Shown here: positions 1 to 64,000 of the stretch, one piece after another
Position numbering within the stretch: the stretch's first letter is position 1
Layout: every line of letters begins with the position of its first letter
Source of the DNA: Bacteroidota bacterium
GTDB lineage: Bacteria > Bacteroidota > Ignavibacteria > OLB7
Reading direction: 5' to 3'
Length of the DNA stretch: 64,000 nt
Assembly: GCA_048498995.1 (NCBI GenBank)
Contig: JBEHWX010000015.1
Location: 617-64,616, forward strand
Made by a program: the position numbers and the translations under genes
The notes under the pieces: model-generated
Database searches by the model: none
What the model saw: the letters and a program-made list of their open reading frames with translations, nothing else
What the model was told of the DNA's origin: nothing

Positions 1-932
1 GCCGCCTTGAGCGCGCGCCGCGTGGCCGGCACCGGGCCGATTCCCATGTAGCGCGGATCGACGCCCGCCGTGCCGCTGGCGACATAGCGGAGCACCGGCT
101 TGAGCCCGAGCTCCTCCACCGCCTTCCGGCTGGCCAGCAGCACCGCGCCGGCGCCGTCGTTCAGGCTCGAGGAGTTCCCCGGCGTCACGCTTCCTCCCTT
201 CCGGAAGGCCGCCTTCAGTGTCCCGAGCTTCTCCAGCGACGTATCCTTGCGCGGCCCCTCGTCGCGACGCACCACGACCGGATCTCCCTTGCGCTGCGGA
301 ATTTCGACCGGGATCACCGTGTCGTCGTAGCGTCCGGCATCCCAGGCATCGACCGCGAGGTGATGCGAGCGGAGCGCGAACTCATCCTGCTCCTGGCGCG
401 TCACGCCCCACTTCTCGGCCACGTTCTCGGCCGTCTCCCCCATCTGCTCCAGCGGGAACATCGCCTCCATCCTCGGGTTCGGGAAGCGCCAGCCGAGCGC
501 CGTGTCGAACGCCGTCAAGTTGCCGAACTGCGCGGCGCCGGAGACATTCTTGGCGATCGCGTACGGCGCGCGGGACATCACCTCGACGCCGCCGGCGATC
601 ACCAGATCGGCCTCGCCCGATCCGATCGCGCGCGCGCCGTAGATGATCGCGTCGAGCGCGGAGCCGCACAGACGGTTGATCGTCGTGGCCGGGACCGATT
701 CCGGCATGCCGGCCAGCAGCACCGCCATGCGGGCCACGTTCCGGTTGTCCTCCCCCGACTGATTGGCGCATCCCATGATCACGTCATCGATCCGCTCGGC
801 CGGGACGCCGGTACGCTCGAGAAGCGTCTTGAGCACGAGCGCCGCCATGTCGTCGGCGCGGACGGAGGAGAGAACGCCGCCGTACTTACCGATCGGCGTT
901 CTGAGTGGAGAGACCAGATAGACTTCGGACAT
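1..932 (-). CDS. Acetyl-CoA acetyltransferase (thiolase), truncated at window edge
   Basis: Minus-strand translation from the ATG at 932 reads MSEVYLVSPLRTPIGKYGGVLSS...NRLCGSALDA..., a thiolase N-terminus with the catalytic Cys motif. The ORF runs off the window start, so it is absent from the ORF track. Confidence 0.85.
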   Translation of the reverse strand, partial: MSEVYLVSPLRTPIGKYGGVLSSVRADDMAALVLKTLLERTGVPAERIDDVIMGCANQSGEDNRNVARMAVLLAGMPESVPATTINRLCGSALDAIIYGARAIGSGEADLVIAGGVEVMSRAPYAIAKNVSGAAQFGNLTAFDTALGWRFPNPRMEAMFPLEQMGETAENVAEKWGVTRQEQDEFALRSHHLAVDAWDAGRYDDTVIPVEIPQRKGDPVVVRRDEGPRKDTSLEKLGTLKAAFRKGGSVTPGNSSSLNDGAGAVLLASRKAVEELGLKPVLRYVASGTAGVDPRYMGIGPVPATRRALKA

Positions 933-1046
933 AGCTGTCGTATGCGAACTGGAGATTGATGTACGATTGTAGAAAGCTGCGGGTATCCGCCGTGGGAGCG
1001 CCGCCGAGCGGTGGCCCCCCGGCCGCGCTAGTCGCGGTTGGCCGGA

Positions 1047-1800
1047 TCAGGCGACGGGAGCGTAGAAGGCGCGGCGCGCGCGGGCGTACTGCTTCAGGAG
1101 CACGCACGGACGATAGCGCTCCTCCTGGTACTCGTCGTGGAGTGCCTGGAGAATCGCCACCACCAGATCGGCGCCGATCCGGTCGGCCCAGCGGAGCGGC
1201 CCTTCCGGATAGTTCGTTCCGAGCTTCATCGCCACGTCGATATCCTCGGCGTCGGCAACCCCCTCCATCATGGCGAAGGCGGCCTCGTTGACGATCATCG
1301 CCAGGATGCGCGCCGAGACGAGCGCCACGCGATCGACCACGACCTCGATCTTACGATCGATGAGGGAGCCGAGGAGCTCCACGGCGCGGTCGAGCCCGTC
1401 GGCCGGCGTCTGCAGCGCGGGGGCTATCTCGAGCACCGTTCCCTCCTCGACGAGGGGGGGGATCCAGGAGATGCCGATCACCGGGCGCCCGGGATGCGCG
1501 GCGGCCACGGAGGTGGCGGTCGCCGTCAGGCAGCTGACGAACAGAAGGGCGCCGTCGTTGATCGACTCGCGGATCACCTCGTCGCGGCGATGGCGGTCGG
1601 GCCCATGCGTCCAGTCGAGATCGAAGACGGCGTCGAGCTCGCCCGGGATCTCGATCGGGCTTCGGGCCACGACGAGCCGGTCGTCGAGCGGAGCGCTCGT
1701 CGCGTCGGTCGGAAAGGCATGCAGGGTGTGGTCGGCGGAGAGGAGAGACGAGAGGCGGCGGATCGCGTCGGATGCGCCGAGCAGAAGGATGTTGGCCATG
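1047..1800 (-). CDS. 3-hydroxyacyl-CoA dehydrogenase-like protein (C-terminal 3HCDH domain)
   Basis: The C-terminal half (IDRKIEVVVDRVALVSARILAMIVNEAAFAMMEGVADAEDIDVAMKLGTNYPEGPLRWADRIG) matches the 3-hydroxyacyl-CoA dehydrogenase C-terminal domain. The likely start is MANILLLG at 1800; the upstream part of the 356-aa ORF is Ser/Arg-rich junk. No clear N-terminal GxGxxG was seen. It is co-directional with the thiolase. Confidence 0.6.
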
Positions 1801-1959
1801 CTGATCGGGAATAGGAACTGTGAGCGGCAAAGATACCGAGATCCGCGCAAAAACGGAGACTCCACAGCGATTCCGGCTGTGGAGTCCCGACACTTGCCGC
1901 GGAGTCTGCCGCAGGTCCCACGTGAGCTCATCCGGCCCGGTGAAAGGGCCGGGGCAGGC

Positions 1960-2241
1960 TCACTCCTCGACGCTTTCCCGATTCCGAGGGAGGGCATTGA
2001 TCTTGGCAAGCTCGAGATAGACGAACTCGAGCGCCTCGTTGAATGCCTGGCGGAACTTCTCGAAGTCCTCCTTGTACAGGAAGATCTTGAACTTCTCACG
2101 CTCCTCTTCTCCAGCACGCTTACTCTCGGTGATCGTCAGGTAGTAGTCGTTACCAGAGCGAGTCGAGCGGACGTCGATGTAGTAAGTCCTCTTCCCTGCT
2201 CTCACCCGACGCGAGAACACTTCGTCACGGTTGCTTTCCAC
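1960..2241 (-). CDS. DUF3276 / PUR-alpha-like nucleic-acid-binding protein
   Basis: 93 aa, Lys/Glu-rich, with KRTYYIDVRSTRSGNDYYLTITESKR, typical of Bacteroidota DUF3276 proteins. Local GC is lower than surroundings. Confidence 0.7.
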   Translation of the reverse strand: MESNRDEVFSRRVRAGKRTYYIDVRSTRSGNDYYLTITESKRAGEEEREKFKIFLYKEDFEKFRQAFNEALEFVYLELAKINALPRNRESVEE

Positions 2242-2285
2242 TTCGGAATCCTTGTGTTATAGTGAGACAAAAGTACGATGCGGAC

Positions 2286-4565
2286 TCAGCGCTGAATGAC
2301 GGCTACTTTGCCGAGGACCGTGGTATCGCCGAGCTTGTCGGCACCGGCGACGATGTAGACACCGGACGGGACGAAGTTGCCATGCTGATCACGACCATCC
2401 CAGAACGCGACCGATCCACCCGGCGAATCGAACTCTTTGACGAGTCCTCCGCTCAAGCTGAGGATCTTGACTGTTGCCCCGGAGGGCAGACCGGTGATGC
2501 GTAGAGGCTCGGAAGCCGGGACGACGAAAGGCTGAGGAGAAACGGAGAGAGTCGAACTCGATGACGCTTCGACGGCAGGCGTTGAAATCTTGCTCATGCC
2601 GTTGTCCGTCCCAATATAAATATCTCCGGTCGCATTTACCGCAAGAATTGAAAGGACGTTGTCGCTCACCAGTGGCGAGTTCTCCGTTGTGAAACGATCC
2701 ACCAGCTCGGTCCCGTCGGCCGAGAGAACGAACACTCCCTGCCCGGTTCCGATCCATTTCCGGTTGAGCGCGTCGACGGCGATCGCGTTGACCGGCAGAT
2801 CACCCACCAGCCGGATCGTCCTGACGCTCGGCGCGTTCCGCTCGAAGACCACGCCGTACGGATTGGTCAGCACCGCAAGCCCCTTCGGCGTGCCGACCCA
2901 GATCTGGTTGTCCACGTCGACGGCGAGCGCCGTCTGGAGGTTGTCCGGCAGACCGTTGTCGGTGGTCACCGCCCCCATGTAATCATCCCCGATCGAGGAG
3001 ATCGTCCCCCGCTCGTTGAAGTAGAGCAGGCCCGGCCGCTCGAAGTTCGACAGATCGGCGCCGAGCCACTTCGTGCCGTTCTGGTCGATCACCAGCCAGC
3101 GATAGATTCGCTGCCGGTCGAGCCTCGGATCCATCAGGTAGGACTCGAACGCGCTGCCATCTCTCCCCTGCTCCTCGCCGCGGAGCTTGACCATCATGAA
3201 GGCGCAGGCGCGCGTCGGATAGTAGCAGACCATCCAGGTACGGCCGTTGCCGTCGACCTGGGAGCGGGCGCCGACCACGAATTGCGTATCGCAGTCCTTC
3301 CCCCTGATCGGCGAGTTGGCGGCGTTGTAGCGGGTAAGCGCGTACCCGCCGCGATCGTCCGGCGAGATGTGGACGAAGCCTGAACCGAACTGCCCGGCGT
3401 AGATCGAATTGCCGTCGCCGGTGCCGATGTTCCAGACGTCGGCGTCGCCGAGCGTCGGGTTGTTGTAGCGGGTGAAGGAGGTCCATTCGCCATCCTTCAG
3501 CCTGGAGACCGCGCCTGGGCCGCCGGCGGCCCATATAGCGCTGTCGGCGGCAATGGTCAGATCCTTGAAGTCGTTCGATGCCGGAGCGTTCAACGTTCGG
3601 AGCCGGAGCGAATCCGTCTCCAGAAACGCGAAGCCCTGGTTGGCGATGCCGACCGCGATCCGACCATCGCGGGCGATGGCCAACGCGGTGATGTCGGAGG
3701 CGGCCGTGATCGCGCTGGAGAAGCTCCCGCCGGCATGGCGGTAGAGGGTCGCCCCGGAGGCGGCGATCACCTGGTCATCGACATAGGCGAACGTGGTTCG
3801 GCGCCCCGGCAGATCGGCGCGCTGCGTGAAATCCGCGTCGCCGTTGCGAACGTAGGCACCGGAGGTGGTGCCCACGTTGAGCTTGCCGTCGACCACGGCC
3901 AGCGAGAGCACCGAATCGCTCCCGACCGGCTCCAGGCGCCAGGCCGGAGGAAACGGAAGATCGCGCGCGTCCTCGGGGGCCGAGGCAAGGCCGGCCGCCG
4001 TGGCAAGCCAGATCCGGCCATCCCAGATCAGCAGATCGTTGACCTCGGCGGCCACCGGAGGAGAGCCGAAGCGAAGGTAGGATTCGACGAAGGTGTTGTT
4101 CGCGTCGTTGTAGGTCGCGACGCCGAACGAGGTGAGGATATAGACGGTGTTCCCCCTGAAGCGGAAGCCGTTGATCTTCTTGAGCGCGTATTCGATCGAG
4201 GAGGCGATCTCCATGCTGTAGATCCACTCCCCTCCCTTCTTCCTGATGCTGATCGAGCCGTCGGAGCTGCCGACGAACAGATCGCCGGTGAGCGGATCTA
4301 TGCCGACCGCGCTGGCGTTCAGGCGCGCCAGTCCCTCGGTGTTCCTGATCACGTCGATGGTGTCGCCGGAGCGTTGGCTGACCACGCCGCCGGTGGTGGC
4401 AACCCAGAGCGTGCCGGAGGAGTCGAACGACATGTCCTGCACCGCGGTAAGGGCGCTGAAGGAGGACCATTCGTTTCTGTTCTGCGCCTCCAGATCCGTC
4501 ATGGGCGCGGCAAGACAACCGACCAGAAGTGTCAGGGAGAGAAGGACCTTCCGAAGTGAACTCAT
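2286..4565 (-). CDS. Secreted beta-propeller (Reg_prop/Y_Y_Y-like) protein with T9SS C-terminal sorting domain
   Basis: Signal peptide MSSLRKVLLSLTLLVGCLAAP, then many propeller-type repeats. The C-terminus (VKILSLSGGLVKEFDSPGGSVAFWDGRDQHGNFVPSGVYIVAGADKL...VIQR) resembles a Por secretion tail. Confidence 0.75.
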   Translation of the reverse strand: MSSLRKVLLSLTLLVGCLAAPMTDLEAQNRNEWSSFSALTAVQDMSFDSSGTLWVATTGGVVSQRSGDTIDVIRNTEGLARLNASAVGIDPLTGDLFVGSSDGSISIRKKGGEWIYSMEIASSIEYALKKINGFRFRGNTVYILTSFGVATYNDANNTFVESYLRFGSPPVAAEVNDLLIWDGRIWLATAAGLASAPEDARDLPFPPAWRLEPVGSDSVLSLAVVDGKLNVGTTSGAYVRNGDADFTQRADLPGRRTTFAYVDDQVIAASGATLYRHAGGSFSSAITAASDITALAIARDGRIAVGIANQGFAFLETDSLRLRTLNAPASNDFKDLTIAADSAIWAAGGPGAVSRLKDGEWTSFTRYNNPTLGDADVWNIGTGDGNSIYAGQFGSGFVHISPDDRGGYALTRYNAANSPIRGKDCDTQFVVGARSQVDGNGRTWMVCYYPTRACAFMMVKLRGEEQGRDGSAFESYLMDPRLDRQRIYRWLVIDQNGTKWLGADLSNFERPGLLYFNERGTISSIGDDYMGAVTTDNGLPDNLQTALAVDVDNQIWVGTPKGLAVLTNPYGVVFERNAPSVRTIRLVGDLPVNAIAVDALNRKWIGTGQGVFVLSADGTELVDRFTTENSPLVSDNVLSILAVNATGDIYIGTDNGMSKISTPAVEASSSSTLSVSPQPFVVPASEPLRITGLPSGATVKILSLSGGLVKEFDSPGGSVAFWDGRDQHGNFVPSGVYIVAGADKLGDTTVLGKVAVIQR

Positions 4566-4789
4566 ACGGGAGTACTCGCGTGCTTCGATCTTTGTGGGCA
4601 TTCAGGCCCGGTTTCGGGCGGCGGGAATCAAGCGAGGCCCGATCTCAGATGCAAGGATATACGGACCGGCGCATTGGCCGGCTCCGTCACAGCTCCGGGG
4701 CCGCGCTCGGGCCGGCGCGCCACGGTTGGACAATCGGGGAAACATGCTCGCGGAGAAGCTCTCGCGGGAGCACCCTCACGCAGTCATTC

Positions 4790-5257
4790 TCAGGGGAGCT
4801 TGCGCAGCAGGTTGACCATCTCGATCGCGGCCTGCGCCGCCTCCCATCCCTTGTTCCCGGCCTTGGTGCCGGCGCGCTCCACCGCCTGCTCGATCGTGTC
4901 CACCGTCAGCACGCCGAACATGCAGGGAACGCCGGTCGAGAGCATGGCCGAGGAGATACCGCCGACGGCCTCGCCGGCAACGTACTCGAAGTGAGGAGTC
5001 GCGCCGCGGATCACCGCGCCGAGCGCCACCACCGCGTCGAACTGCTTCGACTCGGCGAGCCTCTTCATCACCAGCGGCAGCTCGAAGGCTCCGGGATAGT
5101 ACACGATGGTGACGTCGTTCTCGTCGCCGCCGTGAAGGCGGATGCAATCGAGCGCTCCCTCCAGAAGCCGCTTCGTGATGAAATCATTCCAGCGGCTGAC
5201 GGCGATTGCGATGCGCATCCCCGTCGCGTTGAGCGTACCTTCGATGATGGTTGCCAT
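4790..5257 (-). CDS. ribH: 6,7-dimethyl-8-ribityllumazine synthase
   Basis: 155 aa; MRIAIAVSRWNDFITKRLLEGA...YPGAFELP...GAVIRGATPHFEYV is a canonical RibH sequence. Confidence 0.9.
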   Translation of the reverse strand: MATIIEGTLNATGMRIAIAVSRWNDFITKRLLEGALDCIRLHGGDENDVTIVYYPGAFELPLVMKRLAESKQFDAVVALGAVIRGATPHFEYVAGEAVGGISSAMLSTGVPCMFGVLTVDTIEQAVERAGTKAGNKGWEAAQAAIEMVNLLRKLP

Positions 5258-5388
5258 AGGTCGGATTGTCCGGCGCCCCGCCTCACGGGAGTAGGCGCCG
5301 CGCGGTTCGTTGGTCGATTGGAAAGGATGAAAATACGGAACCGATCATGATATCGCCGATATACCGAACGAGCATTCCCACGCACCGG

Positions 5389-6144
5389 ATGCATCGACGC
5401 CCCCGACGGCGCTCCCGGCTCGTGATGCTGCTCCCGCTCGCCGTGGCCCTCTTGGCCGCCTCCGTGATGCCGGCCGCGGCGCAATCCTTCGATCACTCCC
5501 TGTTCGATGGGGTTCTCTCCCGCGCGGTCTCGGCGGGCCTGGTCGACTACGCGCGCATCGGCGGCGACCGCGCGTTCGAGCGCTACATGGCCGCGCTCGC
5601 CACGGCCCGTCCGGAGGAGCTCGGAGCCGACGAACGGCTCGCCTTCTGGATCAATGCCTACAACGCCTGCGTGATCCAGGGCGTGCTCGACAATCCCGGC
5701 ATGACGCGGCCCACCGACGTGAAGGGATTCTTCGATAAACGGACGTTCCCGATTGCCGGCCGCCGCGTGACGCTCGACGAGATCGAGAACCGGATCATCC
5801 GCCCCACGTTTCGGGAGAAGCTGGTCCACTTCGGGCTCGTTTGCGCGGCGCGCTCCTGTCCGCCTCTGGCCGGACCTGCCTTCACCGGAGCGACGGTCCG
5901 GGCCGAGCTCGCGCGGCGCGCGCGGCTCTACCTGGCCTCGCCGCGGAACCGGATCGATCAGGGCTCCGGGGCGCTTCAGCTCTCGAAGATCTTCGACTGG
6001 TACCGCGATGATTTCGGCGGCGACCGTGGCATCCGAGCGTTCGTCGCCAGTTACGGCACGCCGGAGATGCGCGCCGCCATCGAGCGGGCGCCAACGACTC
6101 CGATCACCTTCCTCGAGTACGACTGGCGCCTCAACGGACGCTGA
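5389..6144 (+). CDS. DUF547 domain protein (secreted)
   Basis: Signal-like LVMLLPLAVALLAASVMPAAAQ, then AFWINAYNACVIQGVL...FGLVCAARSCPPL, the characteristic DUF547 motifs. The start was chosen at ATG 5389 within the longer 292-aa ORF. Confidence 0.7.
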   Translation: MHRRPRRRSRLVMLLPLAVALLAASVMPAAAQSFDHSLFDGVLSRAVSAGLVDYARIGGDRAFERYMAALATARPEELGADERLAFWINAYNACVIQGVLDNPGMTRPTDVKGFFDKRTFPIAGRRVTLDEIENRIIRPTFREKLVHFGLVCAARSCPPLAGPAFTGATVRAELARRARLYLASPRNRIDQGSGALQLSKIFDWYRDDFGGDRGIRAFVASYGTPEMRAAIERAPTTPITFLEYDWRLNGR

Positions 6145-6427
6145 GCCAGCCCGGAAGCCGCTTCGAGCAACGGACGGTGAATTGGAGAACGGACGATCGG
6201 GATGGGGAGATTGCGTAGGTCGGTCGACGGAGATCGGAAAGGTGCGGCGCGGATCGAGAAACGTGCACTGCCGACGCGATTTGCCAGGAGCACGCGCATT
6301 CGCGAATCATCGCGCGGCATGTATCATCGTACGAGCGGAAGAGGGCACGCATCGGCCGGCGTTCGTGCCGGCGTCGCGCTCTTCCGCGTGCCCTTACGTT
6401 GGATCCTTGCAAAATCTCCTGGTAGGC

Positions 6428-6448
6428 GCACGTCTTCAGCGTGCGTCT
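6428..6448. terminator. Hairpin between convergent DUF547 and lipoprotein genes
   Basis: cgcacg-tcttcag-cgtgcg followed by tcttctg. Confidence 0.3.
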
Positions 6449-6511
6449 TCTGCCCGCGAGGAGGGGCACCCACGGGGGAGCGGCCCGTACGATTGTTTCC
6501 GGAGAAGGTGC

Positions 6512-7069
6512 TCATTGCAGATACATCGTATAGACACCGACCACCGAGTACGCGCAGCATCCCTCCACCTGCCTCACCGTCAGTCCCGTCTGGACCACGC
6601 GGCGCTCGCCGCGACGCGCGATCAGCGCGAACGTGCCCGGGGGAAGTCCCGCCGCGTCGTCCCGATAGAACTTCATGTCGCGCGGCGCCAGCGTGTCGAT
6701 CGCGGTCGTGTCGGCGCCGGCGATCGTCACCACCTGCACCATCGCCATGATCGTCGGCCGGGTGACGGTGATCGTGGTATCGAGCGTGGTCGAGGAGTCG
6801 GGATTCGAGGTGGGGATCGTCAGCGTGGTATCGACGCGCAGGGTGTCGTAGACGGTGACCATGATCGCCGGAGGGGCCGGCGCGCAGGCAACGTCGGCGC
6901 AGGTATTCTTGCAGCCGGCCACGAACGGAAGCGCCGCCACGAGCGCGATCGCGGCGGCGACGAGCGGCCGGGCACCGGGCGGAGCCGGGGCGGCCGCGGA
7001 CGTTGCCGGCCTCTCAGCGGTCGGATGACCGGAAGAGCCGACGGAAGAGATTGGTTTCCAGGATGCCAT
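6512..7069 (-). CDS. Hypothetical Thr-rich lipoprotein
   Basis: Lipobox-like LVAAAIALVAALPFVAGC followed by a Thr-rich mature region. The only ATG in frame, at 7069, overlaps the upstream gene by ~55 nt, so the true start is uncertain. Confidence 0.45.
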   Translation of the reverse strand: MASWKPISSVGSSGHPTAERPATSAAAPAPPGARPLVAAAIALVAALPFVAGCKNTCADVACAPAPPAIMVTVYDTLRVDTTLTIPTSNPDSSTTLDTTITVTRPTIMAMVQVVTIAGADTTAIDTLAPRDMKFYRDDAAGLPPGTFALIARRGERRVVQTGLTVRQVEGCCAYSVVGVYTMYLQ

Positions 7070-8489
7070 CCGGATCGCACTCCCGTTTCATGCGCGTGAA
7101 TTTCTCGACCGCTTCCCGGCCGAGATATCGCTCCACGGAGGGCCCTTCAAGGGTGCTGTCCTTCGCGAAGTAGAACCTTCCCCCCGCCTCGAGCACGATC
7201 TGATCCAGCCGGTGCGCCAGCTCCCAGATCTCCTCGCGATTCTTCCTGGTGACCTTGAAATCCAGCGCCAGCGAATAGCCGTCGACGCTGTGGGTCATCA
7301 GGAACTGATCCTTCCGATGCCGCTTGAACACGGCCAGATACGGAGGATGTCCGGCCTGCTGCGCCAGCGCGAGCTGACGTTTGAACGCCTCGGCGGCGGT
7401 GGCCTCCGGGATGAAGCTCTGATACTGGATCAGCCCACCCGGCCCGTACGAGCGCTTCCAGTTCGGAACGTAGTCGAGCAGGAAGGCGAACGCCGCGTGC
7501 GACTGGCGGAAGCGCTTGCCGCCGCGATCGAGGAGCCAGCTGGCGCGGAACTTCGCCATGTTCACCATTCGGACGCCGAAGTTGTTGGTGAACGGCCGCA
7601 TGAAGCGCCAGAGCGTCGATTTCGGGAGAAGCCCGAAGATGGTGTCGGGAAGCTGCTGATTGTCGATCCGGAGCGTCTGCGCCGGGTTCGGATCCTCGCC
7701 GGGTGGCAGGTAGTTCGCCTCGTGGATCTGGCCGCGCCCCAGGCTCTTTCCCGTGGCGAACGCATCGATCCAGCCGACGAGATAATCGGCGTCGTGCCTC
7801 CGCTCCTCGAACACCTCGAACATCCGGTCGAGCGAGCTCGCGTTGATCGCCTCCACCTCCACGAATCCCGAGTAGACCCGTTTCATCCCGAGCGTGATGG
7901 TGAGGAAGCAGCCGAGCATCCCGAAGCCGCCGATCGCGGCCTGGAACAGCTCCACGTTCTCCTGGCGGGAGCAGCGCTTCACCTCCCCGGTCGGGAGCAT
8001 GATCTCGAACTCGAGAATGTGGTCGCCGATCGGGCCGACGCGGAAGTTGTTCTTGCCGTGGATGTTCATCGAGGCGGCGCCACCGAGGGTCGGGAACATC
8101 GTTCCGGGGACCACCGCGGGCCACCAGCCGTCGGGGAGCGTGTATTCCCAGAGCTGCCGGATCGTGACGCCGGACTCGGCCTTGACGATGCCGGTCTTCG
8201 GATTCCACTCGAGGATCCGACAGAAGCGGGTCAGGTCGAGAACGATGTTCTCGGCGTTGATCGCCGCGTCGCCGTAGCTGCGGCCGGCGCCCCGGAACGC
8301 CACGGAGCGTCCCGACTTGCGGGCCAGCTCGAACACGTCGCGAATCCCATCGACGGTCGAGGGACGGAAGACGTAGCCGACCGCGTCGGTGCTCATTCCC
8401 CAGCCGGGAACCAGCTCCAGATGCTCGGCCGGCAGCGCCACGCAACCGGCCATCTCCTGGGTCACCACCTGCTCGGACTGATCAAACAT
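7014..8489 (-). CDS. FAD-linked oxidase, DprE1-like (decaprenylphosphoryl-beta-D-ribose oxidase family)
   Basis: FAD PCMH motif AFRGAGRSYGD, NIHGKNNF, SYGPGGLIQYQSFIP, GGRFYFAKDS. By eye these resemble mycobacterial DprE1 blocks. It overlaps the downstream SDR gene by 8 nt. Confidence 0.75.
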   Translation of the reverse strand: MFDQSEQVVTQEMAGCVALPAEHLELVPGWGMSTDAVGYVFRPSTVDGIRDVFELARKSGRSVAFRGAGRSYGDAAINAENIVLDLTRFCRILEWNPKTGIVKAESGVTIRQLWEYTLPDGWWPAVVPGTMFPTLGGAASMNIHGKNNFRVGPIGDHILEFEIMLPTGEVKRCSRQENVELFQAAIGGFGMLGCFLTITLGMKRVYSGFVEVEAINASSLDRMFEVFEERRHDADYLVGWIDAFATGKSLGRGQIHEANYLPPGEDPNPAQTLRIDNQQLPDTIFGLLPKSTLWRFMRPFTNNFGVRMVNMAKFRASWLLDRGGKRFRQSHAAFAFLLDYVPNWKRSYGPGGLIQYQSFIPEATAAEAFKRQLALAQQAGHPPYLAVFKRHRKDQFLMTHSVDGYSLALDFKVTRKNREEIWELAHRLDQIVLEAGGRFYFAKDSTLEGPSVERYLGREAVEKFTRMKRECDPDGILETNLFRRLFRSSDR

Positions 8490-9243
8490 TCAAGCGCTTG
8501 AATATGAACGACGGAATGTTCCGGACCACCAGGCCCACCATGCGCCAACGTCCCGGAACGTAGACCTCCCGCTTGCCGGAGCCGGCCGCGTTCAGGATGA
8601 TCTCGGCCGCCCGCTCCGGCGATATCAGCCAGAAGAGCCCCGGCATTCCCTTGGTCATCGACGTGTCGATGAACCCGGGCTTTGCCGTCAGAACAGTGAC
8701 GCCGAAACGGCCGACACGATTGCGGAGCGACTCCAGGTAGGTGTTCAGCGCCGCCTTGCTGGTGCAGTAGGCCGGATTTCCCCGGCGGCCACGGTCCCCA
8801 GCGATCGAGGAGACGCCGATGATCGTCCCACGCCGTATCCGCTCGAAGCGCTGCGCGGCCTCGTTCAGCCACGCCATCGCCCCGACGGTGTTCACCTCCA
8901 TCATCTCGGCGTCCTTCTCCGTGTTGTACTCGTCCGGGGCCACCTTCGGCATCACTCCGGCCACATACGCCACAAGATCGACTCCCCCGAGCTCCTTGGC
9001 AAGACTCTGAAAAAGGGATGGAACCTCGGCGCGCTCCCGCACGTCGTGCCGCGCCACGATCAACGCCGTCCGTCCGGCGGCGCGGTTGAGCTCATCGCGC
9101 AGCTTCTCCAGCTCGTCGATTCTTCGCGCCACCGCGGCCACCGTGCAGCCGCCCTCGGCCAGCCGGCGCACCATCGCGGCGCCGACGCCGGAGGAGGCGC
9201 CGACCACGATCGCATGTTTCCAGGGAAGACTCATGTCACTCAA
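8482..9243 (-). CDS. Short-chain dehydrogenase, DprE2-like
   Basis: SDR Rossmann motif VVGASSGVGAA and catalytic YCTSKAAL. The C-terminal NIPSFIFKRLNV matches the DprE2 tail ...HIPRSIFRKLPI from memory. It lies immediately downstream of the DprE1-like gene. Confidence 0.75.
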   Translation of the reverse strand: MSDMSLPWKHAIVVGASSGVGAAMVRRLAEGGCTVAAVARRIDELEKLRDELNRAAGRTALIVARHDVRERAEVPSLFQSLAKELGGVDLVAYVAGVMPKVAPDEYNTEKDAEMMEVNTVGAMAWLNEAAQRFERIRRGTIIGVSSIAGDRGRRGNPAYCTSKAALNTYLESLRNRVGRFGVTVLTAKPGFIDTSMTKGMPGLFWLISPERAAEIILNAAGSGKREVYVPGRWRMVGLVVRNIPSFIFKRLNV

Positions 9244-9393
9244 TCGATCCTACGATGATTCGGAGACCCCGGGGGGCGCATCGGCCACCCGGGGAAAGGA
9301 AGGTGTTCGCGGGCGCTCCCGCGACGGCGCTCATGAGCGGGCTCGCGAGCGTCCGGGAGCATGCGGGCACGGACATGCCCGCGCGGGAAGGAC

Positions 9394-10536
9394 TCAGGCG
9401 CCGAGCGCCTGCTCGATGTCGGCGATCAGATCGGCCACATCCTCGATGCCGACCGAGAAGCGGACCAGTCCGTCGGTGATCCCGAGACGCTGGCGCGTCT
9501 CCGGCGGCACCGAGCCGTGCGTCATCGAGACCGGATGGCAGAGCAGCGACTCCACCCCGCCGAGCGACTCGGCGAAGGCGAAGACCTTCACCGCCGCGCA
9601 GAAGCGTCCGGCGCGCTCGAGTGAGCCGAGATCGGCGGAGATCATCCCGCCGAAGCCCCGCATCTGGCGGCGCGCCAGCTCATGCTGCGGAAAGTCCGCG
9701 AGCCCCGGATACCAGACCGAGGAGAACTCCGGGCGCCCCTTCAGGTAGGTGGCCACTTCCATAGCGTTGGCGCAGTGCCGGTCCATTCTGACCGAGAGGG
9801 TCTTCAGCGAGCGGAGCGTCAGGTAGCAGTCCTGCGGGCCGGGGACCGCGCCGCAGGCGTTCTGCGTAAAGGCCAGACGGTCGGCGATCTCGTCGTCGCC
9901 GGTCACCACCAGGCCACCGATCAGGTCGCTGTGTCCGCCGATATACTTGGTCGAGGAGTGGACCACGATCGTGGCGCCGAGCGCGAGCGGGTTCTGCAGA
10001 TAGGGGCTCATGAACGTGTTGTCCACCACGAGCATCACGCCGGCGCCGCGCGCCACATCGGCGATGGCCGCCAGGTCGCAGAGGCGCATCATCGGGTTGG
10101 TCGGCGTCTCGGCGTAGATCATCCGCGTGCGATCGGTGACGGCCGCGGCGATGTTCCCCGGATCGCGCAGGTCGACGTAGGTGAACTCGTAGCCGTAGCG
10201 GCGGAGCACCTTGTCGAACAGACGGAAGGAGCCGCCGTACATGTCGTCACCGGCGATCACGTGGTCGCCCGGCGAAAGGAGGCGCATCACCGCGTCGATC
10301 GCGGCCAGGCCGCTGGCGAAGGCGAAGCCCCGCGTTCCCCCCTCCAGCTCCGCGATGCAGCGTTCGAGCGCCATGCGGGTCGGGTTCTGGGTACGGGCAT
10401 ACTCGAATCCCTTGTGCTGTCCGATCCCCTGCTGCGCGTAGGTGGAGGTCTGGAAGATCGGCACGTTCACCGCGCCGGTCACTTCCTCCGGCTCCTGCCC
10501 CGCGTGAATCGCCTTCGTCGAAAATCCGTGTGCCAT
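9394..10536 (-). CDS. PLP-dependent cystathionine gamma-synthase / O-succinylhomoserine sulfhydrylase family enzyme
   Basis: Cys/Met-metabolism PLP family motifs: FSTKAIHAGQ, VPIFQTSTY, YARTQNPT, VHSSTKYIGGHSDLIGG. Start taken at MAHGFS; the ORF allows an 18-aa longer form. Confidence 0.85.
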   Translation of the reverse strand: MAHGFSTKAIHAGQEPEEVTGAVNVPIFQTSTYAQQGIGQHKGFEYARTQNPTRMALERCIAELEGGTRGFAFASGLAAIDAVMRLLSPGDHVIAGDDMYGGSFRLFDKVLRRYGYEFTYVDLRDPGNIAAAVTDRTRMIYAETPTNPMMRLCDLAAIADVARGAGVMLVVDNTFMSPYLQNPLALGATIVVHSSTKYIGGHSDLIGGLVVTGDDEIADRLAFTQNACGAVPGPQDCYLTLRSLKTLSVRMDRHCANAMEVATYLKGRPEFSSVWYPGLADFPQHELARRQMRGFGGMISADLGSLERAGRFCAAVKVFAFAESLGGVESLLCHPVSMTHGSVPPETRQRLGITDGLVRFSVGIEDVADLIADIEQALGA

Positions 10537-10616
10537 GAGATGCTCTCGATTGATGTCGATGTTCGTTCGGTTCGATTCTCCCCGGATCACGCTCCGGACC
10601 TCCGGAGGTCGGGAGC

Positions 10617-11897
10617 TCAGGCCCCCGTCTCCTTCACGATCTGGGTGATATGGGCCTGCGCCTCGTCCAGCGCCTGCTGGGCGCTCTTCTTTCCGAGCAG
10701 CGCCTGCGAGACCTCATCCTCGATCACCTGCTCGATATCTAGCCAGCGCGGGTGCACCGGCGTCATCCGCGCGGTCTTGAGCTGCTCGGTGAAGACGCGT
10801 CGGATCGGGCTCTGGAGAAACGGATCGTTCTCGGCCGAAAGATCGGCCGGCGTCATCCCGCCGGGGAGCGCCTTGCAGAAGGCGAGCGCCTGCTCCGGCG
10901 AGGAGAGGAATTCCACGAGCTTCCGCGCGGCCTCCTTGTTCTCCGAGCCGCCGTTGATCGCCAGATATTCCCCGCCGGCGAACGAGACCCGGGAGCCGCC
11001 GGCGAACGTCGGGAGCACGGAGATCCCGTAATGGAGCGTGGGATTGTCCTTGGCGATCCGGTCGACGAGCCAGGAGCCGGAGATCCAGTAGCCGACCTTT
11101 CCCTGCATGAACGACTGGTCGAGCTGCTTCTGCATGTCGATCCCGCCGGCCTTGGCCAGATCGAGATACATCTGCAGCGCCGCCACGTTGGCCGGCGAGT
11201 TCACCACCGGCATGCCGGAGGGGTCGAGCAGGCTTCCGCCGTTCGACCAGAAGAACGGGAGTATCTTCTTGTAGAGCCTGTGCTGATCCGGGCCGTTGGC
11301 GCCGAAGCCGAGCGAGCCGGGAGCGGCGGCCATGATCTTCCGCGACTTGTCGAGCACGTCGCTCCAGAGAGAGTCGGTCGCCGATGTGTCGGCGCCGGCG
11401 CGGGCCAGCAGATCCTTGTTGTAGAAGAGGACGCGCGTGTCGACCACCCAGGGCCAGGCGTAGACCTTCTCCTGCCACATGCCGGGAGCGGCGATCTCCT
11501 TGGAGAACCGGGAGACCCGGTCGGCGCCCATCGCCGACTGATCGGCGAGGCGGCCGGCGGCGCTGAACTGCGCGATCCAGTCGCTGCCGAGCTCGAGCAG
11601 ATCGGGCGCGGTGTTGGAGTTGAACGCGGCGAAGAGCTTGGTCTTGCCGTCGTTCCAGCTCAGCTCGGAGAGCTCGACGTGGATGTTCGGGTTCTTCGCT
11701 TCGAACGCCTTGATCCGATCCATCAGCGCGGCCTTCTGGGCCGGCTCGGACCAGAAATGCCAGAAGGTGATCGTGGTCTTCCCGTTGGTTGAGGCCCCCT
11801 CACCCTTGCCGGCGCAGCCGGCGATGAAGAGCGCGACGAGGGAAAGAAGCATCATCGCGCCGATGGCGCGCGACGCACGGTCGAGCAGACGAGTCAT
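10617..11897 (-). CDS. ABC transporter substrate-binding lipoprotein (carbohydrate uptake family)
   Basis: Lipobox LVALFIAGCAG, then ITFWHFWSEP...WNDGKTKL...YAWPWVVDTRVLFYNKDLL, typical of family-1 sugar SBPs. Confidence 0.8.
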   Translation of the reverse strand: MTRLLDRASRAIGAMMLLSLVALFIAGCAGKGEGASTNGKTTITFWHFWSEPAQKAALMDRIKAFEAKNPNIHVELSELSWNDGKTKLFAAFNSNTAPDLLELGSDWIAQFSAAGRLADQSAMGADRVSRFSKEIAAPGMWQEKVYAWPWVVDTRVLFYNKDLLARAGADTSATDSLWSDVLDKSRKIMAAAPGSLGFGANGPDQHRLYKKILPFFWSNGGSLLDPSGMPVVNSPANVAALQMYLDLAKAGGIDMQKQLDQSFMQGKVGYWISGSWLVDRIAKDNPTLHYGISVLPTFAGGSRVSFAGGEYLAINGGSENKEAARKLVEFLSSPEQALAFCKALPGGMTPADLSAENDPFLQSPIRRVFTEQLKTARMTPVHPRWLDIEQVIEDEVSQALLGKKSAQQALDEAQAHITQIVKETGA

Positions 11898-11909
11898 GGA
11901 TCGAAAGGG

Positions 11910-12506
11910 TTAGCGTTTGATCGTGACGAAGAGCGCGATGAGCGTGCCGAGCACCAGCGCGACGTCCCGGATGATGCCGAGCACTTCCCTGAACACGTTG
12001 AGCGCGTCGCCGGGAACGATGATCGTGTCGTTCGGATAGAGGATCGGATTCAGACTCGGATCGCCCGACTTCTGATATTCCTCGAGATTGAGAATCACCA
12101 CCGGCTCGACGATCGTGCTGTCGATGGTCAGGTCGTGCAGGATCCGGATATCGCTCAGCCGCGCGCGGTCGGTGGGACCGCCGGCGAAGGAGATCATCTG
12201 GATCAGCTTGGTCGAGCTCGGCACGCGGTACTTCCCCGGCGAGGCGACGAAGCCCCAGACATTGATGTCGATCGGGAGCGTGCTTCCGGTGGTATAATCG
12301 TAGTAGGAGCCGTTCACGTTGCCGCGCGCGGTGCCGCCGGCCGAGTTCGGAACGTTCGGAGCGCTCCCTCCACCGCCGTTGCCCCCACCTCCCCCACCGT
12401 CGTTGAACTGAGCCGACGCCCCGCTTCCCCCCAGCAGCAGCGCGATCGTTACGACGAGCGCGAGGGGCGCGACGCCCCGGATGAATCGAGTGATCATGCC
12501 TTTCAT
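11910..12506 (-). CDS. Small secreted SLBB-domain protein (polysaccharide-export / Wza-like soluble ligand-binding fold)
   Basis: Start MKGMITRF... lies at 12506..12504 inside a longer spurious ORF. Signal peptide, a Gly-rich linker, then LIQMISFAGGPTDRARLSDIRILH, an SLBB-like segment. The start ATG overlaps the upstream stop (ATGA). Confidence 0.55.
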   Translation of the reverse strand: MKGMITRFIRGVAPLALVVTIALLLGGSGASAQFNDGGGGGGNGGGGSAPNVPNSAGGTARGNVNGSYYDYTTGSTLPIDINVWGFVASPGKYRVPSSTKLIQMISFAGGPTDRARLSDIRILHDLTIDSTIVEPVVILNLEEYQKSGDPSLNPILYPNDTIIVPGDALNVFREVLGIIRDVALVLGTLIALFVTIKR

Positions 12507-13303
12507 TTGACGCTGAATGTGACCCACCGAGACGCGTTGGCCTGCGGGGTTCCCTGAATGATTCTGTCGACGCGCCACCGGTAGCGCTTGCCGGCCGCGA
12601 GCGCCGGCCCGCCGTACTGCACGTGCGGATCGGAGAAGTCGTCCACCTGCCCGACGTATCGCCACACGCTGTCGACCGTTACCGTCTCGTTCTCCGGCAG
12701 CACTTCGTCCAGGCGGAGCGCCACCATGCCGGGCGAGGAAAACCCGAAGCGGAGCGGCGTGGCGCCGAGCGTGATATCCCCGATCGGCATGCTCGGCACC
12801 GGACGATCGAGCAGCGTGAAGGAGACCGTGTCGGAGCGATCGCTCTCGAGCGAGGCGTCCGACTTGGAATAGGCCGAGACCTGATAGGAATAGCGGATCC
12901 CCTGGCGCACGTCGCCGTCGGCGTAGATGGTATCCCCACCCGGCGCGCCGCCGGTGATCGTGGCGATCCGTCGGAAGTTCAGCGGCGCGCCGTTGACGTC
13001 CGAGGTATCGGAGCGATAGAGATAGTAGCCGCCGAGCCGCGCCCCCTCGAGCTTGGCGTTGTCCACCTGATGCCATTCGACGATGATCCTCCCGGAGGAG
13101 CTCGACGTCGGATCCGGGGCATCCGGATCGGGGCGGATGCCGGTGTCGGAGAAATGATCGCCGGAGAACGGGACCATGCTGGTGCCCGGCGGCTTCGGCT
13201 GCGGGCTGGTCGAGCTGCACCCGGCCACGACGAGCGCGGCAAGCGATCCGGCGAGCGCCGATCGCGTCACGAGTGGTCTCCGTCGGATCGCGGTGCTCCT
13301 CAT
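12503..13303 (-). CDS. Hypothetical lipoprotein, Ser-rich linker + beta-sandwich-like domain
   Basis: Lipobox LAALVVAGCSS; no recognisable catalytic motifs. Its ATG overlaps the porV-like stop (ATGA), so it is in the same transcription unit as porU/porV. Confidence 0.6.
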   Translation of the reverse strand: MRSTAIRRRPLVTRSALAGSLAALVVAGCSSTSPQPKPPGTSMVPFSGDHFSDTGIRPDPDAPDPTSSSSGRIIVEWHQVDNAKLEGARLGGYYLYRSDTSDVNGAPLNFRRIATITGGAPGGDTIYADGDVRQGIRYSYQVSAYSKSDASLESDRSDTVSFTLLDRPVPSMPIGDITLGATPLRFGFSSPGMVALRLDEVLPENETVTVDSVWRYVGQVDDFSDPHVQYGGPALAAGKRYRWRVDRIIQGTPQANASRWVTFSVK

Positions 13304-14412
13304 TTCGTGCTCAGAAGCTTGTCGAAGTTGAACGCCAGCCCGAGGCGATGCACGCCGCCGAGCTGGGTCGCCGAATAGCCGAGATAGGCGTAGTCGACGT
13401 CGAAGAAATTGAAGTCCACGCCGGCGCCGACCGTCAGCGCGTTGCGCTGCATGCCGACACGGAAGCTGAACTGCTTCTTGTACTGCACGTCGAGCCCGAC
13501 CCGCCCCGGCTCATCCTCCCGGCTGTCGAAGTCGTAGGCCACGGTGGCGCGGCTGTCGATGAACTTCAGCGGCTGGATCAGCGCGAAGCCGTAGTTCGTG
13601 GTTCCGGCGATCTCCTCCACCCGCTGCGTCTTGTTCCAGGTCATCCTCGTGCCGCCGATATCCTTCAGCGTCATGCCGAAGGAGAAGGTGGGCCAGTCGT
13701 CGGAGAAGAAGAGATCCTTCAGGTTGAGCCGGAACATCGCGCCGGCATCGATGCCGATGGCCGAGGCGTCGGCGTCGTAGAGCGACTGCCGGAGCAGCTT
13801 CAGGTTGACGCCGACCGGGATCTCGACCGGGATCGAGAAGTAGCTCCAGCCGAGGCTCAGGTCGATCTTGTTGTTGCGCGCGAAGCTGAAGACGAACGCG
13901 TCCTCGGTGTCGGAGAAGGTCTCTCCATCCTCCGCGGACTTCACCACGTTCTCGTAGCGCTTCTGGACGGAGGTCTCCTGCGTCAGATCGGGACGCGCGG
14001 GGATGTCGCTGACGGCGAAGCGGATCCAGTTGACCGAGACGTTGATCACGCGGACCGGCATCGACCAGCCCGCAAAATAGTAGCTCGCCAGGGGGGAACC
14101 TATCGAGCCGTACTGCGAGGAGTACATGCCGGAGAGGAGCTTCTTCTCCACCAGCGAGACGCCGGAAGGGTTCCAGTAGAACGCCGTTCCATCATCGGCC
14201 AGCGCGGTGAAGGCTCCGCCGAGCCCGAGCGCCTTCCCTCCGAGCGGAATGTCAAGGAATGAGCCGGCGTAGCGGTCGGTCGTCTGCGCCGAGGCGGGCG
14301 CGGCCGCCATCAGCAGCGCGGCGATACCCGCGAGTGCGCGGCGGGGACCGCCGGCCGCGGCACCGATGCGCCCCCGACGGAGGCGAAAAGCCGATCTCAT
14401 CGTCGTGCGCAT
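13300..14412 (-). CDS. porV: T9SS outer-membrane beta-barrel protein, PorV/LptO-like
   Basis: Signal peptide, ~370 aa with alternating hydrophobic beta-strand pattern, C-terminal aromatic ...LGLAFNFDKLLSTK. Immediately downstream of the C25-peptidase PorU-like gene, matching the conserved porU-porV pairing. Confidence 0.6.
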   Translation of the reverse strand: MRTTMRSAFRLRRGRIGAAAGGPRRALAGIAALLMAAAPASAQTTDRYAGSFLDIPLGGKALGLGGAFTALADDGTAFYWNPSGVSLVEKKLLSGMYSSQYGSIGSPLASYYFAGWSMPVRVINVSVNWIRFAVSDIPARPDLTQETSVQKRYENVVKSAEDGETFSDTEDAFVFSFARNNKIDLSLGWSYFSIPVEIPVGVNLKLLRQSLYDADASAIGIDAGAMFRLNLKDLFFSDDWPTFSFGMTLKDIGGTRMTWNKTQRVEEIAGTTNYGFALIQPLKFIDSRATVAYDFDSREDEPGRVGLDVQYKKQFSFRVGMQRNALTVGAGVDFNFFDVDYAYLGYSATQLGGVHRLGLAFNFDKLLSTK

Positions 14413-14413
14413 C

Positions 14414-17400
14414 TCAACGAATCCTCGCAATGGTTCCTGTCTGCTCCACCACGTCATCCTTCTGACGCACGCGCAGCTTGTAGAAATACACGCCGTTGGC
14501 CACCGGATATCCCTCCTCGTCGGTGCCGTCCCACCACGCCTCGTGGTAGCCGAGCGAGGTCGGCTGCCCGGTTCCCCCCTTCATGAAGGAGGCTTCCTCG
14601 GTCGGGACCGTGCTCGGCGAGCGGAACGTCCGGATCAGCTTGCCGGAAGTGGTGTAGAACTTCAGCTCCACCTCGTCGACCACGCTGGCGCCGCGGATCT
14701 CGTAGGCGAGGAAGGTCTCCCCCTCGAACGGGTTCGGGTAATTGCCGTAGATGCGGACGTTCAGTCCGGTCTCCACCTCGAAGCTCGTGCAGGCACGTCC
14801 GATGTTGCCGAGTCGGTCGGTCAGCTGCGCGCAGAGCTGATGCTTGCCGGCCGACAGATCCGGCTCGACCCGGATATTCATCGTCGTCGGCGTGACCGTC
14901 GAATCGATCACCACGAAATCCTGGTTCGCCTTCAGCACCCGCCCGTCGAGCGTGAGCGAGATCTTGTCGAGATCGGTCGTCACGCCGGAGGGATCGTTGA
15001 CCACGAGGCTGAAGCGCGGCTTCGGCGGCACCACCGTTCCATCGTTGTAGAACTGTCCGTCCACCGAGAACTTGATCTGCGGCCCCTCGTGATCCACCAC
15101 CACCACCAGCGCATAGGTTCCGTCGATCGGCACCGTGGCGCTCACCTCGTTGGAATCGGAGGATCGGGTGCTCTCGCGGAGCGACCAGAGACGGGTGGTC
15201 CGGTCGTAGCGGACGATCCCGAGCTGGCTCGAGAAGAGCGTGTCGCTCCGGTCGACGTGAAAGGCGAGCGTGCCGGTCACCTCGCGGTTCTCCGGGCGAT
15301 CGGCCTCCAGCGTCAGCGCCGTGGCGCCGACGGAGCCATCTCCCAGGCGGAGGAATGTCCAGCGCTGTTCGGTCGGCGGCAGCACCGGCTCGGCCGCGGC
15401 GGTCACCACGCCGGCCGTCGGGGCCGAGGTGATCGAGAAGGTGCCGATGCCCCGGATCGTGAAGAGGGGCGAGCCGGAGGGATCGCCCACGATTCCCCCA
15501 CCCTGCGTGAACGCGCCGGCCGCGAGCGAGGTGATGTTGAATGCCTTGTTGTTCGTCGGCAGAACGTCCTGCCACAGATCCCCGCTCTTCGGCGCGAGCT
15601 CCAGGCGGACCGTGCGGCGCACCGGAAGCTGCGAGGGAATGGCGTGGGTCACCACGAGCGAGTCGTGCGCCGGAAGATCAACGGTTCCGCTGGCGAGCGT
15701 GACGCTCGCCCCGGCGCTGTCGAGATAGAAGATCGAATAGGGAACGCCCTGCGCGGCGCGATCTCCCCAGTTGTAGATCGTGGCCGAAAGCCTGGCGCCG
15801 TCGGCGGCCGCCCGCATGCCGATCGTCTCGTTGGTCAGGGTCTCCATCGCTTCGGACGGCTGGCCGTAGCTCTCCCCCGTCGAGTCGATCGCGGAGATGC
15901 GCCGGGCCGCGGGCTCCGCGCCGCCGGGAACGTAGAAGACGAAGGTCGAGTCGCCGGTGGCGAGCGTCGCGGCCGGCACCACCACGGTGATGCGCGCGCC
16001 GGGCTGGATATCCGCGCCTGCGACCGGCGTCGTGGTCCGGTAGGTGCCGGGGCCGGTCTTGGCCACCGGGAAGCTTCGCTTGGTGTAGACCGCCGAGCCG
16101 GGATGCTCCAGCGAGATCAGCACGTGATCGATGTCCACGTCGCGCGCCGAGGTGATGTCGAACGTGGCATCCTGGCCGACGCCGAGCGTCCCGACCGGAC
16201 GGACGCCGACGATCGAGGCGCTGGCCAGCGGATAGCGGAGGCTGCCGGTGGCGGTCCGCCCGGTGGCGTCGGAGGCATAGAGGCGAATGCCGACGTAGCT
16301 CTGCGCGTAGCCGGCCGGCACCTGGCGCGACACGTTGATCGTGCCGTTGCCGCCGAGCTCCACGCGCGTGCCGGGAATCGCCGTCTCGGTCGTGTCGACG
16401 AGCGTGGCGATCACCTTCGTCGCCGCGAACGGCAGCGTGGCGCGCAGCGAGACAGTTCCCCCCGGCGTCGCCGTGGTGGCGCCATCGAACGAGGTCGCGA
16501 TGCTCTCCTGCGTGATCGGCACGCGCACCGACGGATCGCCGAAGATGCTGTACATCGCCGCGAGCGTCGGCACGTTGTCCTCGAAGCGGGACTGGTAGTT
16601 GCCGATGTACTTGGCCTTGCCGAGCGCGACGAGCTCGCCGAAGCTGAGGCCGCGGTAGCGCGGATTGTTCAGGACCGAGAAGAATGATTCGGCCAGATAG
16701 GTGTTGTTCAGCAGCCACCCGAAGCCGGGGGTGCCGAGTCCGACGATGGCGCCGCCGCGCGGCTGCACCATGAACGCCGAGAGGAGCCCCTTGTCCGGCG
16801 TGTAGGTGCCGGTAAAGCAGGTGAGGCTCAGGATGGCCGGCATCCGGTTCTCGTTCTTCACCTTGTAGACAGTGCTGGCCGAGACCACGAGCGCGTCCTC
16901 CCACTGCCCGCCGCCGCCATGGCCGAGGTAGGTGACCATGCCGGAGCCCTGATCGTTCATCAGCGGCAGCAGGCGCCCCGGGTCGCCGTAGGCGCCGCTC
17001 ATGAACTCCGGCCCCGTCAGAATGCGGAACGGCTCGGAGGTGTAGCGGAACTCCTCCTCGACGAAACGGTTGATCTGGCTGGCGAACTCGATGTTGAATC
17101 CGGCGATGAACGTGGTCCGGTTGCGCCACTCGCCGAGATCGTTGGCCCGCTCCTGATTGATCAGCTTGCTCACGTAGTCGGAGATCTGCGAGAGCGACCG
17201 CACCGGCACGCGGCCGACGATCACCTCCGGGAAGAAGTCCGGGATCACCCGCTTGACCGCTCCCTCGGCCGAGTTCTGCCGCACCACCGCGTCGCCGTCG
17301 AAGCAGCCGAGCAGGTAGTCGCACTGCGTGGGACCGTAGTCCACGGTCTGGAACATGATCGTCGGAACGTACGCGTGCTCCTTGTAGTAGTCGGAGCCGA

Positions 17401-19774
17401 CCTCAGGCACCACCCCGGAGGCGAAGATCAGCGCGTACTTCGGCGCGCGCCGCCAGTTGTGGGCCGCGTAGCGGAAGAACTCCCGGATGGCCCACGGCGA
17501 GACCGCGCCGCCGCTGAACTCGTCGTAGATGTCGCCGACGCGCACGATCCGAACGCGCTCGCCCCGCTCCTCGCGGAACCGGGCGAACCTGTTGAGCGGA
17601 TGCTCCGGATCATTGAGCGTGGACAGCTTCGCGGTCGAATCGTCGACGATGACGATGTAGGAGAAATCGTTGTCCGGCGAGCGCAGACCCACGGCGCGAT
17701 CGCGGAGCATGAGCGGCCGCTGGATCTGCGACTCGGTCACCGCGGTGAAGTGCTCCTTGTCGGAGGCGACATAGAGCTGGAACTGCGCGGTGTACGTGCT
17801 TTCGGTCGCGGTATCCTTCCCCGGCTCGGTGATCCGCTGGAGCGCGAAGTTGATCACGCGCGAGATCCCGTCGCGGTAGATCCGGATGTTCTGCGAGTTG
17901 AAGTCGCGGACGCTGAAGGTGACGTAGCTGGGACCGAGTCCGGGCGGGGCCGTGAAGTCGAGACGGTTGTTCCGGGCTACGTAGTAGCGCTGGTAGGTCA
18001 GGTCGAACCAGTTGACGAAGAAGCGCTCCTTGTACTCGGAGGTGTCCGGCCCGACGTTGACGAAGTTGATCGTCGCGTCCCCCTTGGGATCGAGATTCGC
18101 GCTGGTGACGCGGTGAACCTTCGCCGAATCGGTCGCCACGATCAGCTTGGCCTGCCCGACGAAGCTGGTGTCGAAGGCGAGCTGGTTCTGGATGTAGACG
18201 CCGAAGGTATGCCGCGCCCGGAGCGCCTGCTCGCGGAAGAGTCCGGAGGGAGAGGCGCCGCGCAGGGCCGCGACCATCCTCACCGGCTCGCTCCGGAGGA
18301 CGTTCGGATTGGGGAGCTCGATCTGGAAGGTGGCGATCCCCTTGGCCGGCACCGAGCTCCACATGTAGTTGTCGAACAGATCGCTGTAGCTGTTGAGCTC
18401 GACGTTGTTCAGCTCGGCCGTCCCCGGCCCCACCAGATCCTGTTCGAAGTGGATCGTGGAGGGGAACGACGAATTCCGGTTGGTCAGATCGATCACCCGC
18501 CTCGGATCGGTGACTCTGACGTCGCCGCTCTCGTCGACGATCCGTTTGCCGAGCCCTCCTCCCCAGGTCAGATAGAAGGTCGAGTAGCGGGTGTAGGGAT
18601 CGAAGTAGAGATCGCTCTTGGAGCTGCCGCTCGGCGTGGCGCCGTTGGCGGTCGCGCCGCTGTCGGCGCGCTTGCGCTGGCCGAAGAACTCGAAGTATTC
18701 CTCGTTGAGCGTGTCCTCGTCCAGATGCGCGTCGCCGCGATCGTAGAGGTAGATCGGCACCTCGATGCCGTTCCGGTAGAGCTTCAGCGTCCGCGCGTCG
18801 ATGGAGCCGACCGGCAGGCCGAGCGCCGCCAGATCGCGGACCCGGACGCGGTAGATCCCGTCCTGATCCGTGTAGAATTTGTAGCGGAAGCCGTCCGGCG
18901 CCACGGTCGGATCTACCGGCGCGGCCGACATCAGCGCGCTCCCCTCCTTTCTGACGCGTCCGGCGTCGGCGAACGCCGAGGCGATGCTCTCCACGCCGGC
19001 CGGATCGACGCGCGTCTCGCTCTCGACGCGGAGCACGATGCTCCGGGCCCAGAGGATCACCTTGCGGGCGGGATCGTAGCGATACGGGTGGATCAGCAGC
19101 GTGGAGATGGGATGATCGCCGACGAGGCCGCCGAAACGGACCTCGGCCCATTCGGCCGGATAGATCCCGGTCGGGCGGATCGCCGGAAGCTTCGCGAGGG
19201 CGGCGCTGTCGCGCGATTCGATGCCGGAGAGTGGAACGTCGGTGGTCGGACTGAAGGTCATCGACGGGGCGGCGATCTCGACGATATCGACCGATTCGAT
19301 AACGACGCGGGAGCCCTTGAGGGCCAGATCCTTGCTGAAGCCAGTCAGGTCGATGCCGGGAATCGCGTAGCGGTCGAGCCCCTCGGGAGTCGCCGGCGGA
19401 AGCGTGGCGCCCCCCGCGGTCCGTGGAGATGGAAAGGAATACTCGAGCCGGACGGCGCGATCGCCGACCGTGCTGACGCTGGCGACCAGGGATGCCCGCT
19501 GGGAAGCGCGACCATCGAATCCGCGCGACGTCGCGACATCCGTCGTCGTCGCGCCATCCGAGCGCTCGCCGGAGCGGCCGCCACGGACGGTCGAGGAGGC
19601 CGAAGCGCCCCCGGAGATGCCTGCGGCGCCGCCACGCGCCGTGGATCCGACGCTCTGCGCGCGGGCATCGCCGGCGGCAAGAGCGAAGAGCAACAGCGAA
19701 AGCGCCACCGGCCGGAAGAGCCAATGACGGGAAACGCGGGCGAACGATCTCGAACTCGACGGCTCGATCGGCAT
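14414..19774 (-). CDS. porU: T9SS C-terminal signal peptidase / sortase PorU-like (peptidase C25 family), giant form
   Basis: ~1786 aa with signal peptide. Gingipain-like catalytic blocks YLGHGGGGQWEDA (His) and LSLTCFTGTY (Cys). It has its own T9SS CTD ending GVYFYKLRVRQKDDVVEQTGTIARIR. Adjacent to the PorV-like gene. Confidence 0.7.
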   Translation of the reverse strand: MPIEPSSSRSFARVSRHWLFRPVALSLLLFALAAGDARAQSVGSTARGGAAGISGGASASSTVRGGRSGERSDGATTTDVATSRGFDGRASQRASLVASVSTVGDRAVRLEYSFPSPRTAGGATLPPATPEGLDRYAIPGIDLTGFSKDLALKGSRVVIESVDIVEIAAPSMTFSPTTDVPLSGIESRDSAALAKLPAIRPTGIYPAEWAEVRFGGLVGDHPISTLLIHPYRYDPARKVILWARSIVLRVESETRVDPAGVESIASAFADAGRVRKEGSALMSAAPVDPTVAPDGFRYKFYTDQDGIYRVRVRDLAALGLPVGSIDARTLKLYRNGIEVPIYLYDRGDAHLDEDTLNEEYFEFFGQRKRADSGATANGATPSGSSKSDLYFDPYTRYSTFYLTWGGGLGKRIVDESGDVRVTDPRRVIDLTNRNSSFPSTIHFEQDLVGPGTAELNNVELNSYSDLFDNYMWSSVPAKGIATFQIELPNPNVLRSEPVRMVAALRGASPSGLFREQALRARHTFGVYIQNQLAFDTSFVGQAKLIVATDSAKVHRVTSANLDPKGDATINFVNVGPDTSEYKERFFVNWFDLTYQRYYVARNNRLDFTAPPGLGPSYVTFSVRDFNSQNIRIYRDGISRVINFALQRITEPGKDTATESTYTAQFQLYVASDKEHFTAVTESQIQRPLMLRDRAVGLRSPDNDFSYIVIVDDSTAKLSTLNDPEHPLNRFARFREERGERVRIVRVGDIYDEFSGGAVSPWAIREFFRYAAHNWRRAPKYALIFASGVVPEVGSDYYKEHAYVPTIMFQTVDYGPTQCDYLLGCFDGDAVVRQNSAEGAVKRVIPDFFPEVIVGRVPVRSLSQISDYVSKLINQERANDLGEWRNRTTFIAGFNIEFASQINRFVEEEFRYTSEPFRILTGPEFMSGAYGDPGRLLPLMNDQGSGMVTYLGHGGGGQWEDALVVSASTVYKVKNENRMPAILSLTCFTGTYTPDKGLLSAFMVQPRGGAIVGLGTPGFGWLLNNTYLAESFFSVLNNPRYRGLSFGELVALGKAKYIGNYQSRFEDNVPTLAAMYSIFGDPSVRVPITQESIATSFDGATTATPGGTVSLRATLPFAATKVIATLVDTTETAIPGTRVELGGNGTINVSRQVPAGYAQSYVGIRLYASDATGRTATGSLRYPLASASIVGVRPVGTLGVGQDATFDITSARDVDIDHVLISLEHPGSAVYTKRSFPVAKTGPGTYRTTTPVAGADIQPGARITVVVPAATLATGDSTFVFYVPGGAEPAARRISAIDSTGESYGQPSEAMETLTNETIGMRAAADGARLSATIYNWGDRAAQGVPYSIFYLDSAGASVTLASGTVDLPAHDSLVVTHAIPSQLPVRRTVRLELAPKSGDLWQDVLPTNNKAFNITSLAAGAFTQGGGIVGDPSGSPLFTIRGIGTFSITSAPTAGVVTAAAEPVLPPTEQRWTFLRLGDGSVGATALTLEADRPENREVTGTLAFHVDRSDTLFSSQLGIVRYDRTTRLWSLRESTRSSDSNEVSATVPIDGTYALVVVVDHEGPQIKFSVDGQFYNDGTVVPPKPRFSLVVNDPSGVTTDLDKISLTLDGRVLKANQDFVVIDSTVTPTTMNIRVEPDLSAGKHQLCAQLTDRLGNIGRACTSFEVETGLNVRIYGNYPNPFEGETFLAYEIRGASVVDEVELKFYTTSGKLIRTFRSPSTVPTEEASFMKGGTGQPTSLGYHEAWWDGTDEEGYPVANGVYFYKLRVRQKDDVVEQTGTIARIR

Positions 19775-19858
19775 GGCTTCGATGAAGCTGTACGCGGGAG
19801 GGCTAGAGTGCAATCGAACTCAACGGAAGGCTGGGGGAAACCTGACCCGGTAATGGAA

Positions 19859-19899
19859 GACTCGATCGCGCATGGCGACGGGCCATGCGCGATCGAGTC
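19859..19899 (-). terminator. Perfect 17-18 bp inverted repeat hairpin between secA stop and porU start
   Basis: actcgatcgcgcatggc-gacgg-gccatgcgcgatcgagt; candidate intrinsic terminator or attenuator downstream of secA. Confidence 0.45.
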
Positions 19900-19948
19900 G
19901 ATATCATGCGGAGCACCTGTCAGCGTGTCGGGGAGACCGCCGGCAGGC

Positions 19949-23104
<3,156 letters not shown>

Positions 23105-23836
23105 GATGTATTTGTACCGTTCCAATATCGGCCGTTGCCGGAGCGAGGGGTGGGCCGCGCGAGGCGGCGATCGACACGGGGCGCGGGCCCCGGACTCCTA
23201 CGGCCAGTTCGTATACAGTGCGTCGTAATCGTATCTGTCACCGGGATCCCCCTCATCCTTGAGGGGACCGACGACACCTCTACAGCAAGATCGAATCCGA
23301 AGTTGCAGCGCAGGCGTCCACATCGGGACGCGCCAGGAGGATGAGGCCGAGCGTGGAAACCGGGCCCCATTCGAGACGGAACACCAAGCTACGAATTTTT
23401 GGAGGATCTCGGAGGGGACGCCAGTGGGGATTTCCGGACGGATTGCGCGGTTCCGCCGAAGCGGTCGCCTGCCGCCGCGGGGCTGTTTCGGCGAACCGAC
23501 GTGCCCTCTGGATCGCTCCCCTCGCACAATCGCTTACACGCTCCCCGAAGGGGCTCACGGTAGCGCCCCGCCGGAATTCTCCATTCTTCCGCGTCAGGAT
23601 GATCGCACTGTACGTATGATCCCTTCCCGGCCTATCTCCCCCCTCCGACGCTCCCCCGACCATGCCCGATCGAAACAATTTGTCAAAGGTCGTGCTTGAT
23701 GGTAGATTCGGAGCCGACCGAATCATCGACTCAGGCTGCCACGAAACCCTGCACGATTCGGGAGGCACGCATCGGTTTCCGCCAACGGGAGCCCATGGAG
23801 CCGGAAAGCCACATATCTCGATCCGATCGCCATACC

Positions 23837-24562
23837 ATGAGACGCCTCCTTCCGCTGTTGACGGCGGCCCTTCTGTTCCTGATGTCGAATCGCGGCCAAG
23901 CACAAAGCCCGCCATGTCCCGATCCCGACTTCGCCCTGGATCCGATCCGCACGCCTGGTCCCGCTTGGACACATCATCGTGACTCACTCGATTTCGGTAC
24001 CGGCTGCATGGTGGTCGTGGACTGGTGCGATCAATGAGTTTGCCGCGGCCTCGCCGGATTGTCGAGATGTCGCGTCTCGATCTCGCAGATCGTGTACCTC
24101 GGTGGCTGCGCGACGATCCCGGATTTCCCCACGCAGGCCTTTGTGGACAGTTGTCTCGGTGAGGTCATCAGGGCACTTTACGACAACGGGAAGATTCCGC
24201 GCGACAGGCCGCCGAAACCTTGCTCCGACCCGACGGACGACGATCACTTCTATGAAACGATTACCACGAGCTGCGTGCGACAGTATGCGTGGACCGGAAC
24301 CGTCAATGGCGCCGCGGTCTCATCGCAAGGACTCGTCTTCTGCAAGTCGCAGGCCGCCTGTCTCAGAAAGTGGAAGGTATGCACTGATTCCGACGGCATC
24401 CCTCGGTGCATGCTGGATGGCACCTTTCCACTCGGTGGTGACGGATGCACGGAGACGTCGGTCGATTCTCCGTACGTGATGAACGGCGTATACGACGGGC
24501 TGAACCTGACCATACTGAACAGGGCTCAGGGGCATGCGTGTGCGCCCACGTGCCAGCCATGA
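23837..24562 (+). CDS. Cys-rich secreted protein with in-frame TGA at 24035-24037 (candidate selenoprotein, C-D-Q-U motif, or disrupted gene)
   Basis: Signal peptide MRRLLPLLTAALLFLMSNRGQAQS. The ORF reads ...VVVDWCDQ-TGA-VCRGLAGLSRC... in the same frame. The downstream 167-aa segment has coding-like codon bias, many Cys, and no ATG start (only TTG) or signal peptide of its own. Confidence 0.4.
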
Positions 24563-24713
24563 CAGACGATTGGTGCGCGGTCGCCCACGGTTCTGATGCA
24601 CAATTCTCCCGAACAGAATACCAGGACAATTCCGCCAGGCTGGAGCTCGGCGCCGGCCGGTCGAAGTCTCGGCTGGAACACCCGCCGCATGTCCGTTCCC
24701 GGAATCGAAACCC

Positions 24714-27275
24714 ATGATCATGAGAAGACTCCCATTCCTCCTGCTGAAAATCGCCTCCCTGGGAATCACCGCGATGATGATCGCCTCGCCGAGGGGAACG
24801 GCTCAGCAGCCTCCCATTACCTCCCCGCCGGCCCGAGATACGTACGTGCCGGACGGTCCGGTCAACGCCATGGTCGGATACGACGGACGCATCGTGCTCG
24901 GAGGACGCTTCACGGCGCTGGCACCGGGCAACGGCGGCATCATGGCACTTGATCCAGCGACCGGGAAGGCAACGGGACTCTCGGCACGGGTCCTGGAAGT
25001 GATGGCCGCGGTCGAGGACGGCCACGGGGGGTGGTACGCCATGGGGAAGCTCGATCCCAACAAGCCAACGTACCTGCCCACGCATCTGATCCGCTTGAGC
25101 CCGCGCGGCGTACTGCTCGACGCGTGGGAATGCCCGGTAAGAGCTGTTGAAAGCGCGCTGAGCAGCGTTCAATGCATGGCGCGCCATGGCGATACGATCG
25201 TCATCGGCGGGAGCTTCGATTCGGTGGCCGGGGCACCACGGAGGAACCTGGCGCTGCTCGACCTGCGCACGCGCGGTCTGTTGCCGCTCGAGCTGAATGT
25301 CGACTCCACGGTCACCGCGGCCGCGTTCGACGGACGGAGAATCGTGATCGGCGGCCTCTTCGATTCGGTCGGCGGAGTGCGTCTTTCCCATCTGGCACGA
25401 ATCGACCTCGAGACCGGGAAGCCGGCTAGCTGGATCCCCTCGCTCGACGGATATCAAAGCAGCGATCGGTATATCAACGTCATTCGCCGACTCGTGCTCC
25501 ACGGCGACGAGCTGATCACGCAGTGGGGGAATGTCGATATCGAAACCGGCGAAGCACGATCGTGGCAACCACTCCCGGAGAAGCGTGTCTCCGACTCCTA
25601 CTTCTTCGCTCAGGTCACCGATATCGCCGTTACCGGCGACACGGTGATTGCCGCCGGCGCGTTCAACATCATCAATGGCGAGCCGCGACATGGCGTCGCC
25701 GCGTTCGACCTGCGCAGCGGTGAGCTCCTCGACTGGGATCCCAATCGCGAATGGCAGCAGTCCTACAAGGGGGCCGATGCCTACGCCAACATCCAGACCG
25801 TCGCCATCTCCCAGGGGACGGCTTTCGTTGCCGGACGTTTCGAGCGCTTCGATACAGGGGCTTGTAACGGGATCGTCGGCTTCGACGTGAGAAGTGGCGC
25901 CGTAACCTCGCGTCCGCCGGCACTTCCCGGGACCTATGATCTGAAGATCCTCCTGGCGGCGAGCGATTCGGGCGTGCTGGCGCGGACACTGGTATTTCCG
26001 ACCCTCGGCACACCCGTCACGCGGCGCGTCGGACTGGTGGAGCTGGTGAACTCGGGAAGGGAGATCACGAGCTGGGATCCCGATCTCCGAAGCGGAACGT
26101 TCGAGCGCGTGGGCAGCGGGTTCGTCGGACCGCTGCCGACGGTGCGGGTCCGGAGCCTGGTGGCGGATAAGGGCGTGCTCTATGTCGGCGGCTTGTTCGA
26201 TTCGGTGGGCACCACGGTCCGCCACAGCCTGGCGGCCTTCGAGCTCGCCACACACCGTCTCCTCCCATTCGATCCGCAGGTGGAGGGCGGCGATATCCGC
26301 TACATGAAGATCCACGATGGCGTTCTTTACCTGTCGGGCGGGTTCTCCATGGTCGGCGGCGCCGTGCGTCGCGGATGCGCGGCGGTCGATCTGGCCACGG
26401 GTGAGGTTCTCCCCTGGGCGCCGGAACCGGACGGCGGGATCGTCTCGATGGACTTCGATGGCGACCGTATCTACGTGGCCGGCGGTTTCGACATGATTGC
26501 CGGAGCCGCGCGCTCCGGATTCGCCGTTCTGGACCGCGCGACCGGCCAGCTCATCGATGAGGGAATTCGGCTGAGCAAGGGCGGCCGCGCGACGCTCGTC
26601 CAGATCGTCGGTGATCGTGTCTACCTCACGGCCTCCGGGTATCCCGCATCGATCCTCGACAGGGCGACCGATGCCACGCTCGTCCCGTTCGACAAACGAT
26701 CATGGGAGCCGCTCTGGCCAAAGCCACGCACCGGATATGGATGGATCACTCCGAGCGGAATCGTTCCCTGGGAGAACGCCGTGATCGCGCTCGGAATCGC
26801 GTCGACGGAGGATGGAGTATACGTCTCGGCCGAGGAGGGCGTCCACCTCCTAGATACGGCAACCGGCGCGCGCATCGGCATCGGGCCAACTTCGATGAAC
26901 ATCTCGGAATCGTGGTCCGCGGTCAGGTCGGGAGATACGCTCTTCCTCGGCGCTCAATTCACCACCCTCGGCAATCGTAGGGTGTACGCCTTCACCCGGC
27001 TCGATCCGAATGTCTCATCCCTCGTTCGTCGCGAGCCGGTGGATGAGCCATCCGATATACTGCTGTATCCGAACCCGGCCCGGGATATCGTTTCCGTTGC
27101 GATCTCCGCCGCGGCGCTCCCGGACATCGTCCATATCCTCGATGTGCTCGGTCGGGAAGTCGCGACCGCCGCGATGACGAATGGCCGCGCGACGATCTCC
27201 ACCGCCGAGCTCTCCACCGGACGCTACGAAGTCGTTGCCGGCGGGCGAAGGGCCGGGCTCATCATCGCGCGATGA
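24714..27275 (+). CDS. Secreted delta-60-repeat-like beta-propeller protein with T9SS C-terminal sorting domain
   Basis: Signal peptide, then ~55-60 aa repeats of the form (V/I)xxGGxFxxVGG...R..LA.(L/F)D..TG..L.W.P, delta-60-like. C-terminal ILLYPNPARDIVSVAI...GRYEVVAGGRRAGLIIAR is a T9SS CTD. Confidence 0.75.
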   Translation: MIMRRLPFLLLKIASLGITAMMIASPRGTAQQPPITSPPARDTYVPDGPVNAMVGYDGRIVLGGRFTALAPGNGGIMALDPATGKATGLSARVLEVMAAVEDGHGGWYAMGKLDPNKPTYLPTHLIRLSPRGVLLDAWECPVRAVESALSSVQCMARHGDTIVIGGSFDSVAGAPRRNLALLDLRTRGLLPLELNVDSTVTAAAFDGRRIVIGGLFDSVGGVRLSHLARIDLETGKPASWIPSLDGYQSSDRYINVIRRLVLHGDELITQWGNVDIETGEARSWQPLPEKRVSDSYFFAQVTDIAVTGDTVIAAGAFNIINGEPRHGVAAFDLRSGELLDWDPNREWQQSYKGADAYANIQTVAISQGTAFVAGRFERFDTGACNGIVGFDVRSGAVTSRPPALPGTYDLKILLAASDSGVLARTLVFPTLGTPVTRRVGLVELVNSGREITSWDPDLRSGTFERVGSGFVGPLPTVRVRSLVADKGVLYVGGLFDSVGTTVRHSLAAFELATHRLLPFDPQVEGGDIRYMKIHDGVLYLSGGFSMVGGAVRRGCAAVDLATGEVLPWAPEPDGGIVSMDFDGDRIYVAGGFDMIAGAARSGFAVLDRATGQLIDEGIRLSKGGRATLVQIVGDRVYLTASGYPASILDRATDATLVPFDKRSWEPLWPKPRTGYGWITPSGIVPWENAVIALGIASTEDGVYVSAEEGVHLLDTATGARIGIGPTSMNISESWSAVRSGDTLFLGAQFTTLGNRRVYAFTRLDPNVSSLVRREPVDEPSDILLYPNPARDIVSVAISAAALPDIVHILDVLGREVATAAMTNGRATISTAELSTGRYEVVAGGRRAGLIIAR

Positions 27276-28059
27276 CTTCTCGAATCATGTCGATGAACCG
27301 ATCCGGCCATCTCCTTGCGAGCTGCCGGAAGTCGTCCATCCGGAGTCACTGCGTGCACATGGTGCCGGTGAACGGTCCCGGCCCTCATGAAGACAGGCCG
27401 ATCTTCTGGCGAGATGTGGTGAAGACCGGAGGCCGGCTCCACGTGGATTCGGTCACTCTGATCCCGAGCGAATCCACGGACCAGCCACGCGACTCGCACG
27501 CGGAGTCGCCGCTTCACACTTCCAAGCGGCACACCTCTTCTCGTCTCTCCTTTCCGCGTTGACCATTGTATCGCACCCGATTCATCGATTCTTTCACGGG
27601 CCCGAGCGTCGAGCGGACTCGATTACCGGCGCCATCCCTCCGAGAGTCTCACATTCCTCAGTGCATGTGAGATGGCATCATCGTCGGCACCATGTCAGGG
27701 CACCAGGGTTATCGGAATCGATCAGAGCATATGCCCGACGCTCCATCGCCGACGTCTCCTGAAGCGAAAGCTCCGTGATGAGCCACCATGTGCATGATAT
27801 TCCGCGCGCGATGTCGACACTTCACATGTATCGCACCGATGCCAGGCCGATGTCGGCACTTCCATCCCGCATTCATCAACGCTCGATCCGAAGCACTTGA
27901 TCCGCACAAATGGTTGCAATAACGGAAAACGATATGCCGTCCGCCAGTACTTACTCTCCCGTTGTCGTGATCGCCCGGTTACAGGACAGATTCCAGATTC
28001 CGTACAGCACGTCATCACCCTCACGCTCGATTCCACGCCATATTCGGCGATTTCACCCC

Positions 28060-28800
28060 ATGGCATGGTCCTTTTAGCATTCCCCGTCAGTACACGAATT
28101 CAACTGAACTTCAAACACGAATACTCATTCTCAACGGGACCAACGTCATGAACATCCGCACCTTCGCCTTCGCCGCCCTCGCCATCGTCGCCGCTCCGAT
28201 CGTCTCGATGGCCCAGTCGGCCTCGGTGACCTCCACGGCCACGATCGTTACCCCGATCACCGCGACCGCCACCGCTCCGCTGGCCTTCGGCACCATCTCC
28301 AAGGGCGCCACCGCCACGGTGAGCGCCGGATCGACCTCGGCCGGCGCGGTGACCTTCTCGGGCGACGAGTCGGACAACATCACGGTCTCGGTGCCGACGA
28401 CGGCCACGATCTCGACGACCTCCGGCGCCGGTGGCAGCATGACCGTGACGCTCGACCGAGCCGGTCTGCGCTACACGCCGCTCGGGAACATCACCTCGAA
28501 CGGTGCCGCGGTGGTCGATGCCTCCAGCGGCTCGGCGACGGTGGCCCTGAGCATGGACAACCAGGGTGACGCCGTCAACAGCGATGGCCTCGGTCAGGCC
28601 TACATCTGGATCGGCGGCTCGGTGAGCCCCTCGGCCACGCAGCAGCGCGGCAGCTACAGCGGAACCTTCACCGTCTCGGCCGCCTACTCCAACTAACTTC
28701 CACGGCAACCAGCCGATATGAACATGTGGTGATGAGAGCTCCCGTCGTCGCGCTTACCATGCGGCCGGCATGAATGACGCGCCGGCGGGACACTCTCAAA
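28060..28800 (+). repeat. Segmental direct repeat, unit 1 (DUF4402 gene plus flanks); partner at ~37530..38330
   Basis: Upstream gtacacgaattcaac...aacacgaa.actc.t.ctcaacgggaccaac...catgaac and downstream ga.gtgaagatgtggtg.tgagag.tcccg.tgtcgcgc...cactctcaa are shared between the two loci. Confidence 0.7.
28148..28696 (+). CDS. DUF4402-like secreted Thr/Ser/Ala-rich beta-sandwich protein (copy 1)
   Basis: Signal peptide AAPIVSMA-QSA, then a mature region ending ...QQRGSYSGTFTVSAAYSN. About 90% identical to the gene at 37617..38159, including ~100 bp upstream and ~150 bp downstream flanks. Confidence 0.7.
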   Translation: MNIRTFAFAALAIVAAPIVSMAQSASVTSTATIVTPITATATAPLAFGTISKGATATVSAGSTSAGAVTFSGDESDNITVSVPTTATISTTSGAGGSMTVTLDRAGLRYTPLGNITSNGAAVVDASSGSATVALSMDNQGDAVNSDGLGQAYIWIGGSVSPSATQQRGSYSGTFTVSAAYSN

Positions 28801-29318
28801 CCTTTCGACCGACATACGAGCGCTCCCCCCGCGGCGGCAGGCTTTCCGGCCTGTCGCCGTTTTCATTGCATAAAGGCCGCTCCCGTTGTTCAGCCGGCGC
28901 GGCGCCCGGACGGTAGTTGGGCGCCAGGCGTGGATTTCCGGCCACCGCCCTCGGAATCCGCTCCTCGCCGGGCACCCGGAACCATGTGGGTACACGAACT
29001 GGGACTCGCAACCGCTTTCCCGGCGCGATACATTTGCCACCGTCCACGGAATGCTTCACGGTCACACCGACGCCGATGGCCGGCGAAACCAGCTCGCGCC
29101 CGCGCGAGCCGGAGCCGGGCCGCGCGCCCGATATCGGAAGCTCTGAACCGACCGCCACCAGGGTCGGTTCCATGACGAGCCGATGCCTGACGGCATCGGC
29201 CGCCATCTCCGCCCACGCCGATCGCGCCGGAAAGCGCGAAGTGCAGACGTACTCCCCCCGTCTGTCTGCTTCAGATCATCGCTACCTCTCCCGCCGTTCC
29301 CATTCAGCAGGTACCGCA

Positions 29319-30524
29319 ATGACCGAGGTTGCCGACGATTACGCGCCCGAGCTCCTGATCGCACGCATCATGAAGCGGATCCGACGCCCCCACTTCCATC
29401 ATCCAGTCGAGCCGGACTGGAATCCGCGGGTGCCGGTCATGTATTACGAGGAAACCTGCGTCGCCGGCATCCCCTTCGACGTGCCGATGGTGATTCTCCG
29501 CACCGCTCCCTGCCGGTGGTTCGTCGCCGGAGGATGCGTCATGTGCAACTACGAGCTCGTCGAGGCGCGCCATCAGGAGATCACCGCCGATGACATCCTG
29601 GCGCAGGTCGACCACGCCATCGAGCGCCTTGCGCCGCTGAACCGCTACGACTATCTGTTCATCACCTCCGGCGGCTCGTTCCTCGACGACGCCGAGGTTC
29701 CCTCCGACGTTCGCCTGGAAATTCTCCGGCGCCTGCGCGCCGCGGGCCTCCGCCGCGTCTCGTTCGAGAGCGAGGCCAAATACTGTCTGCGGCGCGACCG
29801 GCTGGAAGCGATCGCCCAGATATTCCCCGGCTCGGCGTCGGTCGGCATCGGCTACGAATCATCGGATCCGTTCATCCGGAACGTCGTGATCAACAAGGGG
29901 CTCGCGCAGGGAACGTTCAATCGCGCCGTGGCCAATCTCGCCGAAGCCGGCATTGGATTCTATACCTATGTGCTCCTCGGCAAGCCGTTTCTCACCCCGG
30001 CCGAGGATGAGGAAGATTGCATCGCCACCATCGTCGCCGCGCAGCGCGCCGGCGCGTTCATGACCGTCATCGAGGCCGTCAATATCCAGCCGTACACGCT
30101 CACCGAATGGCTCTGGCGGCACGGACGATATCAGCCACCATCGCTCTGGAGCGCGGTCGACATTCTGCGAAAGCTTCCGCGCGCCTACCGGCAACGGACA
30201 TCGGTCAAGGGATTCGAATCCGACGAGGGAGTGCCGGCGCCGTTCGCGCTGCCGTCGACCTGCCCCGAGTGCACGCCACGCCTCGTGGAGATGCTCAACG
30301 CATGGAACCGCGCGCGCGATCACGATCTGATCGAGCGGGCCCGGCGGGAGTGCGCATGCCACCTAGAATACGAGAGGGCCCGCGCCATTCCGGCGCCGGA
30401 TCCGATCCCGCGGCGGGTGATCGCCGAGCTCCGGGCCATCGACCGCGAGCTCGACGACCTTCCACACGAACCAGTTTCCATCACGCTCGACCATCCCATT
30501 CACGGATTACAGGAGCTGCCATGA
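29319..30524 (+). CDS. Radical-SAM-like enzyme with atypical Cx7Cx2C cluster (TIGR01210/ELP3-like architecture)
   Basis: Start at MTEVADDYAPELL (29319) within a longer ORF. Motif RTAPCRWFVAGGCVMCNY, then FITSGGSFLDD and TIM-barrel-like SAM-binding segments. Its stop overlaps the next gene's ATG (ATGA). Confidence 0.6.
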   Translation: MTEVADDYAPELLIARIMKRIRRPHFHHPVEPDWNPRVPVMYYEETCVAGIPFDVPMVILRTAPCRWFVAGGCVMCNYELVEARHQEITADDILAQVDHAIERLAPLNRYDYLFITSGGSFLDDAEVPSDVRLEILRRLRAAGLRRVSFESEAKYCLRRDRLEAIAQIFPGSASVGIGYESSDPFIRNVVINKGLAQGTFNRAVANLAEAGIGFYTYVLLGKPFLTPAEDEEDCIATIVAAQRAGAFMTVIEAVNIQPYTLTEWLWRHGRYQPPSLWSAVDILRKLPRAYRQRTSVKGFESDEGVPAPFALPSTCPECTPRLVEMLNAWNRARDHDLIERARRECACHLEYERARAIPAPDPIPRRVIAELRAIDRELDDLPHEPVSITLDHPIHGLQELP

Positions 30525-30859
30525 AGTACCTCGTTCTCAAGCGCTACAAAACGGTTCCTCCGGAGCTGAACGCCCAACAGATGCTGGAGATCCAGCTCGA
30601 AGAGATGCGCTACCTGGCGCGGCTGCGCGATGAAGGGCGCATCGCGAAAGTCTGGCGCGTGCCGGGTGGCCCCGGCGAAAGCGTCTGGCTGCTGAACGAC
30701 GCGACGCACGAGGATATCGACACCATGATCAATCAGATGCCCGATTATCCCTACTTCATTTTCGACATCAGGATCATCCCGCTCAGCTCGCTCAGCGTCG
30801 TGGAATCCACCGTCAGAAAAATGCTGGAAGATCAGCGCTCGGTGGCGGCAACGAACTGA
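30521..30859 (+). CDS. Muconolactone delta-isomerase-like small protein (MLI fold), copy 1
   Basis: 112 aa, MKYLVLKRYKTV...GRIAKVWRVPGGPGESVWLLNDATHEDIDTMINQMPDYPYFIFDIRIIPLSSL fits the MLI-family pattern. Real start at 30521, not the long Arg-rich ORF from 30017. Confidence 0.65.
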   Translation: MKYLVLKRYKTVPPELNAQQMLEIQLEEMRYLARLRDEGRIAKVWRVPGGPGESVWLLNDATHEDIDTMINQMPDYPYFIFDIRIIPLSSLSVVESTVRKMLEDQRSVAATN

Positions 30860-30912
30860 GGCGCGACCGGTCGCACTTCTCAATTCCACTTACACTCACA
30901 TCGAGGTGTACG

Positions 30913-31248
30913 ATGAAGTATCTCATGCTCAAGGAAGACGGCGCCACTCCCTCGCTGACGCCGTCGGAGATGATGGAGACGCTGCTCGAGGAAATGGATG
31001 TCCTCAAGGAGCAGATTCGCAACGGTCAGATCGATGAGATCTACAAGATGGTCGGCCGTCCCGGCGGGGCGATGATCGTCAACGCCGATTCGCATGAAGG
31101 GTTGTTCCGCCGGATGACCCAGCTGCCGGAATACGGCCTCTCGATGTTCGAGATCGAGCTGTTCCCGCTGTCGGACCTCGACGAGGCGATCCGGGACGTG
31201 GAGCTGGCCTCCGCGCGCTTGAACGAATCACTTCAGCCAGCATCATAA
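30913..31248 (+). CDS. Muconolactone delta-isomerase-like small protein, copy 2 (tandem paralog)
   Basis: 111 aa, MKYLMLKEDGA...IYKMVGRPGGAMIVNADSHEGLFRRMTQLPEYGLSMFEIELFPLSDL is a paralog of the preceding gene. Confidence 0.65.
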   Translation: MKYLMLKEDGATPSLTPSEMMETLLEEMDVLKEQIRNGQIDEIYKMVGRPGGAMIVNADSHEGLFRRMTQLPEYGLSMFEIELFPLSDLDEAIRDVELASARLNESLQPAS

Positions 31249-31259
31249 GGAGAAGAGCA

Positions 31260-31706
31260 ATGCCATCTCAGGACGAGATCGCCACGATGCTGAACAGGAC
31301 CTATCCTCCGAATCTTCAGGATGGGGACGATCATCAGCAGATCGCGCGGAACCTGGGCGCTCAGTATGACTCGAACGCCACGATGATTCACCCGGATCAG
31401 AATCGCACCACGCAGGGACGAGACAATATCGTCTCCGACTTCGCGGCATGCTTCGACGCCATTCCGGATCTCGCGATGACGCACGCGGATTTCATCTTCA
31501 ACGAGGATGGAACCGTCGATACCAGCTGGGTCATCACCGGGACTCACCTCGGTGAGTATCAGGGGACGCCGCCGAGCGGCCAGCGGATCCGGATCACCGG
31601 AAACGAGAAATTCTACCTGAACTCGGACCAGTCGAGCATCCGCCGCCACGAGCTCTGGACATCGCTCGATTCCCAGGGCTGGAGCGGCGTGATCGTCGAC
31701 GGCTGA
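31260..31706 (+). CDS. SnoaL-like polyketide/ester cyclase family protein (NTF2-like fold)
   Basis: 148 aa; ...VDTSWVITGTHLGEYQGTPPSGQRIRITGNEKFYL... is the typical SnoaL-like/ester-cyclase signature. Confidence 0.6.
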   Translation: MPSQDEIATMLNRTYPPNLQDGDDHQQIARNLGAQYDSNATMIHPDQNRTTQGRDNIVSDFAACFDAIPDLAMTHADFIFNEDGTVDTSWVITGTHLGEYQGTPPSGQRIRITGNEKFYLNSDQSSIRRHELWTSLDSQGWSGVIVDG

Positions 31707-31892
31707 TCATCGACGTGACGCGCGGCCGCCAGGAGTCGCGAATATCCGGCCAGAGACGAGCCTCGCGTGGTGGCCCGTCGGCGGGAAGCGCATCGCCGAA
31801 CAACTATCGGATCGTATCTTCCCGGCCGGTCGAACGGACCTTCGACCCGGCCGGCCGGCCGGGAGGAATACTACATCTGCTGGTTGACCATC

Positions 31893-32768
31893 ATGTGGGA
31901 ACAGGATTTCACCCGCGCGCTGCGCGCCGGACATCTCGACACGGCGATCGACTCGCTCGACCGCCATACCGCGACGGAGCACGCCGGAACGCCTCCATCG
32001 GCCGTCAAGCGCAAGGCGCTGGCGCTCATCAGGGAGATGCTTCCGCGCGACACGTTCGCGACATGGGTTCCGAAGCTGCTGGCCTCCCCCTCGGCCACCG
32101 CGCGGGAGCTTGCCGCCGGCATGCTCGAGGTCGTCGCGGCCGAGGACGCCCGATCGATCCTTCCGGCGATGATCGGCATCGCCGATGACGACAACTGGGA
32201 GGTTCGCGAGACCGCGGCCGTGCTCTTCGCGCGTGTGCTGCTGGCCTCGTTCGACGCGAACCTGCCGCTGTTCCGGGAGCTGGCGCGGCATCCGTCGGTC
32301 AACGTGCGGCGCGCCGTCGTGGTCGGGGCCAAATACGTGGCGAAGGAGCGGAAGGCGAGCCACGCCGAGGCGCTCTTCTCGCTGATCGAGCCGCTGATGT
32401 CCGATCCGAACGAGTATATCCGGAAGAATCTCGGACCGTTCGCCATCGGCGATGGACTGCTCAGGTGCTTTCCGGCAATGGCGGTCGAGCGGTTGCAAAC
32501 ATGGTCCCGCTCGGACGACGAAGTGGTGCGGTGGAACGTGGCGATGGCGTTCTCGACCGCCGAGGCGAGGAAGCATCTCGACGTCGGCCTGCCGATTCTC
32601 GAGGAACTGGCCGGTGACGGCAGGCGCCTTGTGTGGCGCGCGGCGGCGGCGGCGTTGAAGAACCATGCGCGCAAGCTCCCCGAGCTGGTGCGCCCGACAC
32701 TCGAGAGGATGATGAGCGATCCGGCGCGACGGGCCGCGGCGGAAGTCGTCGAGAAGTACCTCGAGTGA
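31893..32768 (+). CDS. HEAT-repeat protein (DNA alkylation repair AlkC/AlkD-like)
   Basis: Start MWEQDF at 31893. Repeated helical HEAT-like units such as ...DDDNWEVRETAAVLFARVL... and ...DPNEYIRKNLGPFAIGD... Confidence 0.55.
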   Translation: MWEQDFTRALRAGHLDTAIDSLDRHTATEHAGTPPSAVKRKALALIREMLPRDTFATWVPKLLASPSATARELAAGMLEVVAAEDARSILPAMIGIADDDNWEVRETAAVLFARVLLASFDANLPLFRELARHPSVNVRRAVVVGAKYVAKERKASHAEALFSLIEPLMSDPNEYIRKNLGPFAIGDGLLRCFPAMAVERLQTWSRSDDEVVRWNVAMAFSTAEARKHLDVGLPILEELAGDGRRLVWRAAAAALKNHARKLPELVRPTLERMMSDPARRAAAEVVEKYLE

Positions 32769-32850
32769 TTCCGGAGCAGGTATCCCGCCGGATCGGCCGC
32801 GCGGCTCGTCGGGGATCACATCGCGGAGAGATCGACAATCGGCGCAGGAT

Positions 32851-33282
32851 ATGACCTATCACGGCATCAATCACGTCGGGCTGGTGGTGACCGACCTTTC
32901 CCGGTCGCAGGAGTTTTTCATCGGAGCCCTCGGACTCCGCCAGCATCCGAGACGAGCGACCTGGTTCATCGCCGGACGCTGCACGCTCCACCTGATCGAG
33001 ATCCCGGAGGCGGGCGAGGACCGATCCCTCTACCGTTTGGTGCAGCACGTGGCGCTGCAGGTCGATGAGCTGAACGACATGCTCGGACAGCTCCTCCACG
33101 CCGGCCTGGCCCCATTCCAGCTGGACTTCAAGGGGAACGAAATGCCGGTCGACGACCCGGCATCGCCGCTGGAGTTCGGCGTCGGGACGCTCTTCGTCCG
33201 CGATCCCGACGGCAACCTGATCGAGCTGATTCAGCTCGGTCGGGGAATCTTCACGGATGAACCTGATCCGTTCGCGGGGTAA
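32851..33282 (+). CDS. VOC family (glyoxalase/bleomycin-resistance/dioxygenase) protein
   Basis: MTYHGINHVGLVVTDLSRSQEFFIGALGL...HVALQVDEL...FVRDPDGNLIELIQ, a classic VOC beta-alpha-beta-beta-beta module. Confidence 0.8.
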   Translation: MTYHGINHVGLVVTDLSRSQEFFIGALGLRQHPRRATWFIAGRCTLHLIEIPEAGEDRSLYRLVQHVALQVDELNDMLGQLLHAGLAPFQLDFKGNEMPVDDPASPLEFGVGTLFVRDPDGNLIELIQLGRGIFTDEPDPFAG

Positions 33283-33329
33283 GGCTCTCGCGCGTCGGAA
33301 CGGAGCAACCGTGTCCAACCGGAGCAACG

Positions 33330-34124
33330 ATGAATCTGGGAATCACCGGCCGCGCGGCGCTGGTCACCGGCGCCGGAAGCGGCATCGGCAGGGCCGTGGC
33401 GCTCGCCCTGGCGCGCGAAGGAGCGCTCGTGATGCTCTGCGGGCGCAATCGGGAGCGGCTGGAGAGCACGGCGGCGGAGATCGCGCTCGCCGATGGCCGC
33501 TCCGGCATCGTCGTCGCCGACCTCACCTCGGAGGCCGGCTGCGCCGCGGCCGTGCGGGCAACCGTGGAGGAATTCGGCTCGATCGAGATGGTGGTCAACG
33601 CCGCCGGCGATCCCACCGCGTGCGGCACCCTCGATGTTCCGAGCGAGACATGGCGGAGGATCTTCGACAGCCTCTTCTTCAGCGCCGTGTTCCTCTGCCA
33701 GGCGGCGATAGCCCGGATGCGGAGCGGCGGCTGGGGACGCATCGTCAACATCGCCTCGAGCGCCGTGAAATCGCCGAGCGGCTCCGGTCCGTACGACGCG
33801 GCGAAGGCGGCGCTGGTCGCCTTCACGAAGGATCTCGCCACGGAAGTCACCGCGGAGGGGATCCTGGTCAACGCCGTCTCCCCCGGCTCCACGCTGACGC
33901 CGCTCTGGACCGGCCAGGGGCGCATCGGCGATCAGCTCGCGGCGGAATTCGGCATCGATCGCGCCGCGCTTCTCGACGGCATCGCCGAGCGCATCCCGCT
34001 GAAGCGGATGGCCGAGCCGTCCGAGATCGCCGACGTCATCCTCTTTCTCCTGTCGGAGAAGGCCAGCTACGTGTCGGGAACGACCGTCTACGTCGACGGT
34101 GGAGCGGTCACCACGCCGTTCTGA
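33330..34124 (+). CDS. SDR family oxidoreductase
   Basis: ALVTGAGSGIGRAVALALAREGA, NAAG, S...YDAAKAAL catalytic triad region, PGSTLTP. Confidence 0.85.
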   Translation: MNLGITGRAALVTGAGSGIGRAVALALAREGALVMLCGRNRERLESTAAEIALADGRSGIVVADLTSEAGCAAAVRATVEEFGSIEMVVNAAGDPTACGTLDVPSETWRRIFDSLFFSAVFLCQAAIARMRSGGWGRIVNIASSAVKSPSGSGPYDAAKAALVAFTKDLATEVTAEGILVNAVSPGSTLTPLWTGQGRIGDQLAAEFGIDRAALLDGIAERIPLKRMAEPSEIADVILFLLSEKASYVSGTTVYVDGGAVTTPF

Positions 34125-34396
34125 TCCCGACCTGATTCCCCCGCCATCCCCGGAGGGAAACGGACCGGAGGCTCATCGCCCCGGCCCACGACGCGCGCGG
34201 CGTCCACCGCGCCGAGAGATCGGGATCTCCCCCCCACGCGCATCCACTTCCGAACGCGCCCGAGCCTGGTCCGCGCCGGCGCGCCGGCCATCGACATCAT
34301 CGAACAACAACGCACAGGTTCCCCGTATGCCGCTGTGGCCAAGTCCGCATTTGCCGCTGGTTCCGCGCGCAGCGGGATCACTCAACGACACCAGCC

Positions 34397-34822
34397 ATGT
34401 CCAGCACCAGTCACTCACCGCGGGGACCGATCTACGAGGTGGTCTCCGGGCAGATCCTGCTGTCGCGACGTCAGGATTTCTTCCGCCTCCACAAGGGGAC
34501 GCTGCTCCCGATCATGCGGGAGATAGGCATCCGCCCGATCGTGCTGCTGTTCACCGAGGTCGGGCGATACGGACGATTTCTGGATATCTACGAATACGAG
34601 GATTTCGCCGACTACCAGGAGAAGACCGATCGACTTCTGGCGCATGAGCGGATGGAATCCTATTACGCCGAGGTCGGCACGTGCGTCGACGGATCGATCA
34701 TGGTCGAGCTGATGCGGGATCTTCCCTATGCACCACAATGGAAGGAGCATGAACATGTGGTCCGGACGAATTCACTATCTGACCGGCGGCACGACACGTC
34801 TGCCACGCGTGATATCCTATGA
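34397..34822 (+). CDS. NIPSNAP/Dabb-like dimeric alpha+beta barrel protein
   Basis: IYEVVSGQILLSRRQDFFRLHKGTLLPIMREIGIRPIVLLFTEVGRYGRFLDIYEYEDFADYQE... The 3' end overlaps the next gene, so the true stop/start relationship is uncertain. Confidence 0.45.
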   Translation: MSSTSHSPRGPIYEVVSGQILLSRRQDFFRLHKGTLLPIMREIGIRPIVLLFTEVGRYGRFLDIYEYEDFADYQEKTDRLLAHERMESYYAEVGTCVDGSIMVELMRDLPYAPQWKEHEHVVRTNSLSDRRHDTSATRDIL

Positions 34823-35894
34823 CGCGCGGCGGTGGGCACGCTCGGTCGGCGTTACCCGCGACGTGCTCGCCGCTCACGGCGTGGATGCCACGTCGAGAAT
34901 CGCGATCTGCCACCCGTTCGCGCCGTGGGCCATCGGAATGGTCTTCGCGGAGGCGGCGCTCCAGTGCGGCGCGTCGGTGTATCCGCTCGGACTCTACGCG
35001 GGGCAGCCGAGCTTCCGCCACCTGCTCACGAACATCGCGCCGACGCATCTCTGCGCCACCGCGAGAAACCTCATCACCTGGGCGGAAGGAGCCGGTCCCA
35101 TCACGTCCGCCAGCGGGCATGACGGGAACGGCGACCATGCGCTCGAACCGCTCCTCCAGGGGGACGCAAACGGCAACGGACATCACCCCACGCGGCGCAG
35201 AGTCGCGTTCGTCGCCGGCGAAATGCTTACCGAGGCCAACCGCGTTGCCTGCGCGGAGGCCTGGAGCGCCGATGTGGTGAATGTCTACGGCATGGCCGAG
35301 CTCGATACCGTCGCCGCTGAGCTGCCGGGCGTGGAGGGACTTGTGCTGACCCCGACGCTCGAGGCGGGGATCCTGACGGATGGGAGCATTGCCGCTCCGA
35401 CGGTCGGCCTGCGCGGGGGGCTCATGCTGCGGGATCGCGCCGACGGACGCTGGTACCGCACCGGCGATCTGGTGAGCGTCACCGGGCGCACCTCCCCGGA
35501 CGCATCATGGCCGTCGAGCTGGATCATCGAGGTCCTCGGACGTCAGGAGGAAACCGTCACTCTCTCCGACGGAACGATGATCGGCTCCGACCACATCAGG
35601 CACATCACCGAGTCCCGGCCGGAGGTGACGCGCGTCCAGCTCGTGGTCCGGCGCACGCTGCGCGGCGACGAGATCGAGATCCGCTGCGTGCTCACCGACG
35701 CATGCGCCGACGCGCCGCTGGAGATCGTTCCGTTGTTTCTGGAAAGCAGCATCGACATCGCCGACAGTCACCGTCACGGCGTGATCGTCTCCGTTACCGC
35801 CATCGCGACCAGCGAGGCGGAGCTCGTGACCACGCCGCGTGGCAAAATCCCAACATTCGTCGAGGAGGAGCTCCATGTCCATCACCTCGCTTGA
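34728..35894 (+). CDS. Adenylate-forming enzyme, PaaK / coenzyme F390 synthetase-like (ANL superfamily)
   Basis: P-loop-like YLTGGTTRLPRV near the N-terminus and C-terminal adenylation-like segments. Possible starts at 34728, 34749 or 34755. The 3' end overlaps the HemN-like gene by 20 nt. Confidence 0.5.
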   Translation: MHHNGRSMNMWSGRIHYLTGGTTRLPRVISYDARRWARSVGVTRDVLAAHGVDATSRIAICHPFAPWAIGMVFAEAALQCGASVYPLGLYAGQPSFRHLLTNIAPTHLCATARNLITWAEGAGPITSASGHDGNGDHALEPLLQGDANGNGHHPTRRRVAFVAGEMLTEANRVACAEAWSADVVNVYGMAELDTVAAELPGVEGLVLTPTLEAGILTDGSIAAPTVGLRGGLMLRDRADGRWYRTGDLVSVTGRTSPDASWPSSWIIEVLGRQEETVTLSDGTMIGSDHIRHITESRPEVTRVQLVVRRTLRGDEIEIRCVLTDACADAPLEIVPLFLESSIDIADSHRHGVIVSVTAIATSEAELVTTPRGKIPTFVEEELHVHHLA

Positions 35895-37233
35895 GCAGTT
35901 CACGGCGCATCAGCTCTTTCCGGAGCGTGAGAGCACCTACATCCGCTGGTATCCGAAAACGCTGACGCCGACAGACGGCGTGGAGCCGGCATTCCCGCGC
36001 GAGCCGGATCCGGAGGGGATCTACATCCATGTGCCCTTCTGCGACCGTCTCTGTCTGTTTTGTCCGTTCAACAAGCGGCAGACGCGACCGGACCTTCTGC
36101 GAAAATTCCTGCTGGGGCTCCGCGCGGAGATACGATTGTACGCGCAGTTGTGCGGGGTGAGCCGGCCGCTCCGGTTCATCTATTTCGGCGGGGGGACGCC
36201 GTCGGTGCTCACCTCCGGCATCCTCACGAACATCCTCGGCGAGATAGCCTCCTGGTTTCCGCTGGCCGACGATCTGGAGGTGACGCTCGAATCGCATCCG
36301 ACGCACCTGACGCCGTCGTACGTGCATCGCGTGCGTGAGGCGGGAATCACCCGGATCAGCAGCGGCGTTCAAGGGTTCGACGACCGGCTTCTGCAGCGTA
36401 TCGGCGCGCAGCATCACGCGGCCGACTCCCACAGGGCCATCGAGAGCGTCGCCGGCGAGCTCGGCGGCATCGCCATCGACCTCCTGTTCCGCTGCCCGGG
36501 ACAGTCGCTTGCCGACTGGCAGCGACAGCTCGAGATCGCGATCGGACTTCCCGGCGTCAGCCACGTCAGCTGCTACAGTCTCGTGCTCGAGGCCTCCGCC
36601 GCGCAGCCGGATCCCCATGTGGACGCCGAGATGACGCTCGCGGCGCATCGGATGCTGGAGGCGGCGGGATTCGCGCACTACGCGTCGTGCGCAAGCGGAG
36701 GGTTCGACTTCGCCCGGCCGGGAATGAAGTGCGCCTACGAGGAGCGGCACTGGGGCGCTCCGCAGTCGGAGTTTCTCGGCCTGGGTCCCGGCGCGCTCGG
36801 CTTCGTCGGTGGCGCGGCAACGGTCAACGGCCTCTCGGTCGATCGCTACGAGCAGCGGCTCGCACGCGGGAGATTTCCGCTGGTCTCCGTTACCGGCATG
36901 TCGGTCGAGGAGGAGATGCGTCGCTACTTCGTGCTCGGCGTCAAGACGCTGCGGGTGCCGTTCGCGCCGTTTCGCGCGCGCTACGGCGTGGAGCCGCGGA
37001 CGCTCTTCGCGCCGGAGATCGAGCGACTGGCCGCCTGGGGCTTCGCCGACGTCCATGACGACGAGCTGGTACTCACCGAGCTCGGCAGGCTCTTCGTCGA
37101 CTCGGTGAGCGAAGTGTTCTTCAGCCGCGAGGAGCGGAATGTGCCGCATCCCGAGGAGCCGGAGATACGCGCCATCGAGTCAGGCATCGGACGCGGGATG
37201 GAGATAGCCTCCCCGGTAGGCATCGACCTGTGA
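35875..37233 (+). CDS. Radical SAM enzyme, HemN/HemW-like (oxygen-independent coproporphyrinogen oxidase-like family)
   Basis: IYIHVPFCDRLCLFCPF (CxxxCxxC), IYFGGGTPSVL, and an HemN C-terminal-like domain. Start ATG at 35875. Confidence 0.8.
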   Translation: MSITSLEQFTAHQLFPERESTYIRWYPKTLTPTDGVEPAFPREPDPEGIYIHVPFCDRLCLFCPFNKRQTRPDLLRKFLLGLRAEIRLYAQLCGVSRPLRFIYFGGGTPSVLTSGILTNILGEIASWFPLADDLEVTLESHPTHLTPSYVHRVREAGITRISSGVQGFDDRLLQRIGAQHHAADSHRAIESVAGELGGIAIDLLFRCPGQSLADWQRQLEIAIGLPGVSHVSCYSLVLEASAAQPDPHVDAEMTLAAHRMLEAAGFAHYASCASGGFDFARPGMKCAYEERHWGAPQSEFLGLGPGALGFVGGAATVNGLSVDRYEQRLARGRFPLVSVTGMSVEEEMRRYFVLGVKTLRVPFAPFRARYGVEPRTLFAPEIERLAAWGFADVHDDELVLTELGRLFVDSVSEVFFSREERNVPHPEEPEIRAIESGIGRGMEIASPVGIDL

Positions 37234-37616
37234 CGGCATCGGGCCCGGACATCACCGTTGAGCGATGTCCGGGCCCATCGGCCTCTGCGTTGCGCTTTCG
37301 CGATACGGCCCACACCCTTCACCCCGCCTCTCCTTCCGATCCCCTGGCCCCACCTCCTCGACGCTACCGCGACGAGCACCGTCGTCCATCCACGGCGGCG
37401 CGGATCTCGTGCTCACGCCATCTCGCGCAAGCCTCCTCTGTCCGGAATTCGGATCGTGTCCAGGATCACGACAGCTCGCGTAATCACCAATCGACGATTT
37501 CAGGAAGATTCGAAGGATTTGATCGCATGGCATGATCCTATTAGCGAGGGTTTGTGTACGCGAATTCAACGGGACTACAAAACACGAACACTCGATACTC
37601 AACGGGACCAACTGAC

Positions 37617-38159
37617 ATGAACAAGCAGATCTTCACCCTCGCCGCTCTGGCCATCGTCGCCGCTCCGATCGCCACGATGGCCCAGTCGGCCTCGGTTACC
37701 TCCACGGCCACCATCGTTACCCCGATCACCGCGACCGCCACCGCTCCGCTGGCCTTCGGTACCATCAGCAAGGGCTCGGCCGCCACGGTTGCGGCCAACA
37801 GCTCCTCGGCCGGCGCGGTGACCTTCTCGGGCGACGAGGCCGACAACATCACGATCTCGGTGCCGGCCACGGCCACCATCTCGACCACGTCGGGTGCCGG
37901 CGCCAGCATGACGGTGACCCTGAACCGCGCGGCGCTGCGCGTGGGGACCACGAGCGCTCAGGCCTCCTCCTCGGCGCTCGACGCCTCGAGCGGCTCGGCC
38001 ACGACGGCTCTGTCGGCTGACGGCTCGGGCGACGGTGTTGCCAACGACGGTCTCGGGCAGTCCTACCTCTGGATCGGTGGCTCGGTGACGCCGACGGCCA
38101 CGCAGCAGCGCGGCAGCTACAGCGGCACCTTCACCGTCTCGGCCGCCTACTCCAACTAA
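37617..38159 (+). CDS. DUF4402-like secreted Thr/Ser/Ala-rich protein (copy 2)
   Basis: MNKQIFTLAALAIVAAPIATMAQSASVTSTATIVTPITATATAPLAFGTISKG..., ending QQRGSYSGTFTVSAAYSN. Paralog of 28148..28696. Confidence 0.7.
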   Translation: MNKQIFTLAALAIVAAPIATMAQSASVTSTATIVTPITATATAPLAFGTISKGSAATVAANSSSAGAVTFSGDEADNITISVPATATISTTSGAGASMTVTLNRAALRVGTTSAQASSSALDASSGSATTALSADGSGDGVANDGLGQSYLWIGGSVTPTATQQRGSYSGTFTVSAAYSN

Positions 38160-38603
38160 GTTTCAACGCGCCGGGCGCTTGAGCGCCGCGCGGAATCGAA
38201 AATCGACAGACGCCAAGTGAATGCTTCGAACTGATGTGAAGATGTGGTGGTGAGAGATCCCGCTGTCGCGCGGCCGCGTGGGTTCGGCATGCTTTGGCGC
38301 CGGCGGCGGGTGACTCTCAACCGATGATGATCCGCATGATCGTTCTCCCGCGGCGGCGCGCCGGTCTGACTGACGCGCCGCCGTTTTCTTTCGAGTGCCA
38401 GGTATCCGCACGACGTCAGCGGGCGCTCTCCGGCCACAACCTGGGCGGCCACGGAAGGCCGACCCGCGCGACATTCGCCTTCGCCGCTTCAACGTCAGGC
38501 TCCATGGAATCGGGACAAGAAATGCGTACCATGCCCACGTCATGAACAGAGCCTAGCTCAGCACCCCAGGAGCACCTGGTCCCACGATTTCAGGAGCCTC
38601 GAC

Positions 38604-39662
38604 ATGATACCGCGCACATTCTCCCGCCGCGTTTCTCGAGGAGTCACCGCCTCGCTGCTGCTCATTATCGGCGTAACGCTCGCGCCGCGAAACTGCCGTG
38701 GTGGATTGCAGGATCTGCCCGGAACGCTTCGCGCGCTGCGTGGCCCCGTGGCGCGCGTCGAGTTCGATGACACGATACTATTCAACACCTACTGGGATCC
38801 GGCGAACATCCAACGTGAGAATCTCGCGAGCGTGTCATTCGATCGCACGGGAGTTCCAACCGGATGGACCACCCGCTTTCTCGGCAACACCGGCGTCAAG
38901 TTCTGGCGTGACGCATGCCGCCGCATCGTCCGCCTGCGTCTGGTCACCGTGCTTGAATTGGGATCACGGAATCGTTTCGGAGAGTTGATCGAGAGTGGGC
39001 AGGGAACGAAGACCACTACGACCGCCTCCAGCATCCGATATGCTCCGGATGGCGATTCCGCGTGGATCGAGACGACGAACCGTGAGGTCGAACGGGACAT
39101 GTCGGGGCATCGAACGGAGAACGTCGAGCTGCTTTCGGCACGCATCCATGCCGCCCCCGACGGCAGCAGACTCGATATTCTCCGCCGGTATCCGGACACC
39201 GATTACATGATCACGTCCGAGCACGAAGGCAACCGGATCAGCGAGGTTCATGCAACTCCGGACACCACGCGTGTCCTGTCACGATCCAGCCGCACACTCG
39301 ACTCCACCGGCGCCGTCATCGAGGAATGCTATTATTCCCGCGGGCGAACGCAACTGACCTCGTACATCAACGACTCGCTCGGGAATCCGGTGGTTGTCCG
39401 CTACGATTGGCTGGACGCTCCATGGCCTCCCCGCATTACCCACATATCGTATCGATACGACCACTATGGAAACTGGATCGAGCGGACCGAACACTCAACG
39501 GGATTTCAGATGAGCAGGCATGGAATCGTCCATGTGGAATCCGCGTATCGCAACCGGCGGAGCATTACCTACTATGAGCCGCGATCGGCGCCCGACTATG
39601 CCCAGGCCGCGCACGAGCCATTGCTCGCGGCGGTGCTGAACGAGCTCTATTTCTTTCCCTGA
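38604..39662 (+). CDS. Hypothetical secreted protein
   Basis: 352 aa with an N-terminal hydrophobic segment and no recognisable domain. Lower GC than neighbours. Followed by a strong bidirectional terminator hairpin. Confidence 0.5.
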   Translation: MIPRTFSRRVSRGVTASLLLIIGVTLAPRNCRGGLQDLPGTLRALRGPVARVEFDDTILFNTYWDPANIQRENLASVSFDRTGVPTGWTTRFLGNTGVKFWRDACRRIVRLRLVTVLELGSRNRFGELIESGQGTKTTTTASSIRYAPDGDSAWIETTNREVERDMSGHRTENVELLSARIHAAPDGSRLDILRRYPDTDYMITSEHEGNRISEVHATPDTTRVLSRSSRTLDSTGAVIEECYYSRGRTQLTSYINDSLGNPVVVRYDWLDAPWPPRITHISYRYDHYGNWIERTEHSTGFQMSRHGIVHVESAYRNRRSITYYEPRSAPDYAQAAHEPLLAAVLNELYFFP

Positions 39663-39678
39663 TCCACACCAAACGCAA

Positions 39679-39717
39679 ACGGGGCCGCGCGGCATGCACC
39701 GCGCGGCCCCGTCGTTT
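39679..39717. terminator. Bidirectional intrinsic terminator (14 bp GC stem + T-run) between convergent genes
   Basis: acggggccgcgcgg-catgca-ccgcgcggccccgt followed by cgtttc. The complement carries gtttgcgttt on the other side. Confidence 0.6.
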
Positions 39718-39746
39718 CATGATCCGTCGAGCGCCAAGCCGAAGCC

Positions 39747-41495
39747 TCACCGCAGGCTCGCCAGCTCCTCCTCGAGCAACTGCATCTCGTACATCCTCGC
39801 GTACTCTCCCTTGATCGCCAGCAGCTCCTCGTGCGTTCCCCGCTCGGTGATCCGTCCGCCATCCATCACGATGATCTGGTCGGCATCCTTCACCGTCGAG
39901 ATACGATGGGCGATGATGATGCTCGTCCGCTCACGCATCACCTCGCGGAGGCCGGAGAGGATGTGCTCCTCGGTCTCGGTGTCGACCGCGGAGAGCGCGT
40001 CGTCGAGGGCGAGGATCTTCGGATCGCGAAGCACGGCGCGCGCGATCGAGGTGCGCTGCTTCTGTCCGCCGGAAAGGGTCAGTCCGCGCTCGCCGACGAT
40101 GGTGTCGAACTTCTTCGGGAAGCCCTCCACGTTGTCGTAGAGCTGCGCGATCTTCGAGGCTTCGACAACATCCTCCATCGGCGCGTCGGCGCGACCGAAG
40201 CGGATGTTGCCGGCGATCGTCTCGGAGAAGAGGAAGGTCTCCTGCGTCACCATGCCGATCGAGGAGCGAAGCACCTCCAGCGGGATCGTGCGGATCGAGT
40301 GTCCGTCGATCAGGATATCTCCCTGCTGGATGTCGTACAGACGGGCGATCAGGTTCACCACCGTGCTCTTGCCGGCGCCGGTGGTGCCGATGATCGCCAG
40401 CGTGGTCCCCGGCTCCACCGTGAAGGTGATGTCGTGGAGCACGTCGGAGAGCTCCGGCCGGTAGCGGAAGGTAACGTTCCGGAACTCGATCCGGCCGCGG
40501 ATATCGGTGATGGAGGCATCGGTCATCGAGCGATCGCTGGCCTCCACCGGAAGCTCCAGCACTTTGTTCAGACGCTCCATCGAGGCGGCGCCGCGCTGGA
40601 CCAGGTTGGTGACCCACCCCACCGCGATTACCGGCCAGATAAGCTGCGAGATGTAGGCGAAGAACTGCGCGATATCACCCAGCGTGGCGTGCCCCTGCGT
40701 CACCTCGTAGCCGCCGTAGCCGAGCACGATGATCTGCGACATGCCGATCAGCCCCACCATCACCGGCATCATCAGCGCCTGGGTCTTCACCAGCTTCATG
40801 TTCTTGACCTTGTAGAGCTCGCTCATCTGCGCGAACGAGGTGAGCGAGAAGGCCTCGCGCACGTACGCGCGCACCACGCGAACGCCGGAGATGTTCTCCT
40901 GCGCGCGGGAGGTCAGGTCGCTGAACTGCCCCTGCACCTGGCCGAACAGGCTATGGATCCGCCGGCCGAAGGCATAGACCGTGTAGCTGGCGAACGGCAG
41001 CGGGATCAGCGCCAGGAGCGTGATCTTCCAGGAGAGGAGCAACATCATCGTCATCGCGAAGGCGAAGGTGGTGACGGTGTTGGCCGTGTACATCAGCGCC
41101 GGTCCCACGAACTCGCGGACCGCGGAGATGTCGTTGGTGGCCAGCGCCATCACGTCGCCGGTCGGCGTCGTGGTGAAGTAGCCCATCGGGAGCGCCTGCA
41201 CGTGCGAAAGGAAATCGTCGCGGATGTCCCGCTCCACCAGACGGGACATGACGATGATCGTCTGTCGCGTGATGAAGAGGAAGACGCCGCTGCCGAGCGA
41301 GAGCCCGAGGATGATCAGCGCTTCCACCAGCAGCTCACCGCCGGTGATCCCCTTGCCGAGCCGGTCGATCGTCTGACCGACGAAGCGCGGAATGGCGACC
41401 GAGAAGACGTTGGAGATGGTGATCGCGATCAGTCCCCAGACAAGCCGGGACTTGTACCGCATGATATACGGACGTAGACTGCGAAGAGAGTTCAT
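39747..41495 (-). CDS. ABC exporter, fused permease/ATPase (MsbA/lipid A exporter-like)
   Basis: Six N-terminal TM helices, Walker A GTTGAGKST, signature LSGGQKQR, Walker B ILALDDALSAVD. Confidence 0.9.
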   Translation of the reverse strand: MNSLRSLRPYIMRYKSRLVWGLIAITISNVFSVAIPRFVGQTIDRLGKGITGGELLVEALIILGLSLGSGVFLFITRQTIIVMSRLVERDIRDDFLSHVQALPMGYFTTTPTGDVMALATNDISAVREFVGPALMYTANTVTTFAFAMTMMLLLSWKITLLALIPLPFASYTVYAFGRRIHSLFGQVQGQFSDLTSRAQENISGVRVVRAYVREAFSLTSFAQMSELYKVKNMKLVKTQALMMPVMVGLIGMSQIIVLGYGGYEVTQGHATLGDIAQFFAYISQLIWPVIAVGWVTNLVQRGAASMERLNKVLELPVEASDRSMTDASITDIRGRIEFRNVTFRYRPELSDVLHDITFTVEPGTTLAIIGTTGAGKSTVVNLIARLYDIQQGDILIDGHSIRTIPLEVLRSSIGMVTQETFLFSETIAGNIRFGRADAPMEDVVEASKIAQLYDNVEGFPKKFDTIVGERGLTLSGGQKQRTSIARAVLRDPKILALDDALSAVDTETEEHILSGLREVMRERTSIIIAHRISTVKDADQIIVMDGGRITERGTHEELLAIKGEYARMYEMQLLEEELASLR

Positions 41496-41561
41496 GGGCG
41501 ACCTTTGGGAAGAGGTTCAGTTCGAGTCGTGCCCGAAGACGTGCGTAGGCCGGGAAGATTG

Positions 41562-41592
41562 CGCGCCCGGACAAAAAAATTGTCCGGGCGCG
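41562..41592 (-). terminator. 13 bp GC-rich hairpin downstream of dnaJ
   Basis: cgcgcccggacaa-aaaaa-ttgtccgggcgcg. Confidence 0.45.
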
Positions 41593-41673
41593 GCGGAATG
41601 CGTTCAGTTGGTTCAACCGGTCGATGGCGCCGATTCCGAGATCGGCGGGTCATCACCGGCCGGGAGCTCCCCT

Positions 41674-42828
41674 TCAGGAGAAGGCTTCCTTCACCTTCTC
41701 GAAGAATCCTCCCCTCTCGGCCGGCCTGGCGCCGTTGGCCGGAGAGATGTTCGGGTGCCGGGAGAGCTCCTGCAGGGCGGTCCGCTCCTCGTCGGAGAGC
41801 TTGGTCGGCACGTGGATGTTCACGCGGACGATCTGGTCCCCCTTGCGGCCGGTCTCCAGGTGAGGAATGCCCTTCTCGCGCATCCGGAGGAGCGTACCCG
41901 GCGGCGTCCCCGGCTCGACCTTGACGGCCGAGGAGCCGGTGAGCGTCGGCACCTCCACCTCGGCGCCGAGCGCGGCCTGCGGGAAGGAGATCGTCAGATC
42001 ATAGACCACGTCGTTGCCGTTGCGGACGAAGCTCTTGTGCTGGCGCTCCTCGATCAGGACGATCAGGTCGCCGGCCGGACCTCCGTGACGGCCGGCATTG
42101 CCGGCGCCGCGGATCGGAATGTAGTTGCCGTCGGAAACACCGGCCGGAACGCGGATCTCCTCGCGTCCCTCCCCCTGCACGCGCCCCTCGCCGCCGCACT
42201 TCTTGCACGGCTCGATCACCACCTTCCCCTCACCCTGGCAGGTGGGGCAGGCGGCGATGTTGACGAACTGGCCGAAGAGGGAGCGGCTCACCTGCCGGAT
42301 CTCCCCGCTCCCCTGGCAGGAGGAACAGGTCTGGATGCCGGAGGGAGAAAGGGCTCCCTGGCCGGTGCACTCCGGGCAGGTGACCATCTTCTTGATCGAG
42401 ATCGTCTTGTCCACGCCGGTGGCGATCTCCTCGAGCGCCAGCGGCAGACGGACCTTGAGGTCGCTGCCGGGCTGACCGAAGACCGCCCCGCGCGCGCGTC
42501 CGCCGCCGAAGCCCCCCCCTCCTCCGCCGCCGAAGATATCGCCGAACCCGAAGGCGCTGAAGATATCTCCCAGGTCGGAGAAGTTGTGGAAGTCCTGGCC
42601 GCTGCGCATCCCCTGATGACCGAAGCGATCGTACCGGGCGCGCTTGTCGGCGTTGGAGAGCACCTCGTAGGCCTCGGCCGCCTCGCGGAACCTGGACTCG
42701 GCCTCCGGGTTGTCCGGGTTGCGGTCCGGATGGTACTGCATGGCCAGCTTACGGTAGGCCGTCTTGATATCCGCTTCGGATGCCTCGCGGGGAAGTCCGA
42801 GGATCTCGTAATAATCTCGTTTCTGCAT
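41674..42828 (-). CDS. dnaJ: Chaperone DnaJ
   Basis: J-domain DYYEILGL...HPDRN, G/F region, four CxxCxG zinc repeats. Confidence 0.95.
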
Positions 42829-43042
42829 AAGGATGGTACTTCTTTCGTTCGTGGTCGCGCAGTGGTCGGGAACGGGGCCCGTGAGGAAGGAAGATAGCGA
42901 TCCCGGTCAGGAATCGCACCACTGGATTCAGGGGGCCGGGATGCCGGGGATGCGCGCGCGACCGCGCTTGGACATCGATGTCGGGGAGGGCGTCCTCGCG
43001 AAAACCGTCCGGAGGCTCGGAGGCACCGGGCAAGAGACGAGT

Positions 43043-43073
43043 CCGGGGCCGGACGATTGGATGCCGGCCCCGG
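43043..43073 (-). terminator. 10 bp GC hairpin downstream of grpE
   Basis: ccggggccgg-acgattggatg-ccggccccgg. Confidence 0.35.
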
Positions 43074-43083
43074 GAATTTCACA

Positions 43084-43629
43084 TCAGCTACCGGCCGAAA
43101 CGATCACCTTGGCGTGCCGGAGCACCTTGTCGCCGTACATATAGCCCGGCTCGATCTCGGTGATCACGGTGTTCTCCGGCGCGTCGCTCGGCTGGTTCAG
43201 GAGCGCCTCGTGCAGGTGAACGTCGAACGGCTGGCCGACGGCCTCCATCTTCTTCACCCCCAGGCTCTCCAGCACCTTGCCGATCTTGTCGGAGACCATC
43301 GAGACCCCCTTGAAGAAGGCGTCGAAATCGGTCGACTGCTCGCCGGCCTGCACCGAGCGGCGGAAATCGTCGACGATCGGCAGCAGCTGCTTCAGGAGCT
43401 TTTCGTTGGCGTACCGGATCGTCTCCCCCCGCTCCTGCTCGGCGCGACGGCGGACGTTGTCCAGGTCGGCCACGGCGCGCAGCGCGCGATCGCGCAGCTG
43501 CTGATTCTCCCGCTCCAGCTCGGCGACACGCTCCTCGAGCGAGCGCCCTCCCTGCGCGGTCTCGTTGTCGGCCAGATCCTGTCCGGACTCCTTGTCGTTC
43601 TCGTTGATCGGTATCTCCTGGTTGCTCAT
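43084..43629 (-). CDS. grpE: Nucleotide exchange factor GrpE
   Basis: Coiled-coil N-terminus (LEERVAELERENQQLRDRALRAVADLDNVRRR), C-terminal GrpE beta-domain. Confidence 0.9.
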   Translation of the reverse strand: MSNQEIPINENDKESGQDLADNETAQGGRSLEERVAELERENQQLRDRALRAVADLDNVRRRAEQERGETIRYANEKLLKQLLPIVDDFRRSVQAGEQSTDFDAFFKGVSMVSDKIGKVLESLGVKKMEAVGQPFDVHLHEALLNQPSDAPENTVITEIEPGYMYGDKVLRHAKVIVSAGS

Positions 43630-43672
43630 AATGACACTGACCCTGCTTCGATGATTGAACTGTTGTTGAGCG

Positions 43673-44746
43673 TCACCGTTCCTGGAAACTGTTGGTGATC
43701 GTCTTGGCGATATACTCCACCACGGTGATCATCTTCGAATAATTCATCCGCTTCGGCCCTATCAGGCCGATCGTGCCGCTGGTGTCGCCGATCTGGTAGC
43801 GCGTGGTGATCAGGCTGTAGTCGGCCATCCGCTCGTCGGCAAGCTCGGTGCCGATGGCCACTTCCACCCCGGCGCGTCCGGAGCCGTGCCCCTCCACCAG
43901 ATGGATGATCACCTCCTCGTTCTCCACCAGCTCCACGATCCCGCGGAACCGCTCCGGGGAGGCGAACTCCGGCTGCCGGAGAATGTTCTGCGTCGGCGAG
44001 ATATGGACGCGATCGACGTCCAGGCTGTTCGAGAAGATCTTCTCGGCCGAATCCAGGAAAATCCGTACCAGCCCCCCCGGATGCGCCTCAGCCACGTCCC
44101 GCAGACGATCCTGATAGCTCTTTCTGATCTCGCCGAGGGTGAGCCCGGCCAGGCGCTCGTTCAGGATCGCCACGATCTGATCAAGCTGATCGCGATGCAC
44201 CTCCTCGCGCACCTCGATCGTCACGGTCCGGACCTCGCCGGCCCGGGCCGAAAGCACCACCAGCAGGCGGCGCGCCCCGAGCGGGACGATCTCGATCCGC
44301 TCCAGGACGCTGGAGAGCACCTGCGGCGCGGTGACGATCCCGAGCTGGCTCGAGATGGCCCCGATCAGCCGCGAGGCCTCCTTCATCACCAGTCCGGTCG
44401 GCGCCGTCGGGTCGATGTTCCGCCGGATGGCGGTCCGCTCGGCCTGCGTCAGCTTTTCGATGTCGACCAGACAGTCCACATAGAAGCGATAGCCGCGATC
44501 GGTCGGAACGCGCCCGGCCGACGTGTGCGGGTGGGAGATGTATCCCTTCTCTTCGAGATCCGCCATGACGTTGCGGATTGTGGCAGCTGAAATCGACTCC
44601 TGATCGAACCGCTTGGAAAGATAGCGGGAGCCGACCGGATTCGCGGTCAGAATATAATACTGAACGATGTATCGGAGAACCAGTTCTTCCCGTTCGGTCA
44701 GATCGGTCGGGAGCTGATGCACGGAGGTATGTCTGCCAGGGGTCAT
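43673..44746 (-). CDS. hrcA: Heat-inducible transcription repressor HrcA
   Basis: LTEREELVLRYIVQYYILTANPVGSRYLSK winged-helix N-terminus; the rest has HrcA architecture. Start at ATG 44746 within the longer ORF. Confidence 0.85.
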   Translation of the reverse strand: MTPGRHTSVHQLPTDLTEREELVLRYIVQYYILTANPVGSRYLSKRFDQESISAATIRNVMADLEEKGYISHPHTSAGRVPTDRGYRFYVDCLVDIEKLTQAERTAIRRNIDPTAPTGLVMKEASRLIGAISSQLGIVTAPQVLSSVLERIEIVPLGARRLLVVLSARAGEVRTVTIEVREEVHRDQLDQIVAILNERLAGLTLGEIRKSYQDRLRDVAEAHPGGLVRIFLDSAEKIFSNSLDVDRVHISPTQNILRQPEFASPERFRGIVELVENEEVIIHLVEGHGSGRAGVEVAIGTELADERMADYSLITTRYQIGDTSGTIGLIGPKRMNYSKMITVVEYIAKTITNSFQER

Positions 44747-44806
44747 CACGCTTGAATGACGCGATCGCGCTCGGAAGATTTTTGTGCCCGATAAAACGCG
44801 AGAGCG

Positions 44807-44827
44807 AGGCCCGTACCACGGGCCTCG
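44807..44827 (-). terminator. Hairpin + T-run downstream of nuoN (upstream of hrcA)
   Basis: gaggcccg-tacca-cgggcctc; on the minus strand it is followed by gctctcgcgtttt. Confidence 0.4.
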
Positions 44828-44902
44828 CACCGCAAGTTCTCGAAACTGCCCGGATTCGCGGGCTCCGTCGGACGCCGAACCGGACGCCGAACGGGGCGCC
44901 GA

Positions 44903-46375
44903 TCAGCGTCCCACGTTCAGGAAGAGCTGCGGAAGAAAGCCGATCACCAGCGTGCCGACGATCGTCAGCGCCAGCGCCAGACGGGAGGCTCCGCCGGCGG
45001 CGACCACGGCGGTCGACTCCCCTTCCGGCTCCCGGAAGAACATGTTGACGATCAGCCCGAGGTAGAACCAGGCCGAGATCACCGAGGAGACCACGCCGAC
45101 GATCGCCAGCCAGGTCATGTCCGCCTCGACCGCGGCGTTGAACAGGTAGTACTTGCCGAAGAACCCGGCGAACGGCGGGATGCCGGTGAGCGAGAACATG
45201 AAGAGCGCCATCACCACCGCCAGTCCCGGACGACGGCGGCCGAGGCCGCGATAGTCGTCGATCGAGACGTTGCCGCCATTCTCCTGCTCGAGCATGCCGA
45301 CGACGGCGAAGGCGCCGAGCTGCATGAAGAGATAGGCCGCCAGGTAGTACATGATGCCGGTCCAGCCGGTCTGGTTGCCGGCGGCCACGCCGATCATCGC
45401 GTAGCCGGCATGGGCCACCGAGGAGTAGGCGAGCATCCGCTTGATGTTCGTCTGGGCGATCGCCGTGATGTTGCCGATCAGCATCGAGCCGACGGCCAGC
45501 AGCGCCAGCACCTCGTGGGCGTTCCCCATGCCGATTGCCCCCTGGTTGGAGACCACCGGGATCATCACGCCGACGAAGCCGCTGAAGGCCGCGGCCTTGC
45601 CGGCCGTGCTCATGAAGCCGGTGACCACCGTCGGCGCTCCCTGGTAGACGTCCGGCGCCCACTGATGGAACGGGAAGGCGGCGACCTTGAAGCTCAATCC
45701 GACGATCAGCAGCCCCATGCCGACCCAGAAGACGGCCGGGCCGTGGGCCAGACCGTTGGCCAGCGGAGCGCCGCTGCCAGCGGCCGCGGCCGTGGTGCCG
45801 AAGCCGAGAATGCCGCTGTAGTTCATGGTGCCGGTGGCCCCGTAGATCAGCGCCATGCCGAAGACCAGGAAGCCGGAGGCGAAGGCGCCGAGCAGGAAGT
45901 ACTTCAGCGCGGCCTCGTTCGAGGCCAGGCGACGCCGGAGGAAGCCGGACATCACGTAGAAGCAGATCGACATCACCTCGATGCCGACGAACAGGGGCAT
46001 GAAGTTGGCGCTGTGCGAGATCAGCATCATGCCGGCGATCGACATCATCAGCAGGGTGTAGAACTCGTCGTACATCCCTCCCATCCGCTCCATGTACTCG
46101 CGCGCCAGCAGGATGGTCATGATGCCGGCGGTGCAGAAGATGATGTCGAAGACATTGGCCATTCCCCCCGACGTGATCATTCCGTCGAAGCCGGACATCT
46201 TCGTGGTGAGCGTCCAGGCGGCGGCGACGATGCCGCCGATGAGACCGAGGATCGAGAGCCAGGCGCAGGCGCGCGTGCTCTTGCCGATCAGAGCGTCGAC
46301 CAGCATCACCAGAAGCGCCGCCGTGGCGACGATCTCGATCGGAAGTGCGGCTCGGATGTCTGGAGAAAGCATCAT
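44903..46375 (-). CDS. nuoN: NADH-quinone oxidoreductase subunit N
   Basis: Start MMLSPDIRAALPIEI at 46375 within a longer spurious ORF. ~14 TM helices and NuoN/ND2 conserved blocks (FKVAAFPFHQWAPDVYQGAP, MLAYSS). Confidence 0.85.
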   Translation of the reverse strand: MMLSPDIRAALPIEIVATAALLVMLVDALIGKSTRACAWLSILGLIGGIVAAAWTLTTKMSGFDGMITSGGMANVFDIIFCTAGIMTILLAREYMERMGGMYDEFYTLLMMSIAGMMLISHSANFMPLFVGIEVMSICFYVMSGFLRRRLASNEAALKYFLLGAFASGFLVFGMALIYGATGTMNYSGILGFGTTAAAAGSGAPLANGLAHGPAVFWVGMGLLIVGLSFKVAAFPFHQWAPDVYQGAPTVVTGFMSTAGKAAAFSGFVGVMIPVVSNQGAIGMGNAHEVLALLAVGSMLIGNITAIAQTNIKRMLAYSSVAHAGYAMIGVAAGNQTGWTGIMYYLAAYLFMQLGAFAVVGMLEQENGGNVSIDDYRGLGRRRPGLAVVMALFMFSLTGIPPFAGFFGKYYLFNAAVEADMTWLAIVGVVSSVISAWFYLGLIVNMFFREPEGESTAVVAAGGASRLALALTIVGTLVIGFLPQLFLNVGR

Positions 46376-47646
46376 AGGAAGAATAGAAGCCAAACGATGA
46401 TGAGAACCGGCAGAAGCATCGGGATCGAATACCGGGTCATGTAGCCGAAGAACCCGGGCATGCGTACCCCGGCATGCTCCGCAATCGATTTTACCATGAA
46501 GTTCGGGCCGTTGCCGATATAGCTCATCGCCCCGAAGAAGACCGCCGAAACCGAGATCGCCACCACGCGAAGCCCGTCTCCGGCCAGATATTCCCGCACG
46601 TGAACCGGGTCGCCGACGTTCAGGCCGGCCGATCCCATCGCCGCGGCGAGGAAGTTCAGATACGTCGGCGCATTGTCCAGAAAGCTGCTCAACGCCCCGG
46701 TCCCCCAGTAGAGCCCCCCGGGCGAATCGATCCCGAGCGAGGCCGCGTGCGCGCCGAGCCAGTCGAGCGCTGGGATCATCGTCAGGAAGATCCCGGCGAA
46801 GAGCCAGGCCACCTCCTCGATCGGGTGGAAGCTGAAGTGATTCCCCCGATGGATCTCCGGCTTCGTGCTCCGGTAGCTGACGAACGCCGCCGAGATCATC
46901 AGCGCCTCGCGCAGCAGCAGCGGCCGCTCGATGAAGACCGCCCCGATCACCACCGCCAGCAGCGCCAGGTTGTGAAGCCCGGTCACCCGCGTCGTGTCGT
47001 TCTCGGCCTCGACCTGCCGGCGCAGCTCCTCCGGCATCTTCCGGTAGCTTCGCGTGTCGAGCCCCCAGAAGACCGCCAGCAGGACCGCCGTGGCCGTGAG
47101 CCAGGGAGCGATCGCGTGCCGCGTGATCCAGAAGAACGGGATCCCCCGGATGTAGCCGAGGAACAGCGGCGGATCGCCGATCGGCGTCAGCGCCCCGCCG
47201 ACGTTCGAGATCAGAAAGATGAAAAAGATCACATGGAAGGCCGAGACCCGGTACTTGTTGTTCCGGAGATACGGCCTGATCAGGAGCATCGAGGCGCCGG
47301 TCGTCCCGAGCAGGTTCGCCAGGACGGTCCCGATGGCGAGCATCGCCACGTTCTCCCCCGGCGTCGAGCGCCCCTTGATCCGGACGTGGATGCCGCCGGC
47401 GACCACGTAGAGCGATCCGATCAGCGCGATGAAGCTCGCGTACTCCCCCACCGCGTGCACCACGCGGGAGGTCTGATCGAGGGCCACCACATACCATCCG
47501 GCGACGAAGAGCCCGAGCAGCGAGGCCACCATCCGGTAGCGCCTGCCCCACCAGTCACCCGCGATGAAGGGCATCAGCGCGATCGACAGCAGCAGGAGCG
47601 CGAACGGCAGGATGAGCCAGGGACTGACCCCCTCGCCGGCATGCAT
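46372..47646 (-). CDS. Ion-transporter-superfamily permease (ArsB/NhaD/CitMHS-like Na+/H+ antiporter or anion permease)
   Basis: 424 aa, ~11-12 TM helices, conserved block GNGPNFMV. Its stop overlaps the nuoN ATG (ATGA) and its start lies 5 nt after the nuoM stop. Confidence 0.7.
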   Translation of the reverse strand: MHAGEGVSPWLILPFALLLLSIALMPFIAGDWWGRRYRMVASLLGLFVAGWYVVALDQTSRVVHAVGEYASFIALIGSLYVVAGGIHVRIKGRSTPGENVAMLAIGTVLANLLGTTGASMLLIRPYLRNNKYRVSAFHVIFFIFLISNVGGALTPIGDPPLFLGYIRGIPFFWITRHAIAPWLTATAVLLAVFWGLDTRSYRKMPEELRRQVEAENDTTRVTGLHNLALLAVVIGAVFIERPLLLREALMISAAFVSYRSTKPEIHRGNHFSFHPIEEVAWLFAGIFLTMIPALDWLGAHAASLGIDSPGGLYWGTGALSSFLDNAPTYLNFLAAAMGSAGLNVGDPVHVREYLAGDGLRVVAISVSAVFFGAMSYIGNGPNFMVKSIAEHAGVRMPGFFGYMTRYSIPMLLPVLIIVWLLFFL

Positions 47647-47650
47647 CCGG

Positions 47651-49360
47651 TTATCGGCCGCCCTGCGGCGGAGCCGGCGCCACCTGCACGCCGCCGTTGC
47701 CCGGCATGCCCGGGGGCATTCCCTGCGGCATCCGCATGCCGCGCGGCACGCCCTGCATCCCCGGCTGCACCGTCATGCCCGGCATCGGCGGCTGCGCGCC
47801 GACCGGAGCCGCGGACGTGTCCTGCCCCAGACGGAGACGGGTCTCCATCGCGTAGCGGTTCACTCCCTTGAGCCCCTCGACCACGCCGACGATGCCCCGC
47901 GTGGAGCTCTCGGAGACCGACAGGAACGTGTTCGGGTGGAAGCCGATCCAGATGCAGAAGATCACCATCGGCACCAGCAGGCCGATCTCCAGGCCGTTCA
48001 GGTCCTTGAGGCGTCCGTTCTCCGCCTTGGTGATCGGGCCGAGGAACATCCGCTGGAAGAGAATCAGCAGATAGACCGCCGCCAGGATCACGCCGGAGGC
48101 GCCGACCACCGCGTACCACTTCGAGCCGAGGTGGCCGGAGATGAACGCGCCGAGCAGCGTCAGATACTCGCCCACGAAGCCGTTGAGCCCCGGAAGGCCG
48201 ACCGAGGCGAGCATCGCCAGCGCGAAGAAGACCGCGTAGACCGGCATCGACTTGGCCAGGCCGCCGAACTCCGACATCTCGCGGGTGTGACGGCGCTCGT
48301 AGATGTAGCCGACCAGAAGGAAGAGCATGCCGGTCGACAGACCATGGTTGACCATCTGAAGGATGGCGCCCTGCACTCCCTCGGCGGTCATCGAGAAGAT
48401 GCCGAGGACCACGAAGCCGAGGTGGGCGATCGAGGAGTAGGCGACGAGCTTCTTGATATCGGTCTGCACCATCGCCAGCAGCGCGCCGTAGATGATGCCG
48501 ATCACCGCGAGGGTCGACAGCAGATCGGCGTAATAGAGCGAGGACTGCGGGAAGAGCTGGAGATTGAAGCGGACCAGGCCGTAGGTCCCCATCTTGAGCA
48601 TCATGCCGGCCAGGATCACCGAGCCGGCCGTCGGGGCCTGCGTGTGGGCGTCAGGCAGCCAGGTATGCAGCGGGAACAGAGGCACCTTCACGCAGAAGGA
48701 GAGCGCGAAGGCCAGGAACAGCCAGCGCTGCGCCTCCAGCGGCACCGTCGGCGCGATCGTCATCAGCTTCCGGAGATCGGCGGTGAAGTGTCCGGTCTGC
48801 ACCTGGGCGTAATGTCCCAGCCAGATGATCGCCACCAGCATCAGCAGCGAGGCGGCCATCGTGTAGAGGAAGAACTTCATCGAGGCGTAGATGCGATCCT
48901 TGCCGCCCCAGATGCCGATGAGGAAGTACATCGGGATCAGGATCACTTCCCAGAACACGTAGAACAGGAACGTGTCGAGCGAGGCGAAGACGCCGATCAG
49001 GCCGAACTCCAGCAGCAGAAGCATGATGTAGTAGAGCTTCTCGCGGTCCTTGATCGCCTCCCAGCTCGAGATGATGCCGATCGGCATCATGAACGTGGAG
49101 AGGAGCACCAGCAGGAGCGACATGCCGTCCAGGCCGAAGCGGAAGCCGACGTCGAGCGTCGGGATCCAGGTCTGATCGGTGAGGAACTGAAAGGCCGGAT
49201 TCGCCTTGTCGAAGCCGAACCAGAGTCCGAGCGAGACGAGGAAGGCGATGATCGACCCGGCGGCCGACACCGTCCGGTGCGCCGCTCTGTTCTCGGCCGG
49301 AATCAGGGCCAGGATCAGCGCGGTCACCAGCGGAATGAGGAGCGTGATAACGAGGAGCAT
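47651..49360 (-). CDS. nuoM: NADH-quinone oxidoreductase subunit M with Met/Pro/Gly-rich C-terminal extension
   Basis: NuoM/ND4 blocks (WLPDAHTQAPTAGSVILAG, LVAYSSIAHLG) plus a ~70-aa tail QPPMPGMTVQPGMQGVPRGMRMPQGMPPGMPGNGG. Confidence 0.85.
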   Translation of the reverse strand: MLLVITLLIPLVTALILALIPAENRAAHRTVSAAGSIIAFLVSLGLWFGFDKANPAFQFLTDQTWIPTLDVGFRFGLDGMSLLLVLLSTFMMPIGIISSWEAIKDREKLYYIMLLLLEFGLIGVFASLDTFLFYVFWEVILIPMYFLIGIWGGKDRIYASMKFFLYTMAASLLMLVAIIWLGHYAQVQTGHFTADLRKLMTIAPTVPLEAQRWLFLAFALSFCVKVPLFPLHTWLPDAHTQAPTAGSVILAGMMLKMGTYGLVRFNLQLFPQSSLYYADLLSTLAVIGIIYGALLAMVQTDIKKLVAYSSIAHLGFVVLGIFSMTAEGVQGAILQMVNHGLSTGMLFLLVGYIYERRHTREMSEFGGLAKSMPVYAVFFALAMLASVGLPGLNGFVGEYLTLLGAFISGHLGSKWYAVVGASGVILAAVYLLILFQRMFLGPITKAENGRLKDLNGLEIGLLVPMVIFCIWIGFHPNTFLSVSESSTRGIVGVVEGLKGVNRYAMETRLRLGQDTSAAPVGAQPPMPGMTVQPGMQGVPRGMRMPQGMPPGMPGNGGVQVAPAPPQGGR

Positions 49361-49564
49361 TCCTACTCTGAATTATCCTGTGAGAATGAAGTTCCGTTCT
49401 CCGTGTCGATCCCGGCATCCGGGAGCCGCCGGCCTTGCGCCGTCGGCATCCTCTCTCTGATGCCCGCTCCCCTTCCGCCTGACATGCCGTCGGGCTCGGG
49501 GAAGCGCTCGGGAATCGAGCCGCCACGTCGCGCGCCCCGCTCGGAACGAGGGGGCGCCGGGGCA

Positions 49565-51523
<1,959 letters not shown>

Positions 51524-51562
51524 ACTCGGATGCGTTCTCGGGTAAGGTTACTCGGAAACGAG

Positions 51563-52456
51563 TTACTCGTAGACGAACTCCGCCTTCTCGAACGGAAGCT
51601 CGATGTCGGCGAAGCGGATCGTCAGATCATCCTCGACGATGATCATGGAGTTGCGCGTGACTTTCGTCCACTCGGACTTGTGGGAGGTGAATGGCTCGGA
51701 GGCGATCACCACCGCCTCGCTTCTCCCGTCGTCCGGCTTCATGTAGCAGCGATCCTCGGTGGCCACGTACTCCCTGCCGAACATATAGTAGAGGGAGGCC
51801 GGCTGCACCCGCGGGTTGGTCGTGTAGCGGGTGGCCACCAGCGAGCGGCCGTTGGAGACCACGAGGTTCAGGTAGGAATGCTCCCTGACGTCGTGCTCCA
51901 CCAGGAGGCGGTTCAGATCGGCGAACATCCCGAACATGGCGTCGACCATCTCGTCGGTCGTCACCGGACCCTCGGGGTCGCGAAGATTGTTCAGGAACAG
52001 GCCGAACAGATGCTCGGAGTCGGTCGAGCCGTGCACCGCGTCGTAGGCGGCGTCCTTCAGCTCCCGGAGCAGCGAGCGGCGAATCGTCTTGAAGCCCTGC
52101 ACCATGCCGTTGTGCATCCAGGTGAGCTTGCCGTGCACGAACGGGTGGCAGTTGACCTCCTCGACCAGCGATCCCGGCGTTGCCGCGCGGATATGCGCGA
52201 AGAGCATCGTCGTCTTCACCTTGCGCGCCAGGTAGCGGAGGTTCATGTCCGACCAGGCCGGATGCACCGAGCGGAACTGACAGGGCTCGTCGTCCAGCTC
52301 GAAATCGTACCAGCTGACGCCGAAGCCGTCACCGTTGATCGGCACCGACATCTCCTGCGCTCCCATCGACTGGCGGTCGATCAGCGAGTGCTGCGGACGG
52401 TACAGAAGATCATTGGCGAGGACGGGCTTCCCTATATAGGCAAGGAATCGGCACAT
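51563..52456 (-). CDS. Class-II (Ntn) glutamine amidotransferase family protein (YafJ/EgtC-like)
   Basis: Starts MCRFLAYIGKPV with the nucleophile Cys2, then GATase-2 fold blocks (HIRAATPG..., NCHPF). Start taken at MCRF, not the 9-aa longer ORF. Confidence 0.65.
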   Translation of the reverse strand: MCRFLAYIGKPVLANDLLYRPQHSLIDRQSMGAQEMSVPINGDGFGVSWYDFELDDEPCQFRSVHPAWSDMNLRYLARKVKTTMLFAHIRAATPGSLVEEVNCHPFVHGKLTWMHNGMVQGFKTIRRSLLRELKDAAYDAVHGSTDSEHLFGLFLNNLRDPEGPVTTDEMVDAMFGMFADLNRLLVEHDVREHSYLNLVVSNGRSLVATRYTTNPRVQPASLYYMFGREYVATEDRCYMKPDDGRSEAVVIASEPFTSHKSEWTKVTRNSMIIVEDDLTIRFADIELPFEKAEFVYE

Positions 52457-52690
52457 GGTCAACTGGGGGTTCACGATCATCGAAGAGGACTACAGACCGC
52501 GAATATACGCATGGAATCGAGACCGGAACCGTCTTGAATTATCGAGGTCGGCGCAATGGTCCGGATATGGTCGGGCGCCCCGGCGGCAATGCCCGCACCG
52601 CCACGGCCGCGCGCCATGCCCCGAACGGATCCTCGATGCTCCGGGAGACTGGGACGAAAAGGCCGGATTTCCCGGCCGTATGCCCCGATC

Positions 52691-53398
52691 TCACCCCTCC
52701 GGAGCGGGAGCGAACACCGCGTCGAACTCCTCGACGGCGGCCAGGGCCACATCCTCGAGCGCCGGCCGGAGGCCGGTTTCCCGCTCGATCGAGGTGACCG
52801 GATATTGCGAGATGCCGCAGGGAACGATGGCGGCGAAGCGATCGAGATTCGTGGTTACGTTCAGCGCGAAGCCGTGCATCGTGGTCCAGCGGGAGGCGCG
52901 CACGCCGATGGCGCAGATCTTCCCGTTCGGGGTCCAGACACCGGTGAAGCGCATCTTCTCCTCCCCCGGAACCGTGCTCTTGCGACCTGCCTCCACGCCG
53001 AAGCGGGCGATCGTCCTGATGATCCACTCCTCGATCGAGCGCATGTACCAGCCGAGATCTTCCCGGAAATCCGCCAGGCGGAGGATCGGGTAGCCGACCA
53101 GCTGCCCCGGACCATGATAGGTCACGTCGCCGCCGCGGTCGACATCGAACACCTCGTAGCCGTTGGCCTCCAGGAGCTCGCGGGGCATCAGCAGGTTCCC
53201 GTCGTCCCGGCACTCCCGTCCGAGGGTGATCACGTCCGGATGCTCGCAGAGGAGGAGCGTGTTCGGCCTGGCGCCGGACTGCACCTCGGCGAAGACCTGG
53301 CGCTGAAGCTCCCAGGCCGGACCATAGCCGATCCGGCCGAGCCATTCGGCGGTCACGCTCGTGGCCGCGCTTGCGATCTCATCGATCTCACGTTTCAT
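52691..53398 (-). CDS. lipB: Octanoyltransferase LipB
   Basis: LLLCEHPDVITLGR, YHGPGQLVGYPIL, KICAIGVR (catalytic Lys region), CGI. Start ATG at 53398 within the longer ORF; it overlaps the upstream stop (ATGA). Confidence 0.85.
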   Translation of the reverse strand: MKREIDEIASAATSVTAEWLGRIGYGPAWELQRQVFAEVQSGARPNTLLLCEHPDVITLGRECRDDGNLLMPRELLEANGYEVFDVDRGGDVTYHGPGQLVGYPILRLADFREDLGWYMRSIEEWIIRTIARFGVEAGRKSTVPGEEKMRFTGVWTPNGKICAIGVRASRWTTMHGFALNVTTNLDRFAAIVPCGISQYPVTSIERETGLRPALEDVALAAVEEFDAVFAPAPEG

Positions 53399-53865
53399 CG
53401 CGTCCCCCACTCCCAGATACCGTAGCTCACCTTCTTGTCCACCGCGTGTCCGTTGGCCTTGAGATTCTGGGCGATCTGGCCGCGGTGATGTGCCTCGTGG
53501 GCGGTCAGGTATCCGAGGAACGCGGTGACGTGCGGCTTGAATCCCTTCACCCTGCCGCCGGACGCGGCCGCATCCCGCAGCAGGTCGGCCACCGCCTGAG
53601 CGGAAGCCTCGAGCGAGGAGCGAAGCAGCTCCTTGTCGTGCACCTGCTCCGGGGTGAGCTTCACGCATCGCTCCATGAGCGCCGGCGCCGAGGCCTTGAG
53701 CCAGGCCAGCCGGACCGTGTTCAGATGCGAGAACGCCTGGCCGACGCTCATCCCCTTCGTGGGCCCGATATCGGTCAGCGCCTCGGTGGGGATGGCCTCG
53801 AGCAGGAACAGATTGATCCGGTTGTTGATCAACCAGGTGTCGGCGATCTGTTCGGCGAGCTCCAT
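53395..53865 (-). CDS. DinB/YfiT-like (DinB_2 family) putative metal-dependent protein
   Basis: 156 aa; His-containing helices HLNTVRLAWL and LTAHEAHHRGQIAQ are typical of the DinB_2 four-helix bundle. Confidence 0.55.
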   Translation of the reverse strand: MELAEQIADTWLINNRINLFLLEAIPTEALTDIGPTKGMSVGQAFSHLNTVRLAWLKASAPALMERCVKLTPEQVHDKELLRSSLEASAQAVADLLRDAAASGGRVKGFKPHVTAFLGYLTAHEAHHRGQIAQNLKANGHAVDKKVSYGIWEWGTR

Positions 53866-53940
53866 GGGTTCTCGACTCCTGACGGAACATAGAGGCCGCC
53901 GCGTCCGTGCCCGGGCGCGGCGGCCGTTCGAATCGCGACG

Positions 53941-55344
<1,404 letters not shown>

Positions 55345-55720
55345 GAGTGTAGGGAGTTGAGCTAGGTTGAAGGGGCCATCGGCCCGGTCCCGGAACAGGA
55401 GGCCGAAGGCGCCGTGAGCGTCCGTCGAGGAGCGCGCCTCCGGACCTGGCCGGAGAGCTCCGCGAGCGTGGCGCCGGAGCGGGATCGGCCGCGGCCGGCT
55501 CCGGATGAAGATCCCGCGTGGCGCGGGACGTGGATGTGGAACGACCCGGGCGCGGATAATCGCGCAAAGTTAGCGAAGAGCCCCGCCTTCGGAAAGCGTT
55601 GCGCTAAGTGTTACAGATTGAGTGGCGATCGGACCAGTGGTAACGATACGATGTGGAAAGCGCCCGCGTGACCGATGCCACGTGGGCGCCCGAGGTGAAG
55701 ATCAGCGGGATGCGTGCCGT

Positions 55721-57010
55721 CTATTCGACATGGATGGGAACACACCGTGCTCCGGCTCTCCCGCCCCACCGCGCGAAGTAGAGCCCGGACGGCATGGCGC
55801 CGGTATCCCACCGATAGCGCCGACGCCCCGACTCATCCAATGTCCCACCTTCAAGCGTTGCGACGACGCGCCCGAGGAGATCGATGACCTCAACACGAGC
55901 CGCGACGTCATCGGGATCGGGGATGGCGATAGTCACGGTCGCATGCCGCGTCGGGTTCGGCGCCACGAGCGCGGGAAGCTCCGGTGCCGCACGCGGTACC
56001 CCCGACGACTGGGCACGATAGGCGAGGATCACGAAGTTCGTCGAGACCGTGTAGGCATGGCCGACCGAGGGATAGGCTAGGTAGAGCAGATTCGTGATGT
56101 CGGCCGTGTCGAACCCCGTCTGCTGCTGTATCCACGCCCGCCCGCCGTCGGATGTCCGCAGGATCTTGCCGTTACCTCCCACCGCGATGCCGTTGCGATT
56201 ATCGACGAAGGCCACGTTCCTGAGTCCGAACGCCTGGGGAATGGCCTGATAGACCTGATACTCCCAGCTATGTCCCCCATCGGTCGTCGCGGCGATGATA
56301 TCCTTCTCGAGGTCGCCGACGCCGGTGCGCTCACCCCCGACGGCCCAGCCATGCATCCGATCCGGGAATGCGATCGCCAGACAGTTTCGGAGTTGGGGCG
56401 TCACGATGAACTCCCACGTCTTCCCTCCATCCATTGAACGTCCGAGGGCGGTCTCATCCTTTGACTTCAGTCGGATAACAACCGTTTCAGAATCGATGAG
56501 CTGAACAGGGAAAATTGCGAATCCACCGAGGCTATCCGGCAGTGTGATGTCTACCGAGTTCCAGCTGGCACCTCCATCTTCGGTTTTGAACAGAGAGCGA
56601 GGAGCGGCCGAGAGATATCCGAGATCACCTCTGAAGGAGAGGCCGAACGCCTGCGAGCCCCCGACGGGGAGCCGTGTCGTATCCCAGGAGGCACCATCGT
56701 TCAGTGTTCTCAGCACGATACCGCTATCACATACCACGAAGAACACGCCGACCTTCGGATGAGCGAGCGTCCGGTAGAATCGCTTGGTGGGCTTGTCAGG
56801 AAAAATCAGCGAGTCGTAGAGGATGCCCTTCCAGCTTCGCCCTCCATCGGTACTCCGACGCAACAGACTTTTGTAGCCGGAGGAGTCGCCGATCACCGCG
56901 CAGTGGATACTATCGGCGCAGGCGATGCCGCGAAATATGCACTCGCAGGTAGAGTCAATATGCACCCATTCGCCTATCTGTCCCGATAGACAACTCGGCC
57001 AGGCAAAGGA
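55721..57010 (-). repeat. Near-identical ~1.3 kb direct duplication; partner 60036..61325
   Basis: Long stretches are identical at nucleotide level (e.g. ggatgggaacaca...ccgcgcgaagtagag.ccggacggcat), with divergence only at the 5' (signal peptide) end of each gene. Confidence 0.8.
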
Positions 57011-57079
57011 GGCAAAAAACATCACGGCGATAACCGGAGCGAGAATGCTTCGCGGATGCTGCATTGGCAGAAACATCAA
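55721..57079 (-). CDS. BNR/Ycf48-like beta-propeller protein with T9SS C-terminal sorting domain (copy A)
   Basis: Repeated S/T-x-D-G-G-x-S/T-W BNR motifs. C-terminal LVAPNPTRHATVTIAIPDPDD...GLYFARWGGRAGARCVPIHVE is a T9SS CTD. The C-terminal ~430 aa are near-identical to 60032..61423. Confidence 0.75.
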   Translation of the reverse strand: MMFLPMQHPRSILAPVIAVMFFASFAWPSCLSGQIGEWVHIDSTCECIFRGIACADSIHCAVIGDSSGYKSLLRRSTDGGRSWKGILYDSLIFPDKPTKRFYRTLAHPKVGVFFVVCDSGIVLRTLNDGASWDTTRLPVGGSQAFGLSFRGDLGYLSAAPRSLFKTEDGGASWNSVDITLPDSLGGFAIFPVQLIDSETVVIRLKSKDETALGRSMDGGKTWEFIVTPQLRNCLAIAFPDRMHGWAVGGERTGVGDLEKDIIAATTDGGHSWEYQVYQAIPQAFGLRNVAFVDNRNGIAVGGNGKILRTSDGGRAWIQQQTGFDTADITNLLYLAYPSVGHAYTVSTNFVILAYRAQSSGVPRAAPELPALVAPNPTRHATVTIAIPDPDDVAARVEVIDLLGRVVATLEGGTLDESGRRRYRWDTGAMPSGLYFARWGGRAGARCVPIHVE

Positions 57080-57141
57080 GTGGAAGTGTCATTGCGTGGT
57101 CCGCGCACGATGGAGGAGCGCCAACGGACTCGTCCAGCATC

Positions 57142-59385
57142 CTACTCGACCAGGATCAACGCGCTCCGCGTTCCCCCGCTTGCAGCCATCCGCGCCACGT
57201 AGATCCCGGCCGGAACATCCCGCGCGTCCCAGATGAAGGTCCGCTTCCCGGCACCGTCAGTGAGGCTCGTTTCCAGACGAGCCACCAGACTTCCCCTCAC
57301 ATCGACGATGTCGACGGAGGTAACCGACTCTCCTTCCGGAGCACTGATGACGATACGCGTGTCGCGAGCCGGGTTCGGGCGCACCTGGACCGACCAGCCA
57401 TCTTCCGAACGCGGTCGCGGCCGATCCTCCACCACATCCGAAGCATGCTGAAACTCACCGAAGTCCTTCATGGCGAATCCGCTTGGCCCGGTCAGATAGA
57501 CATGCCGGCCGTCATCGCTGTAGATACCGTTGAAATAGAAGGCGGTGTTGGGCGGCGCGCCATTCCACAGATCGAGCTTTCTCCAGGTGAGGCCGGCGTC
57601 GATCGTCTCGTACACACCCGCCCGGTTCCCGACCGCATACGCGAGCGTATCATTGATGAAACGAACGTCCAGGAATCCCATCGATGTGTCGGCAAAAACC
57701 TCGGTCCAGAGCCCCCCACCATCGGAGGTACGGAACATCTGTCCAATGCCACCGCATGCCAGTCCAAGATTCGGAGTCCTGAAGTGAATTCCCCACATCG
57801 ACATACAGGGCGGAACGGATTGCCGCGCCCAAGTCCGACCACTATCACTGGTCTTGTAAATTGCCCCGAATTGGTTATCCAGCGAATCGTACCCGGACGC
57901 CGCGACATAGCCAACCGCGGCCGAAAGAAACGAGTAAGCAAATGGGGATGGGAATGTACTGTCAGTCGAATCGAGAACGACGCCGAACCAAGTCTTGCCT
58001 CGATCGGAGGTCCGGAATACATAGCGGTCGAGGAAGTAGCTGTACCGGCCAAAACCGACCGAGTCCCCCACCATCTCGACACGCCCCACCGTAAACGGAG
58101 ACTTCTGGTACCTGAGATACCACGTCCCCTTCCAGCTCCGACCACCATCCCCCGTGGTGTATACCGAGTCCTGATTGCTGAACACGATCACGCTATCGCG
58201 CGATACCACGATCATCCCACCAAGATCCGCGTTGGTCGAGCCGGTCACCCGACGGTTGTTCCAGGTACGTCCTCCGTCGCTGGAGGAGTAGAATTGCCCG
58301 CGCGTGCCCGTGGCGAACAGATGAAGCGAATCAGCATCGCCCACCTGCTGAAACGTCACCGAGGAGCTGGCGCCCGTGGTCGTCGTCGGCATCGTCGAGA
58401 GCACGCTCCAGCTCAGGCCGCCATCTTCGGACCGTGCTATCAGGTGATTGAGGCCGACAGCCAGGCCAACTCTCGAAGCGCTTGCGGTCATTCCCATAAA
58501 GCCCGCGTAGGTCAATAGTCCCGCGGGCTCGTTTGCCTTCCAGCTGTGCCCGCCATCAAACGATACCATGAGCTTCGATGCGGTGCGTGAGAATCCGACG
58601 GCAATGAGCGTATCGCGCGTGAGATACCGGACCTGACGGAACTGATCGACATCGGGCGGAGCTCCGACCTGCGTCCATGTGCGCCCACCATCGGAGGTTA
58701 GCCCGATGACTCCTTCGGTGCCGACCGTAATGCCATGGAGGGAATCGCGAAAATCGCAGCCTCGCAGAACAACTTGCGCGGGGAATGCGGCCGCCGTCCA
58801 GGAGCCCCCTTCATCCTCACTCCGCAGAACAGTCCCTCCGGTGCCGACCGCGACCAGGGTACCTGGACCGGCACGGACGACCCGCACGAGTAGATTGGAG
58901 GTCGGGGTCGGAATCTGGGTCCAGGTGGCTCCCCCATCGAGCGACCGGATGACGCGTCCCCCCTCTCCCACGGCGACAAGCTCCGTTGCCGAGATCGCGG
59001 TCACGTCGCTCAGGGAAACGGTGGTGGTATCCGTCACCTTACGCCATGTGTCACCGGCATCGGTGGTACGAAGGATCGTACCTCGGGCGCCGACCGCTAC
59101 CCCGACCATGCGACTGGCGAAGGCAATGCCCTGAAGTCGCTCGCCAATCGGAGATGCACGATAGGACCACCGACGGCCACCGTCGTCCCCCACCATGATC
59201 TTTCCTTGCCCGCCGACCGCGACGAAGGTCTCGGCGTCCCGCGTTGCCACCGCGTAGAAATCGCTGCTCGGCCACTGCCACGAAACCTGGGCCGGAACCG
59301 GCGATACCACGCCGATCAGGATCCCCACGAGCAGCAGAGCCGGACGATACCACCCCCAGAGGATCTCGATGGATGCGCGATTCAT
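57142..59385 (-). CDS. Large BNR/Ycf48-like multi-propeller protein with T9SS C-terminal sorting domain
   Basis: 747 aa with a signal peptide and more than 10 DGG(x)(S/T)W motifs. CTD VQVRPNPARDTRIVISAP...GIYVARMAASGGTRSALILVE. Confidence 0.75.
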   Translation of the reverse strand: MNRASIEILWGWYRPALLLVGILIGVVSPVPAQVSWQWPSSDFYAVATRDAETFVAVGGQGKIMVGDDGGRRWSYRASPIGERLQGIAFASRMVGVAVGARGTILRTTDAGDTWRKVTDTTTVSLSDVTAISATELVAVGEGGRVIRSLDGGATWTQIPTPTSNLLVRVVRAGPGTLVAVGTGGTVLRSEDEGGSWTAAAFPAQVVLRGCDFRDSLHGITVGTEGVIGLTSDGGRTWTQVGAPPDVDQFRQVRYLTRDTLIAVGFSRTASKLMVSFDGGHSWKANEPAGLLTYAGFMGMTASASRVGLAVGLNHLIARSEDGGLSWSVLSTMPTTTTGASSSVTFQQVGDADSLHLFATGTRGQFYSSSDGGRTWNNRRVTGSTNADLGGMIVVSRDSVIVFSNQDSVYTTGDGGRSWKGTWYLRYQKSPFTVGRVEMVGDSVGFGRYSYFLDRYVFRTSDRGKTWFGVVLDSTDSTFPSPFAYSFLSAAVGYVAASGYDSLDNQFGAIYKTSDSGRTWARQSVPPCMSMWGIHFRTPNLGLACGGIGQMFRTSDGGGLWTEVFADTSMGFLDVRFINDTLAYAVGNRAGVYETIDAGLTWRKLDLWNGAPPNTAFYFNGIYSDDGRHVYLTGPSGFAMKDFGEFQHASDVVEDRPRPRSEDGWSVQVRPNPARDTRIVISAPEGESVTSVDIVDVRGSLVARLETSLTDGAGKRTFIWDARDVPAGIYVARMAASGGTRSALILVE

Positions 59386-59424
59386 ATATCCGAAATGCCG
59401 GCATCGAAATAATCGAGGCTCACG

Positions 59425-60028
59425 CTACCTGACCAGGATCATGACTCCATCCATATCGGTATAGGATGCGCAGCGAATGAAATAGGCGCCGGCAGGTACC
59501 TGGCTCGTGTCCCAGGACACGATGAGAGCACTATCTCCGCTACGTGATGTCAGTGAACCTGACCTGAAGCAACGCGATTTCGCTGGGCGATGGAACGACC
59601 GACCAGGTGGCGCCGTTATCCCCGGAGCGAAGTATGCGTCCCGCACCGACCGCGACATACTCCGTGGACGATATCGCCGTCACATCATATAACGATGCCG
59701 CCCTCGTGTCACCCACTCGTACCCAGGTGTCGCCGGCGTCGGAAGTCCGAAGGATGACACCGCGATCGCCGACGGCCACGCCATGGCGCCGATCCCCGAA
59801 TGCGATGCCGGATAGCCGGGACCGGACCGGAGCATCCCGAAACGACCAGGATCGTCCGCCATCGGTGCCGGACATAATCCTGCCATAGTCACCGACCGCG
59901 AAATACGTGTCCGCATCGGTGGCTGCCACATCATATATATCGCCGCTCACCACCTGCCACGACTCTTGCGCATGCGCCGGAAGCCATGCCAGCAGCAGAA
60001 CAACAATTATCGATTTGACGCCAGGCAT
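59425..60028 (-). pseudogene. Decayed copy of the BNR/Ycf48-like T9SS cargo gene (N-terminal fragment + frameshifted CTD)
   Basis: ORF 59540..60028 encodes a signal peptide plus ~140 aa homologous to the N-terminus of the 747-aa protein. An overlapping ORF 59425..59658, in another frame, ends with a CTD-like ...VPAGAYFIRCASYTDMDGVMILVR. Together this is consistent with an internal deletion plus frameshift. Confidence 0.5.
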
Positions 60029-60031
60029 ACA

Positions 60032-61423
60032 TTACTCGACATGGATGGGAACACACTGGGCCCCGTCTCTCCCACTCCACCGCGCGAAGTAGAGGCCGGA
60101 CGGCATCGCGCCGGTATCCCACCGATAGCGCCGACGCCCCGACTCATCCAATGTCCCACCTTCAAGCGTTGCGACGACGCGCCCGAGGAGATCGATGACC
60201 TCAACACGAGCCGCGACGTCATCGGGATCGGGGATGGCGATAGTCACGGTCGCATGCCGCGTCGGGTTCGGCGCCACGAGCGCGGGAAGCTCCGGTGCCG
60301 CACGCGGTACCCCCGACGACTGGGCACGATAGGCGAGGATCACGAAGTTCGTCGAGACCGTGTAGGCATGGCCGACCGAGGGATAGGCTAGGTAGAGCAG
60401 ATTCGTGATGTCGGCCGTGTCGAACCCCGTCTGCTGCTGTATCCACGCCCGCCCGCCGTCGGATGTCCGCAGGATCTTGCCGTTACCTCCCACCGCGATG
60501 CCGTTGCGATTATCGACGAAGGCCACGTTCCTGAGTCCGAACGCCTGGGGAATGGCCTGATAGACCTGATACTCCCAGCTATGTCCCCCATCGGTCGTCG
60601 CGGCGATGATATCCTTCTCGAGGTCGCCGACGCCGGTGCGCTCACCCCCGACGGCCCAGCCATGCATCCGATCCGGGAATGCGATCGCCAGACAGTTTCG
60701 GAGTTGGGGCGTCACGATGAACTCCCACGTCTTCCCTCCATCCATTGAACGTCCGAGGGCGGTCTCATCCTTTGACTTCAGTCGGATAACAACCGTTTCA
60801 GAATCGATGAGCTGAACAGGGAAAATTGCGAATCCACCGAGGCTATCCGGCAGTGTGATGTCTACCGAGTTCCAGCTGGCACCTCCATCTTCGGTTTTGA
60901 ACAGAGAGCGAGGAGCGGCCGAGAGATATCCGAGATCACCTCTGAAGGAGAGGCCGAACGCCTGCGAGCCCCCGACGGGGAGCCGTGTCGTATCCCAGGA
61001 GGCACCATCGTTCAGTGTTCTCAGCACGATACCGCTATCACATACCACGAAGAACACGCCGACCTTCGGATGAGCGAGCGTCCGGTAGAATCGCTTGGTG
61101 GGCTTGTCAGGAAAAATCAGCGAGTCGTAGAGGATGCTCTTCCAGCTCCGCCCCCCATCGGTACTCCGACGCAACAGGCTTTTGTAGCCGGAGGAGTCGC
61201 CGATCACCGCACAATGGATACTGTCGGCGCAGGCTATGCCGCGAAATATGCACTCGCAGGTAGAGTCAATATGCACCCATTCGCCTATCTGTCCCGATAG
61301 ACAACTCGGCCAGGCAAAGCAGGCAAGAAATAGAAGCAACGCGATAAATGAGCTCCGACCCCCAATTCGCCGAAGCAGCAGTAACGCTATAGATATTGAA
61401 ATGCTCAGTAGATTCATGTTCAA
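60032..61423 (-). CDS. BNR/Ycf48-like beta-propeller protein with T9SS CTD (copy A', recent duplicate)
   Basis: 463 aa. Nucleotides ~60036..61325 are nearly identical to ~55721..57010; only the N-terminal signal region differs. Confidence 0.75.
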   Translation of the reverse strand: MNMNLLSISISIALLLLRRIGGRSSFIALLLFLACFAWPSCLSGQIGEWVHIDSTCECIFRGIACADSIHCAVIGDSSGYKSLLRRSTDGGRSWKSILYDSLIFPDKPTKRFYRTLAHPKVGVFFVVCDSGIVLRTLNDGASWDTTRLPVGGSQAFGLSFRGDLGYLSAAPRSLFKTEDGGASWNSVDITLPDSLGGFAIFPVQLIDSETVVIRLKSKDETALGRSMDGGKTWEFIVTPQLRNCLAIAFPDRMHGWAVGGERTGVGDLEKDIIAATTDGGHSWEYQVYQAIPQAFGLRNVAFVDNRNGIAVGGNGKILRTSDGGRAWIQQQTGFDTADITNLLYLAYPSVGHAYTVSTNFVILAYRAQSSGVPRAAPELPALVAPNPTRHATVTIAIPDPDDVAARVEVIDLLGRVVATLEGGTLDESGRRRYRWDTGAMPSGLYFARWSGRDGAQCVPIHVE

Positions 61424-61491
61424 GGAGCAGCTCCGTCACATTGAGTTGGATGGGACCAACAAGCTTAGACGGCCACGTCTCAATGGAATGA

Positions 61492-62403
61492 TCAATGCCT
61501 CACGTCGACCAACCCAGAAAATTGCAGCCGGCCTGATGCGCTCAAAACATACGCATATGTACCGGCAGGAAGACCGCCAACCTCACACTCGATGCGTTGA
61601 CTCCTGTCCCGGCTCGGGGGTACTTCAATTCGACGCACCAGCCGGCCACTCAGGTCGTAGAGCTCGAGCTGCGATTCACCCTCCCAAGTGGGAACATATT
61701 CAAAGCCGAGCACATTCGCCGCCGGATTTGGGTTTATGGAAATCTGGAGGTGTGAAGAAACGCCACTTTCTCCTCGCAACGCCGGCTTGTTGCCACTACC
61801 ACTGAAGGCGAATCCGAGCGACTCGCATGCGAAGTTCGGACAGGAGTCGGGGCATGTTACATTATCGCTCGTAGCTCCCTGCAGGAGTAGGTGCTTTGAT
61901 TTACCTCCCAGGCTATCGATGCATACCTTGAAATCGACCCAGCAGCATTGTCCATCGGAACAGGGATGATGTACGAAGATGGCTCCGAATGTACCACCGA
62001 AATTGTAGTAATGAGTCCAGCATGAAGACGTTGAAACACGCCAGTTATCGGCACATTCACCTTTCCGCTCTGGCGCAAATCCCATCGGATTATTGGCTAC
62101 CAACCAGTCTATGGCCTCTCGCACGAGCACGGGAGAAGGGCAGGATATCCCAGGTACGATGTGCTCCATAATCAGCACGATCGAGAATTCCTGCTTGCCG
62201 CATGCAGTCCTCCACGAAACCAGAATGGACATTCTGCAGCCACTCGCACCATTGAACGTGAACATCTTGGGACCGGTCCAGGGTAGTGCGGAGTCCGGAC
62301 AGGTAACATCGCACGGTGTGCCAGGCTGCGGCACCTGAGCATGAAGATTTGTCGTAACGAATGCCAGCAGCGTGGCCAGAAGAAGGACATACTTCTGAAT
62401 CAT
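61492..62403 (-). CDS. Cys-rich secreted protein with T9SS C-terminal sorting domain, low-GC
   Basis: Signal peptide MIQKYVLLLATLLAFVTTNLHA, about 20 Cys, CTD ISINPNPAANVLGFEY...GTYAYVLSASGRLQFSGLVDVRH. Local GC ~52-55% versus ~68% background. Confidence 0.65.
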   Translation of the reverse strand: MIQKYVLLLATLLAFVTTNLHAQVPQPGTPCDVTCPDSALPWTGPKMFTFNGASGCRMSILVSWRTACGKQEFSIVLIMEHIVPGISCPSPVLVREAIDWLVANNPMGFAPERKGECADNWRVSTSSCWTHYYNFGGTFGAIFVHHPCSDGQCCWVDFKVCIDSLGGKSKHLLLQGATSDNVTCPDSCPNFACESLGFAFSGSGNKPALRGESGVSSHLQISINPNPAANVLGFEYVPTWEGESQLELYDLSGRLVRRIEVPPSRDRSQRIECEVGGLPAGTYAYVLSASGRLQFSGLVDVRH

Positions 62404-62797
62404 GGTGGATCCTCGTTCAACATTCCTTGGTGGATGAGGCCATACGGATTAGCAACCGAAGGGCAGGTCCCTCTATGGGTAAGCATAGATCCTTCCCCTA
62501 CGAACGACAAACGGTGTTACATGATTGCACGCTCGCTTGCGCACGCTGAAGACGTGCGCCTACCGATGTGCGTTTCCGATACGCGCCTGAGCGCGATCAG
62601 TCAAATGCAGGGACTCCAATCGGCCCCGCATCCATTCTCGCGCGCGTGGAGAGCGCCGCAGAGGGTTACACCCAGTCAGGGACTCCCTCCGGTCCGCCCG
62701 GCTCCGAGCGATGGATCGACGTGAGAGGACCGCGACGAATATACAATCGCCGACTCCAACAATCCAAACGTATACTAACGAGAAAACGTGGTCGTGG

Positions 62798-64000
62798 TCA
62801 GCTCAGCATGAGCGGAAGGTCGGCGGGGGTGAGGCCGCGGTCGAGAAACTCGTCGAGGTAGGCTCGGAACGGGGGGCGCTCCGCCGCGGAACACGCCTCC
62901 AGAAAGAGCAGGAACAGCTCGCGCCCCGTCTCGTAGTCGGAGCGCCAGAATCCGTCGTGCTCGTGCTCTCCCGGCTCGCGGCGACGCTCCCGCGCCTCGA
63001 TCCGCTCCAGCGCCGCGCGGCGCAGCGACGGGTCGCGCAGCAGCCGGTCGATGAACCGCACCGCCACGAATCGATACTCGCGCGGAAGCGCGTCGATCGG
63101 ACGGATCTCCATGTAGCCACGCGCGCGGACGTCCGGAAAGAGCGTGCTCAGGTGGATGCGCCAGTCGCTCCAGTCGGGATGCCCCTGCTCCCCCACGCCG
63201 CCGAGCCACTCGCGAAACGTCATCGGCCGCTCCGGGAGCTGGAACGCGCCGCCGCCGGCATCGATCATCATCACCGACGCGTCGAGCGCGAATCGGAGAT
63301 AGTCGGCAACGGGGTCGAGATCGGGACGGTCGTAGAGTCGGCCGGTGCGGGTTGGATCGAGTCGCCGCCAGATCTCGTAGCGGAAGCTCCGGTACCGCCG
63401 ACGATCGCACACGGCCGGCGCGTTGGCGAACATGGCGTTCAGCGATGGCGCGATCATGTTCGCGAGGCGCCAGCGCTCGGCCGCCTCCTCGGTGCCGCCG
63501 AAATCGAGATTCACCTGGAGCGCGCAGGTGGCGCGCATCATTTTCCGGCCGAAGCGACCGATCGCCGAGAAGTGCTGGTCCATGGCGATGTAGCGGGGCT
63601 TGGCGATTTCCAGGCGAGGACGTCCCTTGCAGTAGGCGTTGTAACCACGCGCCGCAAGGGAAATTCCCTCACCGGCCCCCTCCCGCGAGATCACGTCGAC
63701 GAAGCGCTCGAGATCGTCGATCGCCTCGGAGGCGGAGCCGAACGGCGTGCCGGAATATTCGATCTGTCCGGCCGGTTCCAGCGTAAGGCAACCGCCATCC
63801 GGCAGGCGCGCCGAAAGATTATCGTAGGGATCGGCCTCGACCTCCCACGCGCATCGCGAGCCGAGCTCGCGCAGCCAGGTAAGGAGGCCACGCTCGGCGC
63901 CGCGATCGCGAAGGCGGAGCGCGCGCAGCCCATCCGGCGCGCGACGAACCGGCTGGAGCTCCAGCTCCAGTCCGACGCGGTCGCGCGTCGACGTGGCTCC
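62798..64000 (-). CDS. Glutamate-cysteine ligase family 2 (GCS2/YbdK-like carboxylate-amine ligase), 5'-truncated at window edge
   Basis: The frame stays open on the minus strand to the window end (...RVGLELELQPVRRAPDGLRA...). Downstream blocks typical of GCS2: MRATCALQVNLDFGG, YMEIRPID. Confidence 0.6.
   Translation of the reverse strand, partial: GATSTRDRVGLELELQPVRRAPDGLRALRLRDRGAERGLLTWLRELGSRCAWEVEADPYDNLSARLPDGGCLTLEPAGQIEYSGTPFGSASEAIDDLERFVDVISREGAGEGISLAARGYNAYCKGRPRLEIAKPRYIAMDQHFSAIGRFGRKMMRATCALQVNLDFGGTEEAAERWRLANMIAPSLNAMFANAPAVCDRRRYRSFRYEIWRRLDPTRTGRLYDRPDLDPVADYLRFALDASVMMIDAGGGAFQLPERPMTFREWLGGVGEQGHPDWSDWRIHLSTLFPDVRARGYMEIRPIDALPREYRFVAVRFIDRLLRDPSLRRAALERIEARERRREPGEHEHDGFWRSDYETGRELFLLFLEACSAAERPPFRAYLDEFLDRGLTPADLPLMLS

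What the first reader, a model, noticed from the sequence alone, without database searches (positions are those of the whole stretch)
28060..38330. ~9.5 kb island bracketed by direct-repeat DUF4402-like genes, carrying two radical-SAM enzymes, tandem MLI-like proteins and tailoring enzymes
Two ~90% identical DUF4402-like secreted-protein genes, with conserved upstream and downstream flanks, sit as direct repeats on either side of a compact co-directional block. The block runs radical SAM (atypical Cx7Cx2C) -> two muconolactone-isomerase-like small proteins (the first coupled by ATGA) -> SnoaL-like cyclase -> HEAT-repeat protein -> VOC -> SDR -> NIPSNAP/Dabb-like -> PaaK/F390-synthetase-like adenylating enzyme -> HemN-like radical SAM. 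I do not recognise this combination as a described pathway. It looks like a small-molecule (aromatic/polyketide-like) or peptide-modifying cassette. The flanking repeats make it a candidate unit for recombination-mediated excision or duplication.
Basis: partly seen in the sequence, partly recalled or inferred. Interest (0 to 1): 0.75.

Follow-up and report, generated by a model that had tools for sequence, protein, structure and literature searches.

The report
Rare orphan two-radical-SAM gene cassette
A ten-gene block in a Kapabacteria-like genome contains a very rare five-gene core (two radical-SAM enzymes, an aryl-acid-activating ligase and small barrel proteins). That core recurs in unrelated bacteria, usually next to mobile or defence genes, and matched nothing in the literature and model libraries I searched; it most likely makes an unknown small molecule.

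Summary
The copies are 76-78% identical as protein and 80-89% as DNA, not about 90%. Each copy is a complete gene with its own terminator.

The main result comes from comparison with other loci. Five functions recur together in about 12 loci from Bacillota, Alphaproteobacteria, a Planctomycetota MAG (rSAM1 homologue only, neighbourhood not examined) and metagenomes:
- a RaSEA/queuine-lyase-like radical-SAM enzyme;
- a double muconolactone-isomerase-like protein, split into two genes here;
- a NIPSNAP-like protein;
- a PaaK-like ligase;
- a HemN-like class-C radical-SAM enzyme.

None of those loci has DUF4402. Many sit beside transposases, recombinases or defence-type genes. The family is extremely rare: 37 cluster representatives among 1.84 billion. 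Variable partners are VOC, an AlkD2-like HEAT protein, FGE-sulfatase, MFS, futalosine (Mqn) genes, SnoaL and SDR.

A relative has ABC transporter, one EI24 gene, then SecA, where this genome carries 16.5 kb. The whole 23.2-39.7 kb stretch is therefore variable.

Best reading (about 0.45): a horizontally spread biosynthetic cassette that makes a C1-modified metabolite derived from an aromatic acid. Defence, nucleic-acid and catabolic readings remain open. There is no evidence for repeat-mediated excision.

The parts
23198..39746 (.). Variable region between SecA and the ABC transporter. It is replaced by a single EI24 gene in relative L020 and by different genes in L019.
28148..28696 (+). DUF4402 secreted-protein gene, copy 1 (182 aa, signal peptide). 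Conserved upstream stretch from about 28050.
28831..28860 (+). Terminator hairpin of DUF4402 copy 1 (13-bp stem followed by a T run)
   Evidence: z-score -3.4
29319..30524 (+). rSAM1: RaSEA/queuine-lyase-like radical-SAM enzyme (401 aa). It has a Cx7Cx2C motif and an invariant C-terminal CxxC...CxC. Core component.
   Evidence: TIGR01210, E = 3e-49, below cutoff; 6p78, E = 8e-11
30521..30859 (+). MIase-like protein 1 (112 aa), coupled to rSAM1 by an ATGA overlap. It is one half of the split equivalent of the fused double-domain ('DD') core protein.
30913..31248 (+). MIase-like protein 2 (111 aa), 35% identical to protein 1
31260..31706 (+). SnoaL-like protein (148 aa). Accessory; shared only with L008.
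31893..32768 (+). HEAT-repeat protein of the AlkD/AlkD2 (Pfam DNA_alkylation) type. Accessory; also present in Shouchella, L013 and L018.
32851..33282 (+). Single-domain VOC/glyoxalase-fold protein. Recurrent accessory (Azospirillum, L016, L017, L018).
33330..34124 (+). Short-chain dehydrogenase/reductase (264 aa). Accessory; seen only in this locus.
34397..34822 (+). NIPSNAP-like small alpha+beta-barrel protein. It is the most conserved core component (55-70% identity across phyla). Here it carries a C-terminal extension of about 24 aa that overlaps the next gene.
34755..35894 (+). PaaK-like ANL adenylating ligase (about 379 aa). All adenylation motifs are present, and it has a 23-aa insertion unique to this locus. 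Core component.
35875..37233 (+). HemN-like class-C radical-SAM enzyme (CxxxCxxC plus HemN_C domain, no fourth Cys). Core component.
37617..38159 (+). DUF4402 secreted-protein gene, copy 2 (180 aa). Conserved upstream stretch from about 37520.
38350..38384 (+). Terminator hairpin of DUF4402 copy 2
   Evidence: z-score -3.9

Best explanation
The block is a horizontally acquired biosynthetic cassette for an unknown specialised small molecule.

Its conserved engine has five functions:
1. rSAM1, a radical-SAM enzyme of the RaSEA/queuine-lyase clade. By analogy it is likely a radical C-N lyase or rearranging enzyme that makes or releases a precursor.
2. A PaaK-like ligase that activates an aromatic or aryl-alkyl carboxylic acid as the acyl-adenylate.
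3. A HemN-like class-C radical-SAM enzyme that transfers a SAM-derived C1 unit (methyl or cyclopropane) onto an sp2 carbon of that scaffold.
4. A NIPSNAP-like protein.
5. A double MIase-like protein.
The last two are alpha+beta-barrel proteins that probably act as cofactor-free isomerases, cyclases or oxygenases, or as binders of intermediates.

In this genome SnoaL and SDR add tailoring steps. The VOC and the AlkD2-like HEAT protein may be further tailoring enzymes or self-protection.

Shown here: the gene content, family assignments, conserved catalytic motifs, cross-phylum conservation, rarity, and location in a variable region. Inferred: every catalytic role and the nature of the product.

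The two DUF4402 genes are host surface or secreted-protein paralogues on either side of the cassette. They are not part of it.
For: The core travels together.
- tblastn of the window proteins finds rSAM1, NIPSNAP-like, ligase and HemN-like genes together in Shouchella clausii, Azospirillum brasilense, Rhizobium alvei and about 8 metagenomic loci.
- A homologous 227-262 aa two-domain protein is present in most of them. Its N-terminal half matches Pfam MIase (30.3 bits against 26.7). It aligns with the window's MIase-like protein 1 at hhalign probability 89%.

The enzymes look catalytically competent.
- Cx7Cx2C is conserved in rSAM1.
- The ligase keeps the P-loop, YGxAExD, TGD, GRxD and terminal RGK motifs.
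- The HemN-like protein has CxxxCxxC plus the HemN_C domain.

The substrate class is suggested by the ligase.
- Its profile best matches phenylacetate-CoA ligase (E = 5e-13), then coronafacate ligase, AjiA1 and 4-chlorobenzoate ligase.

A dedicated precursor supply appears in two loci.
- L013 and L018 embed MqnA/C/D/E-type genes (futalosine route to 1,4-dihydroxy-6-naphthoate) and an AdoMet decarboxylase within the cassette.
- Class-C radical-SAM enzymes are known to C-methylate naphthoquinones and other sp2 carbons (PMC10114718).

The accessories are typical of secondary metabolism.
- SnoaL, SDR, VOC, MFS, a GerE regulator and a nitroreductase occur around the core.
- The NIPSNAP model has the same fold as ABM monooxygenases and polyketide cyclases.

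The cassette is rare and patchy.
- The NIPSNAP-like family has 37 representatives among 1.84 billion.
- One of 185,579 species genomes matched the rSAM1 patterns.
- The region lies in a stretch absent from a close relative.
Against: - No scaffold-building enzyme (PKS, NRPS, terpene synthase or prenyltransferase) and no carrier protein are in the window cassette, so the starting material is unknown.
- FGE-sulfatase and HEAT proteins alternate next to rSAM1. Both can also be read as binding or sensor domains.
- Many related loci sit among defence-type genes.
- Solitary periplasmic binding proteins (called in Azospirillum; inferred by position in Rhizobium) and an MFS gene in Shouchella could mean uptake and catabolism rather than export.
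- Fold search places rSAM1 only in the generic radical-SAM barrel, so it says nothing about the substrate.
- No product, transcript or phenotype data exist.
Confidence: 0.45

Rival explanations
1. Conflict or defence system. The cassette either modifies nucleic acid or makes an anti-phage nucleoside- or base-like or DNA-reactive compound. In this reading the HEAT (AlkD2-like, DNA-binding) or FGE-sulfatase protein acts as the nucleic-acid or invader-binding component.
For: - The nearest characterised relatives of rSAM1 both act on 7-deazaguanine derivatives: RaSEA (TIGR01210, E = 3e-49) and queuine lyase (6p78, E = 8e-11).
- The HEAT protein matches Pfam DNA_alkylation (50.6 bits) and PDB AlkD2 (E = 5e-5).
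- Related loci lie beside Abi_2/HEPN genes, a QueC-like gene with an M78/HTH regulator, HEPN_LA2681 with an SMC-like ATPase, an AAA_15/21 ATPase, TROVE/vWA genes, a Tn7-like element, IS elements and serine recombinases.
Against: - No PADLOC model hits any of the ten proteins, apart from one marginal HEAT match.
- The core has no TGT/DpdA-type base-exchange enzyme, nuclease or other obvious effector.
- The ligase resembles aryl-acid ligases.
- Futalosine-pathway genes in two loci point to a quinone or aromatic precursor.
- The Shouchella, L016 and window contexts are not defence islands (window).
Confidence: 0.2
2. Catabolic or salvage pathway. The cassette takes up and activates an aromatic acid, or a tetrapyrrole such as haem (ChuW-like ring chemistry), and degrades it under low oxygen using radical-SAM enzymes and barrel-fold isomerases.
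For: - PaaK-type ligases and muconolactone isomerase are classic aromatic-catabolism families.
- The HemN-like protein scores nearly as well against ChuW/HutW (E = 1.3e-48) as against HemW.
- The NIPSNAP model also resembles IsdG-type haem oxygenases.
- A periplasmic binding protein in Azospirillum, a 405-aa ORF at the same position in Rhizobium that was never scanned, and an MFS gene in Shouchella could mean import.
- The VOC fold includes ring-cleaving dioxygenases.
Against: - Extreme rarity and patchy spread on mobile DNA are unusual for a nutrient pathway.
- Two loci carry dedicated futalosine biosynthesis genes, which is the opposite direction to catabolism.
- No downstream beta-oxidation or thiolase-type genes, CoA-handling enzymes or haem receptors are present.
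- All equivalog cutoffs for ChuW, HemN, HemW, PaaK and MIase are missed by wide margins.
Confidence: 0.15
3. Peptide or protein modification (RiPP-like). One of the small proteins (MIase-like or NIPSNAP-like) would be the substrate, modified by the two radical-SAM enzymes and activated by the ligase.
For: - Two radical-SAM enzymes sit next to several small ORFs.
- The NIPSNAP-like protein is the most conserved component and is translationally overlapped with the ligase.
Against: - The small proteins are well-folded barrel domains: pLDDT is 97-98 over the core of the NIPSNAP-like protein.
- Their conserved residues are spread through the fold, as in enzymes, and there is no variable core peptide.
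- The calls made here show no protease, leader-recognition element or hypervariable C-terminus.
- The ligase resembles aryl-acid ligases, not peptide-activating enzymes.
Confidence: 0.07
4. One reading: the DUF4402 direct repeats define a unit that excises or duplicates by homologous recombination.
For: - About 0.85-kb direct repeats at 80-89% DNA identity bracket the cassette.
- The locus is variable among relatives.
Against: - The copies are diverged (76-78% protein identity), with few long identical tracts.
- Each copy is a complete gene with its own terminator.
- No related cassette elsewhere is flanked by DUF4402.
- No recombinase is present.
- The relative L020 lacks the DUF4402 genes as well, so there is no 'single-copy empty site' to compare.
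Confidence: 0.12

Closest known systems
RaSEA (archaeosine synthase beta-subunit, TIGR01210) and queuine lyase (PDB 6p78)
   Same: rSAM1 shares the radical-SAM core and the unusual cluster-binding region with them. TIGR01210 scores E = 3e-49 over 298 residues. A profile of the rSAM1 family hits queuine lyase at E = 8e-11.
   Different: - The score is below the equivalog cutoff (167.8 against 212 bits).
- The host is bacterial, with no ArcS/TGT partner in any locus.
- rSAM1 has an N-terminal helix and an invariant C-terminal CxxC...CxC.
- It is always linked to ligase, HemN-like and barrel-protein genes, never to queuosine or archaeosine genes.
Class-C radical-SAM methyltransferases and cyclopropanases (NosN/NocN, YtkT/C10P, Jaw5, MqnK/MenK, ChuW)
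   Same: - The HemN-like fold, with CxxxCxxC and a HemN_C domain.
- The best solved match is NocN (E = 4e-24), then HemN.
- In nosiheptide biosynthesis (from my own knowledge of that pathway), a radical-SAM lyase, an adenylating enzyme and a class-C enzyme cooperate on an aromatic acid. That is the same logic proposed here.
- AlkD-type HEAT proteins accompany YtkT/C10P as resistance genes (also from my own knowledge of those clusters).
   Different: - No equivalog cutoff is reached.
- The surrounding genes share nothing else with the thiopeptide, CC-1065/yatakemycin, jawsamycin or menaquinone loci.
- There is no carrier protein, NRPS or PKS.
- The HEAT protein matches AlkD2 only weakly, and its catalytic residues were not tested.
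Phenylacetate-CoA ligase (PaaK) and PaaK-like amide or ester ligases (Cfl, AjiA1, BagE/FevW)
   Same: ANL adenylation motifs are present, and PaaK is the best profile match (E = 5e-13).
   Different: - The protein is about 90 residues shorter at the N-terminus than PaaK.
- PaaK equivalog models are missed (16.6 against 700 bits).
- The acceptor (CoA, amine, hydroxyl or protein) is unknown.
Muconolactone isomerase, NIPSNAP and ABM dimeric alpha+beta-barrel proteins
   Same: - Pfam MIase and NIPSNAP are matched above their cutoffs.
- The predicted NIPSNAP-like structure superposes on NIPSNAP proteins, ActVA-Orf6, LsrG and IsdG.
   Different: - The MIase equivalog is missed (33 against 130.6 bits).
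- The NIPSNAP-like protein belongs to a tight subfamily of its own: 37 representatives, 55-70% identical.
- Elsewhere the MIase-like unit is a fused two-domain protein.

Membership tests
Radical SAM superfamily (rSAM1) | Three-cysteine [4Fe-4S] motif in a partial TIM barrel | tested here: met
   Cx7Cx2C is conserved in all full-length homologues. The AF2 model (pLDDT 90) superposes on Elp3, TsrM and AprD4. Pfam Radical_SAM alone scores below its cutoff (21.7 against 29.5).
RaSEA (TIGR01210 equivalog) | Score at or above the curated cutoff | tested here: not met
   167.8 bits against a cutoff of 212.15.
RaSEA (TIGR01210 equivalog) | ArcS/TGT partner and a 7-deazaguanine context | tested here: not met
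   No such gene lies in the window cassette or beside rSAM1 in any related locus.
HemN (oxygen-independent coproporphyrinogen oxidase) | CxxxCxxCxC motif and score at or above the cutoff | tested here: not met
   The sequence reads C-DRL-C-LF-C-PF, with no fourth Cys. TIGR00538 scores 122.6 against 324.95.
Class-C radical-SAM (HemN-like) enzymes | CxxxCxxC core plus the HemN_C domain | tested here: met
   Radical_SAM 60.2 bits and HemN_C 30.2 bits. PDB matches NocN (E = 4e-24) and HemN (E = 4e-22).
Class-C radical-SAM (HemN-like) enzymes | C1 transfer from a second SAM to an sp2 carbon | not testable with these tools
   This needs an enzyme assay. The mechanism is taken from PMC10114718.
ANL adenylating enzymes, PaaK type | P-loop, YGxTE-like, (S/T)GD and GRxD motifs, and the catalytic C-terminal Lys | tested here: met
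   All are invariant or conserved in 9 homologues. The profile hits PaaK at E = 5e-13.
PaaK (phenylacetate-CoA ligase equivalog) | Curated score cutoff | tested here: not met
   NF041878 scores 16.6 against 700 bits.
Muconolactone delta-isomerase | Pfam domain score, and separately the equivalog score | tested here: inconclusive
   Pfam MIase is met (41.8 and 28.8 against 26.7). The TIGR03221 equivalog is not met (33.3 and 19.1 against 130.6). The fold family is therefore supported, but the enzyme identity is not.
AlkD-type HEAT-like-repeat DNA glycosylases | Pfam DNA_alkylation domain | tested here: met
   50.6 bits against a cutoff of 21. PDB AlkD2 matches at E = 5e-5.
AlkD-type HEAT-like-repeat DNA glycosylases | Catalytic Trp/Asp/Trp residues and DNA binding | not tested
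   No alignment to AlkD itself was obtained. The only PDB hits, AlkD2 and its homologues, are not established glycosylases.
Known anti-phage defence systems (PADLOC-DB v2) | Match to any system component model | tested here: not met
   There are no hits for 9 of 10 proteins. The only hit is a marginal HEAT match, E = 7e-4.
Excisable genomic island | Integrase, recombinase or transposase, and attachment-type flanking repeats | tested here: not met
   No such gene lies in 23.2-39.7 kb. The flanking repeats are whole diverged genes. Otherwise there is only a 12-nt direct match of borderline significance.
RiPP cluster | Short precursor with a variable core, plus a recognition or protease component | tested here: not met
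   The small ORFs are conserved folded domains. No peptidase or recognition-domain hits were found.

The most novel reading that the evidence does not exclude
The five-gene core is a new kind of mobile 'chemical conflict' module. It would make a C1-modified, DNA-reactive or nucleobase-like compound (or directly modify nucleic acid) that blocks phages or competitors. The AlkD2-like HEAT and VOC proteins would protect the producer, and the FGE-sulfatase or HEAT partner of rSAM1 would give target recognition. That would add a two-radical-SAM pathway to the small set of metabolite-based defence systems.
Probability: 0.15. Interest if true: 0.85.

Novelty: new variant of a known kind. Interest (0 to 1): 0.52.

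Why it matters
Every enzyme superfamily in the cassette is known, but the combination is apparently undescribed. It is conserved from Bacillota to Alphaproteobacteria and Kapabacteria, and it is among the rarest conserved gene sets one can find: tens of copies in about 15 billion proteins.

If characterised, it would give a first function to a bacterial branch of the RaSEA/queuine-lyase radical-SAM clade, to a new class-C radical-SAM enzyme, and to a distinct NIPSNAP subfamily. It would probably also give a new natural product or cofactor.

Culturable carriers exist (Shouchella clausii, Azospirillum brasilense, Rhizobium alvei), so this is directly testable. The DUF4402 'bracket', by contrast, is an ordinary paralogous gene pair in a variable locus.

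Tried and rejected
- **Known defence system:** the PADLOC scan of all ten proteins was negative.
- **Regulatory or structural RNA, or a tRNA integration site:** Rfam and ARAGORN found nothing in the 64-kb window.
- **Literature:** full-text searches for TIGR01210, RaSEA+HemN, NIPSNAP+radical SAM, HemN-like+AlkD and DUF4402 returned nothing relevant. Only a general HemN-like review was useful.
- **Plasmid- or phage-borne cassette:**
  - There is no NIPSNAP-like hit in 72,556 plasmids.
  - rSAM1 gave only 25-26% identical radical-SAM hits there.
  - Those distant relatives sit in unrelated contexts.
- **Substrate clue from the rSAM1 fold:** Foldseek gave only generic radical-SAM barrels.
- **Attachment sites or target-site duplications at the cassette edges:** there is only one 12-nt direct match (29188 and 37231), with p about 0.05-0.1, and no inverted repeats.
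- **Foreign base composition:** GC of the cassette (0.654) equals that of the genome (0.646). GC3 is only slightly lower than in core genes.
- **RiPP reading:** rejected, because the small proteins are conserved folded domains.
- **True RaSEA, HemN, HemW, ChuW, PaaK or MIase identities:** all miss their curated cutoffs.
- **MIase-like protein 2 as the second half of the fused DD protein:** the profile comparison was weak (probability 29%) and aligned to the N-terminal half. The split-versus-fused correspondence is therefore only supported for the N-terminal domain.

Full report
**1. Checking the observation**

The window has about 65% G+C. Repeat finding and alignment confirm two direct repeats, at 28147-28702 and 37616-38165, about 9.47 kb apart. 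Each contains a gene that matches Pfam DUF4402 above the gathering score.

The similarity starts about 100 bp upstream of each ATG. It runs through the gene and continues about 170 bp downstream, with a 55-nt insertion after copy 2. Identity is 80-89% by DNA segment but only 76-78% at the protein level, with 40 non-synonymous and 34 synonymous codon differences over 180 aligned codons. 'About 90%' is therefore an overstatement.

The conserved downstream flank contains a strong GC-rich hairpin followed by a T run after each copy:
- 28831-28860, -27.4 kcal/mol, z-score -3.4;
- about 38350-38384, -35 kcal/mol, z-score -3.9.

The repeated unit is thus a complete, independently terminated gene. Only two copies occur in the window.

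**2. The genes between the repeats**

| Gene | Coordinates | Main evidence |
|---|---|---|
| rSAM1 | 29319-30524 | TIGR01210 (RaSEA) E = 3e-49, below the equivalog cutoff; a Cx7Cx2C motif conserved across the family |
| MIase-like 1 and 2 | 30521-30859, 30913-31248 | Pfam MIase above cutoff; the first overlaps rSAM1 by ATGA |
| SnoaL | 31260-31706 | Pfam SnoaL |
| HEAT | 31893-32768 | Also matches Pfam DNA_alkylation; PDB AlkD2 E = 5e-5 |
| VOC | 32851-33282 | Pfam Glyoxalase |
| SDR | 33330-34124 | Pfam adh_short |
| NIPSNAP-like | 34397-34822 | Pfam NIPSNAP |
| ANL ligase | 34755-35894 | Pfam AMP-binding |
| HemN-like | 35875-37233 | Radical_SAM plus HemN_C; CxxxCxxC without HemN's fourth Cys; best PDB hits NocN and HemN |

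No NCBIfam equivalog cutoff is reached for RaSEA, HemN, HemW, ChuW, PaaK or muconolactone isomerase.

**3. What comparison with other genomes shows**

*Rarity.* Homologues of rSAM1 are very scarce:
- 32 hits in a 5.8-billion-protein search;
- one locus among 185,579 species genomes;
- three in the metagenome scan.

The NIPSNAP-like protein is equally scarce. It gave 40 hits. An exhaustive HMMER search of 1.84 billion cluster representatives found only 37 with E <= 1e-3.

*The conserved core.* I compared gene neighbourhoods and ran tblastn of the window proteins against all fetched loci. The same core recurs in each of these:
- Shouchella clausii;
- Azospirillum brasilense;
- Rhizobium alvei;
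- several metagenomic contigs.

The core is rSAM1, the NIPSNAP-like protein (55-70% identical, the most conserved part), the PaaK-like ligase and the HemN-like enzyme.

Most loci also carry a 227-262 aa protein. These proteins form one family. Its N-terminal half matches Pfam MIase above cutoff and aligns with the window's MIase-like protein 1 (hhalign probability 89%). The match to protein 2 is weak.

I conclude that the window's two tandem MIase-like genes, also seen in its closest relative L008, are the split counterpart of a fused two-domain protein elsewhere. Only the N-terminal correspondence is well supported.

*Variable accessories:*
- HEAT/AlkD2-like: window, Shouchella, L013, L018.
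- VOC: window, Azospirillum, L016, L017, L018.
- FGE-sulfatase: called in Azospirillum, L011 (fused to the two-domain protein), L013 and L014; the 366-aa ORF after rSAM1 in Rhizobium (L007) is at the same position but was never scanned.
- MFS: Shouchella.
- Rhodanese: L014.
- Futalosine-type MqnA/C/D/E genes plus AdoMet decarboxylase: L013, L018.
- SnoaL: window, L008.
- SDR: window only.

*Exceptions and context.* L016 lacks rSAM1 within 10 kb. For L018 this could not be settled, because the locus ends inside the two-domain gene. None of these loci has DUF4402. Many are next to IS elements, serine recombinases, a Tn7-like element, or defence-type genes (Abi_2/HEPN, HEPN_LA2681 with an SMC-like ATPase, AAA_15/21).

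**4. The locus in its host**

The flanking housekeeping genes are most similar to those of Kapabacteria, Ignavibacteria and Chlorobi-group MAGs. The window also encodes type-IX-secretion components and cargo.

In a relative with a 78% identical ABC transporter (L020), the order is HrcA-GrpE-DnaJ-ABC-EI24-SecA-C25 peptidase. In the window, ABC and SecA are separated by 16.5 kb (23198-39746). That stretch holds two unknown genes, an 853-aa T9SS cargo protein, both DUF4402 genes, the cassette and an unknown 352-aa protein. Another relative (L019) has different genes at this position. The whole stretch is therefore a variable locus.

Features that would mark a mobile element are missing or weak:
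- There is no integrase or transposase in the stretch.
- G+C equals that of the genome, and GC3 is only slightly lower than in core genes.
- The only candidate junction repeat is a 12-nt direct match at 29188 and 37231, of borderline significance.

**5. How it most likely works**

*What the sequences show.*
- The ligase family keeps every ANL adenylation motif. As a profile it best matches phenylacetate-CoA ligase (E = 5e-13), followed by coronafacate ligase, AjiA1 and 4-chlorobenzoate ligase. This points to an aromatic or aryl-alkyl carboxylic acid substrate.
- Class-C radical-SAM enzymes transfer a SAM-derived C1 unit to sp2 carbons, giving methyl or cyclopropane groups. Their known substrates include naphthoquinones and indolic acids (PMC10114718).
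- Two related loci embed a full futalosine-type gene set, which makes a naphthoate. That would be an obvious ligase and C1-transfer substrate, and it is a sign of biosynthesis rather than degradation.
- The NIPSNAP-like model is confident (pLDDT 97-98 in the core). It has the fold of NIPSNAP proteins, ABM monooxygenases, LsrG, IsdG and polyketide cyclases.
- The only functionally known relatives of rSAM1 are RaSEA and queuine lyase. From my own knowledge, both cleave a C-N bond on a 7-deazaguanine side chain. Its predicted fold is otherwise a generic radical-SAM barrel.

*Proposed scheme (inferred, confidence about 0.45).*
1. rSAM1 generates or releases a precursor, together with its variable partner.
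2. The ligase activates the aromatic acid.
3. The HemN-like enzyme adds a C1 unit.
4. The barrel proteins, SnoaL and SDR tailor the product.
5. The VOC, the AlkD2-like HEAT protein and (elsewhere) the MFS transporter act in tailoring, self-protection or export.

**6. Rival readings**

- *Defence or nucleic-acid reading (about 0.2).* It is supported by the 7-deazaguanine relatives of rSAM1, by the DNA_alkylation-type HEAT protein and by the defence-island neighbourhoods. Against it stand the negative PADLOC scan, the lack of any base-exchange enzyme or effector, and the aryl-acid character of the ligase.
- *Catabolic or salvage reading (about 0.15).* It fits the PaaK, MIase and ChuW resemblances and the binding-protein and MFS genes. 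It fits poorly with the rarity, the mobility and the embedded biosynthetic Mqn genes.
- *RiPP-like reading (about 0.07).* It is unlikely, because the small proteins are conserved folded domains.
- *Repeat-mediated excision by the DUF4402 genes (about 0.12).* There is no positive evidence for it.

**7. Verdict**

The finding is real. Its family annotations are right, and the cassette matches nothing in the model libraries and papers I searched. The value lies in the conserved, cross-phylum, extremely rare five-gene core, not in the DUF4402 bracket.

I rate it a new variant of a known kind: an orphan radical-SAM biosynthetic cassette built from known superfamilies. Interest is moderate at 0.52. 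It would rise sharply if the product proved to be a new genotoxin, cofactor or anti-phage metabolite.

Noticed in passing
window 29188-29199 and 37231-37242: An exact 12-nt direct match, TGACGGCATCGG. One copy lies 131 nt upstream of the rSAM1 start and the other overlaps the HemN-like stop codon, so together they frame exactly the ten-gene cassette. About 0.05-0.1 such matches are expected by chance, so it could be a recombination scar or coincidence.
   Followed up: partly
window 23198-39746, compared with L020 8913-9822 and L019 5122-15121: The SecA-ABC transporter interval is a hotspot of gene-content variation among Kapabacteria-like relatives. It holds one EI24 gene in L020, an arylsulfotransferase and PD40 genes in L019, and 16.5 kb here.
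   Followed up: partly
window 34397-34822 / 34755-35894: The NIPSNAP-like ORF runs about 24 codons past the end seen in all homologues and overlaps the ligase gene by about 70 nt. The ligase itself has a 23-residue insertion (PITSASGHDGNGDHALEPLLQGD) found in no other locus.
   Followed up: partly
window 28861-29318 and 34125-34396: Two long non-coding gaps: about 450 nt before rSAM1 and 272 nt before the NIPSNAP-like gene. Neither has an Rfam match. They may be promoter or leader regions that split the block into two transcription units.
   Followed up: no
window 55721-62403 (minus strand): A lower-GC stretch (0.54-0.62) carries a tandem array of five BNR/Ycf48-like beta-propeller genes, most with T9SS C-terminal sorting domains. 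It looks like a paralogous cargo family expansion.
   Followed up: partly
window 2286-4601, 13300-19819, 24714-27275: Type-IX-secretion machinery and cargo: a PorZ-like propeller protein, a PorV-like (UPF0164) gene next to a 1801-aa C25 peptidase (PorU-like), and an 853-aa propeller protein with a Por_Secre_tail just upstream of DUF4402 copy 1.
   Followed up: partly
L014 11070-11318 and L018 17741-18001: A small protein of 82-86 aa with no Pfam match is shared (40% identity) by two otherwise different versions of the cassette, directly after the HemN-like or HEAT gene. It may be an additional accessory component.
   Followed up: no
L011 7797-9737: In this metagenomic version the FGE-sulfatase domain is fused to the double MIase-like protein in one 646-aa ORF. 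This suggests that these two components act together.
   Followed up: partly
L021 (Streptomyces sp. F8 plasmid pFRL5) 8791-18816: A distant (26% identical) relative of rSAM1 heads an operon with a P450, a serine hydroxymethyltransferase, a GT9 glycosyltransferase, a carbamoyltransferase and heptose-activating genes. It looks like a heptose-nucleoside-type antibiotic cluster and shows the wider clade is used in secondary metabolism.
   Followed up: no
L001 and L002 (GCA_048498215.1): In the public MAG that carries identical proteins, the cassette is broken across two short contigs, with a break inside the HEAT gene. Automated cluster mining of that assembly would therefore miss it.
   Followed up: no

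Follow-up and report, generated by a model that had tools for sequence, protein, structure and literature searches.

Antiporter Genes Associated with Complex I

There is a long-standing dispute over whether sodium has a part in the energy conversion of complex I and, if so, how, with Rhodothermus marinus as one of the key cases. Two additional genes of this bacterium, i.e., an antiporter gene and pcd, are reportedly placed between nqo13 and nqo14 and share their transcript. The antiporter was introduced as nhaD, located with the complex I genes of R. marinus, in the title of its description (Melo et al. 2005, BBA 1709:95-103). This protein of the nqoB operon was first called NhaD and later NhaE (Melo et al. 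2006, BBRC 348:1011). According to PMC9408914, its production in E. coli gives resistance to Na+, not to Li+, at pH 6.5-7.5. The same source describes the R. marinus protein as devoid of the Li+-binding residues of NhaD and as the founder of the NhaE family, TC 2.A.111, and it gives a second member from Neisseria meningitidis, which also handles Li+ and works over a broader pH range. In papers cited in PMC3464577, the R. marinus complex I was proposed to move H+ out and Na+ in.

A comparable locus was found in the window, i.e., the whole stretch of 64,000 nucleotides that was analysed. In R. marinus and in the window alike, a gene for an Ion Transporter (IT) superfamily antiporter, putative in the window, is placed among the genes of the complex I membrane arm, and the bacterium is of the Bacteroidota type, so the window permease is embedded as was reported for the founding NhaE member. 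The two systems also differ. The window host is a mesophile-type Kapabacteria MAG, whereas R. marinus is a thermohalophile isolate. No pcd gene was found beside the window permease gene. The window nuoL gene is preceded by an EgtC-like amidotransferase gene and not by nuoJ and nuoK.

The permease shares its superfamily with the NhaE family (TC 2.A.111), and the sizes are similar, i.e., about 420-470 aa. From the phylum-level lineage, the gene slot, the superfamily and the names given in databases, we infer that the permease is probably an orthologue of NhaE. The Mrp (Mnh/Pha) systems offer another comparison, as in both cases Na+/H+ antiport functions, putative in the permease, are genetically tied to NuoL/M/N-type subunits. 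However, the Mrp subunits are homologous to NuoL/M/N/K, whereas the permease appears unrelated to them and is predicted as a single-chain elevator-type carrier.

Gene Organization of the Locus

The genes of the cluster are all encoded on the minus strand, in the order nuoL-nuoM-permease-nuoN, and are followed by hrcA, grpE, and dnaJ. The cluster is preceded by the gene of the EgtC-like class II glutamine amidotransferase (51563-52480, minus strand). The first gene of the local cluster is nuoL (49565-51523, 652 aa). Its product was aligned with TIGR01974 (NDH_I_L) over residues 5-650 and scored 749.5 bits (cut-off 407.5), and the Pfam domains Proton_antipo_N, Proton_antipo_M, and Proton_antipo_C were recognized in it. 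The nuoM gene (47651-49360, 569 aa) was assigned by TIGR01972 (NDH_I_M; 596 bits, cut-off 264), and its translation ends in a C-terminal tail of approximately 70 aa rich in Pro, Met, and Gly. The last gene is nuoN (44903-46375, 490 aa), which was assigned by TIGR01770 (NDH_I_N; 423.8 bits, cut-off 332.6) and by the Pfam domain Proton_antipo_M. All three scores lie above the NCBI curated cut-offs, and NuoL, NuoM, and NuoN are ordinary full-length complex I orthologues.

The permease gene occupies 46372-47646 and encodes 424 aa. The initial annotation described it as an open reading frame packed tightly between nuoM and nuoN, and the same frame was recovered exactly, with an ATG start on the minus strand and flanking genes firmly identified. 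Its ATG (47646-47644) begins at the fifth base after the nuoM stop codon TAA (47653-47651), and the spacer between them is the 4-nt CCGG (47647-47650). The start codon has no in-frame alternative further upstream, because the list of open reading frames opens each frame at the first start past a stop. At the other end, the permease stop codon TGA (46374-46372) overlaps the nuoN start codon ATG (46375-46373) in an ATGA motif (46372-46375). Both junctions, as previously described, were read directly in the sequence.

The rest of complex I was not seen nearby: nuoJ and nuoK were not found by tblastn over the 64-kb window, and no other nuo genes were detected when another 20 genes of the window were scanned with Pfam. 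A promoter and terminator scan inside the cluster gave nothing above the shuffled expectation, and none of the candidates was sensibly placed. As for the organism, type IX secretion markers, i.e., PorZ-like, Por_Secre_tail, and Peptidase_C25, are present in the window and fit a Bacteroidota-type organism.

Proposed Function of the Permease

The permease is probably an independent NhaE-type Na+/H+ antiporter encoded on one transcript with the subunits that pump protons, with the result that Na+ export and pH control would scale with pumping. What the analysis itself shows is the order and the overlaps of the genes, the conserved arrangement, and, for the permease, its family, its modelled fold, and its native codon usage. 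The permease would share one mRNA with nuoL, nuoM, and nuoN and be translationally coupled to them, and therefore its amount would rise and fall with that of the membrane arm, which pumps protons. While complex I expels protons, the antiporter would return protons and expel Na+, and thus part of the respiratory proton-motive force would be turned into a sodium gradient. This gradient may serve Na+ extrusion and pH homeostasis.

Family, Predicted Fold, and Substrate

In the Pfam search, the permease matched PF16980 (CitMHS_2) and PF03600 only. The PF16980 match covers profile positions 4-448 of 448 with 483 bits (cut-off 25.7; E 1.1e-144), whereas the PF03600 match is weak (39.7 bits). The PF06450 profile gave no match, and no model of the NCBIfam library, which presumably includes the NhaD model TIGR00775, was hit at E <= 0.001; the permease is therefore unlikely to be a classical NhaD. 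An ArsB/NhaD-like family had been suggested before. The superfamily part of that assignment holds, since the protein does belong to the IT superfamily, but the family itself is PF16980. PF00361, PF00420, and other Nuo/Mrp-type domains were absent from the Pfam scan of the permease, which by its sequence appears unrelated to NuoL/M/N/K or to Mrp subunits.

The sequence search of PDB returned no solved structure related to the permease, and an AlphaFold2 model was built on the alignment (pLDDT 90.4, pTM 0.88). Foldseek gave 31 PDB matches for this model at E <= 0.001. The best of them were ArsB (10tp_A), the DASS carriers NaCT (8uvb), NaDC3, and VcINDY (5ul7), and yeast Pho90 (8r35), with probability 1.00 and TM of about 0.5-0.6; TRAP membrane subunits came after them. 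All the probability-1.00 matches in PDB were IT superfamily carriers. NhaD (TC 2.A.62) and ArsB share the superfamily and the overall fold with the permease. ArsB was the best structural match, although only about 15% of the residues are identical when the two structures are aligned. No internal repeat between the N-terminal and C-terminal halves was detectable by hhalign (probability 0.5). On the basis of this model, the permease is predicted to be a single-chain elevator-type secondary transporter of the IT superfamily.

The fold leaves the substrate unfixed, because the solved structural neighbours carry anions, i.e., arsenite, dicarboxylates, phosphate, and sulfate. The permease might therefore carry another substrate, such as an organic or inorganic anion in the manner of CitMHS, ArsB, or DASS proteins, and its place in the operon would then be regulatory or historical. 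The Pfam label of PF16980, "putative citrate transport", and the weak match to the CitMHS profile PF03600 agree with such a substrate, as does the fact that every solved neighbour is an anion carrier. We consider it unlikely, however. The neighbours that share the slot in relatives are cation/proton antiporters, and two stand-alone copies sit among K+/cation homeostasis genes. Of the proteins tied to this gene position, the only ones studied by experiment are Na+/H+ antiporters (PMC9408914; title of Melo et al. 2005). The invariant acidic residues D158, D197, E247, E278, and D324 fit cation binding and add a slight hint in the same direction. The names of the homologues in their source records, i.e., "sodium:proton antiporter", "Na+/H+ antiporter NhaD/arsenite permease-like", and "transporter, UIT6 family", are consistent with the NhaE-type reading; UIT6 we take to be an older name of NhaE.

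Conservation of the Arrangement in Relatives

The nearest genomic relatives of the permease were found in Candidatus Kapaibacteriota MAGs (64-68% identity). For a synteny survey, NuoL, NuoM, NuoN, and the permease were mapped onto the 80 best genomic loci. The nuoM gene is directly upstream of the permease in 52 of these 80 loci, which belong to Kapabacteria, Ignavibacteria, and other Bacteroidota-type MAGs. On the downstream side of these 52 loci, nuoN follows directly in 39, one extra gene separates the permease from nuoN in 7, something else is found in 4, and the contig ends in 2. The remaining 28 loci of the 80 have no nuo neighbour. Every homologue from Verrucomicrobiota or Acidobacteriota belongs to this group, which is completed by some of the Ignavibacteria and by a few MAGs whose labels are different or say little.

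The junctions of the linked loci are tight, mostly ranging from a 4-nt overlap to about +50 nt. The nuoM-permease junction lies mostly between -4 and +30 nt (50 related loci), and the -4 overlap between the permease and nuoN is also found in Kapabacteria loci (L001-L004). Where a gap of 200-600 nt separates the permease from nuoN, a search of the gap for a pcd-like gene gave no convincing open reading frame. Outside Kapabacteria, nuoJ and nuoK precede nuoL, so that the order nqo10-11-12-13-antiporter-14 is found in the Ignavibacteria relatives and reportedly in R. marinus; in the window, as in the three relatives closest to it, both genes are missing ahead of nuoL.

The initial annotation treated the layout as a departure from contiguous nuoL-nuoM-nuoN operons. 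The nuoM-permease-nuoN order is clade-wide and already has a published precedent in R. marinus; the window is a further example of a known arrangement, and little of the suggested novelty is left. The functional link with the proton-pumping subunits that had been suggested is still implied by this conserved position.

Homologues standing alone, with 50-58% identity, were found in Verrucomicrobiota, Acidobacteriota, and Schekmanbacteria. Their contexts are varied, and twice they are beside K+/cation homeostasis genes: one copy is near TrkH/TrkA and a CLC channel and another is near a Kef-type exchanger. In the NJ tree, linked and stand-alone copies interleave. Some unlinked copies (L023, L048, L056, and L062), stand-alone Ignavibacteria copies among them, nest in linked clades, and the tree indicates no distinct "complex I only" permease subfamily. 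Because of this interleaving, the permease would need no complex I to work.

These observations bear on the idea that the permease is an accessory subunit, docked on the membrane arm near NuoM and NuoN, of a remodelled complex with Na+/H+ exchange in its catalytic cycle. Precise insertion between core genes with translational coupling is a pattern frequent for stoichiometric partners, the slot is conserved over many genomes, and the proposed H+ out, Na+ in activity of R. marinus complex I (papers cited in PMC3464577) would suit a built-in exchanger. Nevertheless, such a subunit is quite improbable, as homologues lie far from nuo genes in other phyla and some unlinked copies fall within linked clades. 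In E. coli the R. marinus protein is active on its own (PMC9408914), and the permease resembles none of the Nuo or Mrp subunits in sequence. The slot also takes unrelated CPA and Mrp genes, which argues for co-regulation and not for a fixed docking partner. The remodelled complex-I-like module that had been envisaged is therefore not favoured, since the Nuo subunits are ordinary, the homologues can stand alone, and linked and stand-alone copies interleave in the tree.

Other Antiporter Genes at the Same Junction

The extra gene found in the 7 loci encodes a CPA-type exchanger, i.e., Na_H_Exchanger (PF00999, E 6e-56), and is flanked by ATGA overlaps on both sides. In three loci (L053, L047, and L052), a complete Mrp cluster directly follows the permease. 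It is composed of mrpE, F, G, B, C, D, and D, and the domains recognized were MNHE, MrpF, PhaG, MbhE-like, MnhB, one Oxidored_q2, and two Proton_antipo_M. With the permease, the CPA-type gene, and the Mrp cluster all placed 3' of nuoM, three unrelated kinds of cation/proton antiporter, the permease being a putative one, therefore gather there. In the literature searched, no mention was found of CPA or Mrp genes at this junction or of the breadth of the pattern, and both may be under-described.

A bolder idea is that the junction after nuoM serves as a special site where cation/proton antiporter genes settle in Bacteroidota-type lineages, NhaE-type genes in most of them and in some also CPA-type genes or entire Mrp clusters, and that the NhaE-type protein partners the membrane arm physically or kinetically. 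It is a speculation that we regard as very doubtful. If it were true, complex I in these bacteria would be a combined H+-pumping and Na+-exchanging machine, and the disputed reports of R. marinus complex I moving Na+ opposite to H+ would gain a genetic explanation.

Integrity and Residence of the Permease Gene

The permease gene shows the features of an intact gene. The identical protein was called on 7 independent contigs or assemblies. Its homologues form at least 8000 clusters in a word-indexed search, and 748 clusters at 50% identity were found at E <= 1e-30 in an exhaustive search; relatives that match over the full length reach 64-71% identity. The permease keeps all 88 invariant columns of an alignment of 70 sequences, its own included; the invariant residues include N148, G157-D158-P159-P160, D324-N325, G378-N379, and P381-N382. 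Long spurious reading frames are common in GC-rich DNA, and several overlap the permease region on both strands, but the notion that the permease frame is an artefact, i.e., a frame opened by chance in such DNA, or else a decayed pseudogene, is refuted by the full-length PF16980 match, the recurrence of the protein on independent contigs with homologues in thousands, the invariant residues all kept, the GC3 typical of real genes in the window, and the confident structure model.

The GC3 of the permease gene (0.90) is like that of nuoM (0.93) and nuoL (0.94), and therefore the gene has probably been resident for long. A recent horizontal insertion was considered and rejected, as the GC3 equals that of the neighbours.

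Biological Meaning

Together with the 52 related loci, the window indicates that an antiporter gene, putative in these genomes, within the nuoLMN block is stable in Kapabacteria, Ignavibacteria, and related lineages, and is not a peculiarity of one thermophile. The other antiporter types at the same junction support the simple reading that Na+ export is co-regulated with proton pumping. For annotation of the gene, putative NhaE-type Na+/H+ antiporter would be preferable to citrate transporter. The many natural variants in these genomes may serve to test if the putative antiporter acts as an enzyme of its own or in partnership with complex I.

In the Kapabacteria, i.e., the window and the relatives L001, L003, and L004 among the 80 best loci with permease homologues, nuoJ and nuoK were separated from the nuoL-M-permease-N block. 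No nuoA-K genes were found anywhere within the 64-kb window. In these loci, the position on the 5' side of the block is taken by an EgtC-like class II glutamine amidotransferase (window 51563-52480, minus strand); its TIGR03442 score was 194 bits, below the cut-off of 219, and the L001 and L003 counterparts show 84-87% identity.

The C-terminus of the window NuoM carries a low-complexity tail of approximately 70 aa (47651-47860, minus strand), which is Pro/Met/Gly-rich and contains …PPMPGMTVQPGMQGVPRGMRMPQGMPPGMPGNGG…. Among relatives, a NuoM tail was found only in the Kapabacteria (L001-L004), where it is Pro-rich and differs in sequence from the window tail. In Ignavibacteria, NuoM is shorter at the C-terminus by about 50-70 residues.

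An extra antiporter gene was placed between the CitMHS_2 permease and nuoN in seven Ignavibacteria/Bacteroidota MAGs (L005, L007, L014, L015, L037, L049, and L079). In L005 (7320-8741), this gene encodes 473 aa, was assigned to the Pfam family Na_H_Exchanger (PF00999, E 6e-56), and overlaps its neighbour by 4 nt at each end.

A complete Mrp antiporter cluster was found directly 3' of nuoJ-K-L-M-permease in L053, L047, and L052, occupying the usual nuoN position. The cluster (7373-12974 in L053) is composed of MNHE, MrpF, PhaG, MbhE-like, MnhB, Oxidored_q2, and two Proton_antipo_M subunits.

Elsewhere in the window, a direct duplication of 1,295 bp was identified at 55725-57019 and 60036-61330, with copies 98.6% identical and 4,311 bp apart from start to start. 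The duplication spans most of two genes, whose products of 452 and 463 aa are similar to the adjacent BNR/Ycf48-like beta-propeller proteins.

Type IX secretion markers were also recognized in the window (2286-4601, 14414-19813, and 24714-27275), i.e., a PorZ-like propeller, a Peptidase_C25 protein of 1,799 aa, and Por_Secre_tail cargo. These markers are consistent with a Bacteroidota-type (Kapabacteria) host.
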